Source: a virus
Lineage: Duplodnaviria > Heunggongvirae > Uroviricota > Caudoviricetes
Direction: 5' to 3' (one strand)
Length of the DNA: 64,000 nucleotides
Virus record (IMG/VR): IMGVR_UViG_3300042891_002054
The notes under the pieces were generated by a model, which was not told where the DNA came from, ran no database searches, and was given only the letters and a program-made list of their open reading frames with translations. Made by a program: the position numbers and the translations under genes. Positions 1 to 64,000 of the stretch are shown here, in pieces (positions within the stretch are counted from its first letter, which is position 1; the number at the start of each line of letters is the position of its first letter).

Positions 1-1650
1 GTTGCTGAAGTAAAAGAATTTTTTGCTAATGGGTTAGTATCTCACAATTCAACATTTATTGATGCTATAACTTTTGCTCTCTATGGAAAACCTTTTAGAA
101 AAATAAATAAAGGTCAGCTGATCAATTCTATTAATAAATCTGAACTTGTTACCGAGATAGAATTTTCTATTGGACCAAACAAATATAAAATTATTAGAGG
201 AATTAAACCTAATATTTTTGAAGTTTATTGTAATAATGTTCTTGTAAAACAAGATGCAAAAGTAAAAGATTATCAAGAGCAATTAGAAAGATATATATTA
301 AAAATGAACTATAAATCGTTTACTCAAGTTGTGATTTTAGGTTCTGCTAGATACACCCCTTTTATGCAATTATCTGCCAGTGATAGACGTTCTGTTATTG
401 AAGATTTGTTAGATATTCAAATTTTTTCTAATATGAATTCTATCGTAAAAGATAAACTATCTGGAATAAAAGATTCAGTTCAAGATTGTAAATATAAAAT
501 TGAGCTGTTTAAAGATAAAATTGAACTACAGAAACAAAATATAAAACAAAATAAAAAAGCTTCTGATGAGTTGGTTTTGCGTAAAAGGGAAATTATTTCC
601 AATACAGCTATTGAAGTTGAGGATTTACAACAATCCATACAAAAACTATTAGAAGAAAATGAATCTTTATCGGAACAAATCACTGATTTAAGTTCATTAG
701 AAAAAAAACAAAAAAAGTTAGCGGATATTGGTGTTAAGTTAAAAAGTAATATTTCTAAAATCGAAAAAGAAAATGAATTTTATCATGATAATGATAATTG
801 CCCGACTTGTAAACAAACAATAAACCATATTTTTAAAACTCAAATTGTTTCTAGTAACACAGAAAAAATGAAAGAATTAAAATGTGGTGAACAAAAATTA
901 ATTGAAGACTATAGAACTGTGCAAAAAAGATTAACTGAAATTAAAGAAGTTAATGAGAAAATATTGAATAATAATTCTATTATTCTGGATAAAAATTCAA
1001 ATATTAAATCTGCTCAAAAATATATAAAATTAGTTTCTGCTGAAATTGATACCATAAAAGATTCGACTGATGCTAAAGAAACTGGACATGATACCCTCCA
1101 AGAATTAATTGAAAGCTTAGATGTTTACGTTGAACAATATGAAGAATATATAAATGAAAAGAGTTATTACGATTTTATTTCTATAATGTTAAAAGATGGT
1201 GGTATTAAAACTCGTATCATTAAACAATATCTTCCGATCTTAAATAAGTACATAAATCAATATTTAACTCAATTAGATTTTTTTGTTAATTTTAATATTA
1301 ATGAAAATTTTGAAGAGGTAATTAAATCAAGACATCGGGATGAATTTACTTATGCCAATTTTTCTGAAGGTGAAAAAACTAGATTAGATTTAGCTATTTT
1401 ATTTTCATTTAGGCAATTAGCTAGATTAAAAAATTCAGTAAATACAAATTTGTTAATTCTTGATGAGATTATGGATGGATCTCTTGATACAGGTGGTACT
1501 GATGTTTTTATGAATCTTTTATCAACAGTAGATAAACACACTAATATTTTTGTTATTAGCCATAAATCTGATCAAGTATCAGATAAATTTGATTCAATAT
1601 TAAAATTTGAAAAAGTTAAAAATTTCTCTAAAATGAAGGTAATACAATGA
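1..1650 (+). CDS. 46: Recombination endonuclease ATPase subunit gp46 (SbcC/Rad50-like), 5'-partial
   Basis: Frame 1 is open from nt 1 into the listed ORF 304..1650 with no stop, so the gene starts upstream of the window. The upstream translation '...STFIDAITFALYGKPFRK...' matches the gp46/SbcC N-terminal ABC region. The middle is a long coiled coil and the C-terminus carries 'NLLILDEIMDGSLD' (Walker B/D-loop). Synteny with gene 45 downstream supports the call. Confidence 0.85.
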   Translation, partial: VAEVKEFFANGLVSHNSTFIDAITFALYGKPFRKINKGQLINSINKSELVTEIEFSIGPNKYKIIRGIKPNIFEVYCNNVLVKQDAKVKDYQEQLERYILKMNYKSFTQVVILGSARYTPFMQLSASDRRSVIEDLLDIQIFSNMNSIVKDKLSGIKDSVQDCKYKIELFKDKIELQKQNIKQNKKASDELVLRKREIISNTAIEVEDLQQSIQKLLEENESLSEQITDLSSLEKKQKKLADIGVKLKSNISKIEKENEFYHDNDNCPTCKQTINHIFKTQIVSSNTEKMKELKCGEQKLIEDYRTVQKRLTEIKEVNEKILNNNSIILDKNSNIKSAQKYIKLVSAEIDTIKDSTDAKETGHDTLQELIESLDVYVEQYEEYINEKSYYDFISIMLKDGGIKTRIIKQYLPILNKYINQYLTQLDFFVNFNINENFEEVIKSRHRDEFTYANFSEGEKTRLDLAILFSFRQLARLKNSVNTNLLILDEIMDGSLDTGGTDVFMNLLSTVDKHTNIFVISHKSDQVSDKFDSILKFEKVKNFSKMKVIQ

Positions 1651-2249
1651 ATAATAAATTTATATATGATACAACCAGTTCTCTATCAACTGTAGGTGCT
1701 TCACCACCTGAACCTCAATTTAAACCTTATTCTTTAGTTGATCAAAATTCTTCAATTTTATCGGCCAAATTAAAAGATTTTGATTTCGGTGACCCGACTT
1801 TAGATTCTATTGATATTGCATCAAGATTAGTTGAGACTGCAAAATATCATAGAGTTTATGGTATTGCTGCGAATCAATGTGGGTTACAATATAGAGTTTT
1901 TGTTGCTGGTTCTGATGATAATTTTGTGGCATTTTATAATCCTGTTATAATCAGTTCTGATGGTGAGGTACTAATGCAAGAAAGCGATCTTAGTAATATG
2001 GGATTATTACTTCATGTAAAACGACCAAAATCAATTGTATTGCAATATCAAGATTATAATGGAGAAACTAAATTACTTCAATTTGAAGGATTAACTGCCA
2101 GAATTATCCAACAAAATATTGATAGATTAAATGGTATTGATTTTAAGAGTAAAGTCTCGCAATTAAATTTAGAAAGAGCTAGAAAAGCGTTGAATAAAAA
2201 AATTAAAAAATTTGTTAGAACTAATACAATGATTAGGGAAACTGAATAA
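1647..2249 (+). CDS. Peptide deformylase-fold protein with degenerate active site
   Basis: Aligns along its length to bacterial PDF. Motif I 'GIAANQCG' is intact. Motif II EGCLS is replaced by 'ESDLS' and motif III QHExDH by 'QQNIDR', so the Cys, both His and the catalytic Glu are all substituted. Confidence 0.6.
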   Translation: MNNKFIYDTTSSLSTVGASPPEPQFKPYSLVDQNSSILSAKLKDFDFGDPTLDSIDIASRLVETAKYHRVYGIAANQCGLQYRVFVAGSDDNFVAFYNPVIISSDGEVLMQESDLSNMGLLLHVKRPKSIVLQYQDYNGETKLLQFEGLTARIIQQNIDRLNGIDFKSKVSQLNLERARKALNKKIKKFVRTNTMIRETE

Positions 2250-3208
2250 TGACAATATTTGTTACTGGTGGTAATGGGTTTATTGGTTCTAATTTCATAA
2301 CTGAATGGTGTGAACTTATGGATGAAGATATTGTTAATATAGATAGTTTAACTTATTCAAGTTCAGATTATATTGACACCATTAAGTCTACTCAGTTAAA
2401 AAATCATGTTGTTAATATTAATGATTATGATTCTATTTTATATCTGTTAGCTGCATATAAACCAAGAGCAATAATTCATTTTGCTGCTGAATCGCATGTA
2501 GATAATTCTATTAAAGATCCTCAAATATTTTTTAAAACAAATATTCTCGGTACAGCAAATTTATTAGAATGTGTAAAAAAATTTGATAAATCTATTAAAT
2601 TTGTTCATGTATCAACTGATGAGGTTTTTGGTTCTTTAGGTGAATATGATAACCCTTCAACTGAAGAATCACCATATAGACCAAATAGTCCATATTCTGC
2701 TAGTAAAGCTGCTAGTGATCATATTGTTAGAGCATATCATAAAACATACGGTTTACAAACTATTACAACAAATTGTTCCAATAATTATGGTAAATTTCAA
2801 CACCAAGAAAAATTTATTCCCACTGTAATTAGATCGTGTTTACAGGGAAAAAATATACCTATATATGGTAACGGTAGACAAATTAGGGATTGGTTATTTG
2901 TTTCCGATCATTGTTCAGCATTAAGATTAATTTTAGAACATGGTGTTGTCGGAGAAACTTATAATATTGGCGGTGATAATCAAATTACAAATTTAGAAGT
3001 TGTAAATATGATTTGTAGTTACCTAGATAAAGTTGCTCCTAAAAATAAATTTTATTCTAAATTAATTTCATTTGTTGCTGATAGACCTGGTCATGATATT
3101 AGATATGATATTAATTCAGGTAAACTACAAAAATTAGGTTGGAAACAAACTGTTAAATTTGAAGATGGATTAAAACAAACAATAGATTGGTATTTACAAA
3201 ATGAATAG
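2249..3208 (+). CDS. rmlB: dTDP-glucose 4,6-dehydratase (RmlB-like SDR)
   Basis: N-terminal 'IFVTGGNGFIGSNF' Rossmann fold, 'STDEVFG' and catalytic 'YSASKAASDHIV' (YxxxK). Operonic with rmlA and rmlC. Confidence 0.85.
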   Translation: MTIFVTGGNGFIGSNFITEWCELMDEDIVNIDSLTYSSSDYIDTIKSTQLKNHVVNINDYDSILYLLAAYKPRAIIHFAAESHVDNSIKDPQIFFKTNILGTANLLECVKKFDKSIKFVHVSTDEVFGSLGEYDNPSTEESPYRPNSPYSASKAASDHIVRAYHKTYGLQTITTNCSNNYGKFQHQEKFIPTVIRSCLQGKNIPIYGNGRQIRDWLFVSDHCSALRLILEHGVVGETYNIGGDNQITNLEVVNMICSYLDKVAPKNKFYSKLISFVADRPGHDIRYDINSGKLQKLGWKQTVKFEDGLKQTIDWYLQNE

Positions 3209-3986
3209 AAAAGGTATCGTATTAGCTGGTGGAGCTGGCACAAGGTTAAAACCTTTAACTGATATAGTGTGTAAACAATTATTGCCTATATATGATAAAC
3301 CAATGATTTATTATCCAATAAGTGTATTAATGCTTGCTGGTATAAAAGAAATTGCGATTATCTCTACTCCAAAAGACCTTCCTGTTATGGAAAATTTATT
3401 AGGTGATGGTAGTCAATTTGGAGTTTCGTTTACATATTTGGTTCAAGAAAAACCTACTGGTATTGCTGAGGCATTTATTATCGCTAAAGAATTTATTGAT
3501 AATTCTCCTGTTGCTTTAATTCTAGGTGATAATATCTTTTTTGGGCATGGTTTACCTGAATTGTTGCGAAAAATTAATATAAGCGTGGAAAATACTATTT
3601 TTGCGTATCATGTTAATGATCCCGAAAGATTTGGTGTTGTTGAAATAAAAAAAGGTAAAGCAGTTTCTATCGAAGAAAAACCTAAAAAACCTAAAACGAA
3701 TTATGCTATTCCTGGATTATATTTTTATTCAAATAATGTTGTTCGTGATGTTAAAACTTTATCTCCGTCCAGTAGAGGTGAATTAGAAATAACAGATTTA
3801 AATAAATTATATTTAAATAAACAAGATTTGAATGTTGAAATATTGGGAAGAGGAGTTGCTTGGTTAGATACTGGAACTTTCGATTCATTATTAGAAGCTA
3901 GTCAGTTTATATCAACAATACAAAATAGACAAGGTTTAAAAATTTCAAATTTAACTGAAATTGCTGCACATTATAATTGGATCTAA
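3201..3986 (+). CDS. rmlA: Glucose-1-phosphate thymidylyltransferase
   Basis: 'KGIVLAGGAGTRLKPLT' N-terminal signature, 'PMIYYPI' and 'ILGDNIF' motifs of RmlA. Start overlaps the rmlB stop. Confidence 0.9.
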   Translation: MNRKGIVLAGGAGTRLKPLTDIVCKQLLPIYDKPMIYYPISVLMLAGIKEIAIISTPKDLPVMENLLGDGSQFGVSFTYLVQEKPTGIAEAFIIAKEFIDNSPVALILGDNIFFGHGLPELLRKINISVENTIFAYHVNDPERFGVVEIKKGKAVSIEEKPKKPKTNYAIPGLYFYSNNVVRDVKTLSPSSRGELEITDLNKLYLNKQDLNVEILGRGVAWLDTGTFDSLLEASQFISTIQNRQGLKISNLTEIAAHYNWI

Positions 3987-3987
3987 T

Positions 3988-4530
3988 ATGAATTTTACTA
4001 AATTATCTCTTGATGGATTATTATTATTAATAGAACCAACAATATATAATGATGATCGTGGATTATTTTTCGAGAGTTTTAATCAAACTGTTTTTGAACA
4101 AGCTGTAGGTTATCCTGTAAATTTTGTTCAAGATAACCACTCAAAATCTATAAAAAATGTGTTTAGGGGATTACACTATCAATTACCTCCTAAAGCGCAA
4201 GGAAAATTAGTTAGAGTAATTTCTGGGGAAGTTATTGATTTTGCTGTTGATATTAGAAAAACTTCTGAGACATTCGGTCAATATATTTCCGTTGTGTTAT
4301 CAGCAGAAAATGCTCGACAATTATGGATACCGCAGGGTTTTGCTCACGGATTTTTAACAATTTCTGATTATGCTGAATTTGTGTATAAGGTAACGGATTA
4401 TTATGACCCTGTGTGCGATAGATCTATAACATATATGGATCCGGATATAAATTTATGTATTCATGATAATGTAATTGTATCTCAAAAAGATTTAGTAGGA
4501 AAATTGTTAAAACATGCAGAATATTTTTAA
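3988..4530 (+). CDS. rmlC: dTDP-4-dehydrorhamnose 3,5-epimerase (RmlC cupin)
   Basis: 'RGLHYQLPPKAQGKLVRV' RmlC signature and cupin fold. The listed ORF begins at 3961 but the ATG at 3988 directly follows the rmlA stop, so the later start is preferred. Confidence 0.8.
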   Translation: MNFTKLSLDGLLLLIEPTIYNDDRGLFFESFNQTVFEQAVGYPVNFVQDNHSKSIKNVFRGLHYQLPPKAQGKLVRVISGEVIDFAVDIRKTSETFGQYISVVLSAENARQLWIPQGFAHGFLTISDYAEFVYKVTDYYDPVCDRSITYMDPDINLCIHDNVIVSQKDLVGKLLKHAEYF

Positions 4531-4567
4531 CTATATAGAATTATAACATTTATTATTAAGGTAGATT

Positions 4568-5362
4568 ATGGAAATTAATTTAGAAAAAGACAGATTTATT
4601 GGTAAAAAACTTTTTATTGGTACTCCAATGTATGGCGGGAGCTGTTTGGGTACATATATGAAATCTTGTTTAGACCTTCAATCTGCATGTATGCAATATG
4701 GTATTGAAGTTAGATTTTCATTTTTATTTAATGAAAGTCTAATCCAACGAGCTAGAAATTATATTGTAGATGAATTTTTGCGTTCCGATTGTTCACATTT
4801 AATGTTTATTGATGCTGATATTGGTTTTAATCCAATGGATATTATTGCTATGTTAGCTTTAGATAAAGATATTATAGGAGCTCCATACCCTAAGAAAACT
4901 ATTAAATGGGAAAATATAAAGAAAGCGATAGTTAAAAATCCGGAAATATCTGCTGGTGAACTAGAAAGATTGGGTGGTGACATTGTTTTTAACCCAGTTG
5001 CAGGAACAACCCATTTTAATGTAACAGAACCTCTTCAAGTTCTTGAAATTGGTACTGGTATGATGATGACAAATAGATCAGTATTTGCTAAATTCAAAGA
5101 AGCCTACCCGCAATATGAGTATACACCTGATCACGTTGGTACTGCGCATTTTGGTGGCGATAGAAAAATTCATTCATATTTCAACGTTGAAATTGATGAA
5201 GCATCTAATCGCGTTCTTAGCGAAGATTACCATTTTTGTCAACAGTGTAGAAAAATTGGAGTTGAAGTTTGGATGGCTCCGTGGATCAATTGTGTACACG
5301 TTGGGACCTATCATTTCCAAGGAAATCTTCCTGCTGTAGCAAATTATCTTGGTGAATTGTAA
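4568..5362 (+). CDS. Putative GT-A fold glycosyltransferase (DxD 'FIDADIGF')
   Basis: Nucleotide-sugar transferase-like N-terminal half with a DxD motif. Sits immediately downstream of rmlBAC. Confidence 0.45.
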   Translation: MEINLEKDRFIGKKLFIGTPMYGGSCLGTYMKSCLDLQSACMQYGIEVRFSFLFNESLIQRARNYIVDEFLRSDCSHLMFIDADIGFNPMDIIAMLALDKDIIGAPYPKKTIKWENIKKAIVKNPEISAGELERLGGDIVFNPVAGTTHFNVTEPLQVLEIGTGMMMTNRSVFAKFKEAYPQYEYTPDHVGTAHFGGDRKIHSYFNVEIDEASNRVLSEDYHFCQQCRKIGVEVWMAPWINCVHVGTYHFQGNLPAVANYLGEL

Positions 5363-5370
5363 AAAAGTGC

Positions 5371-5399
5371 TTGACTAAACAGAGATCTTAGTATAGAAT
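5371..5399 (+). promoter_or_regulatory. Sigma70-like early promoter (TTGACT-N17-TAGAAT) with conserved upstream 'aaaaagtgc'
   Basis: TTGACT at 5371-5376, 17-nt spacer, TAGAAT at 5394-5399. The same 'aaaagtgcTTGAC' upstream element recurs at 5451 and 50631. Confidence 0.55.
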
Positions 5400-5459
5400 A
5401 CGTCTATACTTTGATCTTTTTTAAAAAATAGTAAAAATTTACTAAATAGAAAAAAGTGC

Positions 5460-5488
5460 TTGACTAAATAGTAATTCTATAGTACAAT
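5460..5488 (+). promoter_or_regulatory. Sigma70-like early promoter (TTGACT-N17-TACAAT) upstream of tRNA array
   Basis: TTGACT 5460-5465, 17-nt spacer ending in 'ctatag', TACAAT 5483-5488. About 20 nt upstream of tRNA-Tyr. Confidence 0.6.
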
Positions 5489-5508
5489 AGATATATAGTT
5501 TGAATTAA

Positions 5509-5594
5509 GGGTAAGCGGTGAAGTTGGAGAGTCACACGGGACTGTAAATCCCGCGCCACTGGCTGAGTAGGTTCAAATCCTACCTTACCCACCA
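5509..5594 (+). tRNA. tRNA-Tyr (anticodon GTA), type II, CCA encoded
   Basis: Manual cloverleaf. Acceptor gggtaag/cttaccc, D-stem gtga/tcac, anticodon stem cggga/tcccg with loop ctGTAaa, long variable arm, T-loop ttcaaat, discriminator A plus CCA. Confidence 0.8.
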
Positions 5595-5609
5595 AATTTT
5601 ATTAGTAAT

Positions 5610-5686
5610 GCGGGTGTGGCCCAATAGGCAGAGGCAATAGACTTAAAATCTATCAAGTGACAGTTCGAGTCTGTCCACCCGTACCA
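5610..5686 (+). tRNA. tRNA-Leu (anticodon TAA), CCA encoded
   Basis: Acceptor gcgggtg/cacccgt (G1-U72), anticodon stem ataga/tctat with loop ctTAAaa, extended variable arm, A73 plus CCA. Confidence 0.7.
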
Positions 5687-5700
5687 AATTAGAGAATATT

Positions 5701-6129
5701 ATGAGTTTATTGAGTATAATTAGAACTGATTTAGATGCGGCTAGACGTAATAAAGATGCTAGGTTGTTGACTTTATTGACAACTCTTTATTCTGAAGCAG
5801 CTATGGTGGGTAAAACTAAACGTAATGGTGAATCCACCAACGAAGAAGTTCTTGCTGTAACCAGAAAATTTAAAGTTGGTGTTGAAGAAATTATTAAAAT
5901 TAAAGGTTCTAACGAATTTTTAGATTTCGAAATTTCACTTTATAATAAATACTTGCCTGAACTGTTAACTGATATCCAATTAACAGAAATTATTACTGCT
6001 TTAATTTCTGAATTACCTGAAAAATCCCCTAAATCAATGGGAGTAATTATGGGTAAATTAAAATCGGAATATTTAGGTAGATATGATGGTACAATTGCTA
6101 GTAAATTAGTTAAAGACTTATTAGCATAA
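5701..6129 (+). CDS. GatB/YqeY-domain protein
   Basis: Full-length match to the YqeY/GatB C-terminal domain: 'KYLPELLTD' and 'MGVIMGKLKSEYLGRYDGTIASKLVKDLL' fit the family consensus (eYLPkqls ... mGkvMg.lk..v.GradgklvsklVkekL). The gene is embedded between tRNA genes. Confidence 0.8.
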   Translation: MSLLSIIRTDLDAARRNKDARLLTLLTTLYSEAAMVGKTKRNGESTNEEVLAVTRKFKVGVEEIIKIKGSNEFLDFEISLYNKYLPELLTDIQLTEIITALISELPEKSPKSMGVIMGKLKSEYLGRYDGTIASKLVKDLLA

Positions 6130-6136
6130 AGATTTT

Positions 6137-6212
6137 GCCGTTATAGCACAATTGGTAGTGCACCTGATTTGTAATCAGGGGGTTGGGGGTTCGAGTCCCT
6201 CTGGCGGCACCA
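6137..6212 (+). tRNA. tRNA-Thr (anticodon TGT), CCA encoded
   Basis: Acceptor gccgtta/tggcggc (two G-U pairs), anticodon stem cctga/tcagg with loop ttTGTaa, T-arm ggggg/ttcgagt/ccctc, A73 plus CCA. Confidence 0.7.
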
Positions 6213-6220
6213 AAATTATT

Positions 6221-6299
6221 CGGAATTTAACTCAGTTTGGCCAGAGTGCACCGTTTGGGGCGGTGAAGTCGCAGGTTCGAATCCTGCAATTCCGACCAA
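6221..6299 (+). tRNA. tRNA-Pro (anticodon TGG), CCA encoded
   Basis: Acceptor cggaatt/aattccg, anticodon stem caccg/cggtg with loop ttTGGgg, T-loop ttcgaat, A73 plus CCA. Confidence 0.8.
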
Positions 6300-6391
6300 T
6301 TTAATAGTACAATATAAACAGTGAAAGTTGTACACCACCTGTTAGGTTTCTACCAAAGTGTAGATATATACAAGAGTTCTGATTAATTATT

Positions 6392-6465
6392 GCGGGATAG
6401 TTCAGTAGTAGAATGCTAGGCTCATAACCTAGAGGTCGTTGGTGCAATTCCAACTCTCCGCTTCC
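6392..6465 (+). tRNA. tRNA with CAT anticodon (Met or lysidine-Ile), non-canonical acceptor/D pairing
   Basis: Anticodon stem ctagg/cctag with loop ctCATaa and T-arm gttgg/tgcaatt/ccaac are clear. The acceptor gcgggat vs tctccgc has two mismatches at its base, so the boundaries are approximate and it may be a degenerate copy. Confidence 0.5.
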
Positions 6466-6483
6466 AATTTTAGGTATTTTATT

Positions 6484-6669
6484 ATGAATAGAACTTTAAT
6501 TGATGAAATTCGATTTGTTGATACTGAAATAAAAGAATTAGATGCTAAAATTAACTTTTTAAAAATGTATGATAAAGGTTCATTTAAGCAAATGATCTCT
6601 GATAGAGAATTTTCTAAAAGTGTTCGTTTGAAAAAACGAAATATTTTGGTTAAATTGGTGATATTATGA
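6484..6669 (+). CDS. Hypothetical small protein
   Basis: The listed ORF 6439..6669 overlaps the tRNA 3' end. The internal ATG at 6484 ('MNRTLIDEIRF...') avoids that overlap. Confidence 0.3.
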   Translation: MNRTLIDEIRFVDTEIKELDAKINFLKMYDKGSFKQMISDREFSKSVRLKKRNILVKLVIL

Positions 6670-7295
6670 TTATTGGTTTATTGGGTTTTATCGGTTCTGG
6701 TAAAGGAACTGTAGGTGAAATTTTAGCACATACAGAACATAAATTTGTTCCATTATCTTTTGCTGGTAGTTTAAAAGATAGCGTTTCTGCTATTTTCGGT
6801 TGGGAAAGAGCTTTACTTGAAGGTGATACCCTAGAATCTAGGGAATTTCGTGAAACACTTGATCCGTTTTGGTCAAAGAAATTTAATAGAGATATTACAC
6901 CAAGATATATTTTACAAATTTTTGGAACTGAAGTTTGTAGAAATAACCTTATAGATACTATATGGGTTGATAGTTTAGAACGTAAAATTCTACAATACGA
7001 AAATGTTGTTATTACTGATGTTAGATTTAATAATGAAATAAGATTTCTTAAATCTCTAAACTCATTATTGGTTCAGGTTGATAGAACAGAAACTCAACCT
7101 GATTGGTGGAAATGGCATGAAAGTTGTATGAAAACAATTCCTGCACAGTGGGAAAAATATGCTCTAGAACATAAGATACATAAATCTGAGTATGAGTGGA
7201 TAGGTAATCCTCATATTGATCATGTTGTTGAGAATAATGGATCATTTCGTGATCTTGAATTGAAAATTTTAGATATTGTAGTAAATAATGCTTGA
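6666..7295 (+). CDS. Deoxynucleoside monophosphate kinase-like P-loop kinase (T4 gp1-like)
   Basis: N-terminal P-loop 'GLLGFIGSGKGT' and the 'ITDVRFNNE' motif characteristic of phage dNMP kinase family. Confidence 0.55.
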   Translation: MIIGLLGFIGSGKGTVGEILAHTEHKFVPLSFAGSLKDSVSAIFGWERALLEGDTLESREFRETLDPFWSKKFNRDITPRYILQIFGTEVCRNNLIDTIWVDSLERKILQYENVVITDVRFNNEIRFLKSLNSLLVQVDRTETQPDWWKWHESCMKTIPAQWEKYALEHKIHKSEYEWIGNPHIDHVVENNGSFRDLELKILDIVVNNA

Positions 7296-7320
7296 CTTAC
7301 AACAGAGTCTATAGTATAAT
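7292..7320 (+). promoter_or_regulatory. Sigma70-like early promoter (TTGACT-N17-TATAAT)
   Basis: TTGACT 7292-7297, 17-nt spacer ending 'ctatag', TATAAT 7315-7320. Lies 12 nt upstream of the second tRNA block. Confidence 0.65.
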
Positions 7321-7331
7321 AAATGAATAAA

Positions 7332-7409
7332 TCCCAGTTAGCAATCATGGTGAATGCGCTCGACTGTTAATCGAGAATGAGGTTGGATCGTTACCAACAC
7401 TGGGAGCCA
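7332..7409 (+). tRNA. tRNA-Asn (anticodon GTT), CCA encoded
   Basis: Acceptor tcccagt/actggga, anticodon stem ctcga/tcgag with loop ctGTTaa, T-stem gttgg/ccaac with an atypical T-loop 'atcgtta'. Confidence 0.55.
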
Positions 7410-7414
7410 ATTTT

Positions 7415-7489
7415 ATTCCCTTGGAGAAGTGGTTATCTCATCTCCCTTTCACGGAGACGTCACGGGTTCGAATCCCGTAGGGAATACCA
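7415..7489 (+). tRNA. tRNA-Glu (anticodon TTC), CCA encoded
   Basis: Acceptor attccct/agggaat, anticodon stem tctcc/ggaga with loop ctTTCac, T-arm acggg/ttcgaat/cccgt, A73 plus CCA. Confidence 0.65.
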
Positions 7490-7604
7490 AAATGCATAGT
7501 ATCGCTTTATGCTATGGTGGGTAAGTGCCTCTCGACTCTGATAAGATGCCTCTCAGACCACAACTAGAGTTGTTATTGCAATGACAACATAAGCAAAAAT
7601 TATT
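7490..7604 (+). ncRNA. Structured non-tRNA spacer RNA inside the tRNA array (two hairpins)
   Basis: About 115 nt between tRNA-Glu and the next tRNA that cannot be folded as a cloverleaf. It contains the hairpins gcatag...ctatgc and gttgt(t)...gacaac. Positionally it resembles the small stable RNAs (rnaC/rnaD) co-transcribed with T4 tRNAs. Confidence 0.3.
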
Positions 7605-7681
7605 GCCCATGTATCCCAATCGGTAGAGGAGTTGGTCTTAGAAACCAATTGTTGTAAGTTCGAATCTTACCATGGGTACCA
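7605..7681 (+). tRNA. Type I (short variable arm) tRNA with anticodon TAG (would decode CUA)
   Basis: Acceptor gcccatg/catgggt (G1-U72), D-stem tccc/agga, anticodon stem ttggt/accaa with loop ctTAGaa, 5-nt variable region, T-arm gtaag/ttcgaat/cttac, A73 plus CCA. Confidence 0.55.
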
Positions 7682-7691
7682 AATTGATGTA

Positions 7692-7766
7692 GCCCTTATC
7701 GTTTAATGGATAGGACATGGGATTTCTACTCCCAGAATGGAGGTTCGATTCCTTCTAAGGGTGCCA
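7692..7766 (+). tRNA. tRNA-Arg (anticodon TCT), CCA encoded
   Basis: Acceptor gccctta/taagggt, anticodon stem tggga/tccca with loop ttTCTac, T-loop ttcgatt, G73 plus CCA. Confidence 0.7.
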
Positions 7767-7782
7767 AATAGACCTATTTGGT

Positions 7783-7858
7783 GTGGTCGTGACGGAATGG
7801 TAGACGTCCCTGATTGTGATTCAGGATTTTGTGGGTTCAAGTCCCACCGATCACCCCA
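7783..7858 (+). tRNA. tRNA-His (anticodon GTG), discriminator C, CCA encoded
   Basis: Acceptor gtggtcg/cgatcac (one G-U), anticodon stem cctga/tcagg with loop ttGTGat, T-arm gtggg/ttcaagt/cccac, C73 plus CCA. The nucleotide at -1 is T rather than the usual G-1. Confidence 0.6.
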
Positions 7859-7878
7859 AATAGGTCTATAAAGAATTA

Positions 7879-7970
7879 GGAAGTGTGGCAGAGCATGGCT
7901 TATTGCACTGGTCTTGAAAACCAGCGACTCAGAGATGGGTCCGTGAGTTCGAATCTCACCGCTTCCGCCA
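7879..7970 (+). tRNA. tRNA-Ser (anticodon TGA), type II, CCA encoded
   Basis: Acceptor ggaagtg/cgcttcc, anticodon stem ctggt/accag with loop ctTGAaa, long variable arm, T-arm gtgag/ttcgaat/ctcac, G73 plus CCA. Confidence 0.8.
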
Positions 7971-7977
7971 AATTAAT

Positions 7978-8051
7978 TGGGTTATAGTGTAATGGTAACA
8001 CAACAGATTTTGATTCTGTCGTTCGTGGTTCGAGCCCACGTAACCCTGCCA
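7978..8051 (+). tRNA. tRNA-Gln (anticodon TTG), G73, CCA encoded
   Basis: Anticodon stem acaga/tctgt with loop ttTTGat, T-arm cgtgg/ttcgagc/ccacg. The acceptor register is ambiguous (either a U1:U72 mismatch or a shifted stem), so the ends are +/-2 nt. Confidence 0.55.
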
Positions 8052-8059
8052 GACATTTT

Positions 8060-8147
8060 GGAGAGTTGCCAGAACGGTTAATGGAGCGGTTTGCTAAACC
8101 GTCATCGAGAAATCGATGTATTGGTTCGAGTCCAATACTCTCCGCCA
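8060..8147 (+). tRNA. tRNA-Ser (anticodon GCT), type II, CCA encoded
   Basis: Acceptor ggagagt/actctcc, anticodon stem gcggt/accgt with loop ttGCTaa, long variable arm, T-arm ttgg/ttcgagt/ccaa, G73 plus CCA. Confidence 0.75.
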
Positions 8148-8175
8148 AGATTTAAATATATTTCTAATTGTTATT

Positions 8176-8250
8176 GCGAGTATGGTGTTAATGGTAGCAT
8201 TACAGTCTTCCAAACTGAAGGTAGGGGTTCGAATCCCCTTACTCGCTCCA
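8176..8250 (+). tRNA. tRNA-Gly (anticodon TCC), CCA encoded
   Basis: Acceptor gcgagta/tactcgc, anticodon stem (a)cagt/actg(a) with loop ctTCCaa, T-arm aggggttcgaatcccct, U73 plus CCA. Confidence 0.7.
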
Positions 8251-8256
8251 AATGCA

Positions 8257-8332
8257 GGGTCTTTAGTTAAAAGGTTTAGAACGTCCGACTCATAATCGGT
8301 TGATCTGGGTTCGAGTCCCAGGAGACCCACCA
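8257..8332 (+). tRNA. tRNA with CAT anticodon (likely lysidine-Ile or Met; second CAT tRNA in array)
   Basis: Acceptor gggtctt/gagaccc, anticodon stem (t)ccga/tcgg(t) with loop ctCATaa, T-arm ctggg/ttcgagt/cccag, A73 plus CCA. Confidence 0.65.
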
Positions 8333-8340
8333 AAAAATAT

Positions 8341-8369
8341 TTGACTTTTTAGTCAACATATAGTACAAT
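8341..8369 (+). promoter_or_regulatory. Sigma70-like promoter (TTGACT-N17-TACAAT) upstream of gene 45
   Basis: TTGACT 8341-8346, 17-nt spacer ending 'catatag', TACAAT 8364-8369. Confidence 0.55.
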
Positions 8370-8412
8370 ATATAATGTAAATGATTCTTTTAACATGAGG
8401 TGATAATAAAGT

Positions 8413-9096
8413 ATGAAAATTTCTCCAGAAACAACTGCTATCCTAAAAAACTTTGCAACAATTAATCAAGGTATTTACTTTAAGCAAGGTAGTACCGTTT
8501 CAACAATGAGTCCTCAGAAAAATATTTTAGCTGATGCTACTATTAGCGAAGAAATTCCTCAAGATTTCGGGATTTATGATTTAAATAATTTTCTTTCAGT
8601 TACTTCTTTGTTTAAAGAAGGTTCTGAATTAGAATTTGATTCTAGTCATGTAATTATTAAAGGTCGTGGTGGTCGTTCTAAAATTAAATATCGTATTACA
8701 GACCCATCAATGATTGTTGTTGCTCCACCAAAACGTCCTAATCTTCCGTCCGTAGATGTTAAATTTACATTCTCAAAAGAAGATTTGGAATGGGTAATGA
8801 AAACAGCTAGTGTTTTGGGTGCACCACATATTGCTGTTGAATCTGATGGAGCTAAAGTTGATTTATTAACTTTTGATGAGTCTAATGATGCTAGTCATAC
8901 AAACTCTTTAGAATTGGCTGATGTTGATCCTGAAGGTAAAGTTTTTAAATTAGTGTTTAAAACTGAAAATTTAAAAGTTATTCCTGATACTTATGATGTT
9001 GAGATTTCAAGTAAAGGTATTTCAACATGGACTTCAACTACCAGTGAATTAAAGTACTGGGTGACGATAGAAACTTCATCAAAATTCGGAGGTTAA
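8413..9096 (+). CDS. 45: Sliding clamp gp45
   Basis: 227 aa. The N-terminus 'MKISPETTAILKNFATINQGIYFKQG' closely parallels T4 gp45 'MKLSKDTTALLKNFATINSGIMLKSG'. Placed by synteny before the clamp-loader genes. Confidence 0.9.
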   Translation: MKISPETTAILKNFATINQGIYFKQGSTVSTMSPQKNILADATISEEIPQDFGIYDLNNFLSVTSLFKEGSELEFDSSHVIIKGRGGRSKIKYRITDPSMIVVAPPKRPNLPSVDVKFTFSKEDLEWVMKTASVLGAPHIAVESDGAKVDLLTFDESNDASHTNSLELADVDPEGKVFKLVFKTENLKVIPDTYDVEISSKGISTWTSTTSELKYWVTIETSSKFGG

Positions 9097-9098
9097 TT

Positions 9099-9386
9099 AT
9101 GACACAATCAATTGAAACTGTATTCGGTACTTTAGACGAAAAACAACAAAAAACTTTAATTGATGGGCTAAAAGAAATTTCTGTTCATCTTTCTCGAGTT
9201 GATAATGAAAAGTTAGCAGTAAAAGATATTGTTGATTCTATTAAAGATGAGATTGATCTTCCTAAGAAAATTATTAATCGTCTAGCTAGAACTTATCATA
9301 AGCAAAATTTTGCTGAGCAAAATACTGAAGATAAAGAATTTGCTAAATTATATGTGAATATTGTATCTGGTTATTCAGCTGAATAA
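9099..9386 (+). CDS. Hypothetical protein
   Basis: 95-aa ORF tightly coupled to the gene 45 stop. No recognisable motif. Confidence 0.4.
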   Translation: MTQSIETVFGTLDEKQQKTLIDGLKEISVHLSRVDNEKLAVKDIVDSIKDEIDLPKKIINRLARTYHKQNFAEQNTEDKEFAKLYVNIVSGYSAE

Positions 9387-9397
9387 TTTGAAATTTT

Positions 9398-9424
9398 AGG
9401 GTGGCTTAGGTCACCCTTTTTTTA
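9398..9424 (+). terminator. Rho-independent terminator
   Basis: Hairpin agggtgg-cttagg-tcaccct followed by TTTTTTT. Confidence 0.6.
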
Positions 9425-9447
9425 TGTTTAAAATGTGAGATTATATT

Positions 9448-10386
9448 ATGCGTGAACAAATGTTGTGGTGTGAAAAATATCGTCCTGAGAAAATTTCTGA
9501 TTGTGTTCTTCCTGAATCAATTAAATCAACTTTTCAAGAATTTGCTAATCAAGGTAAAATTCCTAATCTATTAATCGCTGGTTCCGCAGGTGTTGGTAAA
9601 ACAACTATTGCGAAAGCACTCTGTAAAGAAGTTGGTTGTGACTACATAGTAATTAATGGATCTGATGAGAGTGGTATTGATGTTCTTCGCGGTAAAATTA
9701 AAAATTATGCATCATCAGTTTCTTTGTCTGGTGGTCGTAAAGTAATTATCATTGATGAAGCAGATTATTTAAATGCTAATTCATTACAACCAGCGCTTCG
9801 TAACGCTATTGAAGAATTTTCAATTAACTGTTCGTTTATTTTTACTTGCAATTATAAAAATCGTATCATCGAACCGCTACATTCTAGATGTTCTGTGGTT
9901 GATGTGAAAATTGCTAAAGAAGATAAACAAAAATTAATGGGTCGATTTTTTAAAAGAGTTTGTTTTATTCTTGATCAAGAAAACGTTACATATAATAAAG
10001 AAGTTGTTGCTCAGGTAGTTGCAAAATATTATCCAGATAATCGTAGAGTATTAAATGAGTTGCAACGTTATTCTATGGGTGGTGTTATTGATGCTGGATT
10101 ATTAGCTCAAGTTTCTGATTTAAATATTACTCCATTAATAAAAGCAATGAAAGAAAAAGATTTTATTAATGTTAGAAAATGGGTTATTGATAATTTAGAT
10201 AATGATAGTCATACAATTTATCGAAAATTATATGATAATATGAATGACATTCTTAAAAGTAATTCTATTCCACAGTTAGTTTTATTGATTGGTAAATATC
10301 AATATCAAACAGCTTTTGTTGTTGATCATGAAATTAATTTAATGGCGTTTTTTACTGAATGTATGGTAGATTTGGAATTTAAATAG
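9448..10386 (+). CDS. 44: Clamp loader large subunit gp44 (AAA+ ATPase)
   Basis: Walker A 'GSAGVGKTT', Walker B 'IIIDEAD', and an RFC-like sensor region. Size and position match T4 gene 44. Confidence 0.9.
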   Translation: MREQMLWCEKYRPEKISDCVLPESIKSTFQEFANQGKIPNLLIAGSAGVGKTTIAKALCKEVGCDYIVINGSDESGIDVLRGKIKNYASSVSLSGGRKVIIIDEADYLNANSLQPALRNAIEEFSINCSFIFTCNYKNRIIEPLHSRCSVVDVKIAKEDKQKLMGRFFKRVCFILDQENVTYNKEVVAQVVAKYYPDNRRVLNELQRYSMGGVIDAGLLAQVSDLNITPLIKAMKEKDFINVRKWVIDNLDNDSHTIYRKLYDNMNDILKSNSIPQLVLLIGKYQYQTAFVVDHEINLMAFFTECMVDLEFK

Positions 10387-10394
10387 GGGGAATT

Positions 10395-10781
10395 ATGCTT
10401 GATTTATTCAAGGAAGTTTTACCTAGTGTATTACAAACTAAAACCGATATTTTAACTCCGGAAAACGAAAAAGAATATAAACCTTATATCGTTAATAGAG
10501 CAATTTCTCAACATAACGATACAATATTATATGTTAACGAAATGAATCGTTATCCAAATTTGGATAACAAGTTACAATACCACTTTTACCTAAATACATT
10601 AAAAGCTAAGAAACGACCATTTCAAAAGTGGTATAAATCTAGCGAATCAGATGATATTCAGAGTGTAAAAGAATATTTCGGGTATTCTTCCGAAAAAGCA
10701 AAGGAAGCATTGAGAATTCTTACTCCTGATCAAATAAAAACAATTAAGGAAGTTATAGATAAAACTGGAGTTATAAAATGA
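10395..10781 (+). CDS. 62: Clamp loader small subunit gp62
   Basis: Called by position between genes 44 and regA and by its 128-aa size. Sequence recognition is weak. Confidence 0.6.
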   Translation: MLDLFKEVLPSVLQTKTDILTPENEKEYKPYIVNRAISQHNDTILYVNEMNRYPNLDNKLQYHFYLNTLKAKKRPFQKWYKSSESDDIQSVKEYFGYSSEKAKEALRILTPDQIKTIKEVIDKTGVIK

Positions 10782-11179
10782 GTGATATTTTTAATGGATT
10801 CGGAATAGAAGTGTTCATTGATGAAAATGATTTTTTAAAAATCAAAGAAACTTTATCTCGTATTGGTGTTTTATCAAAAAAAGATAAAACATTATATCAA
10901 TCTTGTCATATTTTACATAAACAAGGTAGGTATGTAATTATACATTTTAAGGAATTATTTGGATTAGATAATAAAATTCATGATATTAGCGAAAATGATA
11001 TTGCCAGAAGAAATACTATTGTTAAATTATTAGCAGATTGGGAATTATTGGAAATACGAAATCAAGATGAATGTAAATCTCCATTAGTTCCAATTAGCCA
11101 AATTAAGATTCTTTCATATAAAGAAAAACATGAATACAATTTGGTTAGTAAATATAATATTGGGAAAGTGAAAAAATAA
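10778..11179 (+). CDS. regA: Translational repressor RegA
   Basis: 'FLKIKETLSRIGVLSKKDKTLYQSCHILHKQGRYVIIHFKELFGLD' aligns with T4 RegA 'FLKVKETLTRMGIANNKDKVLYQSCHILQKKGLYYIVHFKEMLRMD'. Confidence 0.9.
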   Translation: MSDIFNGFGIEVFIDENDFLKIKETLSRIGVLSKKDKTLYQSCHILHKQGRYVIIHFKELFGLDNKIHDISENDIARRNTIVKLLADWELLEIRNQDECKSPLVPISQIKILSYKEKHEYNLVSKYNIGKVKK

Positions 11180-11439
11180 TGCCTGGAGTTACCCGAAAAG
11201 ATACTGACACAGCTGGAGGTACTCTAATCGGTGCTTCTGGTAATGTATTTGTAAATGGCAAAGGCGCTGTTCGAATAGGTGATGCAGTTGCTGGGCATGG
11301 TCCAGCAATTCATGCTGGTCCAGTTATGGCTGTCGGTTCAGGAACAGTTTTTGTAAATGGTATTGCTGTATGTAGAGCTGGTGATGCAGCTACATGCGGC
11401 CATACAGCCACTGGGAGCGGAGACGTTTTTGCTGGCTAA
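11179..11439 (+). CDS. PAAR-repeat protein (T4 gp5.4-like spike tip)
   Basis: 86 aa, Gly/Val-rich beta-helix. Motifs 'GTLIGASGNVFVNGK', 'GHGPAIHAGP' and 'GSGTVFVNGIAVCRAGD..CGH' match PAAR domains. Confidence 0.7.
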   Translation: MPGVTRKDTDTAGGTLIGASGNVFVNGKGAVRIGDAVAGHGPAIHAGPVMAVGSGTVFVNGIAVCRAGDAATCGHTATGSGDVFAG

Positions 11440-11469
11440 ATAGTTTTGTAGGGTGGTTCTACAAAAATC

Positions 11470-11492
11470 AGACTCGCTTCGGGAGTCTTTTT
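11470..11492 (+). terminator. Rho-independent terminator
   Basis: Hairpin (a)gactc-gcttcgg-gagtc(t) plus TTTTT. It is preceded by a second hairpin, ttgtag-ggtggtt-ctacaa. Confidence 0.55.
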
Positions 11493-11523
11493 AATATATC
11501 TTGCTTATTATAAGGAGAAATGT

Positions 11524-11955
11524 ATGACAATTAACAACACTGCACTAGCAGATTTTAGATCTATTCATAATTCAGCATTTATTGGTTTTGACGAAATTTT
11601 TCGTAGAATCAAAGAATTGGAAAAACCTCAAACAGGATTTCCTCCATATGATATTATCAAACGTTCAGAAGAACAATTTGTTATCAAATTGGCTGTAGCT
11701 GGATATTCGAAAGATAATATTTCAATTGTTCTGGATTCCGGAAAATTAACTATTTCTGGTTCTACTAAAACAGAGGATTTAGATTCTTTGTACTATATCC
11801 ATAAAGGAATTGCAGAAAGAGATTTCAAACGAGTGTTTACGCTCTCTGATACCGTTGAGGTTGAGAAAGTGACATTATCCAACGGTATGTTATATGTAAC
11901 ACTTCAAAACGTAATTCCAGAACATAAAAAACCTAAAGTATTCGAAATTGAATAA
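11524..11955 (+). CDS. Small heat-shock protein, Hsp20/IbpA family
   Basis: Alpha-crystallin domain closely parallel to E. coli IbpA: 'GFPPYDIIK', 'LAVAGYSKDNISI', 'YIHKGIAERDFKRVFTL...NGMLYVTLQNVIPEHKKPKVFEI' versus IbpA '...YLYQGIAERNFERKFQL...[23 protein letters not shown]'. Confidence 0.85.
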   Translation: MTINNTALADFRSIHNSAFIGFDEIFRRIKELEKPQTGFPPYDIIKRSEEQFVIKLAVAGYSKDNISIVLDSGKLTISGSTKTEDLDSLYYIHKGIAERDFKRVFTLSDTVEVEKVTLSNGMLYVTLQNVIPEHKKPKVFEIE

Positions 11956-11981
11956 AATATAGAATATTAGGTATTTCCCTA

Positions 11982-12010
11982 AACGGCAATCAATATGGTT
12001 GCCGTTTTTT
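11982..12010 (+). terminator. Rho-independent terminator
   Basis: Hairpin aacggcaa-tcaatatgg-ttgccgtt followed by TTTTTT. Confidence 0.65.
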
Positions 12011-12014
12011 ATGC

Positions 12015-12043
12015 TTGCTATTTTTCAAGATTCATAGTATAAT
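12015..12043 (+). promoter_or_regulatory. Sigma70-like promoter (TTGCTA-N17-TATAAT)
   Basis: TTGCTA 12015-12020, spacer ending 'ttcatag', TATAAT 12038-12043. Confidence 0.5.
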
Positions 12044-12061
12044 AGTTCTATATACAATAAT

Positions 12062-12355
12062 TTGGTGATTTTTATGGCATACACAAGATGGTCTGATTCT
12101 AATTGGTATTCTTTTCATAATTGTTCTTCTGGTGAGACGAAGAATGAACAAGTTCTTTCTCTTTGGTATGTTGGAGCAGAACGTCTTGTTGATTTATATT
12201 ATGAAGAATTGGTTGAAATGACTCCTAGTTTATTAAAACAATTTTATGATACTGATATTTCAAAAGAAGATATTCATGAAGCAATGGAAATTATAAACTG
12301 GTTCATTGATGATATGGATAAAGAATTTCAATATGAGAATGATGATGAAGAATAA
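12062..12355 (+). CDS. Hypothetical acidic protein
   Basis: 97-aa ORF with strong coding periodicity. Confidence 0.4.
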   Translation: MVIFMAYTRWSDSNWYSFHNCSSGETKNEQVLSLWYVGAERLVDLYYEELVEMTPSLLKQFYDTDISKEDIHEAMEIINWFIDDMDKEFQYENDDEE

Positions 12356-12848
12356 ATTTATTAATTATTTTATGGATGTAGCTGAGCGTACAGCTGAATT
12401 ATCCTATGCTGAACGATTAAAAGTTGGTACAGTAATTGTAAAGAATAATCGTATAATTAGTTGTGGATATAATGGGTTGCCTGCAGGTTGGGAACCTAAT
12501 GCTTGCGAAAAGGTGGTAATTTTATCTGATTCAGAATATTTTGCTTTATCGTTGGAAGATCAACATAGATATGAGCCGATTCCGGATTCATTTTTCTGGC
12601 GTGGATTGAAAACATATGATGAGGTTATTCATTCTGAAGCTAATGCAATTTCTCAATTAGCTAGTTATACTGAATCTGGAATCGGTGCAACATTATTTTG
12701 TACACATAGTCCATGTTTACAGTGTGCAAAAATTATATATGGTTCTGGTATCAGAATTGTGTATTATAAAACAGAATATCGATCTAATGATGGTATTCAA
12801 TTTTTAAAACAATGTGGCGTAAATGTCATAAAATACGAGGAAAATTAA
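12306..12848 (+). CDS. cd: dCMP deaminase (start uncertain; probably one of the internal Met codons near 12333-12345)
   Basis: Zinc-dependent cytidine/dCMP deaminase motifs 'HSEANAI' (HxE) and 'PCLQCAK' (PCxxC), plus 'CGYNG'. Confidence 0.8.
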   Translation: MMIWIKNFNMRMMMKNKFINYFMDVAERTAELSYAERLKVGTVIVKNNRIISCGYNGLPAGWEPNACEKVVILSDSEYFALSLEDQHRYEPIPDSFFWRGLKTYDEVIHSEANAISQLASYTESGIGATLFCTHSPCLQCAKIIYGSGIRIVYYKTEYRSNDGIQFLKQCGVNVIKYEEN

Positions 12849-12849
12849 A

Positions 12850-13167
12850 ATGACAGATATTAGAATGTTTAGAACAGCAACTGGTGAAGATGTTATTGCT
12901 GAATATGTAGAAACAACTGCTGATGGTGATGTTTATAAAAATGCTATTCAATTAGTTATTGTTCCTTCTAGAGCAAATCCACAAGAACAATCTTATGCTT
13001 TTGCTCCATTCCCGCACTATTCGCAAAAAGGTAGCGAGTTAAAATTAACCTTTAACAGAGAACGAATTATATTTTTTATTGAGATTGAAGATGCATTCCT
13101 TGAACAATATAATTCAGTTTTTGGTCATATTACAACACCTTCTCCAAAATTTATTTTAGGTAAATAA
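12850..13167 (+). CDS. Hypothetical protein
   Basis: 105-aa ORF immediately upstream of gene 43. Confidence 0.35.
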   Translation: MTDIRMFRTATGEDVIAEYVETTADGDVYKNAIQLVIVPSRANPQEQSYAFAPFPHYSQKGSELKLTFNRERIIFFIEIEDAFLEQYNSVFGHITTPSPKFILGK

Positions 13168-15693
13168 ATGTCAAATTTTTACACAGATGTATCAATTTTA
13201 GGTAATAGTATTCTTTATAGGGGAATTGAAGATGGTAGACGAGTTCAATTTAAATTAGAATACTCGCCTAAAGTTTATGTGAAATCTAATAAGAAAAGTG
13301 AGTGGCAAAATCTTTTCGGTCAATATGTAGAAGAAATTCAACCAGGAAGTATTAGTGAAACAAGAGATTTTATTAAACGATATTCTGATGTAGATAATTT
13401 TGAAATTTATGGTGATATAGGTTTTGATGTCCAGTTTATTTCTGATAAATTTACTGGACTGATTGACTGGAGTATGGATCATATTAATTCATTTGTTCTT
13501 GACATTGAAACTGCAACAGAACAATCTGGTTTTCCTAATCCTGATCAAGCAAGTGAAGAAGTTCTTCTTATTACTATGAAGAACATGAAAACAAAACGCA
13601 ATACAACATTTATGTCCAGAGAATACACTGGAGATCCAATAGAAAATTGTGATTTAATTTTATGTCAAGACGAATATTCATTATTAAATCAATTTGTCGA
13701 TTTCTGGAAACGTTCTAATGTAGATATTATTACAGGGTGGAATGTTGAAGGATTTGATATAAAATATCTTGTAAATCGAATTAAAAATATTTGTAGTGAA
13801 GATAGACTTAAAGAATTAAGTCCCTGGAATCGTATTAAAGAACGAAAAACTAAAGACGATTATGGTAAAGCTACAACTCTTTATGAAATTGTTGGGGTTC
13901 CTGTTGTTGATTTTAGAGATTTATACAAAAAATACACTTATACAAAACAAGAGAATTATCGTTTAGAAACTATTGCTCAAGTTGAATTAAATTGTGGTAA
14001 ATTAGATCATAGCGAATTTGATACGTTTAAAGATTTTTATACTTATGGGTGGAATAAATTTGTCTTATATAACACTATCGATTGCGATAGAGTAGATGAA
14101 CTTGAAGACAAAATGAAATTGCTCGAACTATGTTTAACTACGTCTTATTTGGCAAAAGTTAATTATGGTGACGTATTCAGTCAAATTCGTATGTGGGATT
14201 CAATTATTTTTAATCATTTGAAATCTAAAAATGTTGTTATTCCACCAAGATCTAAGAATAGTAAATCAGAACAGTTTGAAGGAGCGTTCGTCCGTGAACC
14301 AATTCCAGGATTCTACAAGTGGGTTACTGCTTTTGATGCTACCAGTCTGTATCCAAGTATTATGCAGACCTGGAACATATCCCTAGAGACCTTTGTTGGT
14401 ATGTTTGATGGTAACATTACAACTAAAGGGTTGCTGAATAAAGAATACGATTTTCCTGAGGAATATACTGTAGCAGCTAATGGTGCTATGTATAGAAAAG
14501 ATAAAGTTGGTATGATCCCTGAGTTGATTGATATTTACATGAAAAAACGTAAAGAAGCAAAATCAACAATGTTGCGTTATGAGAGCGAATTAGAATTATT
14601 AAAAGGTTCTAAAATAGATAAAAAAGAAGCTAAAGCTGAATATAAACGATTACATAATTTAATCTCAAAATATAATAACGAACAAATGGCATTTAAAATT
14701 GCTATGAATAGTTTGTATGGCGCACTAGGTAATGCATTCTTTAGATATTATACTTTAGAAAATGCTAGAGCTGTAACTTTATCTGGTCAATATATTATTA
14801 TCAGCGTTGGTGAATATGTAGATAAAAAATTGAATTCTCTATTTAAAACTCAATATCCTTGGGTTATTTATCAAGATACAGATTCAATTTATTTAACGCT
14901 TGAGCCGATTGTTGATAAATTTTATTCAGATAAAGATGTTAAGGACGTTATTCCTGTACTAAGTAAAATTTGTAAGGAAAAGATTGATCCAATCATTAAT
15001 GAATGTTGTTACGATCTTCAGCGGTATACAAATGTACATCGAGATTGTATTTCATTTAAATTAGAAGCGATTAGTTCTAAAGGTTTTTGGACTGGTAAAA
15101 AGCGTTATGCATTAAACGTTTACGAAAATGAAGGTGTTGTGTATAATGAACCTAAATTAAAAATTATGGGTCTAGAAGTTGTTAAATCTTCAACACCGAA
15201 AGTTATTAGAGATAAATTAAAGAAATCTGTAGGTTTAATCTTAAATGGTACTGAATCTGATGTTCAGGATTTCGTTTCCAGTGTTAAATCTGAATTTTAC
15301 AATTATTCTGTTGAAGAAATTTCATTTCCGCGTGGCGTAAATGGTATTGAAAAATATAGTGATTCAAAAACATTGTATGCCAGCGGTTGCCCAATTCATA
15401 CTAAAGGAGCTATTCTATATAATAATAGACTTAAAGAATTAAATCTTCAGCATAAGTATGAAAATATTGGTGAAGGTGAGAATATTAAGTTTTGTTATTT
15501 GAAAAAACCTAATCCATTAAAAAATGAAGTAATTTCATTTTCAGTTGGATTACCTCCTGAATTTGGGTTGGATAAGTATGTTGATTACGAGAAACAGTAC
15601 GAAAAAACATTTTTAGACCCATTAAATGGTATGTTAGAAGCTGTTGGTTGGTCTCATGAACGAATGAATAGTATTGAAGATTTTTTTAGTTAG
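13168..15693 (+). CDS. 43: Family B DNA polymerase gp43 with 3'-5' exonuclease
   Basis: Exo I 'FVLDIETAT', Pol A 'DATSLYPSI', Pol C 'YQDTDSIY' and a KKRY-like 'WTGKKRY' motif. 841 aa. Confidence 0.95.
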   Translation: MSNFYTDVSILGNSILYRGIEDGRRVQFKLEYSPKVYVKSNKKSEWQNLFGQYVEEIQPGSISETRDFIKRYSDVDNFEIYGDIGFDVQFISDKFTGLIDWSMDHINSFVLDIETATEQSGFPNPDQASEEVLLITMKNMKTKRNTTFMSREYTGDPIENCDLILCQDEYSLLNQFVDFWKRSNVDIITGWNVEGFDIKYLVNRIKNICSEDRLKELSPWNRIKERKTKDDYGKATTLYEIVGVPVVDFRDLYKKYTYTKQENYRLETIAQVELNCGKLDHSEFDTFKDFYTYGWNKFVLYNTIDCDRVDELEDKMKLLELCLTTSYLAKVNYGDVFSQIRMWDSIIFNHLKSKNVVIPPRSKNSKSEQFEGAFVREPIPGFYKWVTAFDATSLYPSIMQTWNISLETFVGMFDGNITTKGLLNKEYDFPEEYTVAANGAMYRKDKVGMIPELIDIYMKKRKEAKSTMLRYESELELLKGSKIDKKEAKAEYKRLHNLISKYNNEQMAFKIAMNSLYGALGNAFFRYYTLENARAVTLSGQYIIISVGEYVDKKLNSLFKTQYPWVIYQDTDSIYLTLEPIVDKFYSDKDVKDVIPVLSKICKEKIDPIINECCYDLQRYTNVHRDCISFKLEAISSKGFWTGKKRYALNVYENEGVVYNEPKLKIMGLEVVKSSTPKVIRDKLKKSVGLILNGTESDVQDFVSSVKSEFYNYSVEEISFPRGVNGIEKYSDSKTLYASGCPIHTKGAILYNNRLKELNLQHKYENIGEGENIKFCYLKKPNPLKNEVISFSVGLPPEFGLDKYVDYEKQYEKTFLDPLNGMLEAVGWSHERMNSIEDFFS

Positions 15694-15706
15694 TATAAAT
15701 AAAGTT

Positions 15707-15732
15707 AAGAGGGGTGGCTCCCCTCTTTAAAA
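15707..15732 (+). terminator. Terminator-like hairpin
   Basis: Hairpin aagagggg-tggct-cccctctt followed by an A/T tract containing few T residues. Confidence 0.4.
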
Positions 15733-15766
15733 TAATCAGCAATTTTAATTTAATAGAAGGAAATAT

Positions 15767-16183
15767 ATGACTGATACAATTTCAAATTGGACTTTATTTG
15801 GTGTCCATCTCACTTCAATCGAACTTTATGAATATTATTCGGAAGAGAATGATTGTCATTTTTATAATTCTAGCATTACTATATCATTAGATAATGGTCT
15901 TACAAAAGAATTTGAACAAGTAGTTACATTATTTACTGATATTTGGGAAGAAGATCCTGTTTTGTGTGCTGTTGACACTGCTTTATCTGTAAACAATTTA
16001 TTTTCATTATCTCGTTATGTTATGATTTTTAATCAAGATGGATCTCAAATGGGAGAATTCTTTTTACCTGAAGATTTTGATGATATTAAAAATATTGATA
16101 TTAATTGGTTATCTGAACAAGAAGATGAAGAACCTATTTCTGGTATAGATATAGAACAATCAACAAAAATTTTGATGATATGA
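15767..16183 (+). CDS. Hypothetical acidic protein
   Basis: 138-aa ORF. Confidence 0.35.
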   Translation: MTDTISNWTLFGVHLTSIELYEYYSEENDCHFYNSSITISLDNGLTKEFEQVVTLFTDIWEEDPVLCAVDTALSVNNLFSLSRYVMIFNQDGSQMGEFFLPEDFDDIKNIDINWLSEQEDEEPISGIDIEQSTKILMI

Positions 16184-16902
16184 ATTATATTCGTATACAT
16201 GACTCAATAATATCTAGAGCTAGAACAAGGGTATATGATAGTAAATTATATCAAAATCATCATATTATACCTATTCACGAAGATTCTACCTCAACAGAAA
16301 CTGTTCCTTTAACTATAAAAGAACACAGGGTAATTCATTTATTGAGATATAAAATGGGGTTCAATTTAGGAAATTTAAAAGCCTACTATTTATTAAAAGG
16401 TAATCCTGAAATTGAAGTTAATTTATTAATTTGTTCTTTAGCTGGTAAAATTGGTGGTAAAATGACTAAAGAACAGAAACTTGGAATATTTTCTGGTTCT
16501 TGGGATAGATCAGCTGAATCGAAAAGAATTCATTTTGAGGGTCTAGTTACCCCACATTTTAAAAAATTTCCAGATGTTGCTGCTGTATGTGGTAAACAAA
16601 ATGTTTTATCTGGAATTGGTATTCATGATCCAAATTATAAAAATTTAAGATCAGAATGGGCTAGTATTGGAGCTAATGCTCTTCAGGAAGCTGGAACTAG
16701 GAGTGGAATTGGTGGATATGACTGGAGAATTAATAATTATGATTTAGTTATAGAAAATTCCTCTAAGGGGGGTAAAATTGGTGGTAAAATTGTTGGTTCA
16801 AGACCTTGGTGGACTAACGGTGTTGAAAATAAAAGATCTCATACCAATCCAGGTATCGGTTGGTGTCGAGGAATGACTAAAAATAAAACGGTGAATAAAT
16901 GA
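16180..16902 (+). CDS. HNH endonuclease-like protein with Gly/Lys repeats
   Basis: 'YQNHHIIP...TIKEHRVIHLL' HNH motif. Repeated 'GGKIGGK' segments in the C-terminal half. Confidence 0.5.
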   Translation: MNYIRIHDSIISRARTRVYDSKLYQNHHIIPIHEDSTSTETVPLTIKEHRVIHLLRYKMGFNLGNLKAYYLLKGNPEIEVNLLICSLAGKIGGKMTKEQKLGIFSGSWDRSAESKRIHFEGLVTPHFKKFPDVAAVCGKQNVLSGIGIHDPNYKNLRSEWASIGANALQEAGTRSGIGGYDWRINNYDLVIENSSKGGKIGGKIVGSRPWWTNGVENKRSHTNPGIGWCRGMTKNKTVNK

Positions 16903-17975
16903 GTTTATTAGAAAAATTACAAAAAGCAGGCACAATAAAACAAGCTGCAGTTCTAGCTAATTCCCCATTCTTTAATGCAAAAGATTGTATTCAAACCAAT
17001 CTACCAATTTTAAATGTTGCTTTTTCTGGATCATTATCTGGAGGTTTAGTTCCTGGTCTTACAGTTTTTGCTGGTGCTTCAAAATCATTTAAAACTCTTC
17101 TAGGGTTATATTGTATGAAAGCATATTTCGACAAATACCCTGATGCAGTTGCTTTAGTTTATGATTCTGAATTTGGTATTACGCCAGAATATCTTGCTTC
17201 AAATGGTATTGATACATCTAGAGTTATCCATATCCCAATTGAACATATTGAAATGTTAAAATTTGATATTGTTAAGAGATTAGAAGAAATTAAACGAGGA
17301 GATAAAGTATTTGTTCTTGTTGATTCGTTGGGTGCATTAAGTTCGAAAAAAGAAGTTGAAGACGCATTAGATGAAAAATCAGTAACTGATATGACAAGAG
17401 CAAAAGCGATTCGATCTTTATTGAGAATTATTACTCCACATTTAACAATGAAAGATATTCCTTGCGTGGTAATAAATCATATCTACCAAACAATGGAGCT
17501 GTACTCTAAAGCTGTGGTTGGTGGCGGTACAGCAGTAATGTATTCTGCTAATCAAATTTTTATTATTTCTAAATCACAAGAAAAAGATGGTTCTGATTTA
17601 GTAGGGTGGAATTTTACTATTAATATCGAAAAGTCTCGATTTGTTAGAGAAAAAGCAAAATTACCATTTACTGTAAAATTTGAAGGCGGTATTTCAAAAT
17701 GGAGCGGTTTATTGGATATTGCTCTTGAATCTGGTCATATTGTTAAACCATCAAATGGTTGGTATTCTAAAGTAAATACTGAGACAGGCGAGATTGAAAC
17801 GAAAAAATATCGCCTTAAAGAAACTGAAAATAAAGAATTTTGGTCTAGTATTATTTTAGATCAATCTTTTGATTCTTGGGTTAAACAAAATTATCAAATT
17901 TCTAATGGATTATTAATGGATAATAGTATTTCAGATGAAATAATTTCTGAAGCATTTAGTGGTGAGGAAGAATAA
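16899..17975 (+). CDS. uvsX: RecA-like recombinase UvsX
   Basis: RecA fold with P-loop 'GASKSFKT' and an L2-like region. Size and position (between gene 43 and gene 41) match T4 uvsX. Confidence 0.85.
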   Translation: MSLLEKLQKAGTIKQAAVLANSPFFNAKDCIQTNLPILNVAFSGSLSGGLVPGLTVFAGASKSFKTLLGLYCMKAYFDKYPDAVALVYDSEFGITPEYLASNGIDTSRVIHIPIEHIEMLKFDIVKRLEEIKRGDKVFVLVDSLGALSSKKEVEDALDEKSVTDMTRAKAIRSLLRIITPHLTMKDIPCVVINHIYQTMELYSKAVVGGGTAVMYSANQIFIISKSQEKDGSDLVGWNFTINIEKSRFVREKAKLPFTVKFEGGISKWSGLLDIALESGHIVKPSNGWYSKVNTETGEIETKKYRLKETENKEFWSSIILDQSFDSWVKQNYQISNGLLMDNSISDEIISEAFSGEEE

Positions 17976-18177
17976 TATGAAATTGACATCAGATGAACAA
18001 TTATATTTGGGTGTTGTTGGGTTTTGCATTTTATTTATTGGATGGGGACTAGCTGCTTGGATTACTCATGTTATCACATGTATCCAAAACAGTGAATGGT
18101 TATTCTTGATTGCTGGAGCCATTGCGGTCCCAGTAGCTTGGGTTCACGGAACCGGAATTTGGTTTGGTATTTGGTAG
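17959..18177 (+). CDS. Small membrane protein (two TM helices), possibly gp40-like
   Basis: Hydrophobic segments 'LGVVGFCILFIGWGLAAWI' and 'LFLIAGAIAVPVAWV'. The position corresponds to T4 gene 40. Confidence 0.4.
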   Translation: MVRKNNMKLTSDEQLYLGVVGFCILFIGWGLAAWITHVITCIQNSEWLFLIAGAIAVPVAWVHGTGIWFGIW

Positions 18178-18186
18178 GAGAAAATA

Positions 18187-18507
18187 ATGGTTGACTATAA
18201 AGAAGAAATAGATTATAATTTTATTGAGGTTAACGGATTTGCTGGAATCAAGATTGCAGAAGTTCCATTTAAGGGTGTGATTTACACATACTCTAATGTA
18301 TCTATTGCTGAAGCTGAAGACACATCTGAAGAAGCCGTTTTGTCATTTAATTTTGATGTTATTGATTTAGCTGGGTGTACAGAAGAAGAAATACATACTG
18401 TAGAATTTAAATCTAAAATTGGTGATATTTTACTTTCAATATTGCAAAATAGTGTGGAGAATAAGGTTGAATCTGAACAAACTAATTTTGAAGAATCTTC
18501 ATTATAA
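18187..18507 (+). CDS. Hypothetical acidic protein
   Basis: 106-aa ORF. Confidence 0.35.
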   Translation: MVDYKEEIDYNFIEVNGFAGIKIAEVPFKGVIYTYSNVSIAEAEDTSEEAVLSFNFDVIDLAGCTEEEIHTVEFKSKIGDILLSILQNSVENKVESEQTNFEESSL

Positions 18508-19858
18508 TGAAGAATACACAAGAAAAGTATTACCATTTATAAAACCTGATTATTTTAAAGAAAGAAGTGAAAAAGTTATTTTTAATGAAATCTCTTCTTT
18601 CGTTACTGATTATGGGAATATACCAACGTATGAAGCGTTGGTAATTCAGTTAAGTGAAAAATCGTTATCTGATGATGAGTATACAGAAACTCTTGATGTT
18701 TTAAAAGAGTTTCATGAAACACGTGCAGAAACAGTAGATTTAGAATGGTTAGTTGACAAAACAGAAGGATTTTGTCAAGAAAAGGCGATTTATAATGCAG
18801 TTCTTGAATCTATATCAATTTTGGATAATTCCCACAAAGAATTATCCAAAGGTTCAATTCCTAAGTTATTATCTGATGCATTAGCAATATCTTTTGATTC
18901 TAGTGTTGGTCATGATTATTTAGATGATAGCGATTCTCGATATGATTATTATCATAGAACAGAAGAAAGAGTTCCATTCGCATTAAATTATTTTAATAAA
19001 ATTACTAATAATGGTTTACCGAAAAAAACTTTAAATGTTATTCTTGCTCCTCCTCATGGAGGCAAAAGTTTAATGATGTGTGATTGGGCAGCAAGTTTTC
19101 AACAAGGTGGTAATAATGTCTTGTATATAACTTGTGAGATGGCTGAAGAAGAAATTGCGAAACGTATTGATGCTAATCTTCTTAGAATATCAATGGATGA
19201 ATTGATGACTATGGATAAACCATCTTATGAAAAAAAGATGAAGTATCTTAAGTCTAAAACTGTTGGAAAATTATTTGTCAAAGAATATCCAACAGCAGCA
19301 GCAAATGTAAATCATTTTAGAACTTTATTGAATGAGTTACGATTAAAAAAGAATTTTGTTCCGGATGTAGTATTTGTTGATTATCTTAATATTTGCGCTA
19401 GTTCTAGAATGAAAATGTCAGGTGGTGTTAATTCCTATACATATATTAAAGCAATTGGTGAAGAATTGCGCGGTTTTGCTCAAGAATTTAATCTTCCTGT
19501 GGTTACAGCAACACAAACAACTCGTAGTGGTGCAGCATCTAGTGATATTGATATGAACGATGTTTCTGAATCGTTTGGTATTCCAGCTATTGCTGATTTT
19601 ATGGTTGCTATTATCAATAGTGAAGAATTGTATGAGTTAAACCAAATAATGGTTAAACAATTAAAAAATCGTTATAGAGATTTGAATCTTAATAAAAGAT
19701 TTGTTATTGGTGTTGATAGAGCAAAGATGAGATTATATGATGTTGAAGATTCAGCTCAAGATGGTATTGTTGATGCTGGTGAAAAACAAGAAGAATCATA
19801 TAAATCGACTTTTGGTAAAAAATTAGAAAAAAAATCTTTTGATGGGTTTAAGGTATAA
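18419..19858 (+). CDS. 41: Replicative DnaB-like helicase gp41 (true start uncertain, likely internal/non-ATG near 18470-18490)
   Basis: Walker A 'APPHGGKSLMM' and a RecA-like core. The N-terminal region aligns with T4 gp41 from about 'LKNLHYNEEY'. The listed ATG at 18419 overlaps the upstream gene by about 90 nt, and the only in-frame candidate starts near the homologous N-terminus are TTG/ATT/CTG. Confidence 0.85.
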   Translation: MVIFYFQYCKIVWRIRLNLNKLILKNLHYNEEYTRKVLPFIKPDYFKERSEKVIFNEISSFVTDYGNIPTYEALVIQLSEKSLSDDEYTETLDVLKEFHETRAETVDLEWLVDKTEGFCQEKAIYNAVLESISILDNSHKELSKGSIPKLLSDALAISFDSSVGHDYLDDSDSRYDYYHRTEERVPFALNYFNKITNNGLPKKTLNVILAPPHGGKSLMMCDWAASFQQGGNNVLYITCEMAEEEIAKRIDANLLRISMDELMTMDKPSYEKKMKYLKSKTVGKLFVKEYPTAAANVNHFRTLLNELRLKKNFVPDVVFVDYLNICASSRMKMSGGVNSYTYIKAIGEELRGFAQEFNLPVVTATQTTRSGAASSDIDMNDVSESFGIPAIADFMVAIINSEELYELNQIMVKQLKNRYRDLNLNKRFVIGVDRAKMRLYDVEDSAQDGIVDAGEKQEESYKSTFGKKLEKKSFDGFKV

Positions 19859-19859
19859 T

Positions 19860-20573
19860 ATGAAAAGTGCAGTTGTAATAGTCCCAACAACAGGGGCTAA
19901 AACCTTGAAAAAAACGATCGAGAGCATTGCTAGGCAGTCATATACAAATTTAACAGCCCTTGTTGTTATTGATGGGAAAGAACATCGTAGCAAGGTCGAG
20001 AGGATCCTTGTTAGAAATTTATCGAACCTAGATACTCAAGTTGTTTGTCTATCTGATAATGTTGGAGCTAATGGGTTTTATGGACATAGAGTCTATGCTG
20101 GTTTTTCTCATTTAGTGAATCATGATTATGTGTTCTTTTTAGATCAAGATTGTTGGTTAGAACCGACTCATATTGAATCTATGATCAACTCATTAGAAAC
20201 CAGTAATAGTGATTGGGTTTATAGTTTACGCAATATTACTGATAAAGAAGGTAATTTTTTGTGTTACGATGATTGTGAAAGTTTAGGTAAATGGGAAGCC
20301 TGGACTAATACATATCATATAGACACTAATTGTTATTGTTTGAAAAGACAAGTTGCAGTTGCAATTGCTGGAGCATGGCATGGTGGTTGGGGGCAAGACA
20401 GAGTTGTGCGTCAAGCTTTAGCTCAATATTTCCCGAAATATGAATGTACTGGTAAATATACAGTAAATTATAGGTTAGATGGTAATGAGGGTTCAGTAAC
20501 AAAAGAATTTTTTGAACATGGTAATTATAAAATGGCTCAAAAATATGATGGAAATTTTCCTTGGAGGGTGTGA
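19860..20573 (+). CDS. Family 2 glycosyltransferase (GT-A)
   Basis: 'AVVIVPTTGAKTLKKTIESIARQSYTNL' is the typical GT2 N-terminus, plus 'FLDQDC' (DxD). The ATG at 19860 immediately follows the gene 41 stop. Confidence 0.7.
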   Translation: MKSAVVIVPTTGAKTLKKTIESIARQSYTNLTALVVIDGKEHRSKVERILVRNLSNLDTQVVCLSDNVGANGFYGHRVYAGFSHLVNHDYVFFLDQDCWLEPTHIESMINSLETSNSDWVYSLRNITDKEGNFLCYDDCESLGKWEAWTNTYHIDTNCYCLKRQVAVAIAGAWHGGWGQDRVVRQALAQYFPKYECTGKYTVNYRLDGNEGSVTKEFFEHGNYKMAQKYDGNFPWRV

Positions 20574-20938
20574 TGCAAATTGTTGAAAAGTTGTGGGGGT
20601 ATGAGAAAATTATTGTTAATACTGATTTATATTGTGGTAAGGTAATTCATATCAATAAAGGTCATATTGGTTCATTTCATTATCATGCAGTTAAAGATGA
20701 AACTTTTTATTTGCAAAGCGGTAATGTTAAGTTAAAGTATTCTGATTCAGATGATTACGAGAATAGTAAAGAAATTACTCTTTTACCTGGAGATGCATTT
20801 AGAATTTATCCTGGATTACGTCATCAAATAATTGGTTTACAGGATTCAGATATTATTGAATTTTCTACACATGATAAAAATGAAGATTCATATAGAGTTA
20901 TTTCTAGCGAAAAATTTATAGGAAATTATAATGAGTAA
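20561..20938 (+). CDS. Cupin-domain protein (possible sugar keto-isomerase/epimerase)
   Basis: Cupin motifs 'GSFHYHAVKDETFYLQSG' and 'GDAFRIYPGLRHQII'. Confidence 0.5.
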   Translation: MEGVMQIVEKLWGYEKIIVNTDLYCGKVIHINKGHIGSFHYHAVKDETFYLQSGNVKLKYSDSDDYENSKEITLLPGDAFRIYPGLRHQIIGLQDSDIIEFSTHDKNEDSYRVISSEKFIGNYNE

Positions 20939-21272
20939 AGTAACAATTGAATGTGATGTTGGTAATATTAGTGATGGTTATCATACATTTAATGAATTAT
21001 ATGCACATAGGTGTTCATTATTTGCAGGATTAATGAAATCACATAAAAATCTTGCATGGAAAAGTTTAGTTCATAATGATGGGGCTAGTTATGATGGTTG
21101 GTTTATTGCTGGTATGAATTTGCCAACAGGAACTATTACCTATCACCTTCCATACAACGAATTTTGGAATTCAACTTCAGATATCCTTGAATTAGAGGTT
21201 GCTCCTGAATGGGACGGGCATACATCAGAAGATGTTATTAAAAGAATTATAAGTTGGGTTGCCACACTATGA
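20931..21272 (+). CDS. Hypothetical protein
   Basis: ORF within the glycan island. Confidence 0.35.
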   Translation: MSKVTIECDVGNISDGYHTFNELYAHRCSLFAGLMKSHKNLAWKSLVHNDGASYDGWFIAGMNLPTGTITYHLPYNEFWNSTSDILELEVAPEWDGHTSEDVIKRIISWVATL

Positions 21273-21946
21273 AATTTGAAATTAATTCTCTCTATTGGGA
21301 TAATGGTAAACATTTAGTTAAATCTCATACACAAGTTATGAATCATTTTAACTTGCCTATAAATTATTATAATTTAAATGGTGTACATCATGGTTTATGG
21401 ATGAATTATGTATTAGAAAATTCAACTTCAGATATTGTGGGATTTATTGAAAATGATTGTGTTCCGTTAAACAGAGAAATTGTTGATTATTCTATTGACT
21501 ACGTTTCAAAATCCGGAACGTTTATTGGTTGTGCTCAAGTAGCTAATCATATTCCACCATTTAATCATATCTATGCTGCTCCTTGTTTTTATTTTATATC
21601 TCGAGAATTTTGGAATAATTTGGGAAAACCAAGTTTCTTAGAAACTCCGAGATCTGATGTTGCTGAAGAAATTTCTAGATTAGCTGATGAAAGAAAACTA
21701 ATGTATAAAGCATTATACCCAACACAATTTGAGCGATCTCCAGAAGAAGGAATTTGGAAATTGAGTAATTATGGATATTATGGTATAGGAACTGTTTTTG
21801 CTGATAGTGTTTATCACCTATATCAAGGTAGATCTCAACAAAATGCTGATCTATATAAAATAAGATGTGACCAAATAATTAATGGAACTTTTACTACAGA
21901 AAATTTTTATTCTAGCACAGAATATTACAATGGAAAGGTATTTTGA
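21254..21946 (+). CDS. Hypothetical protein (possible GT-A-like)
   Basis: An 'IENDCVP' DxD-like motif. The call is weak. Confidence 0.3.
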   Translation: MGCHTMKFEINSLYWDNGKHLVKSHTQVMNHFNLPINYYNLNGVHHGLWMNYVLENSTSDIVGFIENDCVPLNREIVDYSIDYVSKSGTFIGCAQVANHIPPFNHIYAAPCFYFISREFWNNLGKPSFLETPRSDVAEEISRLADERKLMYKALYPTQFERSPEEGIWKLSNYGYYGIGTVFADSVYHLYQGRSQQNADLYKIRCDQIINGTFTTENFYSSTEYYNGKVF

Positions 21947-22656
21947 TGATTATTAATATTCAACAAAAAGATTTTGGTGGAAGAATTCGAAGCGGTGATA
22001 TTTTAGGGGTTTGTAATTTACTAGAACATATAAGGATTATTCTGAATAATCCTTATATTAAAATTTATCTCCCTGATGAATCTATTGAAGATAGTTCTTC
22101 AGTAAAGAAATTTAGAGAATTTTTAAAGGAACATACTGATTATTTTTCTGATATTGCTGGTGATCAATATTTTCAATTCGAAAAATTTAATGTCTGGGAT
22201 TATAGATCAATTTCCGGCGATCTAGTCCAAGTTGATAATACAAAATATAAGAAAGAAGATAAAATTTGTATTTTTCCATTATTTGATGCACAATATAATA
22301 TTTATAGGAATTGGAGCATTGATTTAATGAAAACAATTATTCAATATTATCAACAAAATTTTAAAGGACGTATTATTGTTTGTACTCACGAAGATCAAAA
22401 AGATTTTATTGAAAGAAATTTCCTTGGATTAGAATATTCGTATGATTATGATGAAAATATACAACATTTGATTACGTGTAAATATTTTGCTGGTGGTGAT
22501 ACTGGAACGAGTCATTTAGCTGGATCATTAATTAATAGACCTAAGAATTTATTTTTCTATTCAGCTCAAGAAATTTTTCACACATTTCCTTTGAATTTTA
22601 AAGAGAATGAGATGGTAATGTATAGCGCATTTGGGTGTAAAATAAATGTTAGATAA
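21943..22656 (+). CDS. GT9-like (heptosyltransferase family) glycosyltransferase, short
   Basis: C-terminal 'GGDTGTSHLAGSLINRPKNLFF' resembles the GT9 donor-binding motif (nDsGpmHlAaA.g.P.v.lFG). Confidence 0.45.
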   Translation: MMIINIQQKDFGGRIRSGDILGVCNLLEHIRIILNNPYIKIYLPDESIEDSSSVKKFREFLKEHTDYFSDIAGDQYFQFEKFNVWDYRSISGDLVQVDNTKYKKEDKICIFPLFDAQYNIYRNWSIDLMKTIIQYYQQNFKGRIIVCTHEDQKDFIERNFLGLEYSYDYDENIQHLITCKYFAGGDTGTSHLAGSLINRPKNLFFYSAQEIFHTFPLNFKENEMVMYSAFGCKINVR

Positions 22657-23278
22657 TTATAAAATGTATGACGATGGTAGAGTAAGACAAATTGAAACAA
22701 AACCTTTTGTTTACGATTATTCTTATTCTGATATTTACAATTCCGAACAATATAAATTAAATTCAAAATTAATTTCATATTTAAGATATGGTTATATTGT
22801 TGGAAGTATTGGTAGAACTCCAACTTCAATTTTAGACGTTGGTTATGGTAATGGAGAATTTCTTTTAGCTGCATCAAATCAAGTTATAGATTGTTTTGGA
22901 TATGACGTTTCTGATTATCCAATACCGGATGGAATTCAACGAAGTCCAAGTATGTTTGATAGAAAATATGATGTTATTACATTTTTCGATTCTTTAGAAC
23001 ATTTTCCTGATATTGATTTTGTTAAAGAATTAAAGTGTAATTTTGTTTGTATTTCTGTTCCTAATTGTTTTTATTTTAGTGATGAATGGTTTGATAATTG
23101 GAAACATAGAAAACCAGATGAACATATTTGGCATTTTAATTATCAGGCATTAGTTGGTTTTATGGGTGCTAATGGTTATTGGTTAGTAAATTCAACTGAT
23201 GTTGAAGATACTATAAGAAAAAATAACCAACCATATTCAAATATTTTAACTTGTGTATTTAAGAAAAATTATGATTGA
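22646..23278 (+). CDS. Class I SAM-dependent methyltransferase
   Basis: Motif I 'ILDVGYGNGEF' and motif II-like 'YDVITFFDSLEH'. Confidence 0.65.
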   Translation: MLDNYKMYDDGRVRQIETKPFVYDYSYSDIYNSEQYKLNSKLISYLRYGYIVGSIGRTPTSILDVGYGNGEFLLAASNQVIDCFGYDVSDYPIPDGIQRSPSMFDRKYDVITFFDSLEHFPDIDFVKELKCNFVCISVPNCFYFSDEWFDNWKHRKPDEHIWHFNYQALVGFMGANGYWLVNSTDVEDTIRKNNQPYSNILTCVFKKNYD

Positions 23279-23936
23279 AAATATTGTTATCGTTCCATCT
23301 GCAATTGGAGCAAGAATTGGTGTTATTGATATTAAAGATAGATTTACTCAAACTCTTGAGGGGTTAAAATCTATTAGAGAACGAATACCAAATTCTTATA
23401 TAATTTTTTGTGATTGTTCATTGGAATCAACTGGTGGTGACGCTGGTGTAATCTTACCATTAGTTGATCAATATTTTGATTTTGCTCAACATGAACAAGT
23501 TCGTCAATTTAGTATGTATGGGATGAAATCTCATGGTGAATTGGTAATGTTTGTTTCTGCAATTCAATTTGCTTTAGCTAATATTGATATGTCATCAGTT
23601 GATAGAATTTTCAAATTGGGTGGAAGAGGTATTTTAAACGATCAGTTTGATATTGAAAAATATAAGGAAGCTAAAGGTAAATATGTTTTCAAAACTCCAT
23701 CAGATTCATGGATGGGTAATGGTATGAAAATTTACGAAACCAGAATGTATTCTTTACATAAAGATAATATTGATGATTATTTCAAAAAATTTGATAATAT
23801 TATTGGTTCTTGTGAAGGTGGGTTTCAATCAGAACATTCTCATTACAAATGTTTAGATCCTGATATGGTTTATCCTTTTGAAACATTAGGGTTACAGTAC
23901 GTTGTATCATCAACAGGTCAAACTGCATACGATTAA
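23253..23936 (+). CDS. Hypothetical protein
   Basis: ORF within the glycan island. Confidence 0.35.
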   Translation: MYLRKIMIENIVIVPSAIGARIGVIDIKDRFTQTLEGLKSIRERIPNSYIIFCDCSLESTGGDAGVILPLVDQYFDFAQHEQVRQFSMYGMKSHGELVMFVSAIQFALANIDMSSVDRIFKLGGRGILNDQFDIEKYKEAKGKYVFKTPSDSWMGNGMKIYETRMYSLHKDNIDDYFKKFDNIIGSCEGGFQSEHSHYKCLDPDMVYPFETLGLQYVVSSTGQTAYD

Positions 23937-23938
23937 TT

Positions 23939-24742
23939 ATGAAAAATATTTTAATAGTTGGTGGAAGTTTTGTTGGAAGTCATCTATTCAATCCTGATAT
24001 TAATTTTAACTATGAATTAGTTTCTCATAGAAATGTTAATAGTGTTGATTTCAATAAATTTGATATTGTTATCAATACAGCATTATCTCCTTCCTACCGA
24101 GATAGTAAATATCATCGGTCTTTTGATATTGATGTACAACTTGCTGAGCGAGCAAATTTAGCTGGTTGTTATTATGTTATGTTATCATCAAGAAAGGTTT
24201 ATGGTAATTCAAAAGAATTAAAAACTTTTGTTGAAACTGATCCATATAATCCATTTGATTTTTATAGTGAAAATAAAGCAATAACAGAACAACATCTATT
24301 ACAAAATTTTGAAAATGTTTGTATTATAAGGGGTTCTAATTTTTTTGGTTTTGAGCCCTATAGAACTTCATTTTTTGGTTTTTGTTTAACAAATTTATTA
24401 GAACAAAATAAAATTGAATTCAATTTGAATAAAAATATTGTTAGAGATTTCATTTATATTGATGATGTTGTATATCTTTTAAATGCAATTTTTAAAATTG
24501 AACCAAAGGGTATTTTTAATCTTGGTTTAAATAAAGGTTTTACTGTAAAAGATATTGCGGATAATTTGATAATGGGATATGGTTCTGGTATTTTTATCGG
24601 AAGTGATAATCTTCCATTTGATCAACAATTTATTTTAAACACAAATAAGTTATATAAAACTATTGATTTTACTCCAAACTATATAGATTATGAGAATACT
24701 ATAAAAAGTGTTGGTTGGAAATTGAAGAATTTAAAAGGATAG
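23939..24742 (+). CDS. NAD(P)-dependent reductase/epimerase, RmlD-like (dTDP-4-dehydrorhamnose reductase candidate)
   Basis: N-terminal Rossmann 'ILIVGGSFVGSHL' and catalytic 'YSENK' (YxxxK). The 267-aa size fits RmlD. Confidence 0.5.
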   Translation: MKNILIVGGSFVGSHLFNPDINFNYELVSHRNVNSVDFNKFDIVINTALSPSYRDSKYHRSFDIDVQLAERANLAGCYYVMLSSRKVYGNSKELKTFVETDPYNPFDFYSENKAITEQHLLQNFENVCIIRGSNFFGFEPYRTSFFGFCLTNLLEQNKIEFNLNKNIVRDFIYIDDVVYLLNAIFKIEPKGIFNLGLNKGFTVKDIADNLIMGYGSGIFIGSDNLPFDQQFILNTNKLYKTIDFTPNYIDYENTIKSVGWKLKNLKG

Positions 24743-25560
24743 TTATGTTAACAATTGTAACAGAATGGTTTGATTTAGAAAGAAGTAAATGGGAAGGTGT
24801 TAGAAATAATCGTATGATCCCTCCATTTATTAAAAGAAGTAGAGATGATTATTTCAAGTATTTTAATAATTTATGTGAAATTAGAAACCCTATCATAATT
24901 TATACGGAACCTCATTTAGTTGAAGAATTTACAGAAATCGGTAAAGTGCATAATGCTGATTTAACTGTTATTCCTTATGATTTTTTTGGAAGTTTTACTG
25001 ATATCAGGGATAAAATTATTAATATAATGAATTCTGAACAATTCATTAATTTTGTTCAAGACCCTTCATTACCTGAATATTGGAATGAAAATTATGTTTT
25101 GGTAAATTTCTTAAAAACTATTCTAGTAAAGAAAAGTTATGATGATGGTTTAATTCCTGATGATGTAGCTGCAGCTTGGATTGATTTTGGTTATGTTAGA
25201 GATAAAGATAGATTTCCTGTGACAGAAAATTTTAGCTGGAAATATGATGCATTTAATGATGATAAAATTCATCTATTCCAAATTAAAGATATTGATCAAA
25301 CAACAAATATTATGGATACATTAAAATATAATATTGTGTATTTTCAAGGTTGCCATGCTGTATCAAACAAATATGGTTGGGACAAATATCAAAAAATTAT
25401 GGAATTAAGTTTACATGAATTATTAATTAATAATTTGGTGGATGATGATCAAACATTAATGTTAATGTCATATTTAAAATTTCCAAGTTTCTTTACACCA
25501 CATAAACTTGATCCAAATAAAGATGGTTGGTTTGTTATCTTTAAGGAATTTTACGAATGA
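24715..25560 (+). CDS. Hypothetical protein
   Basis: ORF within the glycan island. Confidence 0.35.
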   Translation: MEIEEFKRIVMLTIVTEWFDLERSKWEGVRNNRMIPPFIKRSRDDYFKYFNNLCEIRNPIIIYTEPHLVEEFTEIGKVHNADLTVIPYDFFGSFTDIRDKIINIMNSEQFINFVQDPSLPEYWNENYVLVNFLKTILVKKSYDDGLIPDDVAAAWIDFGYVRDKDRFPVTENFSWKYDAFNDDKIHLFQIKDIDQTTNIMDTLKYNIVYFQGCHAVSNKYGWDKYQKIMELSLHELLINNLVDDDQTLMLMSYLKFPSFFTPHKLDPNKDGWFVIFKEFYE

Positions 25561-26264
25561 TTTTATATGCAGATGTCGGGACAGCAAACCTAGGAGATTT
25601 TACAAATTCATTACCTGTGCTATCTGGGTTGTATAAAAACTATGGAAAGATATCTTTAATTATTCAAGATGAAATGTTGAAATTTAATGGTATCAAAGAA
25701 TTTCTTTTAGCGCAAGAAATGTTTGATGTTGTTGCTTTTAAATCAGAAGTTCAATCTGTTACTGGTAATGTATTTGCTTTTAATTCTTGGGTCCAAGAAA
25801 AGAAATTAAATGACATTAGACCTATAGAAACTTGTAGGTATGAAATATTATTTAAAGAACGATATGGATTCGATTTTGAAACTGATGATAATTTTGTATT
25901 AACTGTTCCTGACCAAACAGTTGAACAAATTTCCAATCAACTTGTTGGTGATAGATGCGTTTCTACTACATCCGATAAACGCAGAAAATGTGGTTTATTA
26001 GAAGAATCAAATAAATTTAATGATCATTTATTTTTAGATTACACTAAACCAATTTTATATAATCTAAATTTAATAAAGAACTCTAAATACACATTTATTA
26101 CTACTGTAACTGGAATATCGGTTTTAGTAGATTTGATGAACCTAGAACAAAATATATATTATGAGGATGAGATGATTAATTGGGATAATAGATCTAGTAT
26201 TCAAGATACATTTGATCGTCATTATTATAAAAATAGACATTCTACCTTGGTACATTTAACATGA
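25557..26264 (+). CDS. Hypothetical protein
   Basis: ORF within the glycan island. Confidence 0.35.
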   Translation: MILYADVGTANLGDFTNSLPVLSGLYKNYGKISLIIQDEMLKFNGIKEFLLAQEMFDVVAFKSEVQSVTGNVFAFNSWVQEKKLNDIRPIETCRYEILFKERYGFDFETDDNFVLTVPDQTVEQISNQLVGDRCVSTTSDKRRKCGLLEESNKFNDHLFLDYTKPILYNLNLIKNSKYTFITTVTGISVLVDLMNLEQNIYYEDEMINWDNRSSIQDTFDRHYYKNRHSTLVHLT

Positions 26265-27634
26265 TAAAATTAATTATATTTGATTTAGATGGAGTTTTAC
26301 TTGAATCTAAAGATTGGCATTATGATGCGTTAAATTCTGCTCTAGAAAAAATTGATCCAATGTATCGTATTTCATACGATGAACATCTAACGAAATATGA
26401 CGGTCTTAATACAACAAAAAAATTAGACTTACTTGCTGTTGAAAAGGGGTTAAATAAAAAATATTTTAATCAAGTTTGGCAAGACAAACAGAATGCTACG
26501 TTAGATATCATCAAAAAATTGGATGATGATTTAAAATTGATTGACATATTTTCCAAATTAAAACATCAAGGATATAAAATTGCTGTTGCTTCTAATTCAA
26601 TTAGAGAAACTGTAAAATTATCTTTGTTGATGATTGGTGTATTGGAATTTGTTGATTATTTTGTTAGTAATGAAGATGTAAAACGAGCAAAACCATTTCC
26701 GGAAATGTATTGGAAATGTATGACTGAACTTAATTGTATTCCGTTACAAACGCTTATTATTGAAGATAGTCATATAGGTCGTAAAGGTGCATTAGATTCT
26801 GGTGCATATCTATTGCCAGTTGAAAATCCACAAAATTTAACATTAAGTAAAATTGAATTAAAGTTAAAGGAACTTAATAATATGACTACTGAAAATACTA
26901 TTCCATGGATTGATAAAAAGTTAAATGTTCTTATTCCTATGGCTGGATTGGGTTCCCGATTTGCACAACAAGGTTATACTTTCCCTAAACCATTAATTGA
27001 CGTTAATGGTAAACCTATGATTCAGGTTGTGGTAGAAAATCTTAACATCGATGCTAATTATATTTTTCTTGTTCAACAAGAACATTATGAGAAATATAAT
27101 TTAAGGCATCTATTAAATTTAATTTCCCCTAACTGTACTATTATTCAAGTTGATGGTTTAACAGAGGGTGCTGCTTGTACAGCTTTATTGGCTAAAGAAT
27201 TTATTAATAATGATAATCCTTTATTAATTGCTAATAGTGATCAATATATTGAGTGGAATTCTAATGAAACTATGTATTCGTTTAGTAACGCGAAAATTGA
27301 TGGTGGTATGTTAGTTTTTGAATCAACTCACCCAAAATGGAGTTTTGCTAAGTTAGATTCTAGTGGCTATATAGAAAGGGTTGCAGAAAAAGATCCTATC
27401 TCAAATATTGCTTCAACAGGAATCTATTATTACACAAAAGGTTCTGATTTTGTTAAATATGCGGAACAAATGATTGAAAAAAATATTAGGGTTAATAATG
27501 AATTTTATATCTGCCCTGTATTTAATGAATTTGTAGAAAATAATAAATTGTTAACTGTAAAATATGTTAATAAGATGTATGGCATAGGGACTCCTGAAGA
27601 TTTAACTAATTTTTTAACTAAAAATATTTTATGA
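26261..27634 (+). CDS. Bifunctional HAD-family hydrolase/mutase + sugar-phosphate nucleotidyltransferase
   Basis: N-terminal HAD motif I 'IIFDLDGVLLES' and motif III 'VASNS'. The C-terminal domain carries 'KLNVLIPMAGLGSRFAQQGYTFPKPLIDVNGKPMIQ', the NTP-transferase (RmlA/DdhA-like) signature. Confidence 0.65.
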   Translation: MIKLIIFDLDGVLLESKDWHYDALNSALEKIDPMYRISYDEHLTKYDGLNTTKKLDLLAVEKGLNKKYFNQVWQDKQNATLDIIKKLDDDLKLIDIFSKLKHQGYKIAVASNSIRETVKLSLLMIGVLEFVDYFVSNEDVKRAKPFPEMYWKCMTELNCIPLQTLIIEDSHIGRKGALDSGAYLLPVENPQNLTLSKIELKLKELNNMTTENTIPWIDKKLNVLIPMAGLGSRFAQQGYTFPKPLIDVNGKPMIQVVVENLNIDANYIFLVQQEHYEKYNLRHLLNLISPNCTIIQVDGLTEGAACTALLAKEFINNDNPLLIANSDQYIEWNSNETMYSFSNAKIDGGMLVFESTHPKWSFAKLDSSGYIERVAEKDPISNIASTGIYYYTKGSDFVKYAEQMIEKNIRVNNEFYICPVFNEFVENNKLLTVKYVNKMYGIGTPEDLTNFLTKNIL

Positions 27635-28344
27635 AAACAGCAGTATTATTAAATGGTAATTATAGAACTTTTGATAGATGTTCACCAGTATTTTTAGATA
27701 AATTTAATCCTCTTTCCCCTGATTATTTTATTAACACCTATGATGTTCGTTATATGTATCATGGTTGTATTAAAAATGCTTTAAATTTTTATGACGAACA
27801 ATCAATTGATATAAATTCATTTTCTGAGTTTGAATATAAAGATATTTTAATTGATTCTTATTCTGATATGGTACAATATTTTGATACAGAAATACTACCA
27901 ACAATTCATCCAGCAATGATTCTTGAAAATGGTTCTTCTTATTTACAATTAGTAAAATGGAAGAAAGGTCTTGATATGATAACTAAATACGAGATTGCAA
28001 ATAAAATTAAATATGATCTTATCATTTTAACAAGATTTGATGTTATCCCCAATTCAATTGACCATCTAAATTATTTTGATATTATTAATAAAGTTATAAT
28101 GAATAAATGTTCCATGGGTTTTGCTAATGATCAAATTTTAATTTCTACTAAAGGAAATCTACTTCAGATTATTGATTTTATGCTTTCGGAATTTCATAAT
28201 TTTACAATTGAATCAAGTAGAAATACAATTCCACATAATTTAATGAAAAATGCCATTGATAGAATTGGTATTGTTCATGAAGAACATTCTCAATTATTGC
28301 ATTGTATTTTAAGAGAAAATAATGTAAAAGCATTGGTGGCTTAA
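27631..28344 (+). CDS. Hypothetical protein (paralog of 28791..29483)
   Basis: N-terminus 'KTAVLLNGNYRTFDRC...FLDKF' parallels 'KIAILLPGHLRTWEYC...FIDKF' in the downstream paralog. Confidence 0.4.
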   Translation: MKTAVLLNGNYRTFDRCSPVFLDKFNPLSPDYFINTYDVRYMYHGCIKNALNFYDEQSIDINSFSEFEYKDILIDSYSDMVQYFDTEILPTIHPAMILENGSSYLQLVKWKKGLDMITKYEIANKIKYDLIILTRFDVIPNSIDHLNYFDIINKVIMNKCSMGFANDQILISTKGNLLQIIDFMLSEFHNFTIESSRNTIPHNLMKNAIDRIGIVHEEHSQLLHCILRENNVKALVA

Positions 28345-28794
28345 ATGAAAATTATTTGTCATAGAGGTAATCTAAACGGTCCAAATATTTTTACTGAGAA
28401 TCACCCTGATCAAATTGATTTATGTATATCAAAAGGGTATGATGTTGAAGTAGATCTTTGGTGTCATTATGGTGAATTTTATCTTGGTCACAATAAAGGA
28501 ATGGATAGAATTTCATTATCTTATTTGGTAGAACGGAAAGATAAATTGTGGATTCATTGTAAAAATCAAGATGCATTATTCGCTTTAAATAATCTTGGAT
28601 TTAATTATTTTTGGCATCAAGAAGATGATGTTACAATAACATCGCACGAATTTATTTGGGCATATCCTGGTAAACAAAAAAAACCATATAGAAACATTGT
28701 TATACTTGATTTTTCTGAAAAAGTTAATTTTGACTATTATAGAAATCTTGGTGTTTATGCCATTTGTGTTGATTATGTTGAGGAACGAGAATGA
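28345..28794 (+). CDS. Truncated glycerophosphodiester phosphodiesterase (GDPD)-like protein
   Basis: 'ICHRGNLNGPNIFTENHPDQIDLCISKGYDVEVDLW...YLGHN' matches the GDPD N-terminal catalytic region (HRG...EN...E.D). Only 149 aa. Confidence 0.5.
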   Translation: MKIICHRGNLNGPNIFTENHPDQIDLCISKGYDVEVDLWCHYGEFYLGHNKGMDRISLSYLVERKDKLWIHCKNQDALFALNNLGFNYFWHQEDDVTITSHEFIWAYPGKQKKPYRNIVILDFSEKVNFDYYRNLGVYAICVDYVEERE

Positions 28795-29483
28795 AAATTG
28801 CTATCCTTCTTCCAGGTCATTTAAGAACTTGGGAATATTGTAAACAAAATTTTATTGATAAATTTATTGATGAGCGCCATCAAATAGATATTTTTGTTGA
28901 CACTTATAATGAAGTTGAGTCTGCTTATCCAACTGATAGATTAGATCTATATCCTAAAAATAAAAAACTCGTTCTGAGCAATCATGAAGTATTTGATTTA
29001 TTTTCTGATTTAAATGTTGTGATGTTTAATGTTGAATCTGAAGAAATTAATAGGGGATTTGAGCAAGGACCACAAGCAGTAAAAATTGAAAAATGCTATA
29101 AATTATTTCAAGATTACGTTTCCGTTCATGGTGAATATGATTTAGTTATTAAAAGCAGATTCGATATTCTTGTTGAAGATAAAATTGATTATAACTTTTT
29201 CTGTGAGAATACTTTAAATAATAATTTTTTATTTACAAGTCATATAGATATTAATAGTCAAAAATTTGGTTTTGGTAGAAATTATTGCGATCATTTAGGG
29301 ATTGGTAATTCTGATGTAATGGATAAGTATCTTACAAGATATTCTAAATTTTTAAGGAAATATGAAGTTTATCATGGATCATTAGATGGGTTAATCAATG
29401 AATATAATCTCCATAGATCTTCTGACTATATACATAGTGGGTTGGTTAGATTTAATGGTGATAATTATGAAATTATTTGGTAG
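28791..29483 (+). CDS. Hypothetical protein (paralog of 27631..28344)
   Basis: See the 27631..28344 entry. Confidence 0.4.
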   Translation: MKIAILLPGHLRTWEYCKQNFIDKFIDERHQIDIFVDTYNEVESAYPTDRLDLYPKNKKLVLSNHEVFDLFSDLNVVMFNVESEEINRGFEQGPQAVKIEKCYKLFQDYVSVHGEYDLVIKSRFDILVEDKIDYNFFCENTLNNNFLFTSHIDINSQKFGFGRNYCDHLGIGNSDVMDKYLTRYSKFLRKYEVYHGSLDGLINEYNLHRSSDYIHSGLVRFNGDNYEIIW

Positions 29484-29489
29484 GAAATT

Positions 29490-30290
29490 ATGAAAAAAGT
29501 TATTATATCGCATATTTACAATGAAGAATATTTACTTCCGTGGTGGTTGAATCATCATAAAAAATATTTTGATCATGGTATTATTATTGATTATGATTCA
29601 ACAGATAGATCTGCAGAAATTGTAAAAGAAATTTGTCCAACGTGGGAATTTGTTAGATCAAAAAATTCAGAATATAATGAAGTTGAATTACAAAATGAAG
29701 TTTTTGAATATGAATCTAGATATGGTGAGGATGTGTGGAAAGCCTGTCTAAATGTAACTGAATTTTTAATTGGTGATTTTAATTCGCTAGATAGTACACT
29801 GGGGGTTAATATTATCCCTTGTTTGTATTTTATTGATGATCAAGAATTGCGAGACTCTTCCACATTATCATATGATAAACCGTTATGGGAAATTATTAAA
29901 ACTGGGTTAGACGTTCCATTTACGTTAGATTTTAGGGGGTCTAGAGCAATTCATACTCCTAATTTCAGATATCCTCCTGGAAGACATTTTAGAAGAATAA
30001 TTAATACTGATAGATTTATCATTTTCAATTATGGGTTTGCTCCTATGACAGAGGAATTCTATAAAAGAAAATTACAAGTTCAGGAATTAATTCCTTATGA
30101 GGAGAGAGTTAAACATAATGGTGGTGCACATACTGATGCATTAAATCCAAATGGATTAACTAGAGAACGGTTAGTTGAGATGTATAGAGAATATGTACCA
30201 ATTGATAATCCGCATTTTCCTAGATTAATGCCTAGGTGTACTGATTTAACTCATGTTATGAATCAATTTTTATCGCGATTACCGAAATGA
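29490..30290 (+). CDS. Putative glycosyltransferase (GT92/DUF23-like GT-A)
   Basis: 'VIISHIYNEEYLLPWWLNHHKKYFDHGIIIDYDSTD' resembles the GT92/GT2-like N-terminal region. Confidence 0.4.
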   Translation: MKKVIISHIYNEEYLLPWWLNHHKKYFDHGIIIDYDSTDRSAEIVKEICPTWEFVRSKNSEYNEVELQNEVFEYESRYGEDVWKACLNVTEFLIGDFNSLDSTLGVNIIPCLYFIDDQELRDSSTLSYDKPLWEIIKTGLDVPFTLDFRGSRAIHTPNFRYPPGRHFRRIINTDRFIIFNYGFAPMTEEFYKRKLQVQELIPYEERVKHNGGAHTDALNPNGLTRERLVEMYREYVPIDNPHFPRLMPRCTDLTHVMNQFLSRLPK

Positions 30291-31264
30291 AAATAGCCTT
30301 TCAAACAAATACAATTTGCCACCGTGGGACAACGGTGGCAGTTCTTGATTATGCAAAATATAATCAACAAATTCTAGGTAATGAAAGTATTATTGTTTAC
30401 CCAGAAAATTTTAACGATCCAGGAGTTAGCCTTGATTCATTAACTCAACAAGATGTTCTTGAGGAAGTTAAACGTCAATTTACCGTTATTGGTTACAACT
30501 CATTACAGGAATTAGATCAAATTATTGTTGATAATAATGTTGATGCCACTTATTTTATCAAAGGTGGTTTTAATGATGGTTTACTGACAACAAAATCTAA
30601 AAATTTAGTTCATGCCGTATTTCAGGCTAACCAACCGCATGGAGATAAGTACGCTTACATTTCAGAATGGTTATCTTCTCATATGAGTGGCGGTGAGATT
30701 GATTACGTTCCTCATATTGTTGATCTACCTAAAACAGCAAAAACAGATTACAGAGAAAAGTTAGATATCACTAAAGATAAAATTGTTGTTGGTAGGATTG
30801 GTGGGTTGCATCAGTTTGATATTAGATGGGTAATGCAAACAGTTGCTAATTTTGCTTATAATAACCCTAATTATGAATTTGTGTTTGTTAATACTGCTCC
30901 ATTTTTAAATCCTAGTTTACCTAATATTAAATTTATAGATCCTATTATTGATGAGCAAGAAAAAACTGATTTTATTTTAGCGTGTGATGCTATGATTCAT
31001 GCTAGAAGTGATGGTGAATCATTTGGTTTAGCAATTTGTGAGGGTTTATTTCACGATAAACCTGTTTTTGCTTATAATGGCGGAAGAGATCAACATCATT
31101 TACAATTATTAGAAGGTACTGGGTTGCTATACAATAACCCAGAAGATTTGTGGATAAAATTATTAAATATTAAAAATAATTATCCATATTCATATTCAAA
31201 ATTGGTTGAACAATTTACTCCTGAAACTGTTATGAAAAAATTTAAACAGGTATTTTTATCATGA
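30287..31264 (+). CDS. GT-B fold glycosyltransferase (GT4-like)
   Basis: C-terminal 'GESFGLAICEGLFHDKPVFAYNGG' matches the GT4 E-x7-E donor-binding motif. Confidence 0.5.
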   Translation: MKIAFQTNTICHRGTTVAVLDYAKYNQQILGNESIIVYPENFNDPGVSLDSLTQQDVLEEVKRQFTVIGYNSLQELDQIIVDNNVDATYFIKGGFNDGLLTTKSKNLVHAVFQANQPHGDKYAYISEWLSSHMSGGEIDYVPHIVDLPKTAKTDYREKLDITKDKIVVGRIGGLHQFDIRWVMQTVANFAYNNPNYEFVFVNTAPFLNPSLPNIKFIDPIIDEQEKTDFILACDAMIHARSDGESFGLAICEGLFHDKPVFAYNGGRDQHHLQLLEGTGLLYNNPEDLWIKLLNIKNNYPYSYSKLVEQFTPETVMKKFKQVFLS

Positions 31265-31953
31265 ATTCTGTTAGTATAACATGTATCGATTCATTGAATT
31301 ATATTGAGACTATAACTGCACTAAAATCTACGATTAAAACGGTAAAGGATAAAGTAAATCTTACGAAAATTTATTGGTTTAGTGATATTGATTTTCCTGA
31401 CACAATAGAAATTCCAGTTGTTTGGGTTAAAATAAACAGGATTAAATGCTATATAGAAGAATATAATTTTATAACTTTAAAATTAGTTCCTCATATTGTA
31501 ACTGAAGATTTTAATTTAATTATTCATGGAGACGGATTCGCTGTTAACCCTGATGCATGGGATAATGTATTTTTTGAATATGATTATATCGGGGCAGCAT
31601 GGGGTGATGGATTTGTTGGAAATGGTGGATTTAGCCTTAGAAGCAGAAAATTATATGATGCAATTCTTGATTTGAATATAAATTATTCAACATCTCAATT
31701 TCCAGAAGAAATATTGAATACTCCTACATTTTTTGTTATAGATTCAAACGGGAATAAATTCACTCCGGAGGATACTATTTTATGCAGAATATATAAGAAT
31801 ATATTATCTCAGGATTATGGGGTGAAATGGGCTCCGGTTTCTATTGCTGATAGGTTTAGTATTGAATCAAATATGCATTCTGAGTGGTTAGGGTTAAGTC
31901 TTGGGTTTCATGGTAAACATGGAGTTGCTCCGTATTATGGAGTAACATTATAA
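31261..31953 (+). CDS. Hypothetical protein
   Basis: Contains a 'GDGFVGNGGFSLRSRK' segment; I cannot identify it confidently. Confidence 0.35.
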   Translation: MNSVSITCIDSLNYIETITALKSTIKTVKDKVNLTKIYWFSDIDFPDTIEIPVVWVKINRIKCYIEEYNFITLKLVPHIVTEDFNLIIHGDGFAVNPDAWDNVFFEYDYIGAAWGDGFVGNGGFSLRSRKLYDAILDLNINYSTSQFPEEILNTPTFFVIDSNGNKFTPEDTILCRIYKNILSQDYGVKWAPVSIADRFSIESNMHSEWLGLSLGFHGKHGVAPYYGVTL

Positions 31954-31956
31954 TCC

Positions 31957-31985
31957 TTTACGAAAATTGATTTTTAGTATACAAT
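31957..31985 (+). promoter_or_regulatory. Sigma70-like promoter (TTTACG-N17-TACAAT)
   Basis: TTTACG 31957-31962, 17-nt spacer, TACAAT 31980-31985. Precedes the dehydrase gene. Confidence 0.4.
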
Positions 31986-32012
31986 ATAAAAAAACTTTGG
32001 AATTTTAAAATT

Positions 32013-33296
32013 ATGCAAACACAAGAAATGATTGAAGCGTTGTCAAAAACAGTTTTACCGAAATATGTAAAAAATTATGATAACTATCAAGAAGGCGATT
32101 TTGTTCAGTATTCTGGACAATTATGGGATGATAAAGAAATTTATGCAACTCTGGATACAATTTTAAATGGTAATTGGATTGTATCCGGTGAGAAAGTAAA
32201 TAAATTCCAGAGACTATTCAGTAAAAAATTTAATGTGAAACATTCGCATATGGTTAATTCCGGTAGCTCTGCTAATTTAGTTTTGATTACTGCAATGAAA
32301 AATCGCTTTAATTGGGAAACGGGTTCTGAGATTATTGTTTCTCCTGTTGGGTTTCCAACAACAATTTCTCCTATTGTACAAAATGGATTTACTCCAGTTT
32401 TTATTGATATTGAATTGGACACCTTAAATTTTAATGTAGATTTAATTGAAGATAAAATTACTGAGCGAACAAAAGCAATTTTTGTATCCCCTGTATTGGC
32501 CAATCCACCTGATATTGATAGATTGTTGCAAATTTGCGAGAGAAATAATATTATCTTATTAGGTGATAATTGTGATTCTCTTGGAACTCTTTGGAAAGAT
32601 AAATTAATTACTGATTATTATTATGCTTGGACAACTTCATTTTATCCTGCTCATCATATTAGTACTGGTGAGGGTGGAATGGTTTGTTCAAATGATAAAG
32701 AATTAATTGATCTTGCTAGAAGCGTTTCTTGGTGGGGCAGGGATTGTTATTGTGTTGGCGCTAATAATTTATTAGCATGCGGTACGTGTAAAAATAGATT
32801 TGATAGATGGCTTCCTGATTATGATGGTGTTATTGATCACAAATATATCTTTACAACAATTGGTTATAACTTGAAACCTCTTGATTTCCAGGGTGCAATT
32901 GGTATTGAACAATTAAACAAATTTGATGGGTTAGAATCAAAACGCAGGGAATATAAAAATAAAATTCAATCATTTATTGAATCAAATATTTCTGGTGTTA
33001 GAGTTATGAATTCAACAGCGGGATCTGACCCATCTTGGTTTGGTGTTCCTGTATTTTGTGAAACTCAAGAATTGAAAGAAAAGTTAGTTGCTTATTTTGA
33101 AGAAAATAAAATTCAAACTAGAAATTATTTTAGCGGAAATATTTTAATTCATCCTGGATATAAACATTTAGATGATTATAAAAAATATCCTAATTCCAAT
33201 TTAGCATTAAGTAATGTATTTTTCTTAGGGTGTTCACCGCTGTATAATGATAAAATTTTACATTATATTGAAAAGGTTTGTATTCAATGGAATTAA
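32013..33296 (+). CDS. PMP-dependent NDP-4-keto-6-deoxyhexose 3-dehydrase (E1/DdhC-ColD-like, DegT family) with predicted [2Fe-2S] motif
   Basis: DegT/DnrJ/EryC1 fold ('NSGSSANLVLITAM'). The usual PLP lysine is replaced by His in 'FYPAHHISTGEGG', as in E1/ColD dehydrases. Cysteine motif C-X57-C-X1-C-X8-C ('NCDS...RDCYCVGANNLLAC') closely matches the E1 [2Fe-2S] ligand spacing C-X57-C-X-C-X7-C. 427 aa. Confidence 0.65.
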   Translation: MQTQEMIEALSKTVLPKYVKNYDNYQEGDFVQYSGQLWDDKEIYATLDTILNGNWIVSGEKVNKFQRLFSKKFNVKHSHMVNSGSSANLVLITAMKNRFNWETGSEIIVSPVGFPTTISPIVQNGFTPVFIDIELDTLNFNVDLIEDKITERTKAIFVSPVLANPPDIDRLLQICERNNIILLGDNCDSLGTLWKDKLITDYYYAWTTSFYPAHHISTGEGGMVCSNDKELIDLARSVSWWGRDCYCVGANNLLACGTCKNRFDRWLPDYDGVIDHKYIFTTIGYNLKPLDFQGAIGIEQLNKFDGLESKRREYKNKIQSFIESNISGVRVMNSTAGSDPSWFGVPVFCETQELKEKLVAYFEENKIQTRNYFSGNILIHPGYKHLDDYKKYPNSNLALSNVFFLGCSPLYNDKILHYIEKVCIQWN

Positions 33297-34087
33297 ATGT
33301 TCTTGGTGGTAGCGGTTTTATTGGGGGTCGGTTCTGTGAACTTATCCCTAATACTATAAAAAATGATAGAAATGATTATGAAGTAAAAACTAATGATGTT
33401 GTTTACTTTATTTCAACAATTGATAATTATAATATACATACCGATCCTTATCTTGACATTGAAACTAATTTAACAACATTAATTAAAACATTAGAATCTT
33501 GTAAAGGTAAAGATGTAACATTTAATTTTATTAGTTCTTGGTTTGTTTATGGCGGGGATAATGTTTCCCCGTTAAAAGAAACATCTAGATGCGATGCAAA
33601 AGGTTTTTATAGTGCAACTAAAAGAGCTGCAGAACAATTACTAATAACTTATTGTGAAACATTTAATATAACGTACAGAATATTGCGAGTCGGTAATGTT
33701 CTTGGTGAACAAGATAAAAAAGTTTCTAGTAAGAAAAACGTTGTGCAATATATGATTAGTTTATTGAAAAAAGATGAACCGATTAAACTATATAATGGCG
33801 GTAATTTAATTAGAGATTATATCTATATTGATGATTTAGTCGAGGCAATTAATTTAATTGTAACTAAAGGTGAATTAAATTCTATTTACAATGTTAGTAC
33901 AGGAATTCCTTCTGTACTAGGTGATGTTATAAAATTTGCTGCTAAAAAATTGAAATCAAATTCAACAATTGAAATTGTTGATCCTGATTCTTCTTGGGGT
34001 GGAAATTATTTAGATATTTCAAAGTTAAAATCTCTCGGGTTTGTTCCGAAATATACTATTAATGATATTTTGGATAGATTAATTTAA
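33278..34087 (+). CDS. NAD-dependent epimerase/dehydratase (SDR)
   Basis: 'VLGGSGFIGGRF' Rossmann fold and catalytic 'YSATKRAAEQL'. Confidence 0.6.
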   Translation: MYSMELNVLGGSGFIGGRFCELIPNTIKNDRNDYEVKTNDVVYFISTIDNYNIHTDPYLDIETNLTTLIKTLESCKGKDVTFNFISSWFVYGGDNVSPLKETSRCDAKGFYSATKRAAEQLLITYCETFNITYRILRVGNVLGEQDKKVSSKKNVVQYMISLLKKDEPIKLYNGGNLIRDYIYIDDLVEAINLIVTKGELNSIYNVSTGIPSVLGDVIKFAAKKLKSNSTIEIVDPDSSWGGNYLDISKLKSLGFVPKYTINDILDRLI

Positions 34088-34092
34088 TAATT

Positions 34093-34100
34093 TATAAATA
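34093..34100 (+). promoter_or_regulatory. T4-type late promoter box TATAAATA
   Basis: Exact TATAAATA, 37 nt upstream of the ATG at 34137. Confidence 0.4.
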
Positions 34101-34136
34101 GTAATTATTGTTAAATTTATAAACCAAAGGGGTTTT

Positions 34137-35312
34137 ATGTTATCTTTTAAATTATTTTTAGCAGAAAGTGAAGAAGAGGGTTCTAAATTAAAACACATCA
34201 AACATCCAGAAGATAGAGTTTTTGAAGGTGGAGCAGGATTTGATCACGCTTTTGGGGCATTAAATCATGCTCATAATTATGTTAAGAGCGGTGAATCCAG
34301 TTCTCACCTTACTATGAAATATGATGGTTCTCCATCTATTGTTTATGGTCATCATCCAGAAACTGGTAAATTCTTTGTAGCTTCAAAATCAGCTTTTAAT
34401 AAAAATCCAAAAATAAACTATACTAATGAAGATATTGAAACTCATCACGGGCATGCTCCTGGATTAGTAAATAAATTAAAAGATGCATTAGATCATCTCC
34501 CTAAAGTAACACCTAAGAAGGGTGTTTATCAGGGAGATTTAATGTTTAGTGGAGAAGAAGATAAAAAACAGAACCCAGACGGTTCTGTATCGTTTACTCC
34601 TAATACAATCACTTATACAGCTCATGGTGATGATGCTGATAACATTAAAAAAGCTAAAGTTGGCGTTGTAACTCATACACAATATCGCGGTGATACATTA
34701 TCATCAATGAAAGCTGATCCTCACCCAGATTTACGCAACTTCACCTCCCACCCAGATGTTTGGGCTAAAACCCCAGAACACGATACAAAAAATGTTCATT
34801 ATTCTGAATCAGATCAAAAGAAGTTTAATGGGCATTTAGATGCTGCTAAAAAAATTCACGATCAACACAAAGATACAATGTATCGTGCAATATCCCCTCA
34901 TGGCGGAGATTCTGGTCATTTAGCTACTTACATAAATCATACTGTTAAAACAGGCGAGATCCCGTCTGCAGAAGGTTTAAAAACTCATATTGAAGGTAAG
35001 TATCAAAAACAAATAGATAAACTAAAAACGGATGCTGGCAAGTCTAGAAAACAAATAGAACTGAGTAGCCATTTACAACATATATCAGGTAATGCTGATC
35101 ATTACAATAATTTATTCAAAATGCATCACCATTTGCAAAAAGCAAAAGATATTTTAGTTAAAACTTTAAATCAACATGAAGGCGGATTAGAACATCATAT
35201 AGCAGGTAAGAGAACTGATCCAGAAGGGTTTGTTATTCATCATGAAGGAGAACCATCTAAATTGGTTAATCGAGAAGAATTCTCAAAAGCAAATTTATCA
35301 AAGGTGCGTTAA
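34137..35312 (+). CDS. rnlA: RNA ligase 1 (Rnl1-like), His-rich
   Basis: Nucleotidyltransferase motif I 'HLTMKYDGSPSIVYG' aligns with T4 Rnl1 'ILTKEDGSLVSTY'. C-terminal 'EGFVIHHEGEPSKLVNRE' aligns with Rnl1 'EGYVAVMKDGSHFKIKS'. Numerous His-containing segments. Confidence 0.6.
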   Translation: MLSFKLFLAESEEEGSKLKHIKHPEDRVFEGGAGFDHAFGALNHAHNYVKSGESSSHLTMKYDGSPSIVYGHHPETGKFFVASKSAFNKNPKINYTNEDIETHHGHAPGLVNKLKDALDHLPKVTPKKGVYQGDLMFSGEEDKKQNPDGSVSFTPNTITYTAHGDDADNIKKAKVGVVTHTQYRGDTLSSMKADPHPDLRNFTSHPDVWAKTPEHDTKNVHYSESDQKKFNGHLDAAKKIHDQHKDTMYRAISPHGGDSGHLATYINHTVKTGEIPSAEGLKTHIEGKYQKQIDKLKTDAGKSRKQIELSSHLQHISGNADHYNNLFKMHHHLQKAKDILVKTLNQHEGGLEHHIAGKRTDPEGFVIHHEGEPSKLVNREEFSKANLSKVR

Positions 35313-35313
35313 T

Positions 35314-35937
35314 ATGGCTAATTTAAAACCTGTAGTTACTGCTTTTGGTAGAATGAATCCGCCAACAACAGGACATTTAAAATTAATTCATGCTGTTCAT
35401 TCTGTTGCAGATAAAGAAGGTGCAGACCATTCGATCATAGTTTCTGGTTCGCATGATCCAAAGAAAAATCCATTAAGCGCAGAACAAAAATTAAAACATC
35501 TTTCTAGATATTCGCCTAAAACAAATTTTACTGCTGCTGATACAAATTCTCCAACATTATTGCATCATTTATCCAAATTACATGATGCAGGTCATAAACA
35601 TTTAATTTATGTTGGTGGATCTGATAGGACTAAAGATATGGAAGATTTGATTAATAAATATAATGGTGTAGAAGGGAAACACGGATATTATAATTTTAAA
35701 CAGATAGAAGTCCGTTCAGCTGGTCATAGAGATCCAGATTCAGAAGGAACTGAAGGTATGTCTGGAACAAAAATGAGGGAACATGCTAAAACTAACGATT
35801 TTGAATCATTTAGAAAAGGTGTTCCTAGTAACGTTTCAGATGAACATGCAAAAGAATTGATGCACGATGTTCGTTCTGGTATGAATATAAAAGAATCATA
35901 TGTTCAAGGGTTTTTACATAAACTGAGATTACTGTAA
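35314..35937 (+). CDS. (H/T)xGH-family nucleotidyltransferase (cytidylyltransferase-like; NMN adenylyltransferase candidate)
   Basis: 'VTAFGRMNPPTTGH' (HxGH motif) and 'SGTKMRE' (ISST-like motif). The listed ORF starts at 35230 overlapping rnlA; the ATG at 35314 follows the upstream stop. Confidence 0.55.
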   Translation: MANLKPVVTAFGRMNPPTTGHLKLIHAVHSVADKEGADHSIIVSGSHDPKKNPLSAEQKLKHLSRYSPKTNFTAADTNSPTLLHHLSKLHDAGHKHLIYVGGSDRTKDMEDLINKYNGVEGKHGYYNFKQIEVRSAGHRDPDSEGTEGMSGTKMREHAKTNDFESFRKGVPSNVSDEHAKELMHDVRSGMNIKESYVQGFLHKLRLL

Positions 35938-36741
35938 ATGCAAACTAATCAAGCTATTTTTATTATTGGAAGTCCAGGTTCTGGAAAAGATGTTGTAATT
36001 AGAGATATTTGTTCCAACTTTAATGTTGTTGAATTTGCATCAACTCAAATTGATGAAATGTTATCTAATGATATTGCATTTAAAAGGGCAAAATTTGAAA
36101 AACAATATTCTTTATTAGAGAACCGTTCTATTTTAGTAACAGCAAATTCATATGATTTAAATTTTGTTTTAACTAAAAGTGTTCTTGAATCAGTTGGGTA
36201 TGTAACACATCTGATTTTAGTGGAGGCTGATTTATCTACATCATACGATAGATTGCACAATAGAAAAAATTTAAAAGAATCATTTGATAGAATTGCAATG
36301 GGTAATTCTAATAAAACATCAATAATTGGGTTATTTCCATCAAATATTGTTATTAATAATTCTCAAGTATTAGATTTATCTGAATCAAGAGAATATGTTT
36401 CTAGTATATTAGATGATTTAACTTTTAAAACAAATTTAACTTTAGAAGATATTACAAAAGTTAAATTAAAGAAAAAATTAGTAAAAGGTACTGTTCCTGG
36501 GGATAGCGTAGATAATAGAGGTTTAACTCCTGGAACTTGGTCATCATATATTGGTGTATCAGAATCTTCTGATGTTTATTCTTGGGATTTATCCCCAATT
36601 GCAACTGGTCCTATGCAACAAGTAAAATCTAGTTCATCTGATATGCGAAGCGATCAAGATAAAGAAAACACTAGAAAAATTTTAAATAAAACAAAGGCTA
36701 TACTTTTTAAAAAAGTAGCAGTTCCAAAATCTATCGAATAA
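35938..36741 (+). CDS. P-loop kinase (polynucleotide-kinase-like N-terminal domain; no HAD phosphatase motif seen)
   Basis: 'IFIIGSPGSGKDVVIRDI' Walker A resembling the T4 Pnk kinase domain. Confidence 0.45.
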   Translation: MQTNQAIFIIGSPGSGKDVVIRDICSNFNVVEFASTQIDEMLSNDIAFKRAKFEKQYSLLENRSILVTANSYDLNFVLTKSVLESVGYVTHLILVEADLSTSYDRLHNRKNLKESFDRIAMGNSNKTSIIGLFPSNIVINNSQVLDLSESREYVSSILDDLTFKTNLTLEDITKVKLKKKLVKGTVPGDSVDNRGLTPGTWSSYIGVSESSDVYSWDLSPIATGPMQQVKSSSSDMRSDQDKENTRKILNKTKAILFKKVAVPKSIE

Positions 36742-36751
36742 GGGAATAATA

Positions 36752-37270
36752 ATGGATTTAAATGGTATTAAAAAATTATATTTAGAAAGAGAACTTACTA
36801 AAGCTGAATTAAAAAAACGAGAAGAAATTGCTAAGGCTATGGAACGAGAAAATCCAGGAATGGGTTCTACTCCAGAAGGTATGTCAAAAAAAATGGCAAT
36901 TGCAACTGCTCAAGCTAAAAAATGTTGCGAAGAAGCTGAAGATTTACAAGAAGTTTCAAAATATGATGCTGTTGTTACTTATTATAGAAGTTTAGGTTTA
37001 GATCCATATAAATTACGTGGTCCAGTAGGAAAACAAATTAGAGCAAAAATTAAAGCCTCTCCTGCATTTCATGCATGGGCTAAAATTAATAATTATGAAA
37101 GCGTTGAAATGCCAACATTATATAATACAATAAAAGAAATAAAACAAGATAATCTTAAAGGTAAGAAAGGAGAAGTATTATTTTTTGGTTACCCAGATTT
37201 TAATGCTAATACATCTAATTCTGATCAAGAGCAAGCTCAAACTGATAATAATTTCTTAACTCCAAACTAA
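36752..37270 (+). CDS. Hypothetical protein
   Basis: 172-aa ORF. Confidence 0.35.
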   Translation: MDLNGIKKLYLERELTKAELKKREEIAKAMERENPGMGSTPEGMSKKMAIATAQAKKCCEEAEDLQEVSKYDAVVTYYRSLGLDPYKLRGPVGKQIRAKIKASPAFHAWAKINNYESVEMPTLYNTIKEIKQDNLKGKKGEVLFFGYPDFNANTSNSDQEQAQTDNNFLTPN

Positions 37271-37274
37271 TATA

Positions 37275-37282
37275 TATAAATA
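37275..37282 (+). promoter_or_regulatory. T4-type late promoter box TATAAATA
   Basis: Exact TATAAATA, about 31 nt upstream of the ATG at 37313. Confidence 0.4.
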
Positions 37283-37312
37283 TTATATAAACCTTAACTT
37301 ATTGGTATATAG

Positions 37313-37696
37313 ATGAAATCTTTTAAAGCATTTTTAAATGAAAAATTTTTAGCAGCTCCGGTTGTTGATATCGAAACTCCAGCAACAACCGATATTTCTA
37401 TTCCTGAAATAAAAAATCAATTGAATAGAAATATTGATTTGATATTTAATCAATCGTTTGTTTCTATTGAACAAGCAATTTCAAAATTAAGTAAATTGTT
37501 GGCGATGTACAATTTAGATATACCTCAGGTAGATTCGAATGATGTGAAGTCTGATTCAATTCAATTAACTGTTGGTCATCGTAACGTTAAATGGGATGAA
37601 TTTGACGGAAAAATTAACGAAACTAATCCTTACATTTTAAAATTTTCTTACAAATTAATTGATGGATTGTATAAATGTTCTGCTAAAATAGAATAA
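37313..37696 (+). CDS. Hypothetical protein
   Basis: 127-aa ORF. Confidence 0.35.
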   Translation: MKSFKAFLNEKFLAAPVVDIETPATTDISIPEIKNQLNRNIDLIFNQSFVSIEQAISKLSKLLAMYNLDIPQVDSNDVKSDSIQLTVGHRNVKWDEFDGKINETNPYILKFSYKLIDGLYKCSAKIE

Positions 37697-37718
37697 CTTT
37701 TAAATTTTATGGGTAATT

Positions 37719-38102
37719 ATGGATAATTTGACTGATGATAATTTTTTATTATTTGCTGCAAAACATTACATTTCAACACATTATTCTACGTTTGAGTTTA
37801 ATTCAGACTTAAAGAGAATAACTTATATTAAAAGGTTGTTGAGGAAATATAAAAAAAGTGAAGAATTAGCTGAACGATTAATTTTAAATCATTTAATATT
37901 ATTATTTAATGTTTTTGGACCTACTTGTGCAGTAAATAAAATGCTATTTTTTAAATTAGATGCTGAATATTACCCAGCATTAAAAACATTTTTGATTTAT
38001 TTGAATAGAATGTCTGAAGAAATAGAAATAAATAATAATAAAGTTATTTCTTCTGATATTCCTATTGATATGGATATCGCGCACATATTAAGGCAATTAT
38101 GA
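37719..38102 (+). CDS. Hypothetical protein
   Basis: 127-aa ORF. Confidence 0.35.
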   Translation: MDNLTDDNFLLFAAKHYISTHYSTFEFNSDLKRITYIKRLLRKYKKSEELAERLILNHLILLFNVFGPTCAVNKMLFFKLDAEYYPALKTFLIYLNRMSEEIEINNNKVISSDIPIDMDIAHILRQL

Positions 38103-38279
38103 AAACATTTAAACAATTTTTAGAAGAAGATGGGGCAGCTGCTGGTATCGGAGGGACTCCAACTAATAGTGTTGGTGGAGGCGCAATTGCTGGTTGTGGA
38201 GTTGGTCCACAAGGGGAACCAGGTGTTTCTAAGAAAAAGAAATCAAACCCTGTTATAGCAACATTTACAAGGAAGTCTA

Positions 38280-38834
38280 ATGGATAAATATTTAAATAAA
38301 ATAACATCAATCATTGATGAACAGGGGTTTAAAAGAACTCATCAATTTAAAATTAATGAAATTGAACTCTTAGAATCGTTAGAAACAAGTATTGATGACA
38401 TTTTACTTGAAGTAACAAATTCTCCATCTAATCCGCCAACTGAAGCAAATGATCCTTCTACTAAAGAAGGAATTTCAAACTCAACTGCTAGTGAATTTTT
38501 TTCCAGGGCAAGAGCTTTAGCTACAACAACTCATTTTGCTCATTTAAGTACTGATTCTTTTTCTGAGCATTCTGCTCTTGCTACATTTTACGAAGAAATT
38601 ATTGAATCAATTGATTCATTTTGTGAAGCCTATATTGGTTTATATGGTAAATTTATTACTTTACCGCCAATTGCTCCTCAAATGCAATTAGCTGTTGATG
38701 CTATAATTGAATTTAGAACTTGGATTGCTAAAAACAGAATTTTAATTACTGATGATAGTTCGTTACAGAATATAATTGACGAAACAGTTGAGTTATGTAA
38801 TACAACTGTTTATAAATTACAAAAATTAAGTTAA
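38280..38834 (+). CDS. Hypothetical protein
   Basis: 184-aa ORF. Confidence 0.35.
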   Translation: MDKYLNKITSIIDEQGFKRTHQFKINEIELLESLETSIDDILLEVTNSPSNPPTEANDPSTKEGISNSTASEFFSRARALATTTHFAHLSTDSFSEHSALATFYEEIIESIDSFCEAYIGLYGKFITLPPIAPQMQLAVDAIIEFRTWIAKNRILITDDSSLQNIIDETVELCNTTVYKLQKLS

Positions 38835-38847
38835 TTGGTATTTTGAT

Positions 38848-39051
38848 ATGTCTGTTGTTTTCAATGATGTAAATAGTAATTGTCACCATAATAATTCAAC
38901 ACACCCAAGTGAGGCGATTTCGTCAATCATTGATTACAATAGATGCGAAAGATTATTAGATTCTATGGAAAAATATTCTAAAAAATTAGATATTTTAGTA
39001 GAAAAAACTGCAAATATAGAAAAGACATATTTAAGGGATAAAAATGGCTGA
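38848..39051 (+). CDS. Hypothetical small protein
   Basis: 67-aa ORF. Confidence 0.25.
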   Translation: MSVVFNDVNSNCHHNNSTHPSEAISSIIDYNRCERLLDSMEKYSKKLDILVEKTANIEKTYLRDKNG

Positions 39052-39481
39052 AAGAATGGAAACTTCAATCTTAACAGATTTAAAGGTAGAAATTGCCATG
39101 TTAAAACAGGAAGTTTCGTTTATCAATAAACTTTTTGAAAAAATGGACACATTAATTAATAAAATTGATGCTCAACATGACACGTTAGTTGATAAGACAA
39201 CAAAGGTTGAATCAAACCTTACTTTCACAAAAGAAGAATTAACAGAACTTTATTCATCCCTTGAAAAATCAGAGAAAGAACTGAGCGATAGAATTAATTC
39301 TATCGAAAAATTGATTACAAGAGAAATTAAAACTCTAGATGCAGATTTGAGTAAAAGAATTCGAACCATAGAAGATAAAACAGGAAGTTTGTTTGAAGCT
39401 AAATGGATGGGAATGGGAATTATAGCTGCTATCACTTGGTTGATATCAAATTTAGACTCTGTAAAGAAATTATTTAACTAA
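39044..39481 (+). CDS. Coiled-coil protein with C-terminal transmembrane anchor
   Basis: Heptad-rich coiled coil followed by 'MGMGIIAAITWLISNL'. Confidence 0.4.
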   Translation: MAERMETSILTDLKVEIAMLKQEVSFINKLFEKMDTLINKIDAQHDTLVDKTTKVESNLTFTKEELTELYSSLEKSEKELSDRINSIEKLITREIKTLDADLSKRIRTIEDKTGSLFEAKWMGMGIIAAITWLISNLDSVKKLFN

Positions 39482-39485
39482 AAAG

Positions 39486-39514
39486 CTTTACAAAAAACCA
39501 CTTCTATAGTATAA
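39486..39514 (+). promoter_or_regulatory. Sigma70-like promoter (TTTACA-N17-TATAAT)
   Basis: TTTACA 39486-39491, 17-nt spacer ending 'ttctatag', TATAAT 39509-39514. Confidence 0.5.
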
Positions 39515-39543
39515 TAAGCCTATACTAGAATTATAGGCTTTTT
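39515..39543 (+). terminator. Rho-independent terminator
   Basis: Hairpin aagcctata-ctagaat-tataggctt followed by TTTTTT. Confidence 0.65.
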
Positions 39544-39544
39544 T

Positions 39545-40546
39545 ATGTCAATTTGGATTGATCGAAAATATCTTTTAATGTTGTCCCCTAAGTTGCAACT
39601 GTTCAAGCAAAAGAACACCAACTTGTATACATTTCGTTGTCCGTATTGCGGAGACTCGCAAAAAATCCGTTCTAAAACTAGAGGGTTCGTTTATTCTAAA
39701 AATAATCAATACTTTTTCACTTGTTTTAATTGCGACAAAGGTACAACATTAAAATCATTAATTCAATTTCTAGACCCGTATCTAGAGAAAGAATACATAC
39801 TTGAAAATTACAAAGAAAATGCTTCTTTCACAGAACGCAAAGTGATAGAAAAACCTTCTATACCAAAATTTGAAACCGTTGAACCTAAATTAGCTTTACC
39901 AACTATCGAATCATTACCCGATGATCATATTGCTAAAAAATATATTTTGAATAGAAAAATTCCTGGATTCAGTTATTCTCAATTATATTATGCTGAAGAT
40001 TTCAAACAATTTGTTGAGAGTGTTTCTGATAAACACTTAGATAAAACTGGTCCTAGAATTATTATTCCATTTTTCTCGAAATCTGGAGAGTTAATTGCTT
40101 TTCAGGGTAGAGCATTAGATGCTTATTCTATGCGATATATAACTGTAAAACTTAATAGAGATCATGAAAAAATTTTTGGTTTAGATAGAATTGATATTAC
40201 CAAACCAATTTATGTTGTAGAAGGTCCTTTTGACAGTCTATTTCTCCCCAATGCAATTGCTACAGCGGATTCTAATTTAGCAGCTGCTGGAAATATTTTC
40301 TCAAAAGATAAATTGATATTAGTTCCTGATTGTGAACCGAGAAATAAAAATATTGTTGAAAACATTAAAAAATTTATAAAAAATGGATTCAATGTTTGTT
40401 TGTTACCAGAGACTTTTGGTGCAAAAGATATTAATGATGCTATAAAAAATGGCTTGACGGAACAGGAATTGTTAGGTATAATAACTAAGCATACCTATTC
40501 TGGGTTGATGGCTGAGATTGAATTTTTAAACTGGAAAAAGGTTTGA
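39545..40546 (+). CDS. 61: DNA primase gp61
   Basis: N-terminal zinc ribbon 'CPYCGDS...CFNC' and a TOPRIM-like core. 333 aa, the size of T4 gp61. Confidence 0.8.
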   Translation: MSIWIDRKYLLMLSPKLQLFKQKNTNLYTFRCPYCGDSQKIRSKTRGFVYSKNNQYFFTCFNCDKGTTLKSLIQFLDPYLEKEYILENYKENASFTERKVIEKPSIPKFETVEPKLALPTIESLPDDHIAKKYILNRKIPGFSYSQLYYAEDFKQFVESVSDKHLDKTGPRIIIPFFSKSGELIAFQGRALDAYSMRYITVKLNRDHEKIFGLDRIDITKPIYVVEGPFDSLFLPNAIATADSNLAAAGNIFSKDKLILVPDCEPRNKNIVENIKKFIKNGFNVCLLPETFGAKDINDAIKNGLTEQELLGIITKHTYSGLMAEIEFLNWKKV

Positions 40547-40750
40547 GTTGTGGAAAAACTTGAAGATTTAAAATGTACGCGATTTGATGTTGATGGTACG
40601 GAATATTTGCGTGTTAATGGTGTTTGGTTTCAATATACTGAAGAACAATATATACCATTAGATAAACCTGAATTTGAAAAATATTATAAGGAGCACTTTG
40701 AACAATGATTACTGATTTTATTCATACTGAATTCTTAAAAGATCAGAATG

Positions 40751-40758
40751 TATAAATA
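40751..40758 (+). promoter_or_regulatory. T4-type late promoter box TATAAATA
   Basis: Exact TATAAATA, 18 nt upstream of the ATG at 40776. Confidence 0.35.
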
Positions 40759-40775
40759 TTTTCTTTGGAGTAATT

Positions 40776-41570
40776 ATGTTTAAAGAAAATAAGTATAGTA
40801 AAATTTATTATAAAATTATAGAAATCGCAAAAAATAGAGAATTTGATGGATATTCGGAAATTCATCATATAATACCTAGATGTTTAGGTGGAAATGATTC
40901 AAAAGAAAATTTAATAAAGTTAAAAGCACGAGAACATTATATTTGCCATTTATTGTTATCTAAAATGATTGACCATGATGGTATAAAATTTGCATTGCAT
41001 ATGATGACAACACTTAATAAAAATCAAGAAAGGGTTTATAAAATTAATTCTAGAATATACGAATATATAAAGAAATTAAATTCTGAAGCTTCTGTTAATC
41101 GTAATAATTATAGGGTATATGAAACTGGTAGATCAAAATATTTTGATCCTATAGAACAAAAATATAGATTTATAAAAGAAGGTGATTTTATTCCTGATTA
41201 TTTCACTAAGGGTTGGAATTCTGATTTTAAATCTGATATATCGCAAAAAAATAAAAATAGGGTTTATTATTATCACCCGAAAACTCTAGAGGTTAAAGCA
41301 TTTAAATCCGATCAAATTATTCCTGATGAGTGGATCAAAGGAAATCCAAATGCCGATACTTCTGATCTTACTAAAATAAGAGGAACAAATTATTATCATG
41401 ATCCTATTACAGGAGAAGAAATTCGGTCTTATAATTGTCCAAATGGGTGGATTGCTGGTAGATCTGTTATTTGGATTACTGATGGAATTAATAATAAACA
41501 ACATAACAAATATATAACCATACCTTTTGGGTATGTAAAAGGTCGAATAAACAAAAGAAAGGTAAATTAA
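40776..41570 (+). CDS. HNH homing endonuclease-like protein
   Basis: 'EIHHIIPRCLGGNDSKENLIKLKAREHYICH' HNH motif. Confidence 0.65.
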   Translation: MFKENKYSKIYYKIIEIAKNREFDGYSEIHHIIPRCLGGNDSKENLIKLKAREHYICHLLLSKMIDHDGIKFALHMMTTLNKNQERVYKINSRIYEYIKKLNSEASVNRNNYRVYETGRSKYFDPIEQKYRFIKEGDFIPDYFTKGWNSDFKSDISQKNKNRVYYYHPKTLEVKAFKSDQIIPDEWIKGNPNADTSDLTKIRGTNYYHDPITGEEIRSYNCPNGWIAGRSVIWITDGINNKQHNKYITIPFGYVKGRINKRKVN

Positions 41571-41573
41571 AGC

Positions 41574-42434
41574 ATGTCAAATAATGTTAAAAATAGTGGA
41601 ATAGAAGTTAAAATGATTGCAGATTCTTATTTTGATGGTATTGAAAATAGAATTTGTACATTGCAATTGAGGTATCATCGATATATACATCAGGAATTTA
41701 TGACACATCGTGTATTCTCTAGGTCTGCGTCTAGTTCTAGAGCTATTCCTATTAGCAAAATTATTGCTCAAGTATGGAATGATCCTGCTATGCCAGTTCA
41801 TTGGGGGGCTAATGTTGCTGGTATGCAAGCTAAATCTGAATTAAGTGGGTTAAAATTAACAGCTGCTAAATTTGTCTGGAAATTATCTGCTAAATTTGCT
41901 TGTGTATTTGCTTATGTGTTTAGTAAAATTGGTTTACATAAACAAATCGGTAATCGTATTCTTGAACCATGGCAGTATATTAATGTTATTGTTACTTCAA
42001 CTGAATGGGAAAATTTCTTTAATTTAAGAATTCATCCTGATGCTCAACCAGAAATTCAGGAATTAGCAAAAGCAATTTATGATGCAATTCAAAATAGTCA
42101 ACCAAAAAAAGTTGAGCATGGTGAATGGCATTTACCTTATATTACTGACACAGAACGCGAATTATGTGATGAAGATATTCTATTAAAATGTTCAACAGCT
42201 CGTTGTGCTAGAGTATCTTATAGCAATCATGATGGATCAAATCCTCATGTAAGAAAAGATGTTGAGTTACATGATCGTTTAGTTGGTTCTGAGCCGTTAC
42301 ATGCAAGCCCAGCTGAACACCAAGCAACTCCAGGCGAATCTGATTTTTATTACAGAAATTTTAAAGGTTGGATTCAATACAGAGATAGAATTGAACAAAT
42401 GTTATATAATAAAGAGGAAAATATTAATGAGTAA
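41574..42434 (+). CDS. thyX: Flavin-dependent thymidylate synthase ThyX
   Basis: ThyX signature 'THRVFSRSASSSRAIP' (RHRxxSxxxxSxR-type), with 'RYHRYIHQEF' upstream. Confidence 0.8.
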   Translation: MSNNVKNSGIEVKMIADSYFDGIENRICTLQLRYHRYIHQEFMTHRVFSRSASSSRAIPISKIIAQVWNDPAMPVHWGANVAGMQAKSELSGLKLTAAKFVWKLSAKFACVFAYVFSKIGLHKQIGNRILEPWQYINVIVTSTEWENFFNLRIHPDAQPEIQELAKAIYDAIQNSQPKKVEHGEWHLPYITDTERELCDEDILLKCSTARCARVSYSNHDGSNPHVRKDVELHDRLVGSEPLHASPAEHQATPGESDFYYRNFKGWIQYRDRIEQMLYNKEENINE

Positions 42435-42843
42435 AGTTGAATTAAAAGATTATGAAAAATTTGTGGCTGGTACAATTTCTCCTGCTTCCAGCGATTTCAA
42501 TTCTTTAATGGTTAGATTAGAAGAACTTAATACTGGATCAAAAGAGTTTGGCGTTAAAATTCCTCAATTGGTTACTGCTTCTGCTGGTTTAACTGCTGAG
42601 GCAGGTGAGTTTACTGAAGTTGTTAAGAAAATTTTATTTCAAGGTAAGCCGTTAAACGAAGAAAATGTTTTCCATATGAAACGTGAATTGGGCGATATTT
42701 GTTGGTATTTGGCGGTAGCAGCATCTGCATTGGGAACTACACTTGATGAAATTATTGTTATGAATGTTGAGAAATTATCTGCTCGTTATCCTGCAGGATT
42801 TGAGATTATTAAATCAGAAGTTCGCGCGGAAGGTGATGTTTAA
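42427..42843 (+). CDS. mazG: MazG-like nucleotide pyrophosphohydrolase
   Basis: 'KRELGDICWYLAVAASALGTTLDEIIVMNVEKL' matches the MazG/NTP-PPase EExxE/D core. The ATG at 42427 overlaps the thyX stop. Confidence 0.7.
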   Translation: MSKVELKDYEKFVAGTISPASSDFNSLMVRLEELNTGSKEFGVKIPQLVTASAGLTAEAGEFTEVVKKILFQGKPLNEENVFHMKRELGDICWYLAVAASALGTTLDEIIVMNVEKLSARYPAGFEIIKSEVRAEGDV

Positions 42844-42844
42844 T

Positions 42845-43036
42845 ATGGGTATTAAATTTATTAAATTATCTTTAATTATTATCGGTTATGTTATTAGTTT
42901 TGGGTTTGTGTGTCCATTTTTAATTTCGTATAAAGATGATTTTTATGTTATGGGTGGTATTGCTATGATTATTTTAACTCTGGCTACGCTGCCAACAGCA
43001 ATTAATTATGTGTTAAACTTAGTTAAAGGAAAGTAA
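42845..43036 (+). CDS. Small membrane protein (two TM)
   Basis: 'LIIIGYVISFGFVCPFLI' and 'MGGIAMIILTLATLPTAI'. Confidence 0.4.
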   Translation: MGIKFIKLSLIIIGYVISFGFVCPFLISYKDDFYVMGGIAMIILTLATLPTAINYVLNLVKGK

Positions 43037-43882
43037 ATGAAAAAAATTATTATGTTATTGATGTTCTTGTTTATTACTGGTTGTTCTAATGTTCCGCCAG
43101 GATATACAGGTATTAAAGTATTTTTAAATGGTGGTGAAAAGGGTGTTGATAGTCAAGTCCTAGGTGTAGGTAGATATTGGATTGGGGTTAATGAACAATT
43201 ATTCTTATTCCCAACATTTACTCAAAATCATGTTTGGACTCAAGTAGCAACTGAAGGTAGTCCAAACGATGATAGTTTTACTTTTCAAACTAAACAAGGT
43301 TTAACTGTTAATACTGATGTTGGTATTAGTTATCATATTGAACCTGATAAAGTAACAACTATTTTTCAAAAATATCGTAAAGGTACTGATGAGATTACTA
43401 ATCTTGTCTTGCGAAATAGCGTTAGAGATGCATTTAATAAAGCTGCATCTTCTAGAGATATTGAATCAGTTTATGGTGAAGGTAAAGCTGCTTTAGTTGA
43501 TGAAGTTCTTTCTATTGTTCAAGCTGAAATGAATCCTGTTGGTATTAAAGTAGAGTCACTCTATTTGGTTGGTAATATGAGATTACCACAAACTGTAGTC
43601 GAATCTATTAATGCAAAAATTCAAGCATTACAAAAAACTCAACAGCGTGAAAATGAAGTAGCTCAATCTAGAGCAGAAGCTGATAAAGCAATTGCTGAAG
43701 CTCGTGGTGTTGCGGAATCTAAATTAGCTATTGCCAAAGCAGAAGCTGAAGCAATTGAGATTAAAGGTGCTGCTTTAAAGAATAATCCTGCTGTATTGGA
43801 ACTGAATAAAATTGATAAATGGGATGGACAATTACCGCAGTATATGACTGGTCCAGTTCCTATGTTGAATTTTCAGAAGTAA
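43037..43882 (+). CDS. SPFH/band-7 (prohibitin/HflC-like) lipoprotein
   Basis: Lipoprotein signal 'MKKIIMLLMFLFITGC' (lipobox ITGC). SPFH domain with a C-terminal Ala/Glu-rich coiled coil 'AEADKAIAEARGVAESKLAIAKAEAEAIE'. Confidence 0.7.
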   Translation: MKKIIMLLMFLFITGCSNVPPGYTGIKVFLNGGEKGVDSQVLGVGRYWIGVNEQLFLFPTFTQNHVWTQVATEGSPNDDSFTFQTKQGLTVNTDVGISYHIEPDKVTTIFQKYRKGTDEITNLVLRNSVRDAFNKAASSRDIESVYGEGKAALVDEVLSIVQAEMNPVGIKVESLYLVGNMRLPQTVVESINAKIQALQKTQQRENEVAQSRAEADKAIAEARGVAESKLAIAKAEAEAIEIKGAALKNNPAVLELNKIDKWDGQLPQYMTGPVPMLNFQK

Positions 43883-43912
43883 TATATAGATAACGTTGAA
43901 AGGATATTAGGT

Positions 43913-43940
43913 GTTGCAGGGATGCAACTGTTTTAATTTT
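43913..43940 (+). terminator. Terminator-like hairpin
   Basis: Hairpin gttgca-ggga-tgcaac followed by tgttttaattttt. Confidence 0.4.
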
Positions 43941-44944
43941 TGAAAAGGAATGATATGGGCATTAGATTATTGACTCCAAAAACCACATATACTGTGGATT
44001 ATCCGGTAGCAATTGAATTCGCTAGAAAACAACAAGAAATTATGTGGTTTGATTTTGAAATTGAAGTTGAAAAAGATCTTCATGATTTAAAAACAAATTT
44101 TATTGAAGCTGAATATCACGGTTTAACATCTACTTTAAGGTTATTTACCAAATATGAAATTTCAGTAAATGAATACTGGAAAAATTATGTTTCGCAGGTT
44201 TTTCCTAGACCAGATATTCAACGTATGGCTGATGCATTTGCTTTTATGGAAACAAATGTTCATGCTCCATTTTACAATAAAATTAATGAAGTATTAGGTT
44301 TAGATACAGATGAATTTTATGATTCATATCTAGATGATCCAATTCTAGTTAATCGTATGAAATGGATTGGTAAAAGGTTATCCAAAAGAACGACATTAAT
44401 GGATAAATTAAAATCCGTTGGTATTTTCTCTATGGTAGAGGGTGCTGTTTTATTCTCTAGTTTTGCATTCATCAAACACTTTAATTCTAATGGTAAAAAT
44501 AAAGCTGTTAATGTAAATGCTGGGATTAATTTTTCTGCAATTGACGAATCTTTACATAATCAAGGTGGTGCATGGTTATTTCGTACTCTACTAGCAGAAG
44601 CAATTGCTGATAATCAATTAACACCAGAAGAATTGTTACATCTACGAGAAGAATTAGAAGGAACTGCTAGAGTAATTCTTGAGCATGAAATGATTATTAA
44701 TGCTAAGAATTTTGAAAAAGGTAGCATTAAAGGTATTACAGAAACGCAATTAAATCATTTTACAGAATCTAGATTGGATATGTGTTTAAAAGAATTGGGT
44801 TATAAAGCAATTTTTAAACCTAAGTGGAACCCAATTGCTGAGTGGTTTTATAAAGATTTAGAATCAACTACACTACATGATTTCTTTTCGGCAACTGGAT
44901 CTGACTATAATCGCAACTGGAAAGAGGCTAGATTTGTATGGTAA
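43940..44944 (+). CDS. nrdB: Ribonucleotide reductase class I small subunit (R2)
   Basis: 'SFAFIKHF...INFSAIDESLHNQG' matches the R2 iron-ligand region (SFA..FA....I.RDE.LH). Confidence 0.8.
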   Translation: MKRNDMGIRLLTPKTTYTVDYPVAIEFARKQQEIMWFDFEIEVEKDLHDLKTNFIEAEYHGLTSTLRLFTKYEISVNEYWKNYVSQVFPRPDIQRMADAFAFMETNVHAPFYNKINEVLGLDTDEFYDSYLDDPILVNRMKWIGKRLSKRTTLMDKLKSVGIFSMVEGAVLFSSFAFIKHFNSNGKNKAVNVNAGINFSAIDESLHNQGGAWLFRTLLAEAIADNQLTPEELLHLREELEGTARVILEHEMIINAKNFEKGSIKGITETQLNHFTESRLDMCLKELGYKAIFKPKWNPIAEWFYKDLESTTLHDFFSATGSDYNRNWKEARFVW

Positions 44945-46644
44945 AAGAATTATCAATTTATGATGAATTAAGTATAGAAAGAAAAGAGTTACAAGAACAG
45001 GGTAAATTACCTAAATGGTGTACAACTATTGCATGGCAGATGTTAAAAGAAAAAAATCTTTCTGCTGAATATCCTGACCTTGCTTCTGTTTATACTAGAA
45101 TTGCGAAACATGCTGCTAGTTATACTCCGCATCCTGCTGAATGGCAACCTAAATTTTTTGAGTTATTATGGAATGGTTGGTTAGCTGCATCAACTCCAGT
45201 ATTATCTAACATGGGAACTGGATTTGGTTGTCCTGTAAGCTGTAGTGGTGGATTTATCCAAGATTCTGTTTATGGATTCTATGGAGCTCAACAAGAAGCA
45301 GCTGTATTGAGTAAAAATGGTTTTGGCACATCTGGTTATCTTGGAGCTATTAGACCCCGTGGAGCGAAAATTAATGGTGTTAAAGGTGGAGCAAGCGGTG
45401 TACTTCCTGTGTTTAAAGATTTTGTTCAAATGTCACGAGATATTTCACAGGGCAGTCAACGACGTGGAGCTTGGGCTGGATATCTTGAAATTGACCATCC
45501 TGATTTTTATGAGATTGTAAATTATATCAGTAAAAACCCTGACGATGCTAATATTGGCTGGAATGTAACAGATAAGTTTATCGAACGATTAGATTCTGGT
45601 GATAGAGACGCTATTGGGCGTTATCAGGCTGCGTTAAAGTTAAAGATGATAACTGGTAAAGGTTATTTCTTTTTCGTTGATAGAGTTAATCAGTTAAATC
45701 CACAGATGTACAAAGAGCGCGGTCTTGATGTAAAAGCTTCAAATCTATGTACGGAAATCACTCTTCATTCTAGCGAAGATTATACATTCTCATGCGTTTT
45801 ATCTTCTATGAATTGTTCATTATATGATGAATGGAAAGATACTGATGCTGTATTTAATGCAACAGTGTTTCTAGATTGCGTTAATCAAGATTTAATTGAG
45901 ATTGGTAAAAGTGAACCTGGGATGGAAAAAGTTGTTGCATTTGCTGGGGCATCAAGAGCATTGGGATTAGGTTTACTAGGATTTCATACTTATTTGCAGG
46001 ATAATTTAATTCCATTTGAATCAATGGATGCATATTATAAAAATATTGAAATCTTTAAACATTTAAATGCAGAATCGTTAAGAGCCTCTCAATGGATGGC
46101 TGTAGAATGGGGTGAACCTGAATGGTGTAGTGGTTATGGTGTGAGAAATACTCATCGTATTGCTATTGCTCCAAATTTAAGTTCAGCATTAATTTGTGGT
46201 TCTGTTAGTCAGGGAATTGAACCAATCTATAAAAATGCTTATGTTCAAAATACAGCTGCTGGTAAGATGGACAGAGTTAATCCTTCATTATTAAAATTAA
46301 TGAAAGAAAAAGGTGTTTATAGTAATGCTGCAGTAAAAGATATTATCAGTAATGGTGGATCAGTTCAACATGTTGATTGGTTAACAGATGATGAGAAAGC
46401 TGTATTTAAAACTGCATTTGAAATTGATCAAAAACAGATTGTTAGATTAGCTAGTGCTCGTCAACGTTATATTGATCAGGCTCAAAGTATTAATTTCTTT
46501 TTCTCGGCTGATGAAGATGAAGAATATATTAGCGAAGTACATAAATTAGCATTTAAAGATCCTTGGATTAAATCACTGTATTATATCCGTTCTGAAAATG
46601 GTGTTAATGTGAGTAAAGGTGAATGTTTAAGTTGTCACGGATAA
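44938..46644 (+). CDS. nrdA: Ribonucleotide reductase class I large subunit (R1), compact form without ATP cone
   Basis: Catalytic 'SNLCTEI' and the C-terminal 'CLSCHG' redox tail. 568 aa, with no N-terminal ATP-cone domain. Confidence 0.8.
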   Translation: MVKELSIYDELSIERKELQEQGKLPKWCTTIAWQMLKEKNLSAEYPDLASVYTRIAKHAASYTPHPAEWQPKFFELLWNGWLAASTPVLSNMGTGFGCPVSCSGGFIQDSVYGFYGAQQEAAVLSKNGFGTSGYLGAIRPRGAKINGVKGGASGVLPVFKDFVQMSRDISQGSQRRGAWAGYLEIDHPDFYEIVNYISKNPDDANIGWNVTDKFIERLDSGDRDAIGRYQAALKLKMITGKGYFFFVDRVNQLNPQMYKERGLDVKASNLCTEITLHSSEDYTFSCVLSSMNCSLYDEWKDTDAVFNATVFLDCVNQDLIEIGKSEPGMEKVVAFAGASRALGLGLLGFHTYLQDNLIPFESMDAYYKNIEIFKHLNAESLRASQWMAVEWGEPEWCSGYGVRNTHRIAIAPNLSSALICGSVSQGIEPIYKNAYVQNTAAGKMDRVNPSLLKLMKEKGVYSNAAVKDIISNGGSVQHVDWLTDDEKAVFKTAFEIDQKQIVRLASARQRYIDQAQSINFFFSADEDEEYISEVHKLAFKDPWIKSLYYIRSENGVNVSKGECLSCHG

Positions 46645-46669
46645 GTCTATGAATTATAAGGAGTAGTTT

Positions 46670-46879
46670 ATGAAAATGACGAAATTTGTATTAACCATAA
46701 ATGATCAAGAAGTTGTGGTTTCTTTTGACGATGCTGTAGTGCTCTATAAGGAATTGCATGAAATTTTTGGTAAACGAGAATATGCAACTAATATCAGAGA
46801 CCCTGAAGATTCCCTTCCAACGGTTAGTCCCAGAATCGCTTGGCCATGGGGAATTGATACAAGTAAATTTACTGACTAA
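46670..46879 (+). CDS. Hypothetical small protein
   Basis: 69-aa ORF after nrdA. Confidence 0.35.
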   Translation: MKMTKFVLTINDQEVVVSFDDAVVLYKELHEIFGKREYATNIRDPEDSLPTVSPRIAWPWGIDTSKFTD

Positions 46880-46912
46880 ATATAATTAAATTTTATTATA
46901 ATAAGGAGAAAT

Positions 46913-47053
46913 ATGCCAACATTAATTACACTTATTTTTATTTTATTTTATGTTGTATTATTTCTCCCTATTATATTTTTATTAACAGTATTTTTTTATA
47001 ATCTTGGTGTTGTATTACACCAATTTTATTATAATATAAAAGGGAAATTATGA
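46913..47053 (+). CDS. Small hydrophobic membrane peptide (46 aa), unlisted ORF
   Basis: Strong SD 'taaggagaaat' then ATG. Translates to MPTLITLIFILFYVVLFLPIIFLLTVFFYNLGVVLHQFYYNIKGKL. Its stop overlaps the galE ATG (ATGA). Confidence 0.4.
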   Translation: MPTLITLIFILFYVVLFLPIIFLLTVFFYNLGVVLHQFYYNIKGKL

Positions 47054-47937
47054 TTTTAGTGACAGGTGGATTGGGATATATTGGATCGCATTTAGTAGTT
47101 GATCTGTTAAATGAGGGTAAAGAAGTTGTTATTCTAGATAATTTATCAAGATCTAATATTACAACTCTTGATCATATTGTAACAATTACAGGCAAATCAC
47201 CATATTTTTTTACAGGTTGTATTAGTGATGTATCTCTATTAAAAACTATCTTAGGATTATATTCTATTACAGAAGTAGTCCATCTAGCTGGATATAAATC
47301 AATCAAAGAAAGCGCAAAATATCCTGAATTATATTTTGATAATAATGTTAATAAATCTGTTACTTTCCTAGAATATATTGTCGAACACGGTGTTAAAAAT
47401 ATTATTTTCTCGAGTTCAGCAACTGTTTATGCTCCATCCGACGAACCATTAACCGAACTTAGTCCAACTGGTCCAATGTCAACTTATGGTGCTACAAAAT
47501 TATTGGTTGAACAAATTTTACAAAAAATATCGCAACAAAATCCAGATTTAAAGGTTACTATCTTAAGATATTTTAATCCTATTGGGCAACATTCAAGTGG
47601 ATTATTGCGGGATTCAGGTGCTGATAATTTGTATCCTAATATCAAAAAAGCTCTAGAAACAAATTCTGCTTTATCTGTTTATGGTAGCGATTACTCAACA
47701 CCAGATGGAACCTGTGTTCGAGATTATATTGATATTTCAGATTTAACTAAATACCATAAATTATTTCTAGAAAATTCTGTTCCAGGTTGCGAGATTTATA
47801 ATATTGGGACTGGTGTTGGTACAAGCGTTTTAGAAATTATTTCACAATTTTCAAATTTAATTTATGAATTTAAAGATCGCCGTAGTGGTGATGCGGCAAG
47901 TTTAGTGTGCTCCATTGATAAATTAAAATCAATATAA
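47050..47937 (+). CDS. galE: UDP-glucose 4-epimerase-like SDR (GalE-like), short
   Basis: 'ILVTGGLGYIGSHLVVDLL' and 'YGATKLLVEQIL' (YxxxK). 295 aa. Confidence 0.65.
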   Translation: MILVTGGLGYIGSHLVVDLLNEGKEVVILDNLSRSNITTLDHIVTITGKSPYFFTGCISDVSLLKTILGLYSITEVVHLAGYKSIKESAKYPELYFDNNVNKSVTFLEYIVEHGVKNIIFSSSATVYAPSDEPLTELSPTGPMSTYGATKLLVEQILQKISQQNPDLKVTILRYFNPIGQHSSGLLRDSGADNLYPNIKKALETNSALSVYGSDYSTPDGTCVRDYIDISDLTKYHKLFLENSVPGCEIYNIGTGVGTSVLEIISQFSNLIYEFKDRRSGDAASLVCSIDKLKSI

Positions 47938-47956
47938 AGAATAAGAAAGGAAGCCT

Positions 47957-48103
47957 ATGAAATATAAAGTAAATTGTTTCGAATGCGATTCAGAATATAC
48001 TGTTGAATATGAACAAGGATGTATTGCAGACGATCTAAAATTTTGTGCTATCTGCAAAAATGATGATATCGAATTAGAATTACTTGAAGACGAAGAAGAA
48101 TAA
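47957..48103 (+). CDS. Zinc-ribbon mini-protein (CxxC...CxxC), unlisted ORF
   Basis: SD 'aaggaagcct' then ATG. MKYKVNCFECDSEYTVEYEQGCIADDLKFCAICKNDDIELELLEDEEE. Confidence 0.35.
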   Translation: MKYKVNCFECDSEYTVEYEQGCIADDLKFCAICKNDDIELELLEDEEE

Positions 48104-48109
48104 ATCTTA

Positions 48110-48511
48110 ATGTGGATTTATAATGATATTGAATTAATTGAAGTTCCTGATAATGCAATTGGATTTGTATATATTATTACAAATAAATTAAATGGTAAAA
48201 AATATATTGGGAAAAAATTATTTCATTCATCTAAATTTATCCAAAGAAATAAAAAAAGAAAACGTGTTAAGATTGAGTCTGATTGGCAAAAATATTATGG
48301 TTCTAATGAAACATTAAAATCTCTGGTTCAAGAACATGGTACAGAATCTTTTACCAGAGAAATTCTTCATATATGTTATTCAAAATCTCAGGCTTCATAT
48401 CTTGAAGCAAAAGAACAATTTTCAAGGGATGTAATCCTTTCTGATCAATATTATAATGATTGGATTTCTGTTAAAGTTACTAGAAAACATCTACAGAAAT
48501 TCCAATTATAA
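48110..48511 (+). CDS. GIY-YIG nuclease-domain protein (truncated seg-like homing endonuclease)
   Basis: 'IGFVYIITNKLNGKKYIGKK' GIY-YIG motif. At 133 aa there is no DNA-binding domain. Confidence 0.6.
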   Translation: MWIYNDIELIEVPDNAIGFVYIITNKLNGKKYIGKKLFHSSKFIQRNKKRKRVKIESDWQKYYGSNETLKSLVQEHGTESFTREILHICYSKSQASYLEAKEQFSRDVILSDQYYNDWISVKVTRKHLQKFQL

Positions 48512-48514
48512 CCC

Positions 48515-48543
48515 TTTACTAATTTATAATGTTATAGTATAAT
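48515..48543 (+). promoter_or_regulatory. Sigma70-like promoter (TTTACT-N17-TATAAT)
   Basis: TTTACT 48515-48520, spacer ending 'gttatag', TATAAT 48538-48543. Confidence 0.45.
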
Positions 48544-48564
48544 ACTAATAAAAAGAGGTATTAA

Positions 48565-49260
48565 ATGTGTGCAGTGATTGGAGCAGTTTTAAATAATCCA
48601 AACATAACAGACTTTGACTTATTGTTGAAGGTTTTTATCGAATCAAAAATAAGAGGATTACATGCAACTGGTCTTTCTTATATCAAAAACAATAGAGTAA
48701 TAACTGAAAAGTTACCAATTCCTGCGGATCAATTCCCTTTTGATTTTCAAGAATATGTTAATGAGGATGGGAATTTGTATTTAGTTGGTCATTGTCGGTA
48801 TTCAACTTCTGATCTAGAATTTAATCAACCTATTTCTAATGATAATTTCTCTGTTGTTCATAATGGAGTAATTACTCAAGAACTTCCTGAACACTGGAAA
48901 GAATTGTATGGTTATGATTGTACTACAAGAAATGATACTGAATTATTACTTCATACACTAGAAGATAATAAATCTTCTCTAGAAGTTTGGCAAAATTCTT
49001 CATTGGCTGTTTGTGAACTCTATAAAGATAAAACTCTGAGATTTTATCGTAATGGCAAGCGTCCGCTATATTCAGCACAATTAAGTAATGGCTGGTTAGT
49101 AACATCAACTGAAAATATACCAAATCGAGCTGGAGTCAATGCGAGCAGCTCGATAATTGATGTTAACACATACTACTGTGTTAATGAATTTAAACTTCTT
49201 AAGCAAGCTTCTGGAGTGAATTCTCTAGATTTGCAGCAGGTAGATTATGCAAAAATATGA
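48565..49260 (+). CDS. Class II (Ntn) glutamine amidotransferase domain protein
   Basis: N-terminal nucleophile 'MCAVIG', 'GHCRYSTS' (GHxRYxTxG), 'HNGVITQ' (HNGeIxN) and 'RNDTELL'. Stand-alone 231-aa glutaminase domain. Confidence 0.7.
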   Translation: MCAVIGAVLNNPNITDFDLLLKVFIESKIRGLHATGLSYIKNNRVITEKLPIPADQFPFDFQEYVNEDGNLYLVGHCRYSTSDLEFNQPISNDNFSVVHNGVITQELPEHWKELYGYDCTTRNDTELLLHTLEDNKSSLEVWQNSSLAVCELYKDKTLRFYRNGKRPLYSAQLSNGWLVTSTENIPNRAGVNASSSIIDVNTYYCVNEFKLLKQASGVNSLDLQQVDYAKI

Positions 49261-50125
49261 TTCAAAAAATTTTACATGGGGTATGGAAATTGAATGGGGC
49301 GATGTTCATCGAGCGTTAGAAATCCCTACTCATCTTGGTTCCTGGGAACATGCTGAAACTGATATTATTAATTTAACAGAACCTTATAAAAACGTTTGTT
49401 GTGATCCTCTAGGTCTTGAGCCTCCTTTTGGCGGTGAGATCAATACTCGCCCAACAAAAACTTGGCAAGAACAGGTTGAACGTTATTTTGACTTAGAACA
49501 ATTTTTTATTGATAACGGTAATCAACCAACTGTTTGTACAACATCTCATACTCATATTCATTGTTTTGTTCCTGGGTTAAAAGATGATATTGATGCATTA
49601 AAACGATTAACAAAATATATTAAAGAAAATCAACAAGTTGCTATTGATCGAGTATATGGATTTTATGAACCAGCTAATATGAAGTTGGCTAAAGGTGCTA
49701 AAATGTATATGAAATTTGATGGTGGCCGCCCAATGCCGGATTATATGTGTAATAACATTATTAATTTAACAACTGATTTTGATCATTTTGTCAAATTACA
49801 TGCTGCCGGTAAAGATGGCGTTTCAATGGGTCGCCCGTTTCGTTATGCCATCAACATGTATTCAATGAAACATATTGGTACTGTTGAGTTTAGGCTCTTT
49901 AGATCAACGATGAACCGAGTTCAAATTGAATCTTGTTTTAGGTTTGTTAATGATTTTATGGATGCTGCATTAAACGATGGTCCGGATGTTCTAGAATTAA
50001 TTATGGAAAATAATTATGAATTTCCTCCAATGATTTGGGATTTAAATCAATTTTTAGGTTGGATCGATACAAAATATGACAAAGAACGTGGAAAAAAAGC
50101 TCGTGAATACCTTGAAGTTGAATAA
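49247..50125 (+). CDS. GCS2/amidoligase-like carboxylate-amine ligase (glutamine-synthetase fold)
   Basis: N-terminal 'FTWGMEIEWGDV' matches the YbdK/GCS2 'FTlGvElE' ATP-grasp-like start, with 'GGEINTRP' downstream. Confidence 0.5.
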   Translation: MQKYDSKNFTWGMEIEWGDVHRALEIPTHLGSWEHAETDIINLTEPYKNVCCDPLGLEPPFGGEINTRPTKTWQEQVERYFDLEQFFIDNGNQPTVCTTSHTHIHCFVPGLKDDIDALKRLTKYIKENQQVAIDRVYGFYEPANMKLAKGAKMYMKFDGGRPMPDYMCNNIINLTTDFDHFVKLHAAGKDGVSMGRPFRYAINMYSMKHIGTVEFRLFRSTMNRVQIESCFRFVNDFMDAALNDGPDVLELIMENNYEFPPMIWDLNQFLGWIDTKYDKERGKKAREYLEVE

Positions 50126-50663
50126 ATGCTCTAGGGATCAATTTATTTCAGCAATATCAACTGATAAAGGTGATAATTTTGCTAGAACTTTTGTTGCTAA
50201 AGCTGATATGCAAGAGCAATGGGATTATTGTATTGGATTATTTGATGGCTCTGAATTGTGTGGAGCAATTATAACAACAATTTCAAAAAGAACTCCACCT
50301 GTTGCTAATCTTCAATTACTGCATACCTTTGTTAAACACAGAGGTAAAGGTGTTGCTAAAATCTTATGCGAGGATTCATTAAAATCCGTTAGAGCAAATG
50401 GTGCAAAATATTTTCGAGTTTCTTCTGAAATCTCAGCAATTGCTTTTTATGAGAAGATTGGATTCAAATTTTGGGGTAAACAGAAAAGTGGGTGTCAGTT
50501 AAGCATCTTTAAAATCGTTGATGATACTTTTGTTGGTGGTGATTATGATTATGCAGACTCTGTAATCTATAATGCAGTCAATAAAAGAGGTAAAGGTGGA
50601 TGTGTTGAAGTCTTTGATTTAAAAAATTTTAAAAAAGTGCTTGACCTAGAGCAATTTTTATAG
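50076..50663 (+). CDS. GNAT family N-acetyltransferase (start uncertain; alternative ATG at 50208)
   Basis: 'HRGKGVAKILCEDSL' (motif A, R/Q-x-x-G-x-G/A) and 'AFYEKIGFKF'. The N-terminal 50 nt overlaps the upstream gene in another frame. Confidence 0.6.
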   Translation: MTKNVEKKLVNTLKLNKCSRDQFISAISTDKGDNFARTFVAKADMQEQWDYCIGLFDGSELCGAIITTISKRTPPVANLQLLHTFVKHRGKGVAKILCEDSLKSVRANGAKYFRVSSEISAIAFYEKIGFKFWGKQKSGCQLSIFKIVDDTFVGGDYDYADSVIYNAVNKRGKGGCVEVFDLKNFKKVLDLEQFL

Positions 50664-50669
50664 TAAAAT
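50641..50669 (+). promoter_or_regulatory. Sigma70-like promoter (TTGACC-N17-TAAAAT) with 'aaaaaagtgc' upstream element
   Basis: Same upstream element as the promoters at 5371 and 5460. Located inside the 3' end of the GNAT gene, 35 nt before the ATG at 50704. Confidence 0.5.
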
Positions 50670-50703
50670 AAGTTATCTTTAACAAAAACTTGAAAATTAT
50701 ATT

Positions 50704-52029
50704 ATGAAAACTGAAGATATTGCTGATCTGAGAACTATTTTATATCTACACACCAATAAGAATACTGGTAGAGTTTATCTTGGAGTTCATAGAACAGATG
50801 AAGATGATGATGGTTATATTACTTCATCAACATGCCCTTATTTTAAGCAAGATTGGACCCTTGGTTTGTTTAAAAAGCGCGAAAAATTGTTTGAAGGTAG
50901 TTATCGAGAAGCAATTAATTTAGAACATCAATTATTAGCAAAATATGATGCTGTAAATAATCCTAATTTTTATAATAAATCTAATGGTGGCGGGGCATTA
51001 GTTGATAAAAATTATATTGTTGATGAAAAAGTCTTTCAAGAAGCATGTGAATGGATTGAAGGTAAAAAAACAGAAACTGTTGTCGAGCTTCCTGTTTCTG
51101 GTCTATATAGACCAGATCACATGGAAAAATTGTACACCAATATAAAATTTGGTATGTATGAAACAGTTGAATATTCTGTAGAAATTTTATATACACTTGA
51201 TAAAAATCAAGTTAGAATGAATCTTTTAGATGAAAAACATGTAGAAGAATTAGTTGACTATTTTAAATACCCTGCTGAAGCAAGAAAAAATTTAACTCCA
51301 ATAATTGTTTCAATAGATAAAAATAAATTAAAAATTATTATTGATGGTAATCATCGAATTAATGCAGCATATAGAGCTGGTTGGTCAACTATTCCAGTAA
51401 TCCTTTTAGATGATAGTGAATTTTTTAATGATGTGAGAAATTATACACAGCTTGGTTTATTGTTAAATGATAAACCTAATATTACTTTGGGTAATAATTT
51501 GGATGATTTAGATAGACAAATTTATATTATTTCTAAAGAATTAGATTATTTAGAGATTGATTCTGATGAATTCATCAGTATACTTAAATCTAGATTTGGT
51601 GGAAAAGGAACAGGTCGTAAAGGTGCTATCTGGAAAGATAGTTCTATTACAAAACGATGCAAATCAATTGCTGCAAAAAATGCAGAATTAGCTCTACAAC
51701 AAGGAAAAAATTTTATTTCTTATTCTAAAACTAAATTGGATAATTATAAACGTGCTTATAAATTTAATTTTCCTAAAGTTGCAGTAATTACTCAAGGGAT
51801 TGATTCAATTTGTAATGCTGGTTTTGGTGGTATCACATCAATGATGAGCGAAGAAAATCGTTCTGAAGGTGTAATTATCGTTCATTACGGTAGCAAATAT
51901 TCCAATTGGGAAGATAGAAATTATATGATTGATAAATTTAATAAACAAGTTGAAAAAATTTTAGCTCCAGGGTTATCTGTTAAATTAGTTTTCCTGGATG
52001 CATTTAAAGAAGGATTTGAACATTGGTAG
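50704..52029 (+). CDS. GIY-YIG nuclease domain fused to ParB/sulfiredoxin-like domain protein
   Basis: N-terminal 'ILYLHTNKNTGRVYLGVHRT...E...N' (GIY-YIG) and a middle 'IIVSIDKNKLKIIIDGNHRINAAYRAGWSTIPVILL' (ParB N-domain GxxRxxA motif). 441 aa. Confidence 0.55.
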   Translation: MKTEDIADLRTILYLHTNKNTGRVYLGVHRTDEDDDGYITSSTCPYFKQDWTLGLFKKREKLFEGSYREAINLEHQLLAKYDAVNNPNFYNKSNGGGALVDKNYIVDEKVFQEACEWIEGKKTETVVELPVSGLYRPDHMEKLYTNIKFGMYETVEYSVEILYTLDKNQVRMNLLDEKHVEELVDYFKYPAEARKNLTPIIVSIDKNKLKIIIDGNHRINAAYRAGWSTIPVILLDDSEFFNDVRNYTQLGLLLNDKPNITLGNNLDDLDRQIYIISKELDYLEIDSDEFISILKSRFGGKGTGRKGAIWKDSSITKRCKSIAAKNAELALQQGKNFISYSKTKLDNYKRAYKFNFPKVAVITQGIDSICNAGFGGITSMMSEENRSEGVIIVHYGSKYSNWEDRNYMIDKFNKQVEKILAPGLSVKLVFLDAFKEGFEHW

Positions 52030-53042
52030 ACTACAGACTAAAAGAAAATCGTAGAGAAGCATTTATCCGCTGGTATGCATGGTCACTAAAATACAAAGAC
52101 TGCGATCCAGCGGTATGGGCAACTAATTACCTGAACCAAAGATACCAACACAACGATGAACAACGTCTTTGGTTCTGTTGGCTCTATGGTAATACCTATT
52201 ACCTGCCAACTGCTTGGGTTCTAATGAATGAGTTTCCAGATTTTGAATTAGCAACAGTTTCTAGAATAGAGCAGTGGAATAGTAAAAATTATAAACGGTT
52301 AAGATATCAAACAGATACAAAATGGAACAAAGGTCATCTCCCAGCAATGTTTGAGTCCTATCAAAAGTTTATTGGTAATGGTACTCAACGTGAACGATTA
52401 GAATCATTTTATGGGAATACACCTGAGCAATCTTTTAACAACCTCTGGGATGGAATCAAATCCAATTTGCATAAGTTTGGTCGCTATTCTACTTGGTTCT
52501 ATCTACAACACCTGCGCCATACTGGGCAAATTGATATCGAACCTGATAACCTTATGCTTAATGATTATAGCGGCTCCCGTTCTCACAGGAATGGGTTATT
52601 ACTTGCCCTGGGTCGAGATGATGAAGTTGATACACCTTTAACTGCTGATCAATATAAATCTCTAGAATTAGAAGCTCGTGATATTCTAAATGAAATCCAA
52701 AATCGTTTTCCTGACTTAAATGCGGACAATTTCCAATTAGAGACAGTACTGTGTAGTTTCAAGAAGATATTCCGAGTGAAGCATGGCAGATATTTAAGAT
52801 ATTACCTAGACCGTCAGGCAGAAGAGATACAGCAATTAGAACAAGACCAATGGCTAGGAATAGACTGGCAAGTGCTCTGGGATTCTAGAACAGAAACTCT
52901 AATCCCAGAATTAAATCTGAAAACTGGTATAGATAAATCTCTATTTGACTCATTCCTAATAACAGGTAATATCAAATCTCTTAATATGATGTTCGATAAT
53001 CCTGAAATAAAATTAAATAATAATCTACTAGAATTTATTTAA
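52023..53042 (+). CDS. Hypothetical protein (Trp/Tyr-rich), last gene of the amidoligase module
   Basis: 339-aa ORF overlapping the stop of the upstream gene. I see no confident motif. Confidence 0.4.
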   Translation: MVDYRLKENRREAFIRWYAWSLKYKDCDPAVWATNYLNQRYQHNDEQRLWFCWLYGNTYYLPTAWVLMNEFPDFELATVSRIEQWNSKNYKRLRYQTDTKWNKGHLPAMFESYQKFIGNGTQRERLESFYGNTPEQSFNNLWDGIKSNLHKFGRYSTWFYLQHLRHTGQIDIEPDNLMLNDYSGSRSHRNGLLLALGRDDEVDTPLTADQYKSLELEARDILNEIQNRFPDLNADNFQLETVLCSFKKIFRVKHGRYLRYYLDRQAEEIQQLEQDQWLGIDWQVLWDSRTETLIPELNLKTGIDKSLFDSFLITGNIKSLNMMFDNPEIKLNNNLLEFI

Positions 53043-53044
53043 AA

Positions 53045-53088
53045 TAAAGCTTTACTTTATCTGATACTCATAGTATAATAAAGTAAAG
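53045..53088 (+). promoter_or_regulatory. Promoter (TTTACT-N17-TATAAT) embedded in the loop of a 12-bp perfect inverted repeat
   Basis: The arms agctttacttta / taaagtaaagct flank 'tctgatactcatagtataa'. The -35 lies in the left arm and the -10 (TATAAT 53074-53079) in the loop. Confidence 0.45.
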
Positions 53089-53089
53089 C

Positions 53090-53152
53090 TCGTCTAGTCT
53101 GATCGGAGTCTAGTCGGAGTCTAGTCTGGAGTCTAGTCTGGAGTCTGGTCAG
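53090..53152. repeat. Tandem ~12-nt repeats (ggagtctagtct-like, about 5 copies)
   Basis: Reads cgtctagtctg atcggagtctagtc ggagtctagtct ggagtctagtct ggagtctggtc. Confidence 0.7.
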
Positions 53153-53211
53153 GACTAAATCCAAATAATAAAAATTAATAAGTAGTCTAAGTCAAAATCG
53201 ACCACTGAGCG

Positions 53212-53291
53212 AATCTATCCGATCTTTTCCAAATACCGCTGATCTTCTACGAATCCATCCGATCTTTTCCAAATACCGCTGATCTTTTCCA
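53212..53291. repeat. Two direct 38-40-nt repeats (gaatc(t/c)atccgatcttttccaaataccgctgatctt)
   Basis: Adjacent copies at 53212-53250 and 53251-53291 with 2-3 mismatches. Confidence 0.75.
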
Positions 53292-53330
53292 TATCACAAA
53301 CTTTAGTGTTCCGCGACTAAATCCGCCAGA

Positions 53331-53819
53331 TTATTGTTGATTGGTTTTATATTTAAAGGTTCTTGATAATTTTTCCCCATTACTTTTTGTTACCTGATTA
53401 GTTAATTCAAATTCTAGTATAGTATTAGCAAAGTTATTAATAATAATATCTGTTACAGTAGAATACAATATAGTTGGATTTGTTAGAGATATAGCTTCAG
53501 ATATTGTCCATTCAGAGGCAGTAATAGTTTGGTCAGGTAACAGCCATAGATCCCAGGGAACTGCTGTAAATTCAACTGTACCAGAGGTAGTGGTATCTTG
53601 CCCCCAAGTGGGTTCAGTTTCCGCTGTTCTACCTGCTGTGGTGCATTGGTAGTAATACCCATTATCAACACTAGGTTTACAGATATCGCCCAGACGATAG
53701 ATAAAGTCTGGAGTAAATGTTATTGGTGCCCAGTAGACAGTTACTTTGGTAACATCATCAGGATCTATATACCCAGCGATTTTTAGCGGACCTTTTTGAG
53801 TTGCTTGATAGATTTGCAT
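53331..53819 (-). CDS. Hypothetical structural protein (minus strand)
   Basis: 162-aa ORF directly downstream of, and co-oriented with, the minus-strand repeat protein. Confidence 0.45.
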   Translation of the reverse strand: MQIYQATQKGPLKIAGYIDPDDVTKVTVYWAPITFTPDFIYRLGDICKPSVDNGYYYQCTTAGRTAETEPTWGQDTTTSGTVEFTAVPWDLWLLPDQTITASEWTISEAISLTNPTILYSTVTDIIINNFANTILEFELTNQVTKSNGEKLSRTFKYKTNQQ

Positions 53820-55499
53820 TTATTTACCTTTAATTAGAAATTCTTGTTGTATATATTTAATATTAATAGAATTTTCAGGATTTTGTATTAGTACACGATT
53901 ATCCGGAGTTTTTACAATAACCTCTAGATCAACTGTAGGAGAGATTACTTGTTTATTGGTATTTGTTATTAATATTGTTTGTGGATCAGATTTAATTAGA
54001 TATTCATTAGGAATATGTTTAATTAAGATCAGATAATTTTTACTTAACCTAATAACTATTAATTTTGCATCAGCAGATACTATTGCGCCAGCTAGAGCAT
54101 TTAATTGTATTTTTGTAGTTAGAGCAGCTGCTGTTGTTGTGTTGGACTTACACGATAGAGAAACTAGCTGGATACTATTTGTTAGCGCAGCTTTATTGGT
54201 TACAACACAAGTATCGATAGATGCTAGTTGTATCTGGGTAGTTAACCCAGCTGATGCAGTGGTTCTTGTACTTGTTGCAGCAGCTAATTGAATAGAATTA
54301 ATTAATTGTGCAGAGTTTGTTACAACACAATAGTCACGAGATTCTAGTTGTATCTGGGTTGTTAAACCAGCTGAGCTGGAACTTCTAGAAGAAACAGTTG
54401 TAGCTAATTGGATAGAATTAATTAATTGTGCAGAGTTTGATACAAAACAAGTATCGATAGATGCTAATTGTATCTTGGTGGTTAAACCAGCTGAGCTGGA
54501 ACTTCTAGAAGAAACAGTTGCAGCTAGTTTAATAGAATTAATTAATTGTGCAGAGTTTGTTACAACACAAGTATCGATAGATGCTAATTGTATCTTGGTG
54601 ATTAGACCAGCATTATTAACTATTGTTCTAGCAGTAATCCCACTAGCTAATTTAATGTTATTTGTTAGTGCAGCTCTAGCAGTACAGTTAGTTTTTACTG
54701 TGGAGAAAACTGCAGGATCAGCAATAAATGCTGAAACTGAAGAAATTGACTGAACCTCAGCATCAAGTTGTATTTGAGTGTTTAATGTACCAGATGTAGA
54801 AACCGATGAAATACTAGGTACTGCTATTAATTGGATACTTGTATCTAGATCAGCCCTATTGGTTACAACACAATAGTCACGAGATTCTAGCTGTATAGCA
54901 GTTGTTAAATCAGCAGATGCAACAGTTCTTGTACTTGCTGCAGCAGCTAATTGGATAGAATTAATTAATTGTGCAGAGTTTGTTACAACACAAGCATCGA
55001 TAGATTCTAATTGTATAGCAGTTGTTAACGAAGATCTTTGAGAAACTACACTAGAACTAGAGGTAGCTAAATTTACACTTGTCGTTAAGTTGGCAGATGT
55101 TCTTGCTAGTGCTGCAATTGAAGTATTTAATTTAACTTGGGTTGCTAAATCTGCTCCGGTTCTTGCTAGAGCAGCAGCACTAGCCGCAAGATTAATCTGT
55201 GTATTAAGTGTGAGTGTTCCTAGTGTAACAACACTTCTAGCAACAGCAGTAAATCGTATAGCAGTTGTTAGATTAACAGATGTTCTAACCGTTGAGATTG
55301 CAACAGCTGCAAATTGTATAGCAGTTGTTAGGTTACTAGAAGATTTTGCAGTACAAGTAATCGAAGAATTTAACGGTTTTGCTACCAATAAATTGACCGA
55401 TACTGTGCATGAGCATGTAACTGTCGCAGCAAGCTCAGCTGCTGGACCTATCCCTGAGGATGATATTGGATTAGAACTTAAAGGAAAAAACCCTAGCAT
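53820..55499 (-). CDS. Repeat-containing fibre-like structural protein (40-aa / 120-nt tandem repeats)
   Basis: Internal repeats of the type '...LTTxIQLASIDTCVVTNSAQLINSIQLAA...'. The DNA shows 120-nt periodicity between about 54180 and 54980. Ser/Thr/Ala-rich. Confidence 0.6.
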   Translation of the reverse strand: MLGFFPLSSNPISSSGIGPAAELAATVTCSCTVSVNLLVAKPLNSSITCTAKSSSNLTTAIQFAAVAISTVRTSVNLTTAIRFTAVARSVVTLGTLTLNTQINLAASAAALARTGADLATQVKLNTSIAALARTSANLTTSVNLATSSSSVVSQRSSLTTAIQLESIDACVVTNSAQLINSIQLAAAASTRTVASADLTTAIQLESRDYCVVTNRADLDTSIQLIAVPSISSVSTSGTLNTQIQLDAEVQSISSVSAFIADPAVFSTVKTNCTARAALTNNIKLASGITARTIVNNAGLITKIQLASIDTCVVTNSAQLINSIKLAATVSSRSSSSAGLTTKIQLASIDTCFVSNSAQLINSIQLATTVSSRSSSSAGLTTQIQLESRDYCVVTNSAQLINSIQLAAATSTRTTASAGLTTQIQLASIDTCVVTNKAALTNSIQLVSLSCKSNTTTAAALTTKIQLNALAGAIVSADAKLIVIRLSKNYLILIKHIPNEYLIKSDPQTILITNTNKQVISPTVDLEVIVKTPDNRVLIQNPENSINIKYIQQEFLIKGK

Positions 55500-55534
55500 G
55501 CTCTCTCTTGGTTAAATGATTACTTATAATCAAT

Positions 55535-55542
55535 TATTTATA
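55535..55542 (-). promoter_or_regulatory. T4-type late promoter box TATAAATA on minus strand
   Basis: Plus-strand 'tatttata' reads TATAAATA on the minus strand, about 36 nt upstream of the minus-strand ATG at 55499. Confidence 0.4.
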
Positions 55543-55601
55543 AGTCACCAAACGATTTAATAAATAGTTTATAATTCATTAAGTAAACTTAAAAATCATT
55601 T

Positions 55602-58600
55602 ATGGCTTTAATAATTAAAGATAGAGTTAAAGAAACAACAACAACATCCGGTACAATACCATTTGTTTGCACAGGAGCTGTTAACGAGTTTCAAACATTT
55701 GCTGCATCTATTGGTGATGCAAATACGACATTATATGCCGCAGAAGATATTGGCGGTATTAATTGGGAAGTTGGGGTTGGTCAATATGTTCTTGCAAACA
55801 ACTCATTATTAAGGACAACTGTTCTTGCTAGTTCTAATAACAATAGCATTGTTAATTTTTCAGCAGGACCTAAAAATATTTTTGTTACTGTTCCTGCTGA
55901 TTATACTGCATTAACTTCAAGGGATTTAACTCAATTTGCTCCAACTACATCTGCTAATTTATTTTCAATAATAACTGACGAAACTGGTACTGGTTCATTA
56001 GTATTTGCTAATGATGCTGTATTATCGAATACTACCATTAGTGGTGGATTAGTTATTGATCAAACGCAAGAAACCTTAACTAAAACAACTGGTGTTGAGG
56101 GTTGGGGATATGTAAATAGTTTTTCTATTGTTGGGCAAGAAAATAATTCACTTGGCATTAGTATGTCTAGTGATGGCACTAAAATGTATGTTGTTGGATC
56201 TACTAATGATACAGTCTATCAATATACTTTATCTACTGCTTTCAGTGTTTCAACCGCTACTTATTCTGGGTTATCATTTAGTGTAAATACAACTGCTGGA
56301 ACACCAACTTCATTATTCTTTAAACCAGATGGAACATCATTTTATATTACTAATGATTCAACTACTGATACAGTTCAACAGTTTAATTTATCAACTGCAT
56401 GGAATATTTCTACTGCTAGTTATGTAACTGCATATACATTTACACAAGATACAGTTCCAGTTGGGTTAGTATTTAGTCCAGATGGCACTAAAATGCATGT
56501 TATTGGAGATACTAATAATACTGTTTATCAATTCGCATTATCGACACCATGGGATTTAACAACTACTGCTACAACTCCTACTTATACATTCTCAGTTGCT
56601 ACTCAAGAAACTTCACCAACCGGTATTGAATTTAATAGCGATGGCACTAAAATGTATATTGTTGGTTTAGGTGTAGATGCAATATTACAATATAATTTAT
56701 CTACACCATGGAATATAACAACTGCGGTCTATGATAGTAGATTAATTGCTGCAGCAGGTGGTGCTTATATTAGTAATATCACTGATATCTATATTGATAT
56801 TAGTAATAATATCGCCTTATTAATTGATAATAGTGCTGATAGAGTGTTTCAATTTACAACAAATACTAATGCATTAAAAGTTATTGGTAATCATGTTATA
56901 ATTGATCCTAAAACTATATTTAATAATGAATTAATAACACGTGGTAATGCGCATTTTTGGAATCCTGTTCAAGTTAATTCTACATTAGGTGTTACTGGAA
57001 CTTTAACAGCAGCTTCAACAATAACATTAAGCGGTGCAACCACTAGTGCAACAACAATTGGAACTGCAGCAACAACTGGAACAACAACTATTGGTGGAAC
57101 AGGTCAAACTGGATTAATTCAAATTGGTCAATCAACTGTTACACAAACTTTAAATTTAGGAACAGGTGCAACATCTAGTGGTAGCATTAAAACTATTAAT
57201 ATTGGTACAGCTGGAGTTAGTGGTTCAAATACTAATATTAGTATTGGTAGCCCTTCTTCTGGTGGGAATACATATTTCTATCAACCACTTGACGTTTTTG
57301 GTGGTATATTAACTGTTAGAAGAAACACCACACAATTTTTAACTATACAAAATGACAATACCACAGTATCTCCTTTTATTAAAAGTTTTAGTGCTAACAA
57401 TAATGCAAAACCGTTAATTTTTGATAATTCTACTTTAGATGTAACTCCAGTTGTCGCTGGAAATTTGGGTTATTCATTTAGAATTAATGGAACCACCGTA
57501 TTTAATATTGACACTAGCGGAACAAGTATTTTTACCAATACTTCTTCAGGTCCTGCTGTTAAAATTAATCAAACAGGCGATGGACCTGCATTATTAGTAG
57601 AAGATGGAGCTACTCCAGATTCAACCCCATTTGTGGTAGATGCTAATGGTAGCGTTGGTATTGGTACAACAAGCCCAACTGCGAAATTAGATGTCGCTGG
57701 TTCAGTTAAAATATCTCAAGATTTATCTGTTTCTGGTAATGTTTATATCTCTGGAAACACAACAACCCTAAGTTCAAATAATTTAGTAATTAATGACTCA
57801 ATTATTTACTTGGCAAATAATAATCCAGCTAATTTAAATGATATTGGTTTTGTTGGTAATTTTACTTCAGGATCGTATCAACATACTGGATTTGTTAGAG
57901 ATGCTACTGATGGTGTTTGGAAACTATTTTCCAATGTTGTATCTGAACCAACGAATACTGTAGATTTCTCTTTAGCAGTTTATGATAGTATTAGAGTTGG
58001 TAATGTGTATGGTACTGTATATGGTAACGCCAATACAGCAACTGCTCTAGCTACTGGAAGAACTATTGAGTTATCTGGAGCAGCAACAGGCACTGCAACC
58101 TCATTTGATGGTTCTCAGAATATAACGATTCCTGTTACCTCGCTAAATTCTGCTAATTTAACAGGAACAATTTCTAATAGTTTATTAAATGTTGGTACAA
58201 CATCGTCCTCTGGTATTGTTCAATTAACAGATAGTGTTTCTAGTACAAGTACAACAACAGCTGCCACCGCGAACTCTGTGAAAACTGTTTATGATTTAGC
58301 TGATACAAAATATTCTAGTTCTGGCGGTACTATTAACGGCAACGTTAATATAGCAGGAACATTGGCAATTACTTCTAATACATTAGTTGCGAATTTAAAT
58401 TCTGATTTATTGGATGGAAAACATGTTGGAACAAGTGGTAGCGCGATTGCTGCATTAGATGGAAACAATACTTGGGGTGGTACACAACAATTTAATAATA
58501 ATATCGTTATCACTGGGACAAGTGGTAGTTCAATATTACGAATAACTCAAACTGGAACTGGTAATGCACTAACTGTAGAAGATGAGACTAACCCTGATTC

Positions 58601-59048
58601 TAGCCCATTTGTTGTAGATGCTAATGGTAGTGTTGGTATTGGTACCAGTTCTCCCAACTTCAAGTTACAAGTAGTTGGTTCTTTTGCTGCTACCAGTAAA
58701 TCGTTCTTAATTGACCACCCAACTAAAACTGGAATGTATTTGCGATATGGTAGTTTGGAATCGCCATATCATGGGATCAGATTAACTGGCGAAGCTACAA
58801 TTACAGGTAAAACCGTAACAGTTAAATTACCGGATTATATTCATGCATTAGTAAAATCCGATGGTTGTCAAATACAACTCACAAATATTAAACACGATAA
58901 AGTTCTTTGGGTTGATAATATAGATATTGAAAATGATTGTTTTACGATTGGCATGGATAGAAAATTTTTTGATAGAAAACCTTACTCATTCTATTGGTCA
59001 TTTACTGCTATTAGAAAAGATATAGAAGATATGGAAGTGGAATTTTAA
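55602..59048 (+). CDS. Large tail-fibre protein (1148 aa) with duplicated 'VGIGTTSPTAKLDVAGSV' segments and 'NLNSDLLDGKH' motif
   Basis: Ser/Thr/Gly/Asn-rich beta-structure composition. Two copies of 'PFVVDANGSVGIGT(T/S)SP..KL.V.GS' sit near nt 57640 and 58630. Confidence 0.65.
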   Translation: MALIIKDRVKETTTTSGTIPFVCTGAVNEFQTFAASIGDANTTLYAAEDIGGINWEVGVGQYVLANNSLLRTTVLASSNNNSIVNFSAGPKNIFVTVPADYTALTSRDLTQFAPTTSANLFSIITDETGTGSLVFANDAVLSNTTISGGLVIDQTQETLTKTTGVEGWGYVNSFSIVGQENNSLGISMSSDGTKMYVVGSTNDTVYQYTLSTAFSVSTATYSGLSFSVNTTAGTPTSLFFKPDGTSFYITNDSTTDTVQQFNLSTAWNISTASYVTAYTFTQDTVPVGLVFSPDGTKMHVIGDTNNTVYQFALSTPWDLTTTATTPTYTFSVATQETSPTGIEFNSDGTKMYIVGLGVDAILQYNLSTPWNITTAVYDSRLIAAAGGAYISNITDIYIDISNNIALLIDNSADRVFQFTTNTNALKVIGNHVIIDPKTIFNNELITRGNAHFWNPVQVNSTLGVTGTLTAASTITLSGATTSATTIGTAATTGTTTIGGTGQTGLIQIGQSTVTQTLNLGTGATSSGSIKTINIGTAGVSGSNTNISIGSPSSGGNTYFYQPLDVFGGILTVRRNTTQFLTIQNDNTTVSPFIKSFSANNNAKPLIFDNSTLDVTPVVAGNLGYSFRINGTTVFNIDTSGTSIFTNTSSGPAVKINQTGDGPALLVEDGATPDSTPFVVDANGSVGIGTTSPTAKLDVAGSVKISQDLSVSGNVYISGNTTTLSSNNLVINDSIIYLANNNPANLNDIGFVGNFTSGSYQHTGFVRDATDGVWKLFSNVVSEPTNTVDFSLAVYDSIRVGNVYGTVYGNANTATALATGRTIELSGAATGTATSFDGSQNITIPVTSLNSANLTGTISNSLLNVGTTSSSGIVQLTDSVSSTSTTTAATANSVKTVYDLADTKYSSSGGTINGNVNIAGTLAITSNTLVANLNSDLLDGKHVGTSGSAIAALDGNNTWGGTQQFNNNIVITGTSGSSILRITQTGTGNALTVEDETNPDSSPFVVDANGSVGIGTSSPNFKLQVVGSFAATSKSFLIDHPTKTGMYLRYGSLESPYHGIRLTGEATITGKTVTVKLPDYIHALVKSDGCQIQLTNIKHDKVLWVDNIDIENDCFTIGMDRKFFDRKPYSFYWSFTAIRKDIEDMEVEF

Positions 59049-60211
59049 TGGGTATCTCCTATAATCCAGGAGCAGTTACTGATGGATTGGTCTTGTGTTT
59101 AGACGCAGCTAATCCAAAAAGTTTTAGTCCAAATGTACATCCTTATCCAACTGATTTGTATGGATGGCAATCAGCTGGGAATGCTTGTACGCTATCGCGC
59201 GATACATCGATGAGTTCTCCAGTTGGTAATATGCCGATGAAAATGGTTGTTACTGGCAATGATCCTTATCAGAATACGACCGGTATGAAATTGGCGGATG
59301 CGGTCACTGGTCAAACTTGGACAGTTAGTGCATATGTTAAAGGTTCTGTAACTACAACAGGACAATTGTTTATATTAGGATTAAATTCATCCAATGGATA
59401 TGTTGAAGCACCATCTGGAGTAATTAATATAACTCCAGATTGGACTCGTGTTTCATTTACCACAACATTAACTAATGCTAATACCGTAGGTATTGCAATA
59501 AGATTAGATGGAACTAATGCTAGTGGCACAGGAAATATTATTTGGTGGGATGGCGTTCAAGTTGAGCGTTCATCAACCGTTACTACTTTTAATCCATTTA
59601 CTAATACAAATAGATCAAACTGGACTAATCTTATAAATTCAACAAATGCAACTTTGTATGCTAGTCCGGTATTTGGTTCAAATATGTTAACGTTTGATGG
59701 TTCTACTAATTACGCAGATTTTTCCGCAGGAACGTTAGGTGATGTTATTACTGTTGAAATGGTAGCGAAAATTAAAAGTTTTAGTAGCAGAATGCCGTTT
59801 GGATTTACTGGTTATGATATGTGGGCGACTGTAGGGGAACTAGGGTTCAATACCGGAGCAAGCGATCGATATGGGTTAACGTCAACTCAGGTAACAAATC
59901 TTGGGTTATTGAATACCTGGAAACATTATTGTTTTGTAATGGTTAACAATACATCGTTATCAAGCAACCCCTATACAAGTAATAAAATGTACATTGATAC
60001 TGTTAATCAAACATTATCACAAACGGCTGGTACTCAAAACGCAGCGCCTCGTAATTTTACCGCAGGTACTGGTAGAATATCTGGTTGGTTGGATAATTCT
60101 AGTTATAAAATTCCCATGGATTTGATAACATTTAAAATATACAATAAGCAATTATCTCAGACGGAAATTCAACAAAATTTTAATGCGTTACGTGGGAGAT
60201 ATGGATTATGA
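59048..60211 (+). CDS. LamG/concanavalin-A-like lectin-domain structural protein (paralog A)
   Basis: N-terminal 'GLVLCLDAANPKSF' and C-terminal '...YNKQLSQTEIQQNFNALRGRYGL', typical of the Laminin_G_3 jelly roll. Confidence 0.5.
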   Translation: MGISYNPGAVTDGLVLCLDAANPKSFSPNVHPYPTDLYGWQSAGNACTLSRDTSMSSPVGNMPMKMVVTGNDPYQNTTGMKLADAVTGQTWTVSAYVKGSVTTTGQLFILGLNSSNGYVEAPSGVINITPDWTRVSFTTTLTNANTVGIAIRLDGTNASGTGNIIWWDGVQVERSSTVTTFNPFTNTNRSNWTNLINSTNATLYASPVFGSNMLTFDGSTNYADFSAGTLGDVITVEMVAKIKSFSSRMPFGFTGYDMWATVGELGFNTGASDRYGLTSTQVTNLGLLNTWKHYCFVMVNNTSLSSNPYTSNKMYIDTVNQTLSQTAGTQNAAPRNFTAGTGRISGWLDNSSYKIPMDLITFKIYNKQLSQTEIQQNFNALRGRYGL

Positions 60212-60951
60212 GTTTAAACCATTCTCCATCTATCATTACCAGTAATCTATTATTATGTTTAGATGCTGCTAATGTAAAAAGTTATCCTGGTTCTGGTTCT
60301 AGTATAGTAGACGTTAGTGGTAACGGAAATACTTTTACGTTAAACAATCCATCTTATTATTCTTATGATAATGCTACAAAATCAATAAATTTTACTCGTG
60401 ATGCGTCTACTAAAATAGGTGGATATGCTGTACGAAACACAAGCGGATTATTAGGTTCGCAAAGCTATTTGTATAATGATCATACCACTGAAGTGTGGGC
60501 TAGAATTAACGATGCTGCTCCTGGTAATTATGATGCAACCGAGACGTTTAGTGCATTAATTGCATATCAAGGTTATCATTGTATGTTTTTGTATAACTCT
60601 ACTGTACTCAGATACAGTTTATGGACTAATACAGGTCCGGCTAATCCGATGACATCTAGTTTAGTTATTGGTACTGATATAATAGTTGGAAATTGGTTTC
60701 AAGTTGTGGTTACTAAAAGCGGTTCAATTTTTAATACTTATCTAAATGGTGTGTTGAAAAAAACTGATACTATAGATACTATTCCATTTACTGGGGTTCA
60801 AAGTGTATTGCGTGTTGGTGCTGCTAATGTTGGTAGTTATTCGTATTATTCCAAATCAAATATTAGCAATGTTAAGATGTATAATCGCACATTAACTGAA
60901 TTAGAAGTTAAACAAAATTTTAATTCATTGAGAGCTAGATTCGGGCTTTAA
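60208..60951 (+). CDS. LamG/concanavalin-A-like lectin-domain structural protein (paralog B)
   Basis: 'LLLCLDAANVKSY' ... 'YNRTLTELEVKQNFNSLRARFGL'. Paralogous to 59048..60211. Confidence 0.5.
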   Translation: MSLNHSPSIITSNLLLCLDAANVKSYPGSGSSIVDVSGNGNTFTLNNPSYYSYDNATKSINFTRDASTKIGGYAVRNTSGLLGSQSYLYNDHTTEVWARINDAAPGNYDATETFSALIAYQGYHCMFLYNSTVLRYSLWTNTGPANPMTSSLVIGTDIIVGNWFQVVVTKSGSIFNTYLNGVLKKTDTIDTIPFTGVQSVLRVGAANVGSYSYYSKSNISNVKMYNRTLTELEVKQNFNSLRARFGL

Positions 60952-60983
60952 ATAAATATAGGATATAAACAAAGGAATTTTCA

Positions 60984-61502
60984 ATGGCATTGTCTGACAA
61001 AAATATCGTAATCACGCCAAATATAGGACAATCAGCAGATCCTACTATTGTGTTTTCTGGTGCAGATTCTACTACATCGGCTCAAAATATAGCATTATCT
61101 GTTTATCCTGCATCTAACGGAACATTAAGTTTTGATGGTTCAGCTGGTCAATTATTTTCCATTACAAATAGTTTAACTGGTACTATATTTTCAGTTAATG
61201 ACGTTTCTGGCATTCCTAGTATAGAAGTATTAGATACTGGTGTAGTTAAATTAGCGCAATATGGCGGTAATGTTGGTATTGGTACAACTAGCCCAACTGC
61301 AAAATTAGATGTTGCTGGGTCGGTTAATATAGCAGGCACATTGGCAATTACTTCTAATACCTTAGTTGCTAATTTAAATTCTGATTTATTGGATGGAAAA
61401 CATGTTGCAAATACTGGTAGTGCAATCGCTGCGCCAAATGTTATCAATTCTTGGCCAGTTAAACCTGTAGCTAAATGGAAAAATTTAAACGTACAATCGT
61501 AG
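60984..61502 (+). CDS. Short tail-fibre-related protein, mosaic of segments duplicated from the 1148-aa fibre gene
   Basis: nt 61274-61330 and 61325-61435 are near-identical (over 90%) to nt 57657-57712 and 58340-58450 respectively. Confidence 0.5.
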   Translation: MALSDKNIVITPNIGQSADPTIVFSGADSTTSAQNIALSVYPASNGTLSFDGSAGQLFSITNSLTGTIFSVNDVSGIPSIEVLDTGVVKLAQYGGNVGIGTTSPTAKLDVAGSVNIAGTLAITSNTLVANLNSDLLDGKHVANTGSAIAAPNVINSWPVKPVAKWKNLNVQS

Positions 61503-61592
61503 GATAATTAATTTCTGGATTTAACATATTATGTGATGGGGGTTAACAGTATTTAACATCAATTCATACAAAACAAAAATAAAAAACGCTAA

Positions 61593-61600
61593 TATAAATA
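61593..61600 (+). promoter_or_regulatory. T4-type late promoter box TATAAATA
   Basis: Exact TATAAATA, 33 nt upstream of the GTG at 61633, which is preceded by SD 'aaaaggaag'. Confidence 0.45.
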
Positions 61601-61632
61601 GTTGTAAAATTTTTACTAAAAGGAAGTAAACG

Positions 61633-64000
61633 TGGCTATATCTCAGATTAATTATTCAAATACATTTTCACATTGGTTGATTTCAACTAATCAATTGATC
61701 GATAATGTGAATACATTAAATTCAGGCAATTTTTTTAAGAATAATGGTACATTATTTTTAAATTCTCCTGGAACTGCTCTGTATGTTGCGAATACTTCTG
61801 CTTTTAGTGGGAATGTAACATTTAGCGGTAGCGGTTCAGTTTTCGTTAAAATTCAAGTTCCTACTTTAGCAACAAATACTGTTACTATAACTGATCCACT
61901 AAGTTTGGTTGCTTCTGGTAATGTTGCAACTAATGGTTGGATAATTTCTTCTGGGTCAATTAGGTCTAACACTGCGCTATTAACTAATGCAATCTCTATT
62001 TCTAACGGAACTGTTGTTGCTAACAATTTAATAAAATCTAATGAGTTGATTCAAGGTAATAATCTTGTAATTTCTGAATCTATCAGATCAAATAATTATG
62101 CTTGGGCATCAAATACCTTTTCTGAATTTTTAACTGTTAATAATTCAGTAATATTTAATACAGCTAATGCATATGTCAAATACAGCAGTAATGGTCAATT
62201 ATACAAAATAGTATCTACTGAAGATATACTAAACGCTAACACGTTCTTACAAGATTATACCAATAAAGCCAATTCGTTCAACACAACAAGAACTGATAAC
62301 GCTAACACGTTCTTGCAAGATTATACAAATAAAGCCAATTCATTCAACACAACAAGAACCGATAACGCCAACACGTTCTTACAAGATTACACCAATAAAG
62401 CCAACACCTATAATACAACAAGAACTGATAACGCTAACACGTTCTTACAGGATTATACAAATAAAGCCAATTCATTTAATGTAACAAGAACCGATAACGC
62501 TAACACGTTCTTACAGGGTTATACAAATAATGCTAACACGTTCTTGCAAGGTTATGCAGATAGAGCGAACACGTTCAATACAACAAGAACTAATAATGCT
62601 AATACGTTCTTGCAAGGTTATGCAGATAGAGCGAACACGTTCAATACAACAATAACTAATAATGCTAACACGTTCTTGCAAGGTTATGCAGATAGAGCTA
62701 ATACGTTCAACACAACAAGAACCGATAATGCAAATACGTTCTTACAGGGTTATGCAGATAGAGCTAATAATTTTGCTAATCTAGCTCTAATTGCAGCTAA
62801 CACTTTCCTTCAAGCAAATGATGGTATAACTTTATCTCGTGCTAGAGCTTACACCGATTTAGCGAATAATTTTGCTAATCTAGCTCTAATTGGAGCTAAT
62901 ACTTTCCTTCAAGCAAATGATGGTATAACTTTATCTCGCGCTAGAGCTTACACCGATTTAGCCAACACCTATAATACAACAAGAACTAATAATGCAAATA
63001 CTTTCCTTCAAGCAAATGATGGAATCACATTAACCGCTGCTAGATCTTATGCTGATGGTAAATTTTTACCAATTTTTACATCAAATAATGTGGTAAGATT
63101 GCCTAATACTACATTTAACATTTTAGCAGCGCAAGATTTGGTTACTGGTAATCTTAGTGTAACTGGAACATTTATTTCCTATGGTTCTTCTGCAACTGAT
63201 AGTGCATCATATATATTCCAATCAAATACTGGTTCAACCATTTCACCTAGCACAGATATTATTGTTAATCGTGGTATTGGTGAACCAAATACAATTTTAA
63301 ATATCGGTAATACTGCTGTATTAAGATGGTATAATGCTGGTAAAATTTGGCAGATTAAAGATGTAGAAACAAGTACATTCTATCAAGTTATTTCACAAAA
63401 AGAATTAGATATAGCGAATACTTTCCTACAAGCGAATGATGGGATTACATTAACTGCAGCTAGAGCATATACAGATTTAGCGAACAGTTTTAATACATCA
63501 AGAACCAATGCAGCTAATACTTTCCTACAAGCGAATGATGGAATCACATTAACTGCAGCTAGAGCATATACAGATTTAGCGAACAGTTTTAATACATCAA
63601 GAACCAATGCAGCGAATACTTTCCTACAAGCGAATGATGGGATTACATTAACTGCAGCTAGAGCATATACAGATTTAGCGAACAGTTTTAATACATCAAG
63701 AACCAATGCAGCTAATACTTTCCTACAAGCGAATGATGGAATCACATTAACTGCAGCTAGAGCATATACAGATTTAGCGAACAGTTTTAATACATCAAGA
63801 ACCAATGCAGCTAATACTTTCCTACAAGCGAATGATGGAATCACATTAACCGCTGCTAGAAATTATACTGATCTAGCGAACAGTTTTAATACATCAAGAA
63901 CCAATGCAGCTAATACTTTCCTACAAGCGAATGATGGAATCACATTAACCGCTGCTAGAAATTATACTGATCTAGCGAACAGTTTTAATACATCAAGAAC
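61633..64000 (+). CDS. Tail-fibre protein with 22-aa and 33-aa tandem repeats, 3'-partial (GTG start)
   Basis: Open frame from GTG 61633 to the window end, not in the ORF track because it has no stop. It carries about eight 66-nt repeats 'NANTFLQDYTNKANSFNTTRTD' (62228-62760) and six or more 99-nt repeats 'ANTFLQANDGITLTAARAYTDLANSFNTSRTNA' (63410-64000). Confidence 0.65.
62228..62760 (+). repeat. 66-nt in-frame tandem repeat array (about 8 copies) within the fibre gene
   Basis: Unit aacgctaacacgttcttacaagattataccaataaagccaattcgttcaacacaacaagaactgat, with later copies drifting to GYADRANTFNTT. Confidence 0.8.
63410..64000 (+). repeat. 99-nt in-frame tandem repeat array (6 or more copies, continues past window end)
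   Basis: Period 99 nt: 'cgaacagttttaatacatcaagaaccaatgcagc' recurs at 63481, 63580, 63679, 63778, 63877 and 63976. Confidence 0.85.

Follow-up and report, generated by a model that had tools for sequence, protein, structure and literature searches.

Why would a phage keep a gene for a peptide deformylase (PDF) in which every metal ligand and the catalytic glutamate have been replaced? Among the auxiliary genes of aquatic viromes, phage PDFs rank with the most abundant, and their assumed role is to boost deformylation. The gene considered here lies directly 3' of gp46 in a 64,000-nucleotide stretch of DNA from an uncultured T4-like phage, the whole of which we refer to as the window. Its features are collected in Table 1.

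Table 1. Features of the PDF-like gene and its upstream neighbour, in window coordinates
Feature	Position	Strand	Basis or remark
gp46, SbcC-like recombination nuclease subunit (upstream gene)	1..1650	+	PHROG 77, synteny; runs off window start
Translation-initiation region	1635..1650	+	Sequence
PDF-like ORF, 200 aa + stop	1647..2249	+	ORF list, PF01327, PHROG 2890, PDB matches, AF2/Foldseek
N-terminal extension, ~30 aa, F-I-Y-(N/D)-T motif	1647..1736	+	Without counterpart in E. coli Def
Motif I remnant V-Y-G-I-A-A-N-Q, residues 70-77	1854..1877	+	Alignments, entropy
Motif II E-S-D-L-S-N, residues 112-117, for E-G-C-L-S-F	1980..1997	+	Alignments, entropy
Motif III Q-Q-N-I-D-R, residues 155-160, for Q-H-E-x-D-H	2109..2126	+	Alignments, entropy
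Long basic C-terminal α-helix (predicted), residues 172-199	2160..2243	+	AF2, Foldseek; equivalent to E. coli Def α3

The gene and its catalytic motifs

The ORF begins with ATG, and its start overlaps the stop of gp46 in the sequence ATGA (1647-1650), an arrangement that is kept in 7 of 7 genomes checked. A Shine-Dalgarno-like site, GAAGGT, is found at 1635-1640, 7 nt 5' of the start, and sites of the aAGGT type are retained at most of the loci examined that carry the substituted gene, being weaker in L086/L087 and shifted in L012. The upstream gene is identified as gp46 by its match to the PHROG 77 profile (E=1e-105), and intein junction analysis assigns positions 1-51 to the end of a C-intein and positions 52-1650 to the C-extein. 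The gene order gp47-gp46-PDF-...-GT264-gp45-gp44 is kept both in the substituted clade and in relatives with canonical motifs. A functional tie to gp46 was considered on account of the translational coupling and was dropped in favor of conserved gene order within the T4 replication/recombination module, as canonical PDFs occupy the same place and two other genes intervene in Mosig. On the 3' side of the PDF-like gene, the window contains the sugar-nucleotide genes rmlB/A/C and a glycosyltransferase-like gene; this rml cassette is variable or missing in relatives that retain the PDF-like gene.

The encoded protein is a member of the PDF superfamily, with homology far above chance. It matches Pfam PF01327 with 86.3 bits (gathering cut-off 22.8; E=2e-24) over residues 31-173, corresponding to profile positions 5-153 of 156, and it matches PHROG 2890, "peptide deformylase", with E=7e-26 as well as 78 PDF sequences from the PDB, the best being 1lme (6e-14). 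An earlier note on this DNA had described an alignment with bacterial PDF from end to end, which holds for the PDF domain but not for the N-terminal extension of about 30 residues that is absent from E. coli Def. The extension is common to the substituted and the canonical phage clades and is modeled with low confidence (pLDDT 53, 50, and 80 for successive 10-residue blocks).

When the protein is aligned to solved PDFs by HMMER, its ESDLS falls opposite EGCLS and its QQNIDR opposite QHExDH, and alignment to E. coli Def by MAFFT yields an identical register, in which C90 corresponds to D114, H132 to Q156, E133 to N157, and H136 to R160. The replacement of all metal ligands and of the catalytic Glu, as the note had claimed, is thereby borne out, and no realignment was found that restores His or Cys at these positions. 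In E. coli Def, mutagenesis has established that C90, H132, H136, and E133 are each needed. An active PDF (EC 3.5.1.88) carries EGCLS, with its Cys ligand, as motif II and HExxH, with two His and the catalytic Glu, as motif III; the window protein has neither, the motif II Gly being replaced by Ser at a position that is variable and motif III reading Q-N-I-D-R. Motif I, which the note had described as kept, is preserved in G-I-A-A-N-Q, including the invariant oxyanion-hole Gln (Q77, equivalent to E. coli Gln50), but not in the first Gly of the classical motif (E. coli G43), which is Val in the window protein and variable in the clade. The sequence Y-G-I-A-A-N-Q fits the updated definition of motif I, hydrophobic-G-hydrophobic-A-A-x-Q (PMC12690207). 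Across the clade there is no other conserved set of His or Cys residues to act as substitute ligands, only H68 (86%) and C78 (89%) being conserved. Both were rejected as compensating ligands, with C78 about equally frequent in canonical sequences (85%) and H68 present there at 42%. Judged from its sequence, the window protein is very unlikely to be a deformylase.

Descent and selection

The substituted pattern is present in approximately 64 protein clusters, down to 48% identity. Clusters P0001-P0063 (48-100% identity) combine E-x-D-[LIVA]-[STN]-N with Q-Q-x-[IVF]-D-R, and two variants of motif III occur, Q-H-H-I-D-R in P0062 and H-Q-A-I-D-R in P0038. The positions of Asp (D114) and Arg (R160) are invariant in the clade, and the position of the catalytic Glu is occupied by N, G, A, C, S, Q, or H. 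Apart from one cluster of 225 aa and one fragment of 126 aa, the proteins are 193-206 aa long; 72 distinct clade proteins align over their full length, and there are no stops or frameshifts among 16 distinct coding sequences. The identical protein is found on at least 14 contigs from NCBI, JGI, ENA, and Logan. The core clade is monophyletic in a neighbor-joining (NJ) tree (72/72), with a bootstrap value of 78% when the motif columns are masked.

At dS values of 0.1-1.0, the substituted gene has a dN/dS of 0.09-0.32. For the same genome pairs, gp46 gives 0.13-0.22, and the canonical clade has a median of 0.085-0.28. This comparison across homologs, named as a check in the earlier note, thus indicates purifying selection, of a strength equal to that on the neighboring gp46, an essential gene. 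Constraint is nevertheless somewhat relaxed, because the gene evolves at about 1.4-1.7 times the rate of gp46 versus 0.9-1.2 times for its canonical orthologs. The properties that define a pseudoenzyme, namely homology, absence of the catalytic residues, and purifying selection, are thus found together, and the gene is almost certainly kept by selection for a function. The motif regions are the most conserved segments, with an entropy of 0.60-0.99 bits versus 1.37 elsewhere in the protein. Constraint has been released at exactly three positions, those of the catalytic Glu and of two motif glycines: the equivalents of E. coli G43, G89, and E133 stand at 2.1-2.4 bits versus 0 in the canonical clade (2.22 bits versus 0 at position 70, the G43 equivalent, and 2.44 bits at N157), with Q77 and R160 at 0 bits. 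Near the old active site, the clade has gained the conserved residues N117, M118, G119, D165, and K167.

In more distant T4-like phages the slot is filled by a PDF with canonical EGCLS/HExxH, at 38-47% identity, and the PDFs of the cultured relatives Stenotrophomonas phage DLP_6 and Pelagibacter phage Mosig are also canonical, lying one gene and three genes, respectively, 3' of the gp46-like gene. The earlier note had held that canonical HExxH in relatives would overturn its reading; the motif does occur, but solely in these distant positional orthologs, which polarize the change from active to dead rather than refute it. The gene descends from an active phage PDF, placed just 3' of gp46 in the phage ancestral to this T4-like lineage, and it is an ortholog with a single probable loss of catalysis in this lineage. 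With the motif columns masked, its nearest neighbors are canonical phage PDFs and its best PDB matches are type 1B, in a comparison that included no type 3 references. A second active PDF was not found in the 64-kb window or in the 10 kb upstream of it; tblastn against the window with the dead, canonical, and E. coli queries returned only the gene itself below E=0.1. The related loci gave one PDF match each. A megablast search of INPHARED gave no match to the window except tRNAs, and there is no close relative among 185,579 species-representative genomes. Among cultured phages, no DNA polymerase exceeds 47.6% identity to that of the window, and the nearest belong to cyanomyoviruses.

A second ligand-less clade, the P0121 lineage, occupies the same slot and has a dN/dS of 0.02-0.11 (approximately 0.055), as judged on its own loci (L092-L106). 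As this clade is independent, loss of catalysis with retention of the gene appears to be repeatable. The second clade is taken to be the P0121 lineage alone, a three-member grouping of P0121, P0213, and P0207 being unsupported at the representative level with the motifs masked. A stepwise path of decay was also considered, with the partial-loss proteins P0200 (C-Q-Q-L), P0166 (C-H-S-L), and P0098 (N-Q-A-S) basal in the first NJ tree, and was dropped because this grouping received 0% bootstrap with the motif columns masked. Under the same masking, an extended clade of 15 representatives received 36%. Several scattered ligand-less cases are also seen within the same phage PDF family.

Predicted fold, C-terminal helix, and relation to known PDFs

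The AF2 model of the protein has a pLDDT of 88.4 and a C-terminal helix at residues 172-199. The top 50 PDB matches in Foldseek are all PDFs (E ~1e-14, target TM up to 0.92), and matches to E. coli Def have a target TM of 0.85-0.88 over 162-168 columns of chains of 161-168 residues. The fold is confidently predicted to be that of a complete, intact type-1B PDF. Structure prediction and alignment with E. coli Def, a further check named in the earlier note, therefore give a predicted PDF fold with substituted catalytic residues. This prediction, together with fixation in a monophyletic clade and purifying selection, supports the note's suggestion of a conserved but inactive PDF fold put to a new use.

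E. coli Def docks on the ribosome by its basic C-terminal helix α3. The tail following G163 in the window protein (residues 164-200, 37 aa) has a net charge of +7, with a clade median of +9, and the E. coli Def tail is 29 aa with a net charge of +6. The entropy of the C-terminal helix is 1.18 bits in the substituted clade versus 1.74 in the canonical one. Three residues, R177, K184, and K187, are 98-100% conserved, at 0-0.13 bits where the canonical clade has 1.0-2.4. They line up with E. coli R153, which contacts uL22, and K160 and R163, which contact 23S (PMC12690207). Of the six positions by which E. coli Def contacts the ribosome, three are thus conserved, as R/K/K, with K150 aligning to V/N and K157 to A/S, although helix registers in such alignments can slip.

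Relative to E. coli Def, a bacterial type 1B PDF (EC 3.5.1.88; 1icj, 1lru, 4az4), the window protein is predicted to share the fold over the whole Def length, including α3, and it shares the motif I Gln, the motif II Glu/Leu/Ser, the motif III Asp/Gly, and the basic C-terminal helix. It differs in having Asp, Gln, Arg, and a variable Asn for Cys90, His132, His136, and Glu133, in being phage-encoded, and in its N-terminal extension of about 30 aa. The canonical T4-like phage PDFs (IMG/VR L018-L080; DLP_6 AAY80_031; Mosig_00023) are positional orthologs 3' of gp46 that also have the basic C-terminal helix and, in the metagenomic sister clade, the N-terminal extension with F-x-Y-N-T. However, they keep EGCLS and HExxH, conservation of their C-terminal helix is lower, and their evolution, measured against that of gp46, is slower. 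The characterized viral PDFs (cyanophage S-SSM7, 3uwa; Vibrio phage Vp16, 5mtc; marine "type 4") likewise have a phage-encoded PDF fold that is detectable from sequence, but their catalytic motifs are perfectly conserved, they are active, and they have no ribosome-interacting C-terminal region (PMC5591237). On each of these three points the window protein is the reverse, with substituted motifs, predicted inactivity, and a long C-terminal helix, and it lacks both the perfect motifs and the truncated C-terminus of the type 4/Vp16-like PDFs.

Motif-substituted homologs are also known among the type 3 and accessory PDFs (the second PDFs of S. aureus and of S. pneumoniae, along with archaeal and trypanosomatid proteins), which are weakly active or inactive (PMC12690207, PMC5591237). 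These are cellular paralogs altered mainly in motifs I and II, some of them active, whereas the window protein is from a phage, has a type-1B-like origin, and has all ligands of motifs II and III changed to a fixed Asp/Gln/Arg. B. subtilis DefA offers another parallel, as its C-terminal α-helix mediates a non-catalytic regulatory interaction that inhibits the tyrosine kinase PtkA (PMC11194573); the difference is that DefA retains deformylase activity and has a BY-kinase as its partner. In the literature searched, no paper was found that pairs "peptide deformylase" with "pseudoenzyme", and a search for phages with an inactive PDF turned up nothing beyond cellular proteins of type 3. In the passages searched, PDF motifs are not a topic of the pelagimyophage paper.

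Candidate functions and what they would mean

The product of this gene very probably has a new, non-enzymatic job. The best explanation overall, which we put forward tentatively, is a folded, metal-free pseudo-deformylase that is non-catalytic and most plausibly docks at the ribosomal exit site. Asp114 and Arg160 probably pair as a salt bridge that fills and stabilizes the former metal site, because both stand at metal-holding positions (Cys90/His136). Docking on the ribosome is favored by the retention and tightening of the basic C-terminal helix and, judging by the conservation of that helix, is a serious though uncertain prospect. Def and methionine aminopeptidase (MetAP) share a site, which would then be occupied without chemistry, and this occupancy may change how N-termini are processed, or how other exit-site factors gain access, during phage gene expression. 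Competitive blocking of host Def or MetAP is rather unlikely; such a blocker would hit phage proteins as much as host ones, which leaves the selective benefit unclear. Release of the G43/G89 equivalents suggests that the canonical substrate-binding geometry is not kept, and this speaks against a protein that simply binds formyl-Met and cannot cut it.

It is possible, if on the improbable side, that the dead PDF core and the C-terminal helix regulate some other host or phage protein away from the ribosome. The rmlB/A/C and glycosyltransferase-like genes adjoin the 3' side of the gene in the window, and BY-kinases control polysaccharide synthesis. B. subtilis DefA is a precedent for a C-terminal helix that moonlights independently of the ribosome (PMC11194573), and the clade-specific N117, M118, G119, D165, and K167 are conserved at the surface. 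However, there is no identifiable partner, the rml cassette comes and goes among relatives that have the gene, and the newly invariant helix residues fall on ribosome-contact positions of E. coli Def. A reader or holdase that binds nascent formyl-Met N-termini without cutting, and so protects or marks certain phage proteins, is less probable still. Its attraction lies in the conserved Q77 (E. coli Q50), E112 (E88), and L115 (L91), the hydrophobic pocket residues L149 and I153, and motif regions that are still the most conserved segments, but the glycines of the substrate/formyl site (G43, G89) have given way to variable, bulkier residues (2.1-2.2 bits), the Arg side chain probably occupies the position of metal and formyl group, and fold stability explains the conservation of the site equally well.

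We consider it quite unlikely that the protein is still an enzyme, whether a deformylase or another hydrolase with an unconventional Asp/Gln/Arg site. Some motif-substituted type 3 PDFs, as in T. brucei, have been reported to be active (cited in PMC12690207), Asp can ligate metals, and the old active-site region is strongly conserved; yet three ligands and the general base were lost together, Arg is not able to act as a metal ligand, N, G, A, C, S, Q, and H occur without constraint in place of the general base, and no alternative conserved His/Cys set has taken over. The decaying gene that the earlier note had offered as its alternative, or a pseudogene or assembly artefact, is the least credible reading by far. 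An enzyme gene in early decay could look like this, with all catalytic residues lost, and the present gene is faster relative to gp46 than its canonical orthologs. Decay is rejected by the selection analysis, with a dN/dS like that of gp46, invariant replacement residues, and a second ligand-less clade at about 0.055, and also by the intact coding sequences, the full-length proteins, and the conservation of translational coupling and, at most loci, of the SD-like site. Independent recovery of the identical protein from four data sources argues against an artefact.

To our knowledge, every characterized phage PDF is active and is without the ribosome-binding helix. The design seen here is the opposite, in that the chemistry is predicted to be gone and the helix is kept and tightened. 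Selection has fixed it in one broad lineage, and at least one other lineage has undergone the same change independently. Some proteins annotated as "peptide deformylase" in viromes are thus very probably not enzymes, and in infection the PDF scaffold very probably offers a function without catalysis on which selection can act. The fixed Asp...Arg in place of the metal center may be a clean natural case of a metalloenzyme fold stabilized without metal. If the pseudo-deformylase does dock on the ribosome, proteins of this kind would be natural competitors for the Def/MetAP site, of use in studies of co-translational processing or in mimicking PDF-inhibitor antibiotics. A bolder and more doubtful proposal is that T4-like phages have repeatedly turned a ribosome-docking PDF into a non-catalytic exit-site factor, a protein-based Def/MetAP antagonist by which the infecting phage reprograms how N-termini are processed co-translationally, or which factors gain access, on host ribosomes. 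Were that so, phage translation-takeover proteins would gain a new class, which would also serve as a natural probe of the competition among exit-site factors.

The PDF-like gene and its replaced motifs

The peptide deformylase (PDF)-like reading frame opens with an ATG that shares the tetranucleotide ATGA with the TGA of the gene upstream, and a Shine-Dalgarno-like GAAGGT lies 7 nt 5' of this start. The upstream gene is gp46, the SbcC-like recombination nuclease subunit (PHROG 77, E=1e-105), so the earlier note was right to place the homolog next to gene 46. Residues 31-173 match Pfam PF01327 with 86.3 bits (gathering cut-off 22.8; E=2e-24), PHROG 2890, 'peptide deformylase', matches with E=7e-26, and a PDB search returns 78 distinct PDF sequences, the top one being Thermotoga PDF 1lme (E=6e-14). 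Judged by its sequence and predicted fold, the window protein is a member of the PDF superfamily.

HMMER alignments to solved PDFs set ESDLS against EGCLS and QQNIDR against QHExDH, and the same register is obtained from independent MAFFT alignments that include E. coli Def, a type 1B PDF. Both bear out the claim that every metal ligand and the catalytic Glu are substituted: in conventional E. coli numbering, C90 becomes D114, H132 becomes Q156, E133 becomes N157, and H136 becomes R160. Motif I, described earlier as kept, does retain G-I-A-A-N-Q with the Gln50 equivalent, although its first glycine (G43) is now Val; likewise, the reported end-to-end alignment holds for the PDF domain but not for an N-terminal extension of ~30 residues that Def lacks. 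The protein is without intact motifs II and III, the two defining features of an active deformylase, and annotation as EC 3.5.1.88 is unwarranted because of this. With these residues in place, its sequence makes a canonical PDF metal centre or general base impossible.

The N-terminal extension carries a conserved F-I-Y-(N/D)-T (Y7 98% and T9 94% in the substituted clade, the window-type homologs with replaced catalytic residues). It is common to the canonical sister clade, in which EGCLS and HExxH are kept, missing from bacterial Def and predicted to be disordered; possibly it serves as a short linear motif for interactions.

Genomic setting

All substituted-clade loci share the order UvsY, UvsW, orf218, gp47, gp46, PDF-like gene, variable cassette, the glycosyltransferase-like GT264, (YqeY, tRNAs, dNMP kinase), gp45, and gp44. 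The same slot is occupied by a canonical EGC[LI]S and HExxH PDF, also with an N-terminal F-x-Y-N-T extension, in 63 further IMG/VR loci (L018-L080) from more distant T4-like genomes (gp46 45-54% and gp44 64-74% identical to the window's). The only cultured relatives, Stenotrophomonas phage DLP_6 and Pelagibacter phage Mosig, are both canonical, with the PDF one gene and three genes, respectively, downstream of a gp46-like gene. By sequence and gene order, the window gene has as its positional ortholog a phage PDF that is apparently active. In a neighbor-joining tree (128 sequences, with E. coli Def as root), 72/72 substituted sequences fall in one clade whose sister group is all canonical, and the clade keeps 78% bootstrap support with all three motif regions masked. 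Orthology and tree together place the loss of catalysis at a single event, in the ancestor of the window's lineage.

The phage itself is uncultured: megablast of the window against INPHARED gave no match apart from tRNAs, no cultured phage has a DNA polymerase more than 47.6% identical to its own, and its GC content is 28-34%. No close relatives of the PDF-like protein were found in 185,579 species-representative genomes.

Coordinates of the features discussed (L081 is the 108-kb contig matching the window)
Feature	Location	Strand	Remarks
PDF-like ORF	window 1647-2249	+	200 codons; from ORF list
N-terminal extension, residues 1-30	window 1647-1736	+	
Split gp46	window 1-1650 (+); L081 6731-6931 and 8031-10004		
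C-intein end of gp46	window 1-51		
347-aa ORF between gp46 halves	L081 6985-8028		no Pfam match
dTDP-sugar cassette	window 2249-4530	+	rmlB 2249-3208, rmlA 3201-3986, rmlC 3961-4530
GT264	window 4568-5362	+	264 aa; weak Anp1 (mannosyltransferase-like) match
tRNA array	window 5509-8332	+	15 genes
YqeY/GatB-domain gene	window 5701-6129		within tRNA array
dNMP-kinase-like gene	window 6666-7295		within tRNA array
Tet/JBP-family dioxygenase gene	L081 142-1524	-	460 aa
P0121-lineage PDF-like gene	~5001-5495 in most of L092-L106		IMG/VR loci

Several neighbors deserve mention in their own right. The gp46 of the window's lineage is in two pieces, with an atypically split intein inside the Walker A motif. 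A 66-aa ORF consists of a 40-aa N-extein (ending GQGK) and a 26-aa N-intein with Cys first, and the second ORF opens with a ~124-aa C-intein (Pfam Intein_splicing, E=5.5e-13) ending ...VSHN, directly followed by the C-extein STFIDA.... In relatives L085, L087, L088, and L089, gp46 is 573 aa long and uninterrupted. The 347-aa ORF separates the halves in L081, L082, and L005, while in L083 they are only ~180 nt apart; this ORF may be a free-standing homing endonuclease or other mobile insert. Directly 3' of the PDF-like gene lies the dTDP-sugar cassette, a hypervariable slot, since its content changes between close relatives: all three rml genes in L081 and L088, rmlA and rmlC in L087, rmlC only in L085, and none in L083, where a 689-aa TerD-domain gene is found farther 3', flanked by the GT-like gene and YqeY. 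GT264 always sits between the PDF slot and gp45; nearly every related T4-like locus long enough to span the slot, whether canonical or substituted, has kept it, with 50-93% identity. The tRNA array, its interleaved genes and the PDF-like gene form a translation-related neighborhood. The Tet/JBP-family gene, which precedes the PDF-like gene by ~8.5 kb on L081, is a hint that this phage may hypermodify its DNA bases.

Conservation, selection and recurrence

Searching 5.8 billion protein clusters yielded 70 relatives. Among these, clusters P0001 to P0063 (48-100% identity) share the patterns E-x-D-[LIVA]-[STN]-N and Q-Q-x-[IVF]-D-R, except that motif III reads Q-H-H-I-D-R in P0062 and H-Q-A-I-D-R in P0038. 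Throughout these clusters the Asp replacing Cys and the Arg replacing the second His are invariant and the Gln replacing the first His is ~97% conserved; the former catalytic Glu position holds N, G, A, C, S, Q or H. The six most distant of the 70 relatives (38-47% identity) retain EGCLS and HELDH. A protein identical to the window's is encoded on 14 or more contigs, in assemblies from NCBI, JGI, ENA, and Logan.

The earlier note had allowed that this could be a decaying gene, a possibility that the conserved replacements already argue against. No internal stops were found in 16 distinct substituted-clade coding sequences drawn from IMG/VR loci and metagenome contigs, and their Nei-Gojobori dN/dS of 0.09-0.32 (pairs with dS 0.1-1.0) is near the 0.13-0.22 of the last 400 codons of gp46, an essential gene, in the same genome pairs. 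The canonical sister clade has medians of 0.085-0.28 by dS bin. Relative to gp46, substituted proteins diverge ~1.4-1.7x as fast and canonical ones 0.9-1.2x as fast. Constraint is thus somewhat relaxed, as expected because catalytic constraints were lost, yet clearly present, and decay is rejected.

An exhaustive phmmer search of 1.84 billion representatives gave 8,024 PDF homologs at E<=1e-3, and among the best ~150 of these, ~20 lack the catalytic Glu or one or more metal ligands. The P0121 lineage, a further ligand-less clade of independent origin whose 90% cluster counts 42 members from dozens of contigs, has E-T-D-I-T-R, L-H-H-I-D-N, and a motif I Gln to Glu change (Q50 to E). It is present in 15 IMG/VR loci (L092-L106) of a more distant T4-like lineage, with gp44 only 49-52% identical to the window's, in the slot gp47-gp46-PDF-GT264-gp45-gp44. 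Its nearest relatives, in L107 and L108, are canonical, and dN/dS of 0.02-0.11 (median 0.055) indicates strong purifying selection. Scattered cases are the phage-type representatives P0082, P0100, P0183, P0198, P0207, P0211, P0213, P0098, P0166, P0200, and P0178, each missing one to four catalytic residues in differing combinations (e.g., S-Q-N-H, C-Q-G-S, S-H-E-H, D-Q-Q-Y) and each with a canonical nearest neighbor; several turn up on more than one contig, a Tara Oceans scaffold among them. The first seven keep canonical nearest neighbors with motifs masked and never joined the window's clade in 200 bootstraps. Since deep branches of the PDF tree are otherwise poorly resolved, the claim is limited to two or more independent losses maintained by selection, with additional scattered cases, and does not extend to a stepwise pathway.

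Predicted structure and possible roles

AlphaFold2, run with a 48-sequence family alignment, gave a model (pLDDT 88.4, pTM 0.78) with ~20 disordered N-terminal residues and a long C-terminal helix at 172-199. The top Foldseek matches of this model in the PDB are all PDFs, and those to E. coli Def span 162-168 columns of chains of 161-168 residues (target TM 0.85-0.88), so that alpha3, the C-terminal helix of Def, is included. Column entropies on 90%-non-redundant sets show that conservation in the substituted clade is still highest in the motif regions (0.60-0.99 bits vs 1.37 for the rest of the domain), with D114, R160, Q77, E112, and R152 invariant and N117, G119, and D165 conserved specifically in this clade. 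Three positions are released (2.1-2.4 bits vs 0 in canonical sequences), the equivalents of G43, G89, and E133, coinciding exactly with the catalytic base and two glycines of motifs I and II. The C-terminal helix is tightened, at 1.18 bits vs 1.74 in canonical relatives, most clearly at R177, K184, and K187 (0-0.13 vs 1.0-2.4). The Def helix contacts uL22 via L149, K150, R153, and K157 and 23S rRNA via K160 and R163 (PMC12690207), which align with L173 (F/L), N174 (V/N), R177, A181 (A/S), K184, and K187. Four of these six positions are conserved in type, three of them nearly invariant. Median values for the C-terminal tail are 37 aa in length and +9 in net charge, compared with 29 aa and +6 for E. 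coli Def.

D114 and R160 probably form a salt bridge, because both occupy ligand positions of the same metal ion, with Q156 hydrogen-bonding, and the fold would be stabilized without metal; such a bridge would explain invariant Asp and Arg replacements while the Glu position drifts. Because constraint has shifted to the helix and matches ribosome-contact positions, the protein may have kept the ability to dock at the ribosomal exit site, although two Def contact positions are not conserved in the clade. Speculatively, a protein that took up the Def/MetAP site but did no chemistry there could alter how N-termini are processed, or which factors gain access, during infection, but such a blocker would not tell phage and host nascent chains apart. 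The mechanism as a whole is still inferential. The same helix could instead bind a non-ribosomal protein partner, for which B. subtilis DefA, whose C-terminal helix mediates inhibition of the kinase PtkA, is a precedent (PMC11194573). A rival role as an fMet reader or holdase has the released glycines against it, as they count against faithful fMet-peptide binding. Residual or novel catalysis is a further rival; no other conserved His/Cys set able to rebuild a metal site was found in the substituted-clade alignment.

Characterized viral PDFs (cyanophage S-SSM7, Vibrio phage Vp16, marine type 4) are active, with perfectly conserved motifs and no ribosome-interacting C-terminus (PMC5591237). The window protein is the reverse, with motifs substituted and a C-terminal helix present. 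The inactive or weak 'type 3' PDFs are cellular paralogs from S. aureus, S. pneumoniae, archaea, and trypanosomatids; they are described as changed chiefly in motifs I and II, with activity remaining in some (PMC12690207, PMC5591237). We found no published report of a phage-encoded ligand-less PDF, or of PDF pseudoenzymes as such, and source databases label the substituted-clade proteins plain 'peptide deformylase'. The main interpretation of the earlier note, a repurposed inactive fold, holds: the window protein is a real, conserved pseudo-deformylase, maintained by selection with its predicted fold intact. The default functional annotation is thereby overturned for a widespread phage gene family in which the dead form evolved recurrently, and the pseudo-deformylase provides a connection to ribosome exit-site biology that can be tested directly.

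Follow-up and report, generated by a model that had tools for sequence, protein, structure and literature searches.

The window analyzed here, 64,000 nt from a phage known from metagenome contigs alone, contains a module of five co-directional ORFs, all present at the predicted positions (Table 1). The start/stop overlap is 14 nt between the glutamine amidotransferase (GAT) and amidoligase genes, 7 nt between the ParB and AADT genes, and 50 nt between the amidoligase and GNAT genes, the last possibly smaller if the GNAT start is later. The nucleotide-metabolism neighbors named in the original prediction were all found (nrdB, nrdA, a ThyX-like gene, MazG, an epimerase, and a dNMP kinase); the dNMP kinase gene is far upstream of the module (6666–7295). 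Directly upstream of the module is a gene for a SegE-type homing endonuclease, which was absent from the earlier account; the close relative L101 carries it at the same junction. It borders the module without encoding an enzyme of the pathway; probably it is mobile and marks the junction at which the module was relocated beside nrdA. The sigma-70-like motif proposed as the module's own promoter does exist, but promoter-like matches in this AT-rich region occur at chance frequency (36 observed versus 40 ± 5 expected), so the motif is no evidence of a promoter. The same motif recurs at 53051–53079, just past the AADT stop. Compared with L101, dN/dS was 0.13 for GAT, 0.08 for the amidoligase, 0.11 for GNAT, and 0.14 for AADT, versus 0.11 for nrdA, indicating purifying selection on these four genes.

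Table 1. Features of the module and its upstream flank (positions in the window).
Feature	Position	Strand	Basis
SegE-type GIY-YIG homing endonuclease, 133 aa	48110–48511	+	PF19835, E 5.5e-35
Sigma-70-like promoter motif, TTTACT-17-TATAAT	48515–48543	+	10/12 match
Stand-alone class II (Ntn, Cys1) glutamine amidotransferase (GAT), 231 aa	48565–49260	+	PF13522, E 3.7e-11
Predicted ATP-dependent carboxylate-amine ligase, GS/GCS2 fold, divergent Amidoligase_2 branch	49247–50125	+	AF2/Foldseek
GNAT N-acyltransferase	50076–50663	+	PF13673, E 2e-11
Three-domain GIY-YIG/ParB protein	50704–52029	+	Fold matches
Amino-acid:DNA transferase (AADT, formerly aGPT-Pplase2; clade 2), 339 aa	52023–53042	+	PF18724, E 5e-22

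Four of the five domain assignments made beforehand were upheld (GAT, GS-fold ligase, GNAT, and GIY-YIG/ParB). The exception was the last gene product, described as an uncharacterised Trp/Tyr-rich protein, which is in fact a diagnostic AADT: it scored 79 bits against PF18724 (cut-off, 26.2) and also matched PF18746 (E 2e-6). It is ~28% identical over 93% of its length to a homologue from ViI-like Ackermannviridae (tblastn), and it has 167 relatives in IMG/VR at ~70% identity. The 120 best AADT homologues include no GAT-AADT fusion. Judged from its sequence, this protein is the predicted key enzyme and signature of post-replicative thymidine hypermodification, and its predicted reaction is the exchange of the phosphate of 5-phosphomethyl-dU (5-PmdU) in DNA for a nitrogen or oxygen nucleophile. 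The five-gene module of this uncultured T4-like freshwater phage is thus probably the tailoring half of such a pathway.

HMM and Pfam scans found no source of 5-hydroxymethyl-dU (5-hmdU), that is, no dUMP hydroxymethylase or TET/JBP dioxygenase, inside the 64,000-nt window. The original prediction correctly reported that no hydroxymethylase is encoded there, but its statement that the substrate base is unknown did not stand, because TET/JBP and kinase genes are located upstream on the same contig. Positions 8355–20603 of contig L226 are 100% identical to window positions 1–12249, and the minus strand of L226 carries a Tet_JBP gene (460 aa) and a Ploopntkinase3 gene. The Tet_JBP gene is 6.8–8.2 kb, and the two genes together 6.8–8.4 kb, upstream of window position 1. 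This TET matched the profile of the relatives' TETs at 8e-185 and is 49–52% identical to them. The Ploopntkinase3 gene (179 aa) adjoins TET; its Pfam match was flagged as weak, with the first 44 residues alone readable, and its orthologues in relatives match PF18751 at E 2.8e-7. The presence of both genes on the same contig points to conversion of T to 5-hmdU and then to 5-PmdU. For a P-loop protein in the window (35938–36741), the match is confined to the Walker A motif.

Related loci in IMG/VR (~110) share the gene order TET-GAT-[amidoligase]-GNAT-[ParB or other]-AADT-kinase. In relatives such as L102 and L033, TET and ParB are within ~4 kb of each other, whereas in the window phage TET and the kinase, adjacent to the cluster in relatives, are ~55 kb from ParB, GAT, and AADT and not co-localised with them. 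GAT and AADT occur without the amidoligase in ~60% of the related clusters, the GATs being orthologous (50–70% identity). In the 91 related TET- and AADT-bearing loci that contain GAT, AADT is 54–72% identical to that of the window. In three TET-AADT-kinase loci without GAT, AADT is just 28–31% identical, yet their TETs are equally related (43–48%).

GAT was confirmed as a class II glutaminase domain with an N-terminal cysteine nucleophile. It scored 43.6 bits against PF13522 (cut-off, 27), and its Cys1, R78-Y79-T81, H99-N100-G101, and N123-D124 match the full glutamine-binding residue set of E. coli GlmS in a profile alignment (4amv). The motifs Cys1, R-Y-x-T, H-N-G, and N-D-x-E are invariant among 11 homologues. 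In these respects GAT resembles PurF, GlmS, and AsnB; unlike them, it consists of the glutaminase domain alone, to which no acceptor domain is fused. Its predicted product is ammonia from glutamine, and we infer that the acceptor enzyme is either AADT or the amidoligase.

The amidoligase scored 14.9 bits against Amidoligase_2 (PF12224), below the cut-off of 22. Its AF2 model (pLDDT 85, pTM 0.87) nevertheless bore out the anticipated glutamine-synthetase-type ligase fold: in Foldseek, YbdK was the best match (1.3e-4), followed by GS, GshA, and PafA, and all top matches were YbdK, GS, GshA/GshF, or PafA (prob 0.85–1.0, TM 0.35–0.47). Like the PF12224, GCS2/YbdK, and GS ligases, it has a GS-like fold, in which acidic, His, and Arg residues are conserved (E14, E16, E64, H101/103/105, R196/199, E214, and R216). 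A search of 1.84e9 representatives with the profile of the window protein defined a family of 344 clusters, whose distant members pass PF12224 (P0280, 42.6 bits; P0336, 33.7 bits; P0269, 24.9 bits). Members of the family are fused to 5-hmdU DNA kinase, GNAT, GATase, LMW phosphatase, or TET-associated glycosyltransferase (TAGT), and P0336 is itself a GATase-Amidoligase_2 fusion. The fusions to 5-hmdU DNA kinase and TAGT link the ligase with modification of DNA. Phage Simon, whose genome is complete, carries an amidoligase homologue next to AADT and an FAD oxidoreductase, in the slot where PaMx11 has GNAT, and has no GAT anywhere in its genome. In Vibrio phage 2.275.O, the homologue adjoins QueF, the enzyme producing the aminomethyl base preQ1.

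The best GAT matches among cultured phages are LUZ24-like phages, which, like the window phage, pair a class II GATase with an amidoligase. Modeled on their GATase/amidoligase/RimK/GGCT systems, the module might make a small molecule, such as the nucleotide-derived antidefence metabolite that had been offered as an alternative, or modify a peptide or protein rather than DNA, and the amidoligase and GNAT folds are indeed generic for metabolite handling. We regard this as very improbable: AADT belongs to the same translationally coupled gene string, which in ~110 related loci is located between TET/JBP and the DNA-kinase homologue, and the partners of the amidoligase family are 5-hmdU kinase, AADT, TAGT, and QueF, in contrast to the RimK/GGCT peptide-ligase genes of the LUZ24-like phages. 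The family's fusions to 5-hmdU DNA kinases and TAGTs likewise argue for DNA as the substrate. The remaining enzyme, whose assignment as a GNAT acetyltransferase held, is probably acetyl-CoA dependent and belongs to one family with a 213-aa GNAT-like gene of relatives without the amidoligase (jackhmmer).

The module is probably a DNA-base hypermodification module, of a kind already catalogued from viral metagenomes. Contigs combining 5-hmdU kinase, aGPT-Pplase2, amidoligase, and glutaminotransferase domains were described, as was a TET_JBP subgroup (Lee et al., 2021; PMC8989533), and ParB-dependent T-dioxygenases were found to be 'consistently linked' with GATases, P-loop kinases, and AADTs (O'Toole et al., 2026, PNAS; PMC13229309). 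Hence the pyrimidine hypermodification envisaged in the original prediction was supported, whereas the label 'undescribed' was not. Both reports noted the co-occurrence of GATase, amidoligase, kinase, and AADT and left the chemistry open, downstream chemistry being outside the scope of the 2026 paper. The window phage resembles the 5mYOX clade C1 neighborhoods of ParB-dependent T-dioxygenases (PMC13229309) in encoding TET/JBP, a ParB fold, GATase, P-loop kinase, and AADT in one genome, in having TET/JBP without an adjacent C5-methyltransferase, and in the M. xanthus and C. crescentus ParBs as the nearest structures to its ParB domain. With the M6, ViI, PaMx11, and SP10 pathways (Lee et al., 2018; 2021, PMC8989533) it shares AADT/aGPT-Pplase2, and its P-loop kinase is a candidate 5-hmdU kinase; GNAT is also present in PaMx11, where it acetylates 5-aminomethyl-dU (PMC8989533). 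It differs from them in that 5-hmdU would arise by TET oxidation of DNA rather than from a dUMP hydroxymethylase, and in that GATase and the GS-fold ligase stand in place of PLP decarboxylase, radical SAM isomerase, and FAD oxidase.

Two features are unusual here. One is the ~55-kb distance of the cluster from its own dioxygenase and kinase. The other is the fusion of ParB to a conserved GIY-YIG nuclease domain, none being mentioned in the text of PMC13229309, in a gene that behaves as a swapped cassette. The fusion of GIY-YIG and ParB/sulfiredoxin-like folds was borne out, with the nuclease at residues ~10–100, the ParB/Srx nucleotide-binding domain (NBD) at ~150–300, and a predicted C-terminal alpha/beta domain at ~310–435, for which no match to ParB CTDs was established. 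The N-terminal domain has the GIY-YIG fold of the Seg/I-TevI type, its Tyr, Tyr, Glu, and Asn being conserved. Y14, G27, Y38, S41, E74, Q169, and G215 are conserved in all 35 distinct homologues, and N91 and R171 in 34 of them. The gene is a hypervariable cassette, its product being 29% identical to the L101 counterpart versus 77–91% for neighboring proteins, and the cluster of many sister phages that share the TET clade of the window phage contains no ParB. A selfish Seg-type homing endonuclease or mobile nuclease cassette in a permissive operon slot, its ParB-like part serving as a DNA-binding or nuclease module, would fit this variability, but we consider it unlikely that the gene stands outside the pathway. 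Experiments have shown that the TET subclass associated with GATase, kinase, and AADT depends on ParB-like proteins for its activation (PMC13229309); the closest structures to the ParB domain (MxParB, CcParB, Noc, and KorB) are those reported for the activators; and Q169 and R171 of the NBD motif are kept. The rapid divergence could also reflect cognate-pair specificity, and the two roles can coexist. By analogy with the published activators, the protein probably activates the TET thymine dioxygenase.

Taken together, we consider the following pathway to be likely as a whole, although the ~55-kb distance of TET and the kinase from the module and the weak Pfam match of the kinase, with 44 readable residues, count against it. 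By homology to characterised enzymes, TET/JBP, activated on dsDNA by the ParB-domain protein, would oxidize thymine in replicated DNA to 5-hmdU, and the TET-adjacent P-loop kinase of the Ploopntkinase3 family would phosphorylate it to 5-PmdU. AADT would then displace the phosphate with a nucleophile, a reaction type likewise assigned by homology. We tentatively propose, with somewhat less than even confidence, that this nucleophile is ammonia released by GAT, giving 5-aminomethyl-dU. This proposal follows the logic of PurF, in which ammonia displaces pyrophosphate; in both cases ammonia would displace a phosphate-type leaving group at carbon. It is supported by the occurrence of GAT without the amidoligase in ~60% of clusters and by the divergence of AADT in the GAT-less loci (n = 3) despite equal TET relatedness. 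Next, the amidoligase may spend ATP to couple the amine of 5-aminomethyl-dU with a carboxylate, which might come from an amino acid, glutamate for instance, and GNAT may then N-acylate a free amine. This amine acylation, too, is a tentative reading that we place somewhat short of even. It is consistent with the situation in GAT-less phage Simon, where the ligase neighbors AADT and an FAD oxidoreductase as in the PaMx11-type route to 5-aminomethyl-dU, with the QueF-adjacent homologue of Vibrio phage 2.275.O, and with the family fusions to 5-hmdU DNA kinase, GNAT, and TAGT. The predicted end product carries an amide-bearing side chain at thymine C5, which would block host nucleases.

Amino acids, not ammonia, are the substrates of all characterised AADTs (PMC8989533), which counts against ammonia as the nucleophile, as does the lack of a GAT-AADT fusion, and favors a different order of events. 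GAT and the amidoligase could act together as a single glutamine-dependent amidation unit, by the logic of asparagine synthetase or glutamine synthetase: 5-PmdU would first receive from AADT an amino acid of the Gly, Ser, or Glu type, the free carboxylate of this amino acid would be activated with ATP by the amidoligase, ammonia from GAT would yield a carboxamide, and GNAT would acetylate the remaining amine. Ammonia is the classical amine of GS-fold enzymes, and the fusion protein P0336, the 14-nt overlap of the GAT stop with the amidoligase start, and the GATase/amidoligase gene pairs of PaP3/LUZ24-like phages are all in keeping with such a unit. Yet ~60% of related clusters contain GAT with neither the amidoligase nor another evident ATP-dependent carboxylate activator, and in phage Simon the amidoligase occurs although the whole genome lacks GAT. 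Since the family is also fused to kinase, GNAT, and glycosyltransferase, the GAT fusion by itself is no proof of ammonia channelling. We therefore regard a dedicated amidation unit as unlikely.

The preferred chemistry can be extended to a joint reading, which is possible though somewhat improbable: a PurF-type GAT and a dedicated AADT clade would aminate 5-PmdU in DNA, the amidoligase and GNAT would extend the product, and the GIY-YIG domain may cut unmodified DNA. If so, the phage would use a glutamine-dependent route to 5-aminomethyl-dU that replaces the known glycine-plus-FAD-oxidase route, and its amidoligase would build an ATP-dependent amide, for example gamma-glutamyl, on a DNA-borne amine, with GNAT as the capping enzyme. 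The conserved GIY-YIG domain, predicted to be catalytically intact, would link modification with the breakdown of DNA from the host or from competitors. Such a system would represent a thymidine hypermodification of a hitherto undescribed type.

The five co-directional open reading frames of the original prediction were found exactly where predicted (48565-53042), with overlaps of 14 nt between the GAT and amidoligase genes and 7 nt between the ParB and AADT genes. The class II glutamine amidotransferase call for GAT holds (PF13522, E 3.7e-11). Its profile (11 homologues) matched E. coli GlmS at the N-terminal Cys, R-[W/Y]-x-T, H-N-G, and D-x-E, and the Cys and glutamine-binding elements were invariant across the phage family. 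The predicted GCS2/glutamine-synthetase-fold ligase scored under the Pfam Amidoligase_2 cut-off, and the PF12224 threshold was passed by remoter family members retrieved with its profile. Its AlphaFold2 model (pLDDT 85, pTM 0.87) supported the fold, matching only glutamine-synthetase-fold carboxylate-amine ligases (YbdK/GCS2, GS, GshA, PafA). The third product was identified as a GNAT, as expected, with no tblastn match among cultured phages. The last gene, previously taken as uncharacterised, encodes an amino-acid:DNA transferase (AADT; PF18724, E 5e-22), with which its counterpart in ViI-like Ackermannviridae phages shares about 28% identity. Searching PDB sequences with GAT, AADT, and the amidoligase profile gave no match or weak ones only. 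A motif does exist at the site of the proposed sigma70-like promoter (48515-48543), but promoter-like motifs are no commoner than chance would give in this region of 31% GC (36 observed, 40 ± 5 expected), and we therefore gave it no weight. One copy of TTTACT-17-TATAAT lies upstream of GAT; a second copy and a direct repeat lie 3' of AADT.

Features of the module, the surrounding genome, and related phages (positions are those of the window unless another record is given)
Feature	Position	Strand	Remarks
GAT	48565-49260
Amidoligase	49247-50125
GNAT	50076-50663
GIY-YIG-ParB	50704-52029
AADT	52023-53042
SegE-type GIY-YIG homing endonuclease	48110-48511		directly upstream of GAT; PF19835, E 5.5e-35
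HNH homing-endonuclease-type gene	40776-41570		free-standing; nucleotide-metabolism region, like SegE
TTTACT-17-TATAAT, second copy	53051-53079		intergenic, 3' of AADT
40-bp direct repeat	53210-53286		intergenic, 3' of AADT; 1.9 copies, 97% matches
Tet_JBP gene (460 aa)	L226:1-1524 with kinase (about -8353 to -6830)	minus	L226:142-1524 for TET by itself; 49-52% identical to relatives' TET
Ploopntkinase3 gene	L226:1-1524, adjoining Tet_JBP	minus	with Tet_JBP, 6.8-8.4 kb upstream of window position 1
gp46/Rad50-like SMC_N gene (657-aa product)	1-1650 (L226:8031-10004)		runs past the window's left end
Sugar-nucleotide/glycan set	2249-5362, 19839-36741		RmlA/B/C-like enzymes, several epimerases/dehydratases, DegT aminotransferase, GT2 glycosyltransferases, methyltransferase, HAD-nucleotidyltransferase fusion, HtrL_YibB, DUF5672, WDGH domain, cytidylyltransferase-like protein
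Glycan block in helicase-to-DUF6267 slot	19839-34087
15 tRNA genes	5509-8332		interleaved with YqeY-like protein and dNMP kinase
Tail-fibre-like genes	61620-64000, 53820-55499	minus	rich in tandem repeats
99-bp repeat units	63413-64000		5.9 copies, 96% matches
66/99-bp repeat units	62230-63049		in tail-fibre-like genes
120-bp repeat units	54199-54611		in tail-fibre-like genes
Phage Simon cluster	PQ683277.1, 7108-23938		AADT - FAD oxidoreductase - amidoligase - LMW phosphatase - 5-HMUDK - Nmad5 - ThyA-like - HD
Vibrio phage 2.275.O amidoligase homologue	L002:7896-9970 (MG592671.1)		24% identity; directly upstream of QueF

The route from 5-hmdU via 5-phosphomethyl-dU (5-PmdU; made by the 5-hmdU DNA kinase, 5-HMUDK) to an amino-acid adduct (by AADT) and its tailoring was established by Lee et al. 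2021 (PMC8989533). The same study described metagenomic contigs with AADT and kinase beside 'amidoligase and glutaminotransferase domains', to which no function was assigned, and one group with TET_JBP in place of dUMP hydroxymethylase. The window phage resembles these contigs in combining AADT with both domains. O'Toole et al. 2026 (PMC13229309) demonstrated that TET/JBP enzymes of phages are thymine dioxygenases and that, on dsDNA, one subclass depends on a ParB-like activator; they describe this subclass as regularly linked with GATases, P-loop kinases, and AADTs. Because the two papers describe such sets, the gene set belongs to an already catalogued kind: phage pyrimidine hypermodification stands, whereas the system is not undescribed. 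We found no paper that says which reactions are catalysed by the GATase, GS-fold ligase, or GNAT of such clusters. Freshwater T4-like phages carry clusters of this type in abundance (167 contigs in IMG/VR), and AADT has 1458 relatives at E <= 1e-3. Amidoligase is missing from about 60% of related clusters, ParB is restricted to those that contain amidoligase, and a few minimal clusters consist of TET-AADT-kinase alone. Two features stand out as unusual: ParB is fused to GIY-YIG, and the cluster is split and relocated.

HMM and Pfam scans within the 64 kb detected neither TET nor its partner P-loop kinase (Ploopntkinase3). IMG/VR had no exact match to the left end of the window, and a degenerate TET-motif scan of IMG/VR did not include this phage among the matches listed. 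Stretches of JGI contig 3300044641 Ga0453727_0000035 (108 kb; L226), however, match the window at 100% identity, and on this contig both genes lie next to tail-tube, UvsY, and UvsW genes. By homology, they would supply the two opening steps that the pathway lacks in the window. As they reside on this contig, the full pathway appears to be encoded in one genome, but split. The substrate base, previously called unknown, is probably thymine, via this TET/JBP dioxygenase, whose gene lies just beyond the window. Two candidates within the window were rejected. The P-loop protein at 35938-36741, considered as the 5-hmdU kinase, had no phage matches, its similarity was restricted to Walker A, and the real kinase homologue was found beside TET. 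The ThyX-like gene at 41574-42434 (weak, partial Pfam Thy1 match, E 1.9e-8) falls in a divergent phage family annotated as thymidylate synthase in Myxococcus phage Mx1, PAK_P1-like, N4-like, and ICP1 phages, with whose genes it shares 40-50% identity. A hidden hydroxymethylase role was unsupported, and is needless because TET is present.

The window phage is a T4-like myovirus with a remote relationship to cyanophages (DNA polymerase 47% identical). Megablast of the module against 50,697 phage records gave no match, and the window has no relative at the nucleotide level among them. In relatives, the modification cluster occupies the slot between gp41 helicase and DUF6267; in the window lineage this slot holds a large sugar-nucleotide/glycosyltransferase cluster instead, and the string from GAT to AADT has come to lie behind nrdA and the SegE homing endonuclease, an arrangement shared by L101, a close relative. 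Compared with L101, dN/dS was 0.08-0.14 for GAT, amidoligase, GNAT, and AADT (nrdA, 0.11). This purifying selection indicates that the relocated module is functional.

By homology to characterised enzymes, TET and ParB would produce 5-hmdU, the kinase would turn it into 5-PmdU, and AADT would replace the phosphate. We tentatively propose, as a possible rather than a probable reading, that GAT would feed ammonia to AADT, yielding 5-aminomethyl-dU, which would then be acylated by amidoligase (ATP and a carboxylate) and GNAT (acyl-CoA). PurF, in which ammonia displaces pyrophosphate, is a precedent. In favour of this order, most clusters contain an orthologous GAT with neither amidoligase nor any other carboxylate-activating enzyme. 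Moreover, AADT was 54-72% identical to that of the window in 91 GAT-containing loci but only 28-31% in three GAT-less TET-AADT-kinase loci, even though the TETs of these three were as close as the others (43-48%), indicating that a distinct AADT clade travels with GAT. No GAT-AADT fusion was found among the best 120 AADT homologues. Alternatively, AADT would add an amino acid whose carboxylate is amidated by GAT and amidoligase together, which we consider unlikely. The overlap of the two genes, their adjacency in LUZ24-like phages, and a GAT-amidoligase fusion protein (P0336) agree with such amidation. However, the amidoligase family is also fused to 5-hmdU kinases, GNAT, LMW phosphatase, and a TET-associated glycosyltransferase, so the P0336 fusion shows common pathway membership and not ammonia channelling.

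Supply of ammonia to AADT is also favoured by phage Simon, whose complete genome has amidoligase without GAT, TET, or GNAT; the amidoligase family thus appears to work without GAT. Its cluster represents the same type of route to 5-aminomethyl-dU as that of PaMx11, with amidoligase at the place of PaMx11's GNAT. Simon is a cultured, unannotated sewage phage (61 kb, 62% GC) with a complete thymidine hypermodification cluster, in which the ThyA-like gene is read as a hydroxymethylase and HD as a hydrolase. Vibrio phage 2.275.O, a jumbo phage, carries a 7-deazaguanine set (QueC, Ntn amidohydrolase, FolE, YhhQ-like transporter, QueF). The product of QueF is preQ1, an aminomethyl base, and the position of the amidoligase homologue hints at an acylated preQ1 derivative. 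An aminomethyl nucleobase is the common denominator of all three amidoligase contexts, that is, the module as we propose it, Simon, and 2.275.O.

The predicted GIY-YIG/ParB fusion was compared across 35 distinct homologues. No part of the protein is better conserved than the GIY-YIG core, which retains Y14, G27, Y38, S41, and E74 in all 35 and N91 in 34, and conservation extends to Q169 and R171 of the ParB motif. Even so, the gene behaves as a cassette: it was only 29% identical between the window and L101, against 77-91% for flanking genes, and in many relatives the slot is empty or occupied by unrelated genes. It may be a rapidly diverging TET activator with cognate specificity, as reported for ParB-like activators (PMC13229309), or a mobile Seg-like endonuclease, two readings that are compatible. 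A third reading, a nuclease that tells apart unmodified DNA, is speculative. Recent mobility is suggested for the HNH gene of the nucleotide-metabolism region by its absence from the matching site in L101 and L225, both of them relatives.

The sugar-nucleotide/glycan set is unusually large for a T4-like phage, and its block in the helicase-to-DUF6267 slot may glycosylate DNA (5-hmU), the virion, or the host surface. The 99-bp array forms the window's right end, and several metagenome assemblies break inside the same array; a search with the right end fell within it. A faint intein-splicing match in the gp46/Rad50-like gene may reflect an intein.

Restriction and CRISPR nucleases are kept from phage DNA by hypermodified thymidines, which also supply enzymes for the chemistry of labelling and sequencing DNA. 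The comparative evidence, namely the GAT-specific AADT clade, the amidoligase close to three different aminomethyl-base routes, and the domain fusions, leads to a concrete, testable reaction order with predicted product masses. Phage Simon could serve as a tractable system for the amidoligase reaction, and the GIY-YIG-ParB fusion with its cassette replacement offers a way to study the co-evolution of ParB activators and TET dioxygenases.

Follow-up and report, generated by a model that had tools for sequence, protein, structure and literature searches.

The Rho-dependent terminator tR1 of phage lambda has a bipartite rut site (rutA-boxB-rutB), and among DNA sites built of direct repeats, iteron origins have units of 17-22 bp and type II partition centromeres have tandem repeats of 10-11 or 20 bp. 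In T4-type phages, the PeSLs (promoter-early stem-loops) are promoter/terminator modules where cassettes are gained and lost by recombination (PMC2839356, PMC4122927), with stems of the form GGGG...CCCC beside the promoter (PMC2839356). T4 uses early promoters of the host polymerase, its early transcription units contain Rho-dependent sites, and how the delayed-early RNA of T4-type phages escapes Rho is still unexplained (PMC2988021); Rho itself has a preference for 70-80 nt of RNA that is rich in C, poor in G, free of structure and not translated (PMC6407284). T4 middle promoters, in turn, have a MotA box centred at -30 (PMC2988021). [quoted passage not shown]

Here we describe a non-coding element from the window, that is, the whole 64-kb stretch of phage DNA that was analysed, and compare it with these systems and with the same locus in related phages. 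The element looks more like a transcription boundary or a small early RNA than a replication origin.

The spacer and its flanking genes

The left edge of the spacer is the stop of a '+' strand ORF at 52023..53042 (Pfam ADDT / aGPT-Pplase3), and its right edge is the end of a converging gene (Table 1). No '+' strand ORF of at least 20 codons occurs in 53043-53330, which has only '-' strand ORFs of 25-35 codons; a coding reading was rejected on these short ORFs and on the TAG found every 10 nt in related arrays. The sequence is identical across seven independent assemblies (JGI, ENA and Logan samples), except for one variant among the seven that has two substitutions and one insertion within the 12-mer array. 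Because the spacer was recovered in seven independent assemblies, it is real and an assembly artefact is ruled out. PHROG matches to gp43, gp41, gp46 and gp61 identify the phage as T4-like, and host-polymerase early promoters are therefore expected. No close relative of the phage is in culture (identity to cyanomyovirus gp43 is below 48% for its gp43), and searches of GenBank phages for DNA similarity to the region (megablast, blastn) gave no match. Rfam likewise returned no family at gathering score for the region, with only chance-level matches in permissive searches. The paired motif before the stop of the converging gene is also visible as a CCGC-N8-18-CCGC pair in the related loci L238, L239 and L241, and in a weaker form in L001.

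The first-pass annotation had described about 290 nt of non-coding DNA between convergent genes with three superimposed structures; the gap is indeed there (288 nt) and so are all three structures, with small corrections. The inverted repeat is perfect as claimed but is 13 bp long, not 12. The tandem array of units of about 12 nt stands, but its count of five becomes 4.2 copies at 53105-53154 (92% matches) plus a degenerate copy from 53092. The two adjacent direct repeats of 38-40 nt are present as a 40-nt unit repeated 1.9 times at 53210-53286 (97% matches), with an internal 20-nt period of 3.5 copies at 53221-53291, against a chance expectation of zero for a 20-mer. Finally, the -10 hexamer had been called extended, which it is not in the usual sense because TGn is absent.

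Table 1. Features of the element and its surroundings in window coordinates
Feature	Position	Strand	Remarks
Convergent-gene spacer	53043..53330	.	Whole non-coding gap, 288 nt
Second copy of early promoter	48515..48543	+	Directly after SegE-like GIY-YIG gene
U-tract UUUAUUUU on '-' RNA	53040..53047	-	Directly after hairpin; read from sequence and fold
Hairpin enclosing promoter	53048..53090	.	Arms 53048-53060 / 53078-53090, loop 17 nt, inner 5-bp stem
Early sigma-70-type promoter	53049..53083	+	Within phage consensus GCTTKAC-N17-TAGTATAATA
12-nt tandem array GGAGTCTAGTCT	53092..53154	+	G-rich on '+' strand
Conserved core AAATCCAAAT...AAAATTAATAAGTAGTCTAAGTCAAAATCGACCAC	53157..53205	+	Comparison with relatives
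20/40-nt tandem array, GATCTTTTCCAAATACCGCT x3.5, 40-mer x1.9	53210..53301	+	C-rich, G-poor, unstructured zone (rut-like)
Paired TCCGC...TCCGC motif	53310..53327	+	Just before stop of converging gene; read from sequence
Converging gene, 162 aa	53331..53819	-	Weak Gp77 fibre-tail adaptor match; syntenic anchor of element

An early promoter enclosed in a hairpin

The promoter consists of a -35 hexamer TTTACT at 53051-53056, a 17-nt spacer and a -10 hexamer TATAAT at 53074-53079 (10 of 12 positions of the sigma-70 consensus). It is the best match of a consensus scan in 52500-53900, and we infer a transcription start at about 53086. The longer motif TAGTATAATA is a phage-specific promoter consensus: six or seven '+' strand promoters in the 64-kb window carry CTTKAC-N17-TAGTATAATA (the family scan gave seven '+' sites, five of which were aligned, with CTT.AC...TAGTATAATA invariant in those), and orthologous promoters are found in at least seven related loci (L001, L002, L218, L228, L238, L239 and L241). 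Comparative criteria thus support the promoter as real, and the earlier proposal that a '+' strand transcript would run antisense towards the fibre genes gains from this support. The likeness to T4 oriF and oriG that had been drawn at the same time is not supported, as the promoter is of the early -35/-10 type with no MotA-type middle promoter; a box-like sequence, AGCTTTA, is separated from the -10 by 19 nt, too far for a MotA box, which takes the place of the -35 element and is centred at -30. The promoters at 48515 and 53051 bracket a 4.5-kb DNA-modification module (GATase/amidoligase/GNAT/ParB-like/ADDT). This module is missing from L001, L002, L218, L228 and L241, which have a single promoter between the SegE-like gene and the core.

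Perfect inverted repeats as long as the one around the promoter (at least 13 bp, with a loop of at most 40 nt) occur only twice in the 64 kb, shuffled sequences giving an expectation of 0.24. The hairpin folds as RNA with -17.9 kcal/mol (z -2.9) on the '+' strand and -22.2 kcal/mol (z -4.4) on the '-' strand. Among the relatives, L238 and L239 (flanking protein 64-76% identical) retain the inverted repeat with 9-10 bp, and L001, L218 and L241 lack it. Together with UUUAUUUU, the hairpin could be an intrinsic terminator at which late transcripts of the fibre genes end; its stem is AT-rich, with only three G-C pairs and a long loop, and it was not called by a consensus terminator scan. The relatives have GC hairpins that are missing from the window, and these show a weak strand preference (10 wobble pairs favouring '+' vs. 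6 favouring '-' in a tally that took in all three variable stem pairs).

Core and C-rich tail

Downstream of the promoter, the motif GGAGTCTAGTCT is found nowhere else in the 64-kb window, and its array is an expansion specific to this lineage; relatives have the corresponding sequence just once (CTCTAGTCTGCTGGTCA in L238, CGGAGTCTGTCT in L087-L091). The core that follows is nearly invariant though the flanking protein is only 50-86% identical between lineages, and it is better conserved than the neighbouring protein gene; the stretch nearly unchanged in relatives is TAAGTAGTCTAAG at 53179-53191. No consensus RNA structure across relatives and no Rfam match was obtained for the core, and no complementary target was found within the 64-kb window. 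Its AT content is 82.5% over 40 nt in a genome of 69% AT, where 6% of all 40-nt windows equal or exceed this value. We consider the conserved core to be probably a sequence-specific binding or processing site. A metagenome scan with a 14-base core pattern, which is too short for the purpose, gave only chance matches among the matches listed, and L226 proved to be a chance match to the core.

The array to the right of the core lies in a C-rich, G-poor stretch. Positions 53212-53301 contain 28 C and 7 G, the highest C-over-G 90-nt stretch of the '+' strand in 64 kb, and the best 78-nt window of this tail has a C/G ratio of 4.2 and a minimum free energy (MFE) of -2.5 kcal/mol; a C/G of at least 4 is reached by only 0.04% of 78-nt windows. 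No ORF covers the tail. Some features expected of a rut site are found here (at least 70-80 nt of C-rich/G-poor, unstructured and untranslated RNA). The RhoTermPredict rule of a C every 11-13 nt, checked with a re-implementation of that program's two main criteria, is satisfied in the window and in L218 (just two of nine loci tested). The '+' strand RNA as a whole has no significant fold (z -0.6) and its left and right arrays do not pair with each other; a structured-RNA reading was rejected on these two results together with the missing Rfam match and core consensus structure. Two further candidates were dismissed: a CsrA-type GGA sponge on the '-' strand, as inspection of the arrays of L086 and L218 showed no GGA, and a DnaA-box cluster, as the array does contain TTTTCCAAA-like sites but the relaxed box is not enriched in this AT-rich genome (236 vs. 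269 expected).

The same layout in related phages

The same layout is found at the same position in at least ten lineages of uncultured T4-like freshwater phages: an early promoter comes first, then roughly 100 nt or, instead, a 51-aa ORF, then the invariant TAAGTAGTCTWAG core, arrays with a 10/20-nt period and the end of the converging fibre gene. In several relatives the sequence forms the 3' UTR of the 51-aa ORF, and the promoter is kept in several lineages that have no ORF (the window, L238, L241 and L001). A comparison with related phages had been proposed as a check on the conservation of the repeats, and its outcome is divided: the layout is conserved but the unit sequence is not, being unrelated between lineages. 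The array unit is completely different even in relatives whose flanking gene is 76-86% identical, no motif is common to all arrays, and genomes that are otherwise nearly the same vary in copy number (L084/L088/L228, L001/L002 and L241/L242). In 12 of 13 loci the period, by contrast with the sequence, is 10 nt or some multiple of this, and each unit has its single G at a constant phase. GTCT is found only left of the core and AGAC only right of it, an inverted arrangement around the core, with the window's own right-hand array lacking AGAC.

Base composition is kept as well. The '+' strand 3' of the core is always C-rich, G-poor and unstructured in the lineages compared: 12 of the 13 related loci have a 78-nt window with a C/G of 3.6-10.5; eleven of these windows have an MFE of 0 to -5 kcal/mol and the twelfth, from L242, has one of -10.8. 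In L086 and L091 the best C-rich window lies partly outside the repeats. That is, because such windows recur and reach partly beyond the repeats, it is the composition that is kept and not the repeat unit. Many related contigs end near the region. Loci found through the ADDT gene (about 70% identity) had a different downstream context and were uninformative, and homologues of the 162-aa protein at 40-57% identity belonged to other kinds of phage without this layout.

Interpretation and alternative explanations

The reading that we favour, tentatively and with somewhat less than even confidence, is that the spacer is a PeSL-like promoter/terminator cassette that drives a short untranslated early RNA with a rut-like tail and marks a boundary between early and late transcription. 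The suggestion in the first-pass annotation that the region might be a hub of transcription termination or antisense regulation, made there as a fallback, comes close to it. Under this hypothesis, host RNA polymerase would start at about 53086 early in infection and produce an RNA of roughly 200-250 nt without ribosome cover, whose C-rich array tail at 53210-53301 would act as a Rho-loading (rut) site. If the tail loads Rho, early transcription would therefore be released ahead of the converging late fibre genes or shortly after entering their 3' end. From the other side, the late fibre transcripts would end at the hairpin and U-tract (53090-53040), and termination there would shield the DNA-modification genes from antisense read-through. 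The unit of promoter and hairpin may act like the PeSLs of T4-type phages, as a module where cassettes come and go by recombination. Several observations count against this reading or fit another one equally well: a terminator role explains the end of the RNA but not why a strong, dedicated promoter into non-coding DNA persists in several ORF-less lineages; the hairpin stem is AT-rich and escaped the terminator scan; few of the loci tested satisfy the C-spacing rule; the inversion of GTCT and AGAC around the core is not required by an RNA tail alone; and a period in multiples of 10 nt equals the DNA helical repeat and could equally mean a protein-binding array at the DNA level.

Alternatively, the arrays might be mostly neutral minisatellites that slippage produced in a spacer the phage can do without, bordering a hyperplastic region, with the promoter, core and hairpin being functional or relict. 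The complete turnover of unit sequence between lineages, the variable copy number among near-identical genomes, the expansion in the window of a 12-mer that is single-copy in relatives, and the many related contigs that end nearby fit such an explanation; nonetheless, we regard it as unlikely, given arrays at the same place in every lineage examined, a period and composition that are kept while the sequence is not, and a version in the window that is invariant across seven samples. A replication origin, where early transcription from the promoter at 53051 would activate or prime replication (an R-loop of the T4 oriE/oriF type) or initiator-bound iterons would unwind the AT-rich core, seems to us quite improbable. 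A dedicated early promoter into non-coding DNA that is conserved in ORF-less lineages, array periods of one or two helical turns, a core conserved as plain sequence without RNA structure, the inverted GTCT and AGAC arrays, and a position at a switch of the transcribed strand, as for T4 oriE, oriF and oriG, would all suit an origin. The iteron-like repeats of the first-pass annotation, however, do not evolve like iterons, which should track a conserved initiator: their units are unrelated where the flanking gene is 76-86% identical and their copy number is variable. No initiator-like gene adjoins, the neighbours being ADDT and the fibre-adaptor-like gene; the promoter is early-type and not MotA-type as in T4 oriF/oriG; the core is unremarkable in AT content by the standards of this genome; and the cumulative GC skew has no inflection at 53 kb. 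Further, the genes converge on the site, and forks leaving it would therefore meet transcription head-on; RNA over the arrays, being pyrimidine- and C-rich, would form weak RNA:DNA hybrids.

Two other explanations give the transcript or the DNA a role of its own. The transcript could be a trans-acting early ncRNA, with the core as recognition or seed sequence and the C-rich tail as a multivalent platform that titrates a factor binding single-stranded RNA; this factor could be Rho, an RNA chaperone or a defence ribonuclease, of host or phage. Such a role would account for a consensus promoter kept in ORF-less lineages, for a core better conserved than the neighbouring protein gene and for an RNA that is unstructured and multivalent, and fast expansion and contraction of arrays is also seen in phage pseudo-ToxI decoys. 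It is distinctly unlikely, however, as no complementary target was found in the 64-kb window, the arrays share no common motif and match no Rfam family, several relatives have the sequence merely as the 3' UTR of the 51-aa ORF, and 10-nt units are too small for known decoy folds. In a more specific form of this idea, which we hold to be very doubtful, production of this RNA would be the very purpose of the conserved early promoter, and core and repeat tail together would make the transcript a trans-acting decoy for host Rho, or another factor binding single-stranded RNA, early in infection. As an alternative at the DNA level, the core with its inverted, helically phased arrays would be a new cis-acting site, origin or chromosome-organising, in T4-like phages. 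For the non-origin version, a protein-binding array such as a centromere-like or nucleoprotein site, a landing pad for a regulator or intrinsically bent DNA made of helically phased repeats on either side of the core, the chances appear slim. The period of 10 or a multiple in 12 of 13 loci with the single G of the unit at a fixed phase, the inverted GTCT/AGAC around a core without RNA structure, and the 10-11 or 20-bp tandem repeats of type II partition centromeres do point that way. Nevertheless, no candidate binding protein is encoded alongside the element in all lineages, no partition system is known from lytic phages of the T4-like kind, AGAC is missing from the window's right-hand array, and a '+' strand excess of C over G that reaches into non-repetitive sequence is unexpected for double-stranded sites.

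Whichever explanation applies, what our results define is a non-coding element conserved in freshwater T4-like phages of an abundant, uncultured lineage. In it, an early promoter is followed by a core of about 13-20 nt that does not vary and by 10/20-nt arrays that evolve fast but keep their composition. With the DNA-hypermodification cassette between two copies of the promoter, cassette shuffling as in the PeSL model would reach into a distant branch of the T4-like phages. Should the repeat tail load Rho, nature would provide here an unusually clean rut built of tandem units; if the RNA or DNA site has a role of its own, this would bear on the control of early transcription or the start of replication in T4-type phages; and if the decoy reading is true, the phage's own early transcripts would be helped to read through. 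In practical terms, assemblies are likely to break at the arrays, and strains in metagenomes could be told apart by them.

Comparison with known systems

The element shares with iteron origins and type II centromeres direct repeats in the same orientation, a period of helical turns, and an adjoining AT-rich stretch and promoter. It differs from them in that no initiator or ParR-like gene adjoins, the unit is not conserved among close relatives, and the strand-asymmetric composition reaches beyond the repeats. Among the origins of T4, oriE is a better analogy than oriF or oriG, as it too has an early-type promoter antisense to late structural genes, 12-nt direct repeats and a location near a switch of the transcribed strand. 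Nonetheless, the oriE repeats belong to a repeated part of the gene 5 coding sequence and have a 24-nt period, and the oriE early transcript encodes RepEA and RepEB, ORFs with no counterpart in 53043-53330. The 12-mer array here, moreover, is lineage-specific (single-copy or absent in relatives) and has no sequence similarity to that of oriE.

Closer parallels are found among transcription signals. Like Rho-dependent terminators (e.g., lambda tR1, or the rut sites sought by RhoTermPredict), the element has 80-90 nt of untranslated, unstructured, C-rich/G-poor sequence downstream of an early promoter, lies between genes at the end of a transcription unit and is adjoined by conserved sequence that is not part of the rut. 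What sets it apart is that the rut-like zone, a putative rut by sequence, consists of perfect tandem repeats with a 10/20-nt period, and that the C-spacing rule is satisfied in a minority of relatives. Compared to PeSLs, the stem-loop here encloses the promoter, its arms being the -35 region and the first transcribed bases, the stem is AT-rich and the U-tract is on the opposite strand; PeSLs, in turn, have no conserved core or tandem arrays downstream. What the element does have in common with PeSLs (Arbiol et al. 2010, Comeau et al. 2014) is the intergenic combination of a stable stem-loop with a strong early promoter of the sigma-70 type that is preceded by an AT-rich stretch, the recurrence of several copies under one consensus in the same genome, and copies that bracket a cassette present in some relatives and absent from others, at the edge of a variable region.

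Structure of the convergent spacer

The structures that the first-pass annotation had described in this spacer, a candidate origin or regulatory element in its view, are borne out with minor corrections (see the table): the inverted repeat is present and perfect at 13 rather than 12 bp; the enclosed promoter is there, with a -10 that is not "extended" since it has no TGn; the supposed five tandem 12-mers amount to 4.2 copies plus one degenerate copy; and the adjacent 38-40-nt direct repeats correspond to the 40-nt array. The spacer contains no ORFs except ones of 25-35 codons on the - strand. Seven independent assemblies from different samples carry it identically, one of them with three small changes in the 12-mer array, which shows the sequence to be genuine and, within this lineage, stable.

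Features of the spacer and its surroundings
Feature	Position	Strand	Description
Second promoter copy	48515	+	3' of SegE-like GIY-YIG gene 48110..48511
ADDT (amino acid:DNA transferase) gene	52023..53042	+	Pfam ADDT match
Spacer	53043-53330		288 nt, between stops of two convergent genes
Inverted repeat	53048-53060 / 53078-53090		13 bp, perfect
Promoter TTTACT-17-TATAAT	53051-53079	+	within inverted repeat; best promoter-like match of the neighbourhood
12-mer array	53105-53154		unit GGAGTCTAGTCT; 4.2 copies + one degenerate copy
Core	53157..53205		conserved, non-coding
40-mer array	53210-53286		40-nt unit x1.9; 20-nt period inside
162-aa gene	53331..53819	-	weak Gp77 fibre-tail adaptor match

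Perfect 13-bp hairpins number two in the 64 kb vs. 0.24 in shuffles; the sole other perfect short-loop inverted repeat of at least 13 bp lies at 22028-22058 (14-bp arms, 3-nt loop, ATATAAGGATTATT...). The 12-mer and 40-mer repeats occur nowhere else in the 64-kb window, and its remaining strong tandem repeats are all in fibre genes with periods divisible by three. Long tandem repeats in fibre-like genes span 54199-54611 and 62230-64000 (periods of 120 nt and of 33/66/99 nt), and a 153-aa - strand ORF (63383..63844) seems to be an artefact of the opposite-strand 99-nt repeat.

An early promoter family and a variable modification module

Among the products of the window are T4-type replication proteins, namely a gp43 polymerase, a gp41 helicase, a gp61 primase and a gp46-like protein; it also has 15 tRNAs and a G+C content of ~30%. 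Host-type early promoters are expected in a T4-like phage (PMC2988021), and a scan of the window for TTKAC-N15-18-TATAAT found seven sites, every one on the + strand. Because five of the seven, when aligned, share an invariant CTT.AC...TAGTATAATA, the 53051 promoter is, judged by its sequence, a member of the phage's own host-type early family. Another member lies at 7292, inside the cluster that the 15 tRNA genes form (5509-8332), and a further one within 39487-39545, where a terminator-like hairpin and T-run (AAGCCTATA...TATAGGCTTTTTTA) come only a few bases after it, immediately 5' of a primase-like gene at 39545.

There is no close cultured phage; a DNA similarity search of the region against GenBank phages found nothing, and gp43 is <48% identical to cyanomyovirus gp43. 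Related loci (L handles; uncultured T4-like freshwater phages) were taken from IMG/VR and metagenome assemblies, retrieved by the conserved core piece and, for more of them, by the 162-aa protein. In L001/L002, L218, L228, L238, L239 and L241/L242 an orthologous promoter is found at the equivalent site. In L236 (743-2505), a gene with RNA polymerase beta-prime domains follows a 161-aa homologue (71% identical), so that either the assembly is chimeric or the genomic context is very different. Several IMG/VR contigs (L084, L085, L087, L088, L228) break off no more than a few hundred bases from the element, which suggests that the arrays or the variable cassette boundary break assemblies.

The promoters at 48515 and 53051 bracket a module of GATase, amidoligase-like ORF, GNAT, ParB-like protein and ADDT. 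This five-gene module (48565-53042), with no Pfam match for the amidoligase-like ORF, a weak ParB_N match in a 441-aa protein and an ADDT/aGPT-Pplase, looks like a thymidine hypermodification pathway. It is absent from L001, L002, L218, L228 and L241, in which just one promoter lies between the SegE-like gene and the same non-coding element. Promoter copies bracketing a module that relatives lack match the pattern reported for the promoter-early stem-loop (PeSL) cassettes, promoter plus stem-loop units where T4-type phages gain and lose ORFs (PMC2839356; PMC4122927). The module also varies among near-identical phages, since L229 (3778-6422) and L230 (3121-5765) have an identical 162-aa gene and spacer with a different upstream arrangement: ADDT is called at 231 aa vs. 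339, followed by a 613-aa protein in place of the 441-aa ParB-like one. A 12-13-bp stem-loop (TTGGATTTCTGT...ACAGAAATTCCAA; ~48458-48507) in the last SegE-like codons, directly 5' of the 48515 promoter, forms with it a second promoter-plus-stem-loop composite.

Conservation across lineages

At least 10 distinct lineages, whose 162-aa protein is 50-86% identical to that of the window, have one layout in common: the early promoter; a variable stretch of ~100 nt or, in L218, L228 and L084-L091, an ORF for a 51-aa membrane protein; the core; tandem arrays; a CCGC...CCGC pair, in some lineages followed by GC hairpins; and the stop of the converging gene. The core, whose piece AATTAnTAAGTAGTCTAAG (its TAAGTAGTCTAAG part at 53179-53191) served to retrieve related loci, has hardly changed even though half of the neighbouring protein has diverged, and has no consensus RNA structure and no match in Rfam. 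GTCT occurs solely to its left and AGAC solely to its right (10/10 loci examined), an inverted arrangement.

Array units are unrelated between lineages (GATCTTTTCCAAATACCGCT in the window, CCAGCATTATCCAATCATTT in L001, GAAATTCTCC in L238, TCAATAGATT/TCAAGAATCT in L241, and AGACATCTTT, CAGTATCCAT and TCGAAGATTC in L084-L091), and copy number differs among otherwise near-identical genomes (L084/L088/L228, L001/L002, L241/L242). L238 and L087-L091 have one copy of the sequence that has expanded into the 12-mer array of the window. Twelve of 13 loci have an array period of 10 nt or a multiple of it. In this comparison with related phages, of the kind that the first-pass annotation had suggested, the arrays keep period and base composition but neither unit sequence nor copy number.

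The 51-aa hydrophobic ORF is confined to one clade and missing in the window, L001, L238 and L241; L239 has instead an 80-aa ORF after the arrays. In L084-L091 and L218 a GC stem-loop (TCGCYCNNNNNNNRGGCGA) is present three times after the arrays and before the converging gene, ~200-350 nt beyond the core; the departures from Watson-Crick pairing at its variable stem positions are transition-type wobbles in 16/16 cases, and it is absent from the window and L001.

Termination, origin and other readings

The spacer is where the end of the 53-kb + strand early/middle gene block meets the end of the opposite-strand late fibre genes, that is, where two transcription programmes collide. One arm of the hairpin is the -35 region and the other consists of the first transcribed bases, so RNA starting at ~53086 cannot form the hairpin; on the + strand (-17.9 kcal/mol, z -2.9) it is foldable only in read-through RNA from the ADDT gene, with no U-tract after it. 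The - strand hairpin is stronger (-22.2 kcal/mol, z -4.4) and has UUUAUUUU directly after, so it reads best as a candidate intrinsic terminator for late fibre transcripts. Its stem is AT-rich and was not called by a consensus terminator scan. L238 and L239, the lineages that likewise have ADDT upstream, retain 9-10 bp of the inverted repeat, which is missing where the SegE-like gene lies upstream.

In every locus the + strand downstream of the core is rich in C and poor in G (GC skew -0.2 to -0.5 vs. +0.18 for the genome), and 53212-53301 is the top C-over-G 90-nt stretch of that strand in 64 kb, the C/G ratio found here being reached by only 0.04% of 78-nt windows. The best 78-nt windows have C/G of 3.6 to 10.5 in 12 of 13 loci and for the most part scarcely fold, at an MFE of 0 to -5 kcal/mol (L242, at -10.8, is the exception); in L086 and L091 they reach into non-repetitive sequence, and selection seems to hold composition rather than the repeat unit. 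A Rho-loading site is described as untranslated, unstructured, C-rich, G-poor RNA (PMC6407284), which the 80-90 nt of such RNA 3' of a host-type promoter fit, and T4 early units have long been known to contain Rho-dependent sites (PMC2988021). As the best reading, at somewhat less than even odds, we propose that early RNA from 53086 would be released by Rho over the array or just after, that late RNA from the fibre genes would stop at the hairpin/U-tract (53090-53040), and that the promoter-hairpin unit would double as a PeSL-like recombination cassette. The termination or antisense-control hub that the first-pass annotation named as an alternative would fit better than its origin reading. Sequence and comparison show the promoter family, synteny, conservation pattern, base composition, absence of RNA structure and cassette bracketing; promoter and terminator activity, Rho dependence and any function of the core are inferred.

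Four alternatives stay alive because the promoter is retained, the 10-nt array period equals the DNA helical repeat, GTCT/AGAC are inverted around the core, and just 2 of the 9 loci tested obey the strict RhoTermPredict C-spacing rule. In the window, L238, L241 and L001 the strong, dedicated promoter has no ORF behind it, and a pure terminator role does not explain its retention; a trans-acting early ncRNA or decoy would account for the conserved promoter and core, and we regard it as improbable. The helical period, a general caution against the terminator reading, would also suit a replication origin, for which the closest T4 precedent is oriE rather than the oriF and oriG invoked by the first-pass annotation. 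T4 oriE has an early promoter together with 12-nt repeats and a switch of strand (PMC3016281); its repeats, however, fall within gene 5, in repeated coding sequence whose period is 24 nt, and no role for them was ever demonstrated. The spacer has no RepEA/RepEB-like ORF and no initiator gene nearby, its arrays are without sequence conservation, the AT content of the core is ordinary, the genes converge on the site, and cumulative GC skew has no inflection, so that the origin interpretation is unsupported and quite unlikely. Some other DNA-level protein-binding array is very unlikely, and it is rather unlikely that the arrays are for the most part neutral minisatellites surrounding a functional promoter and core.

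Comparison with known systems

For the combination of core and arrays, we found no described family that matches. It is like iteron or centromere arrays in geometry, although on the defining tests it falls short of an iteron origin, and like rut sites in composition. The promoter/hairpin/cassette part is a variant of the PeSLs, set apart by a stem-loop enclosing the promoter, an AT-rich stem and a U-tract on the opposite strand.
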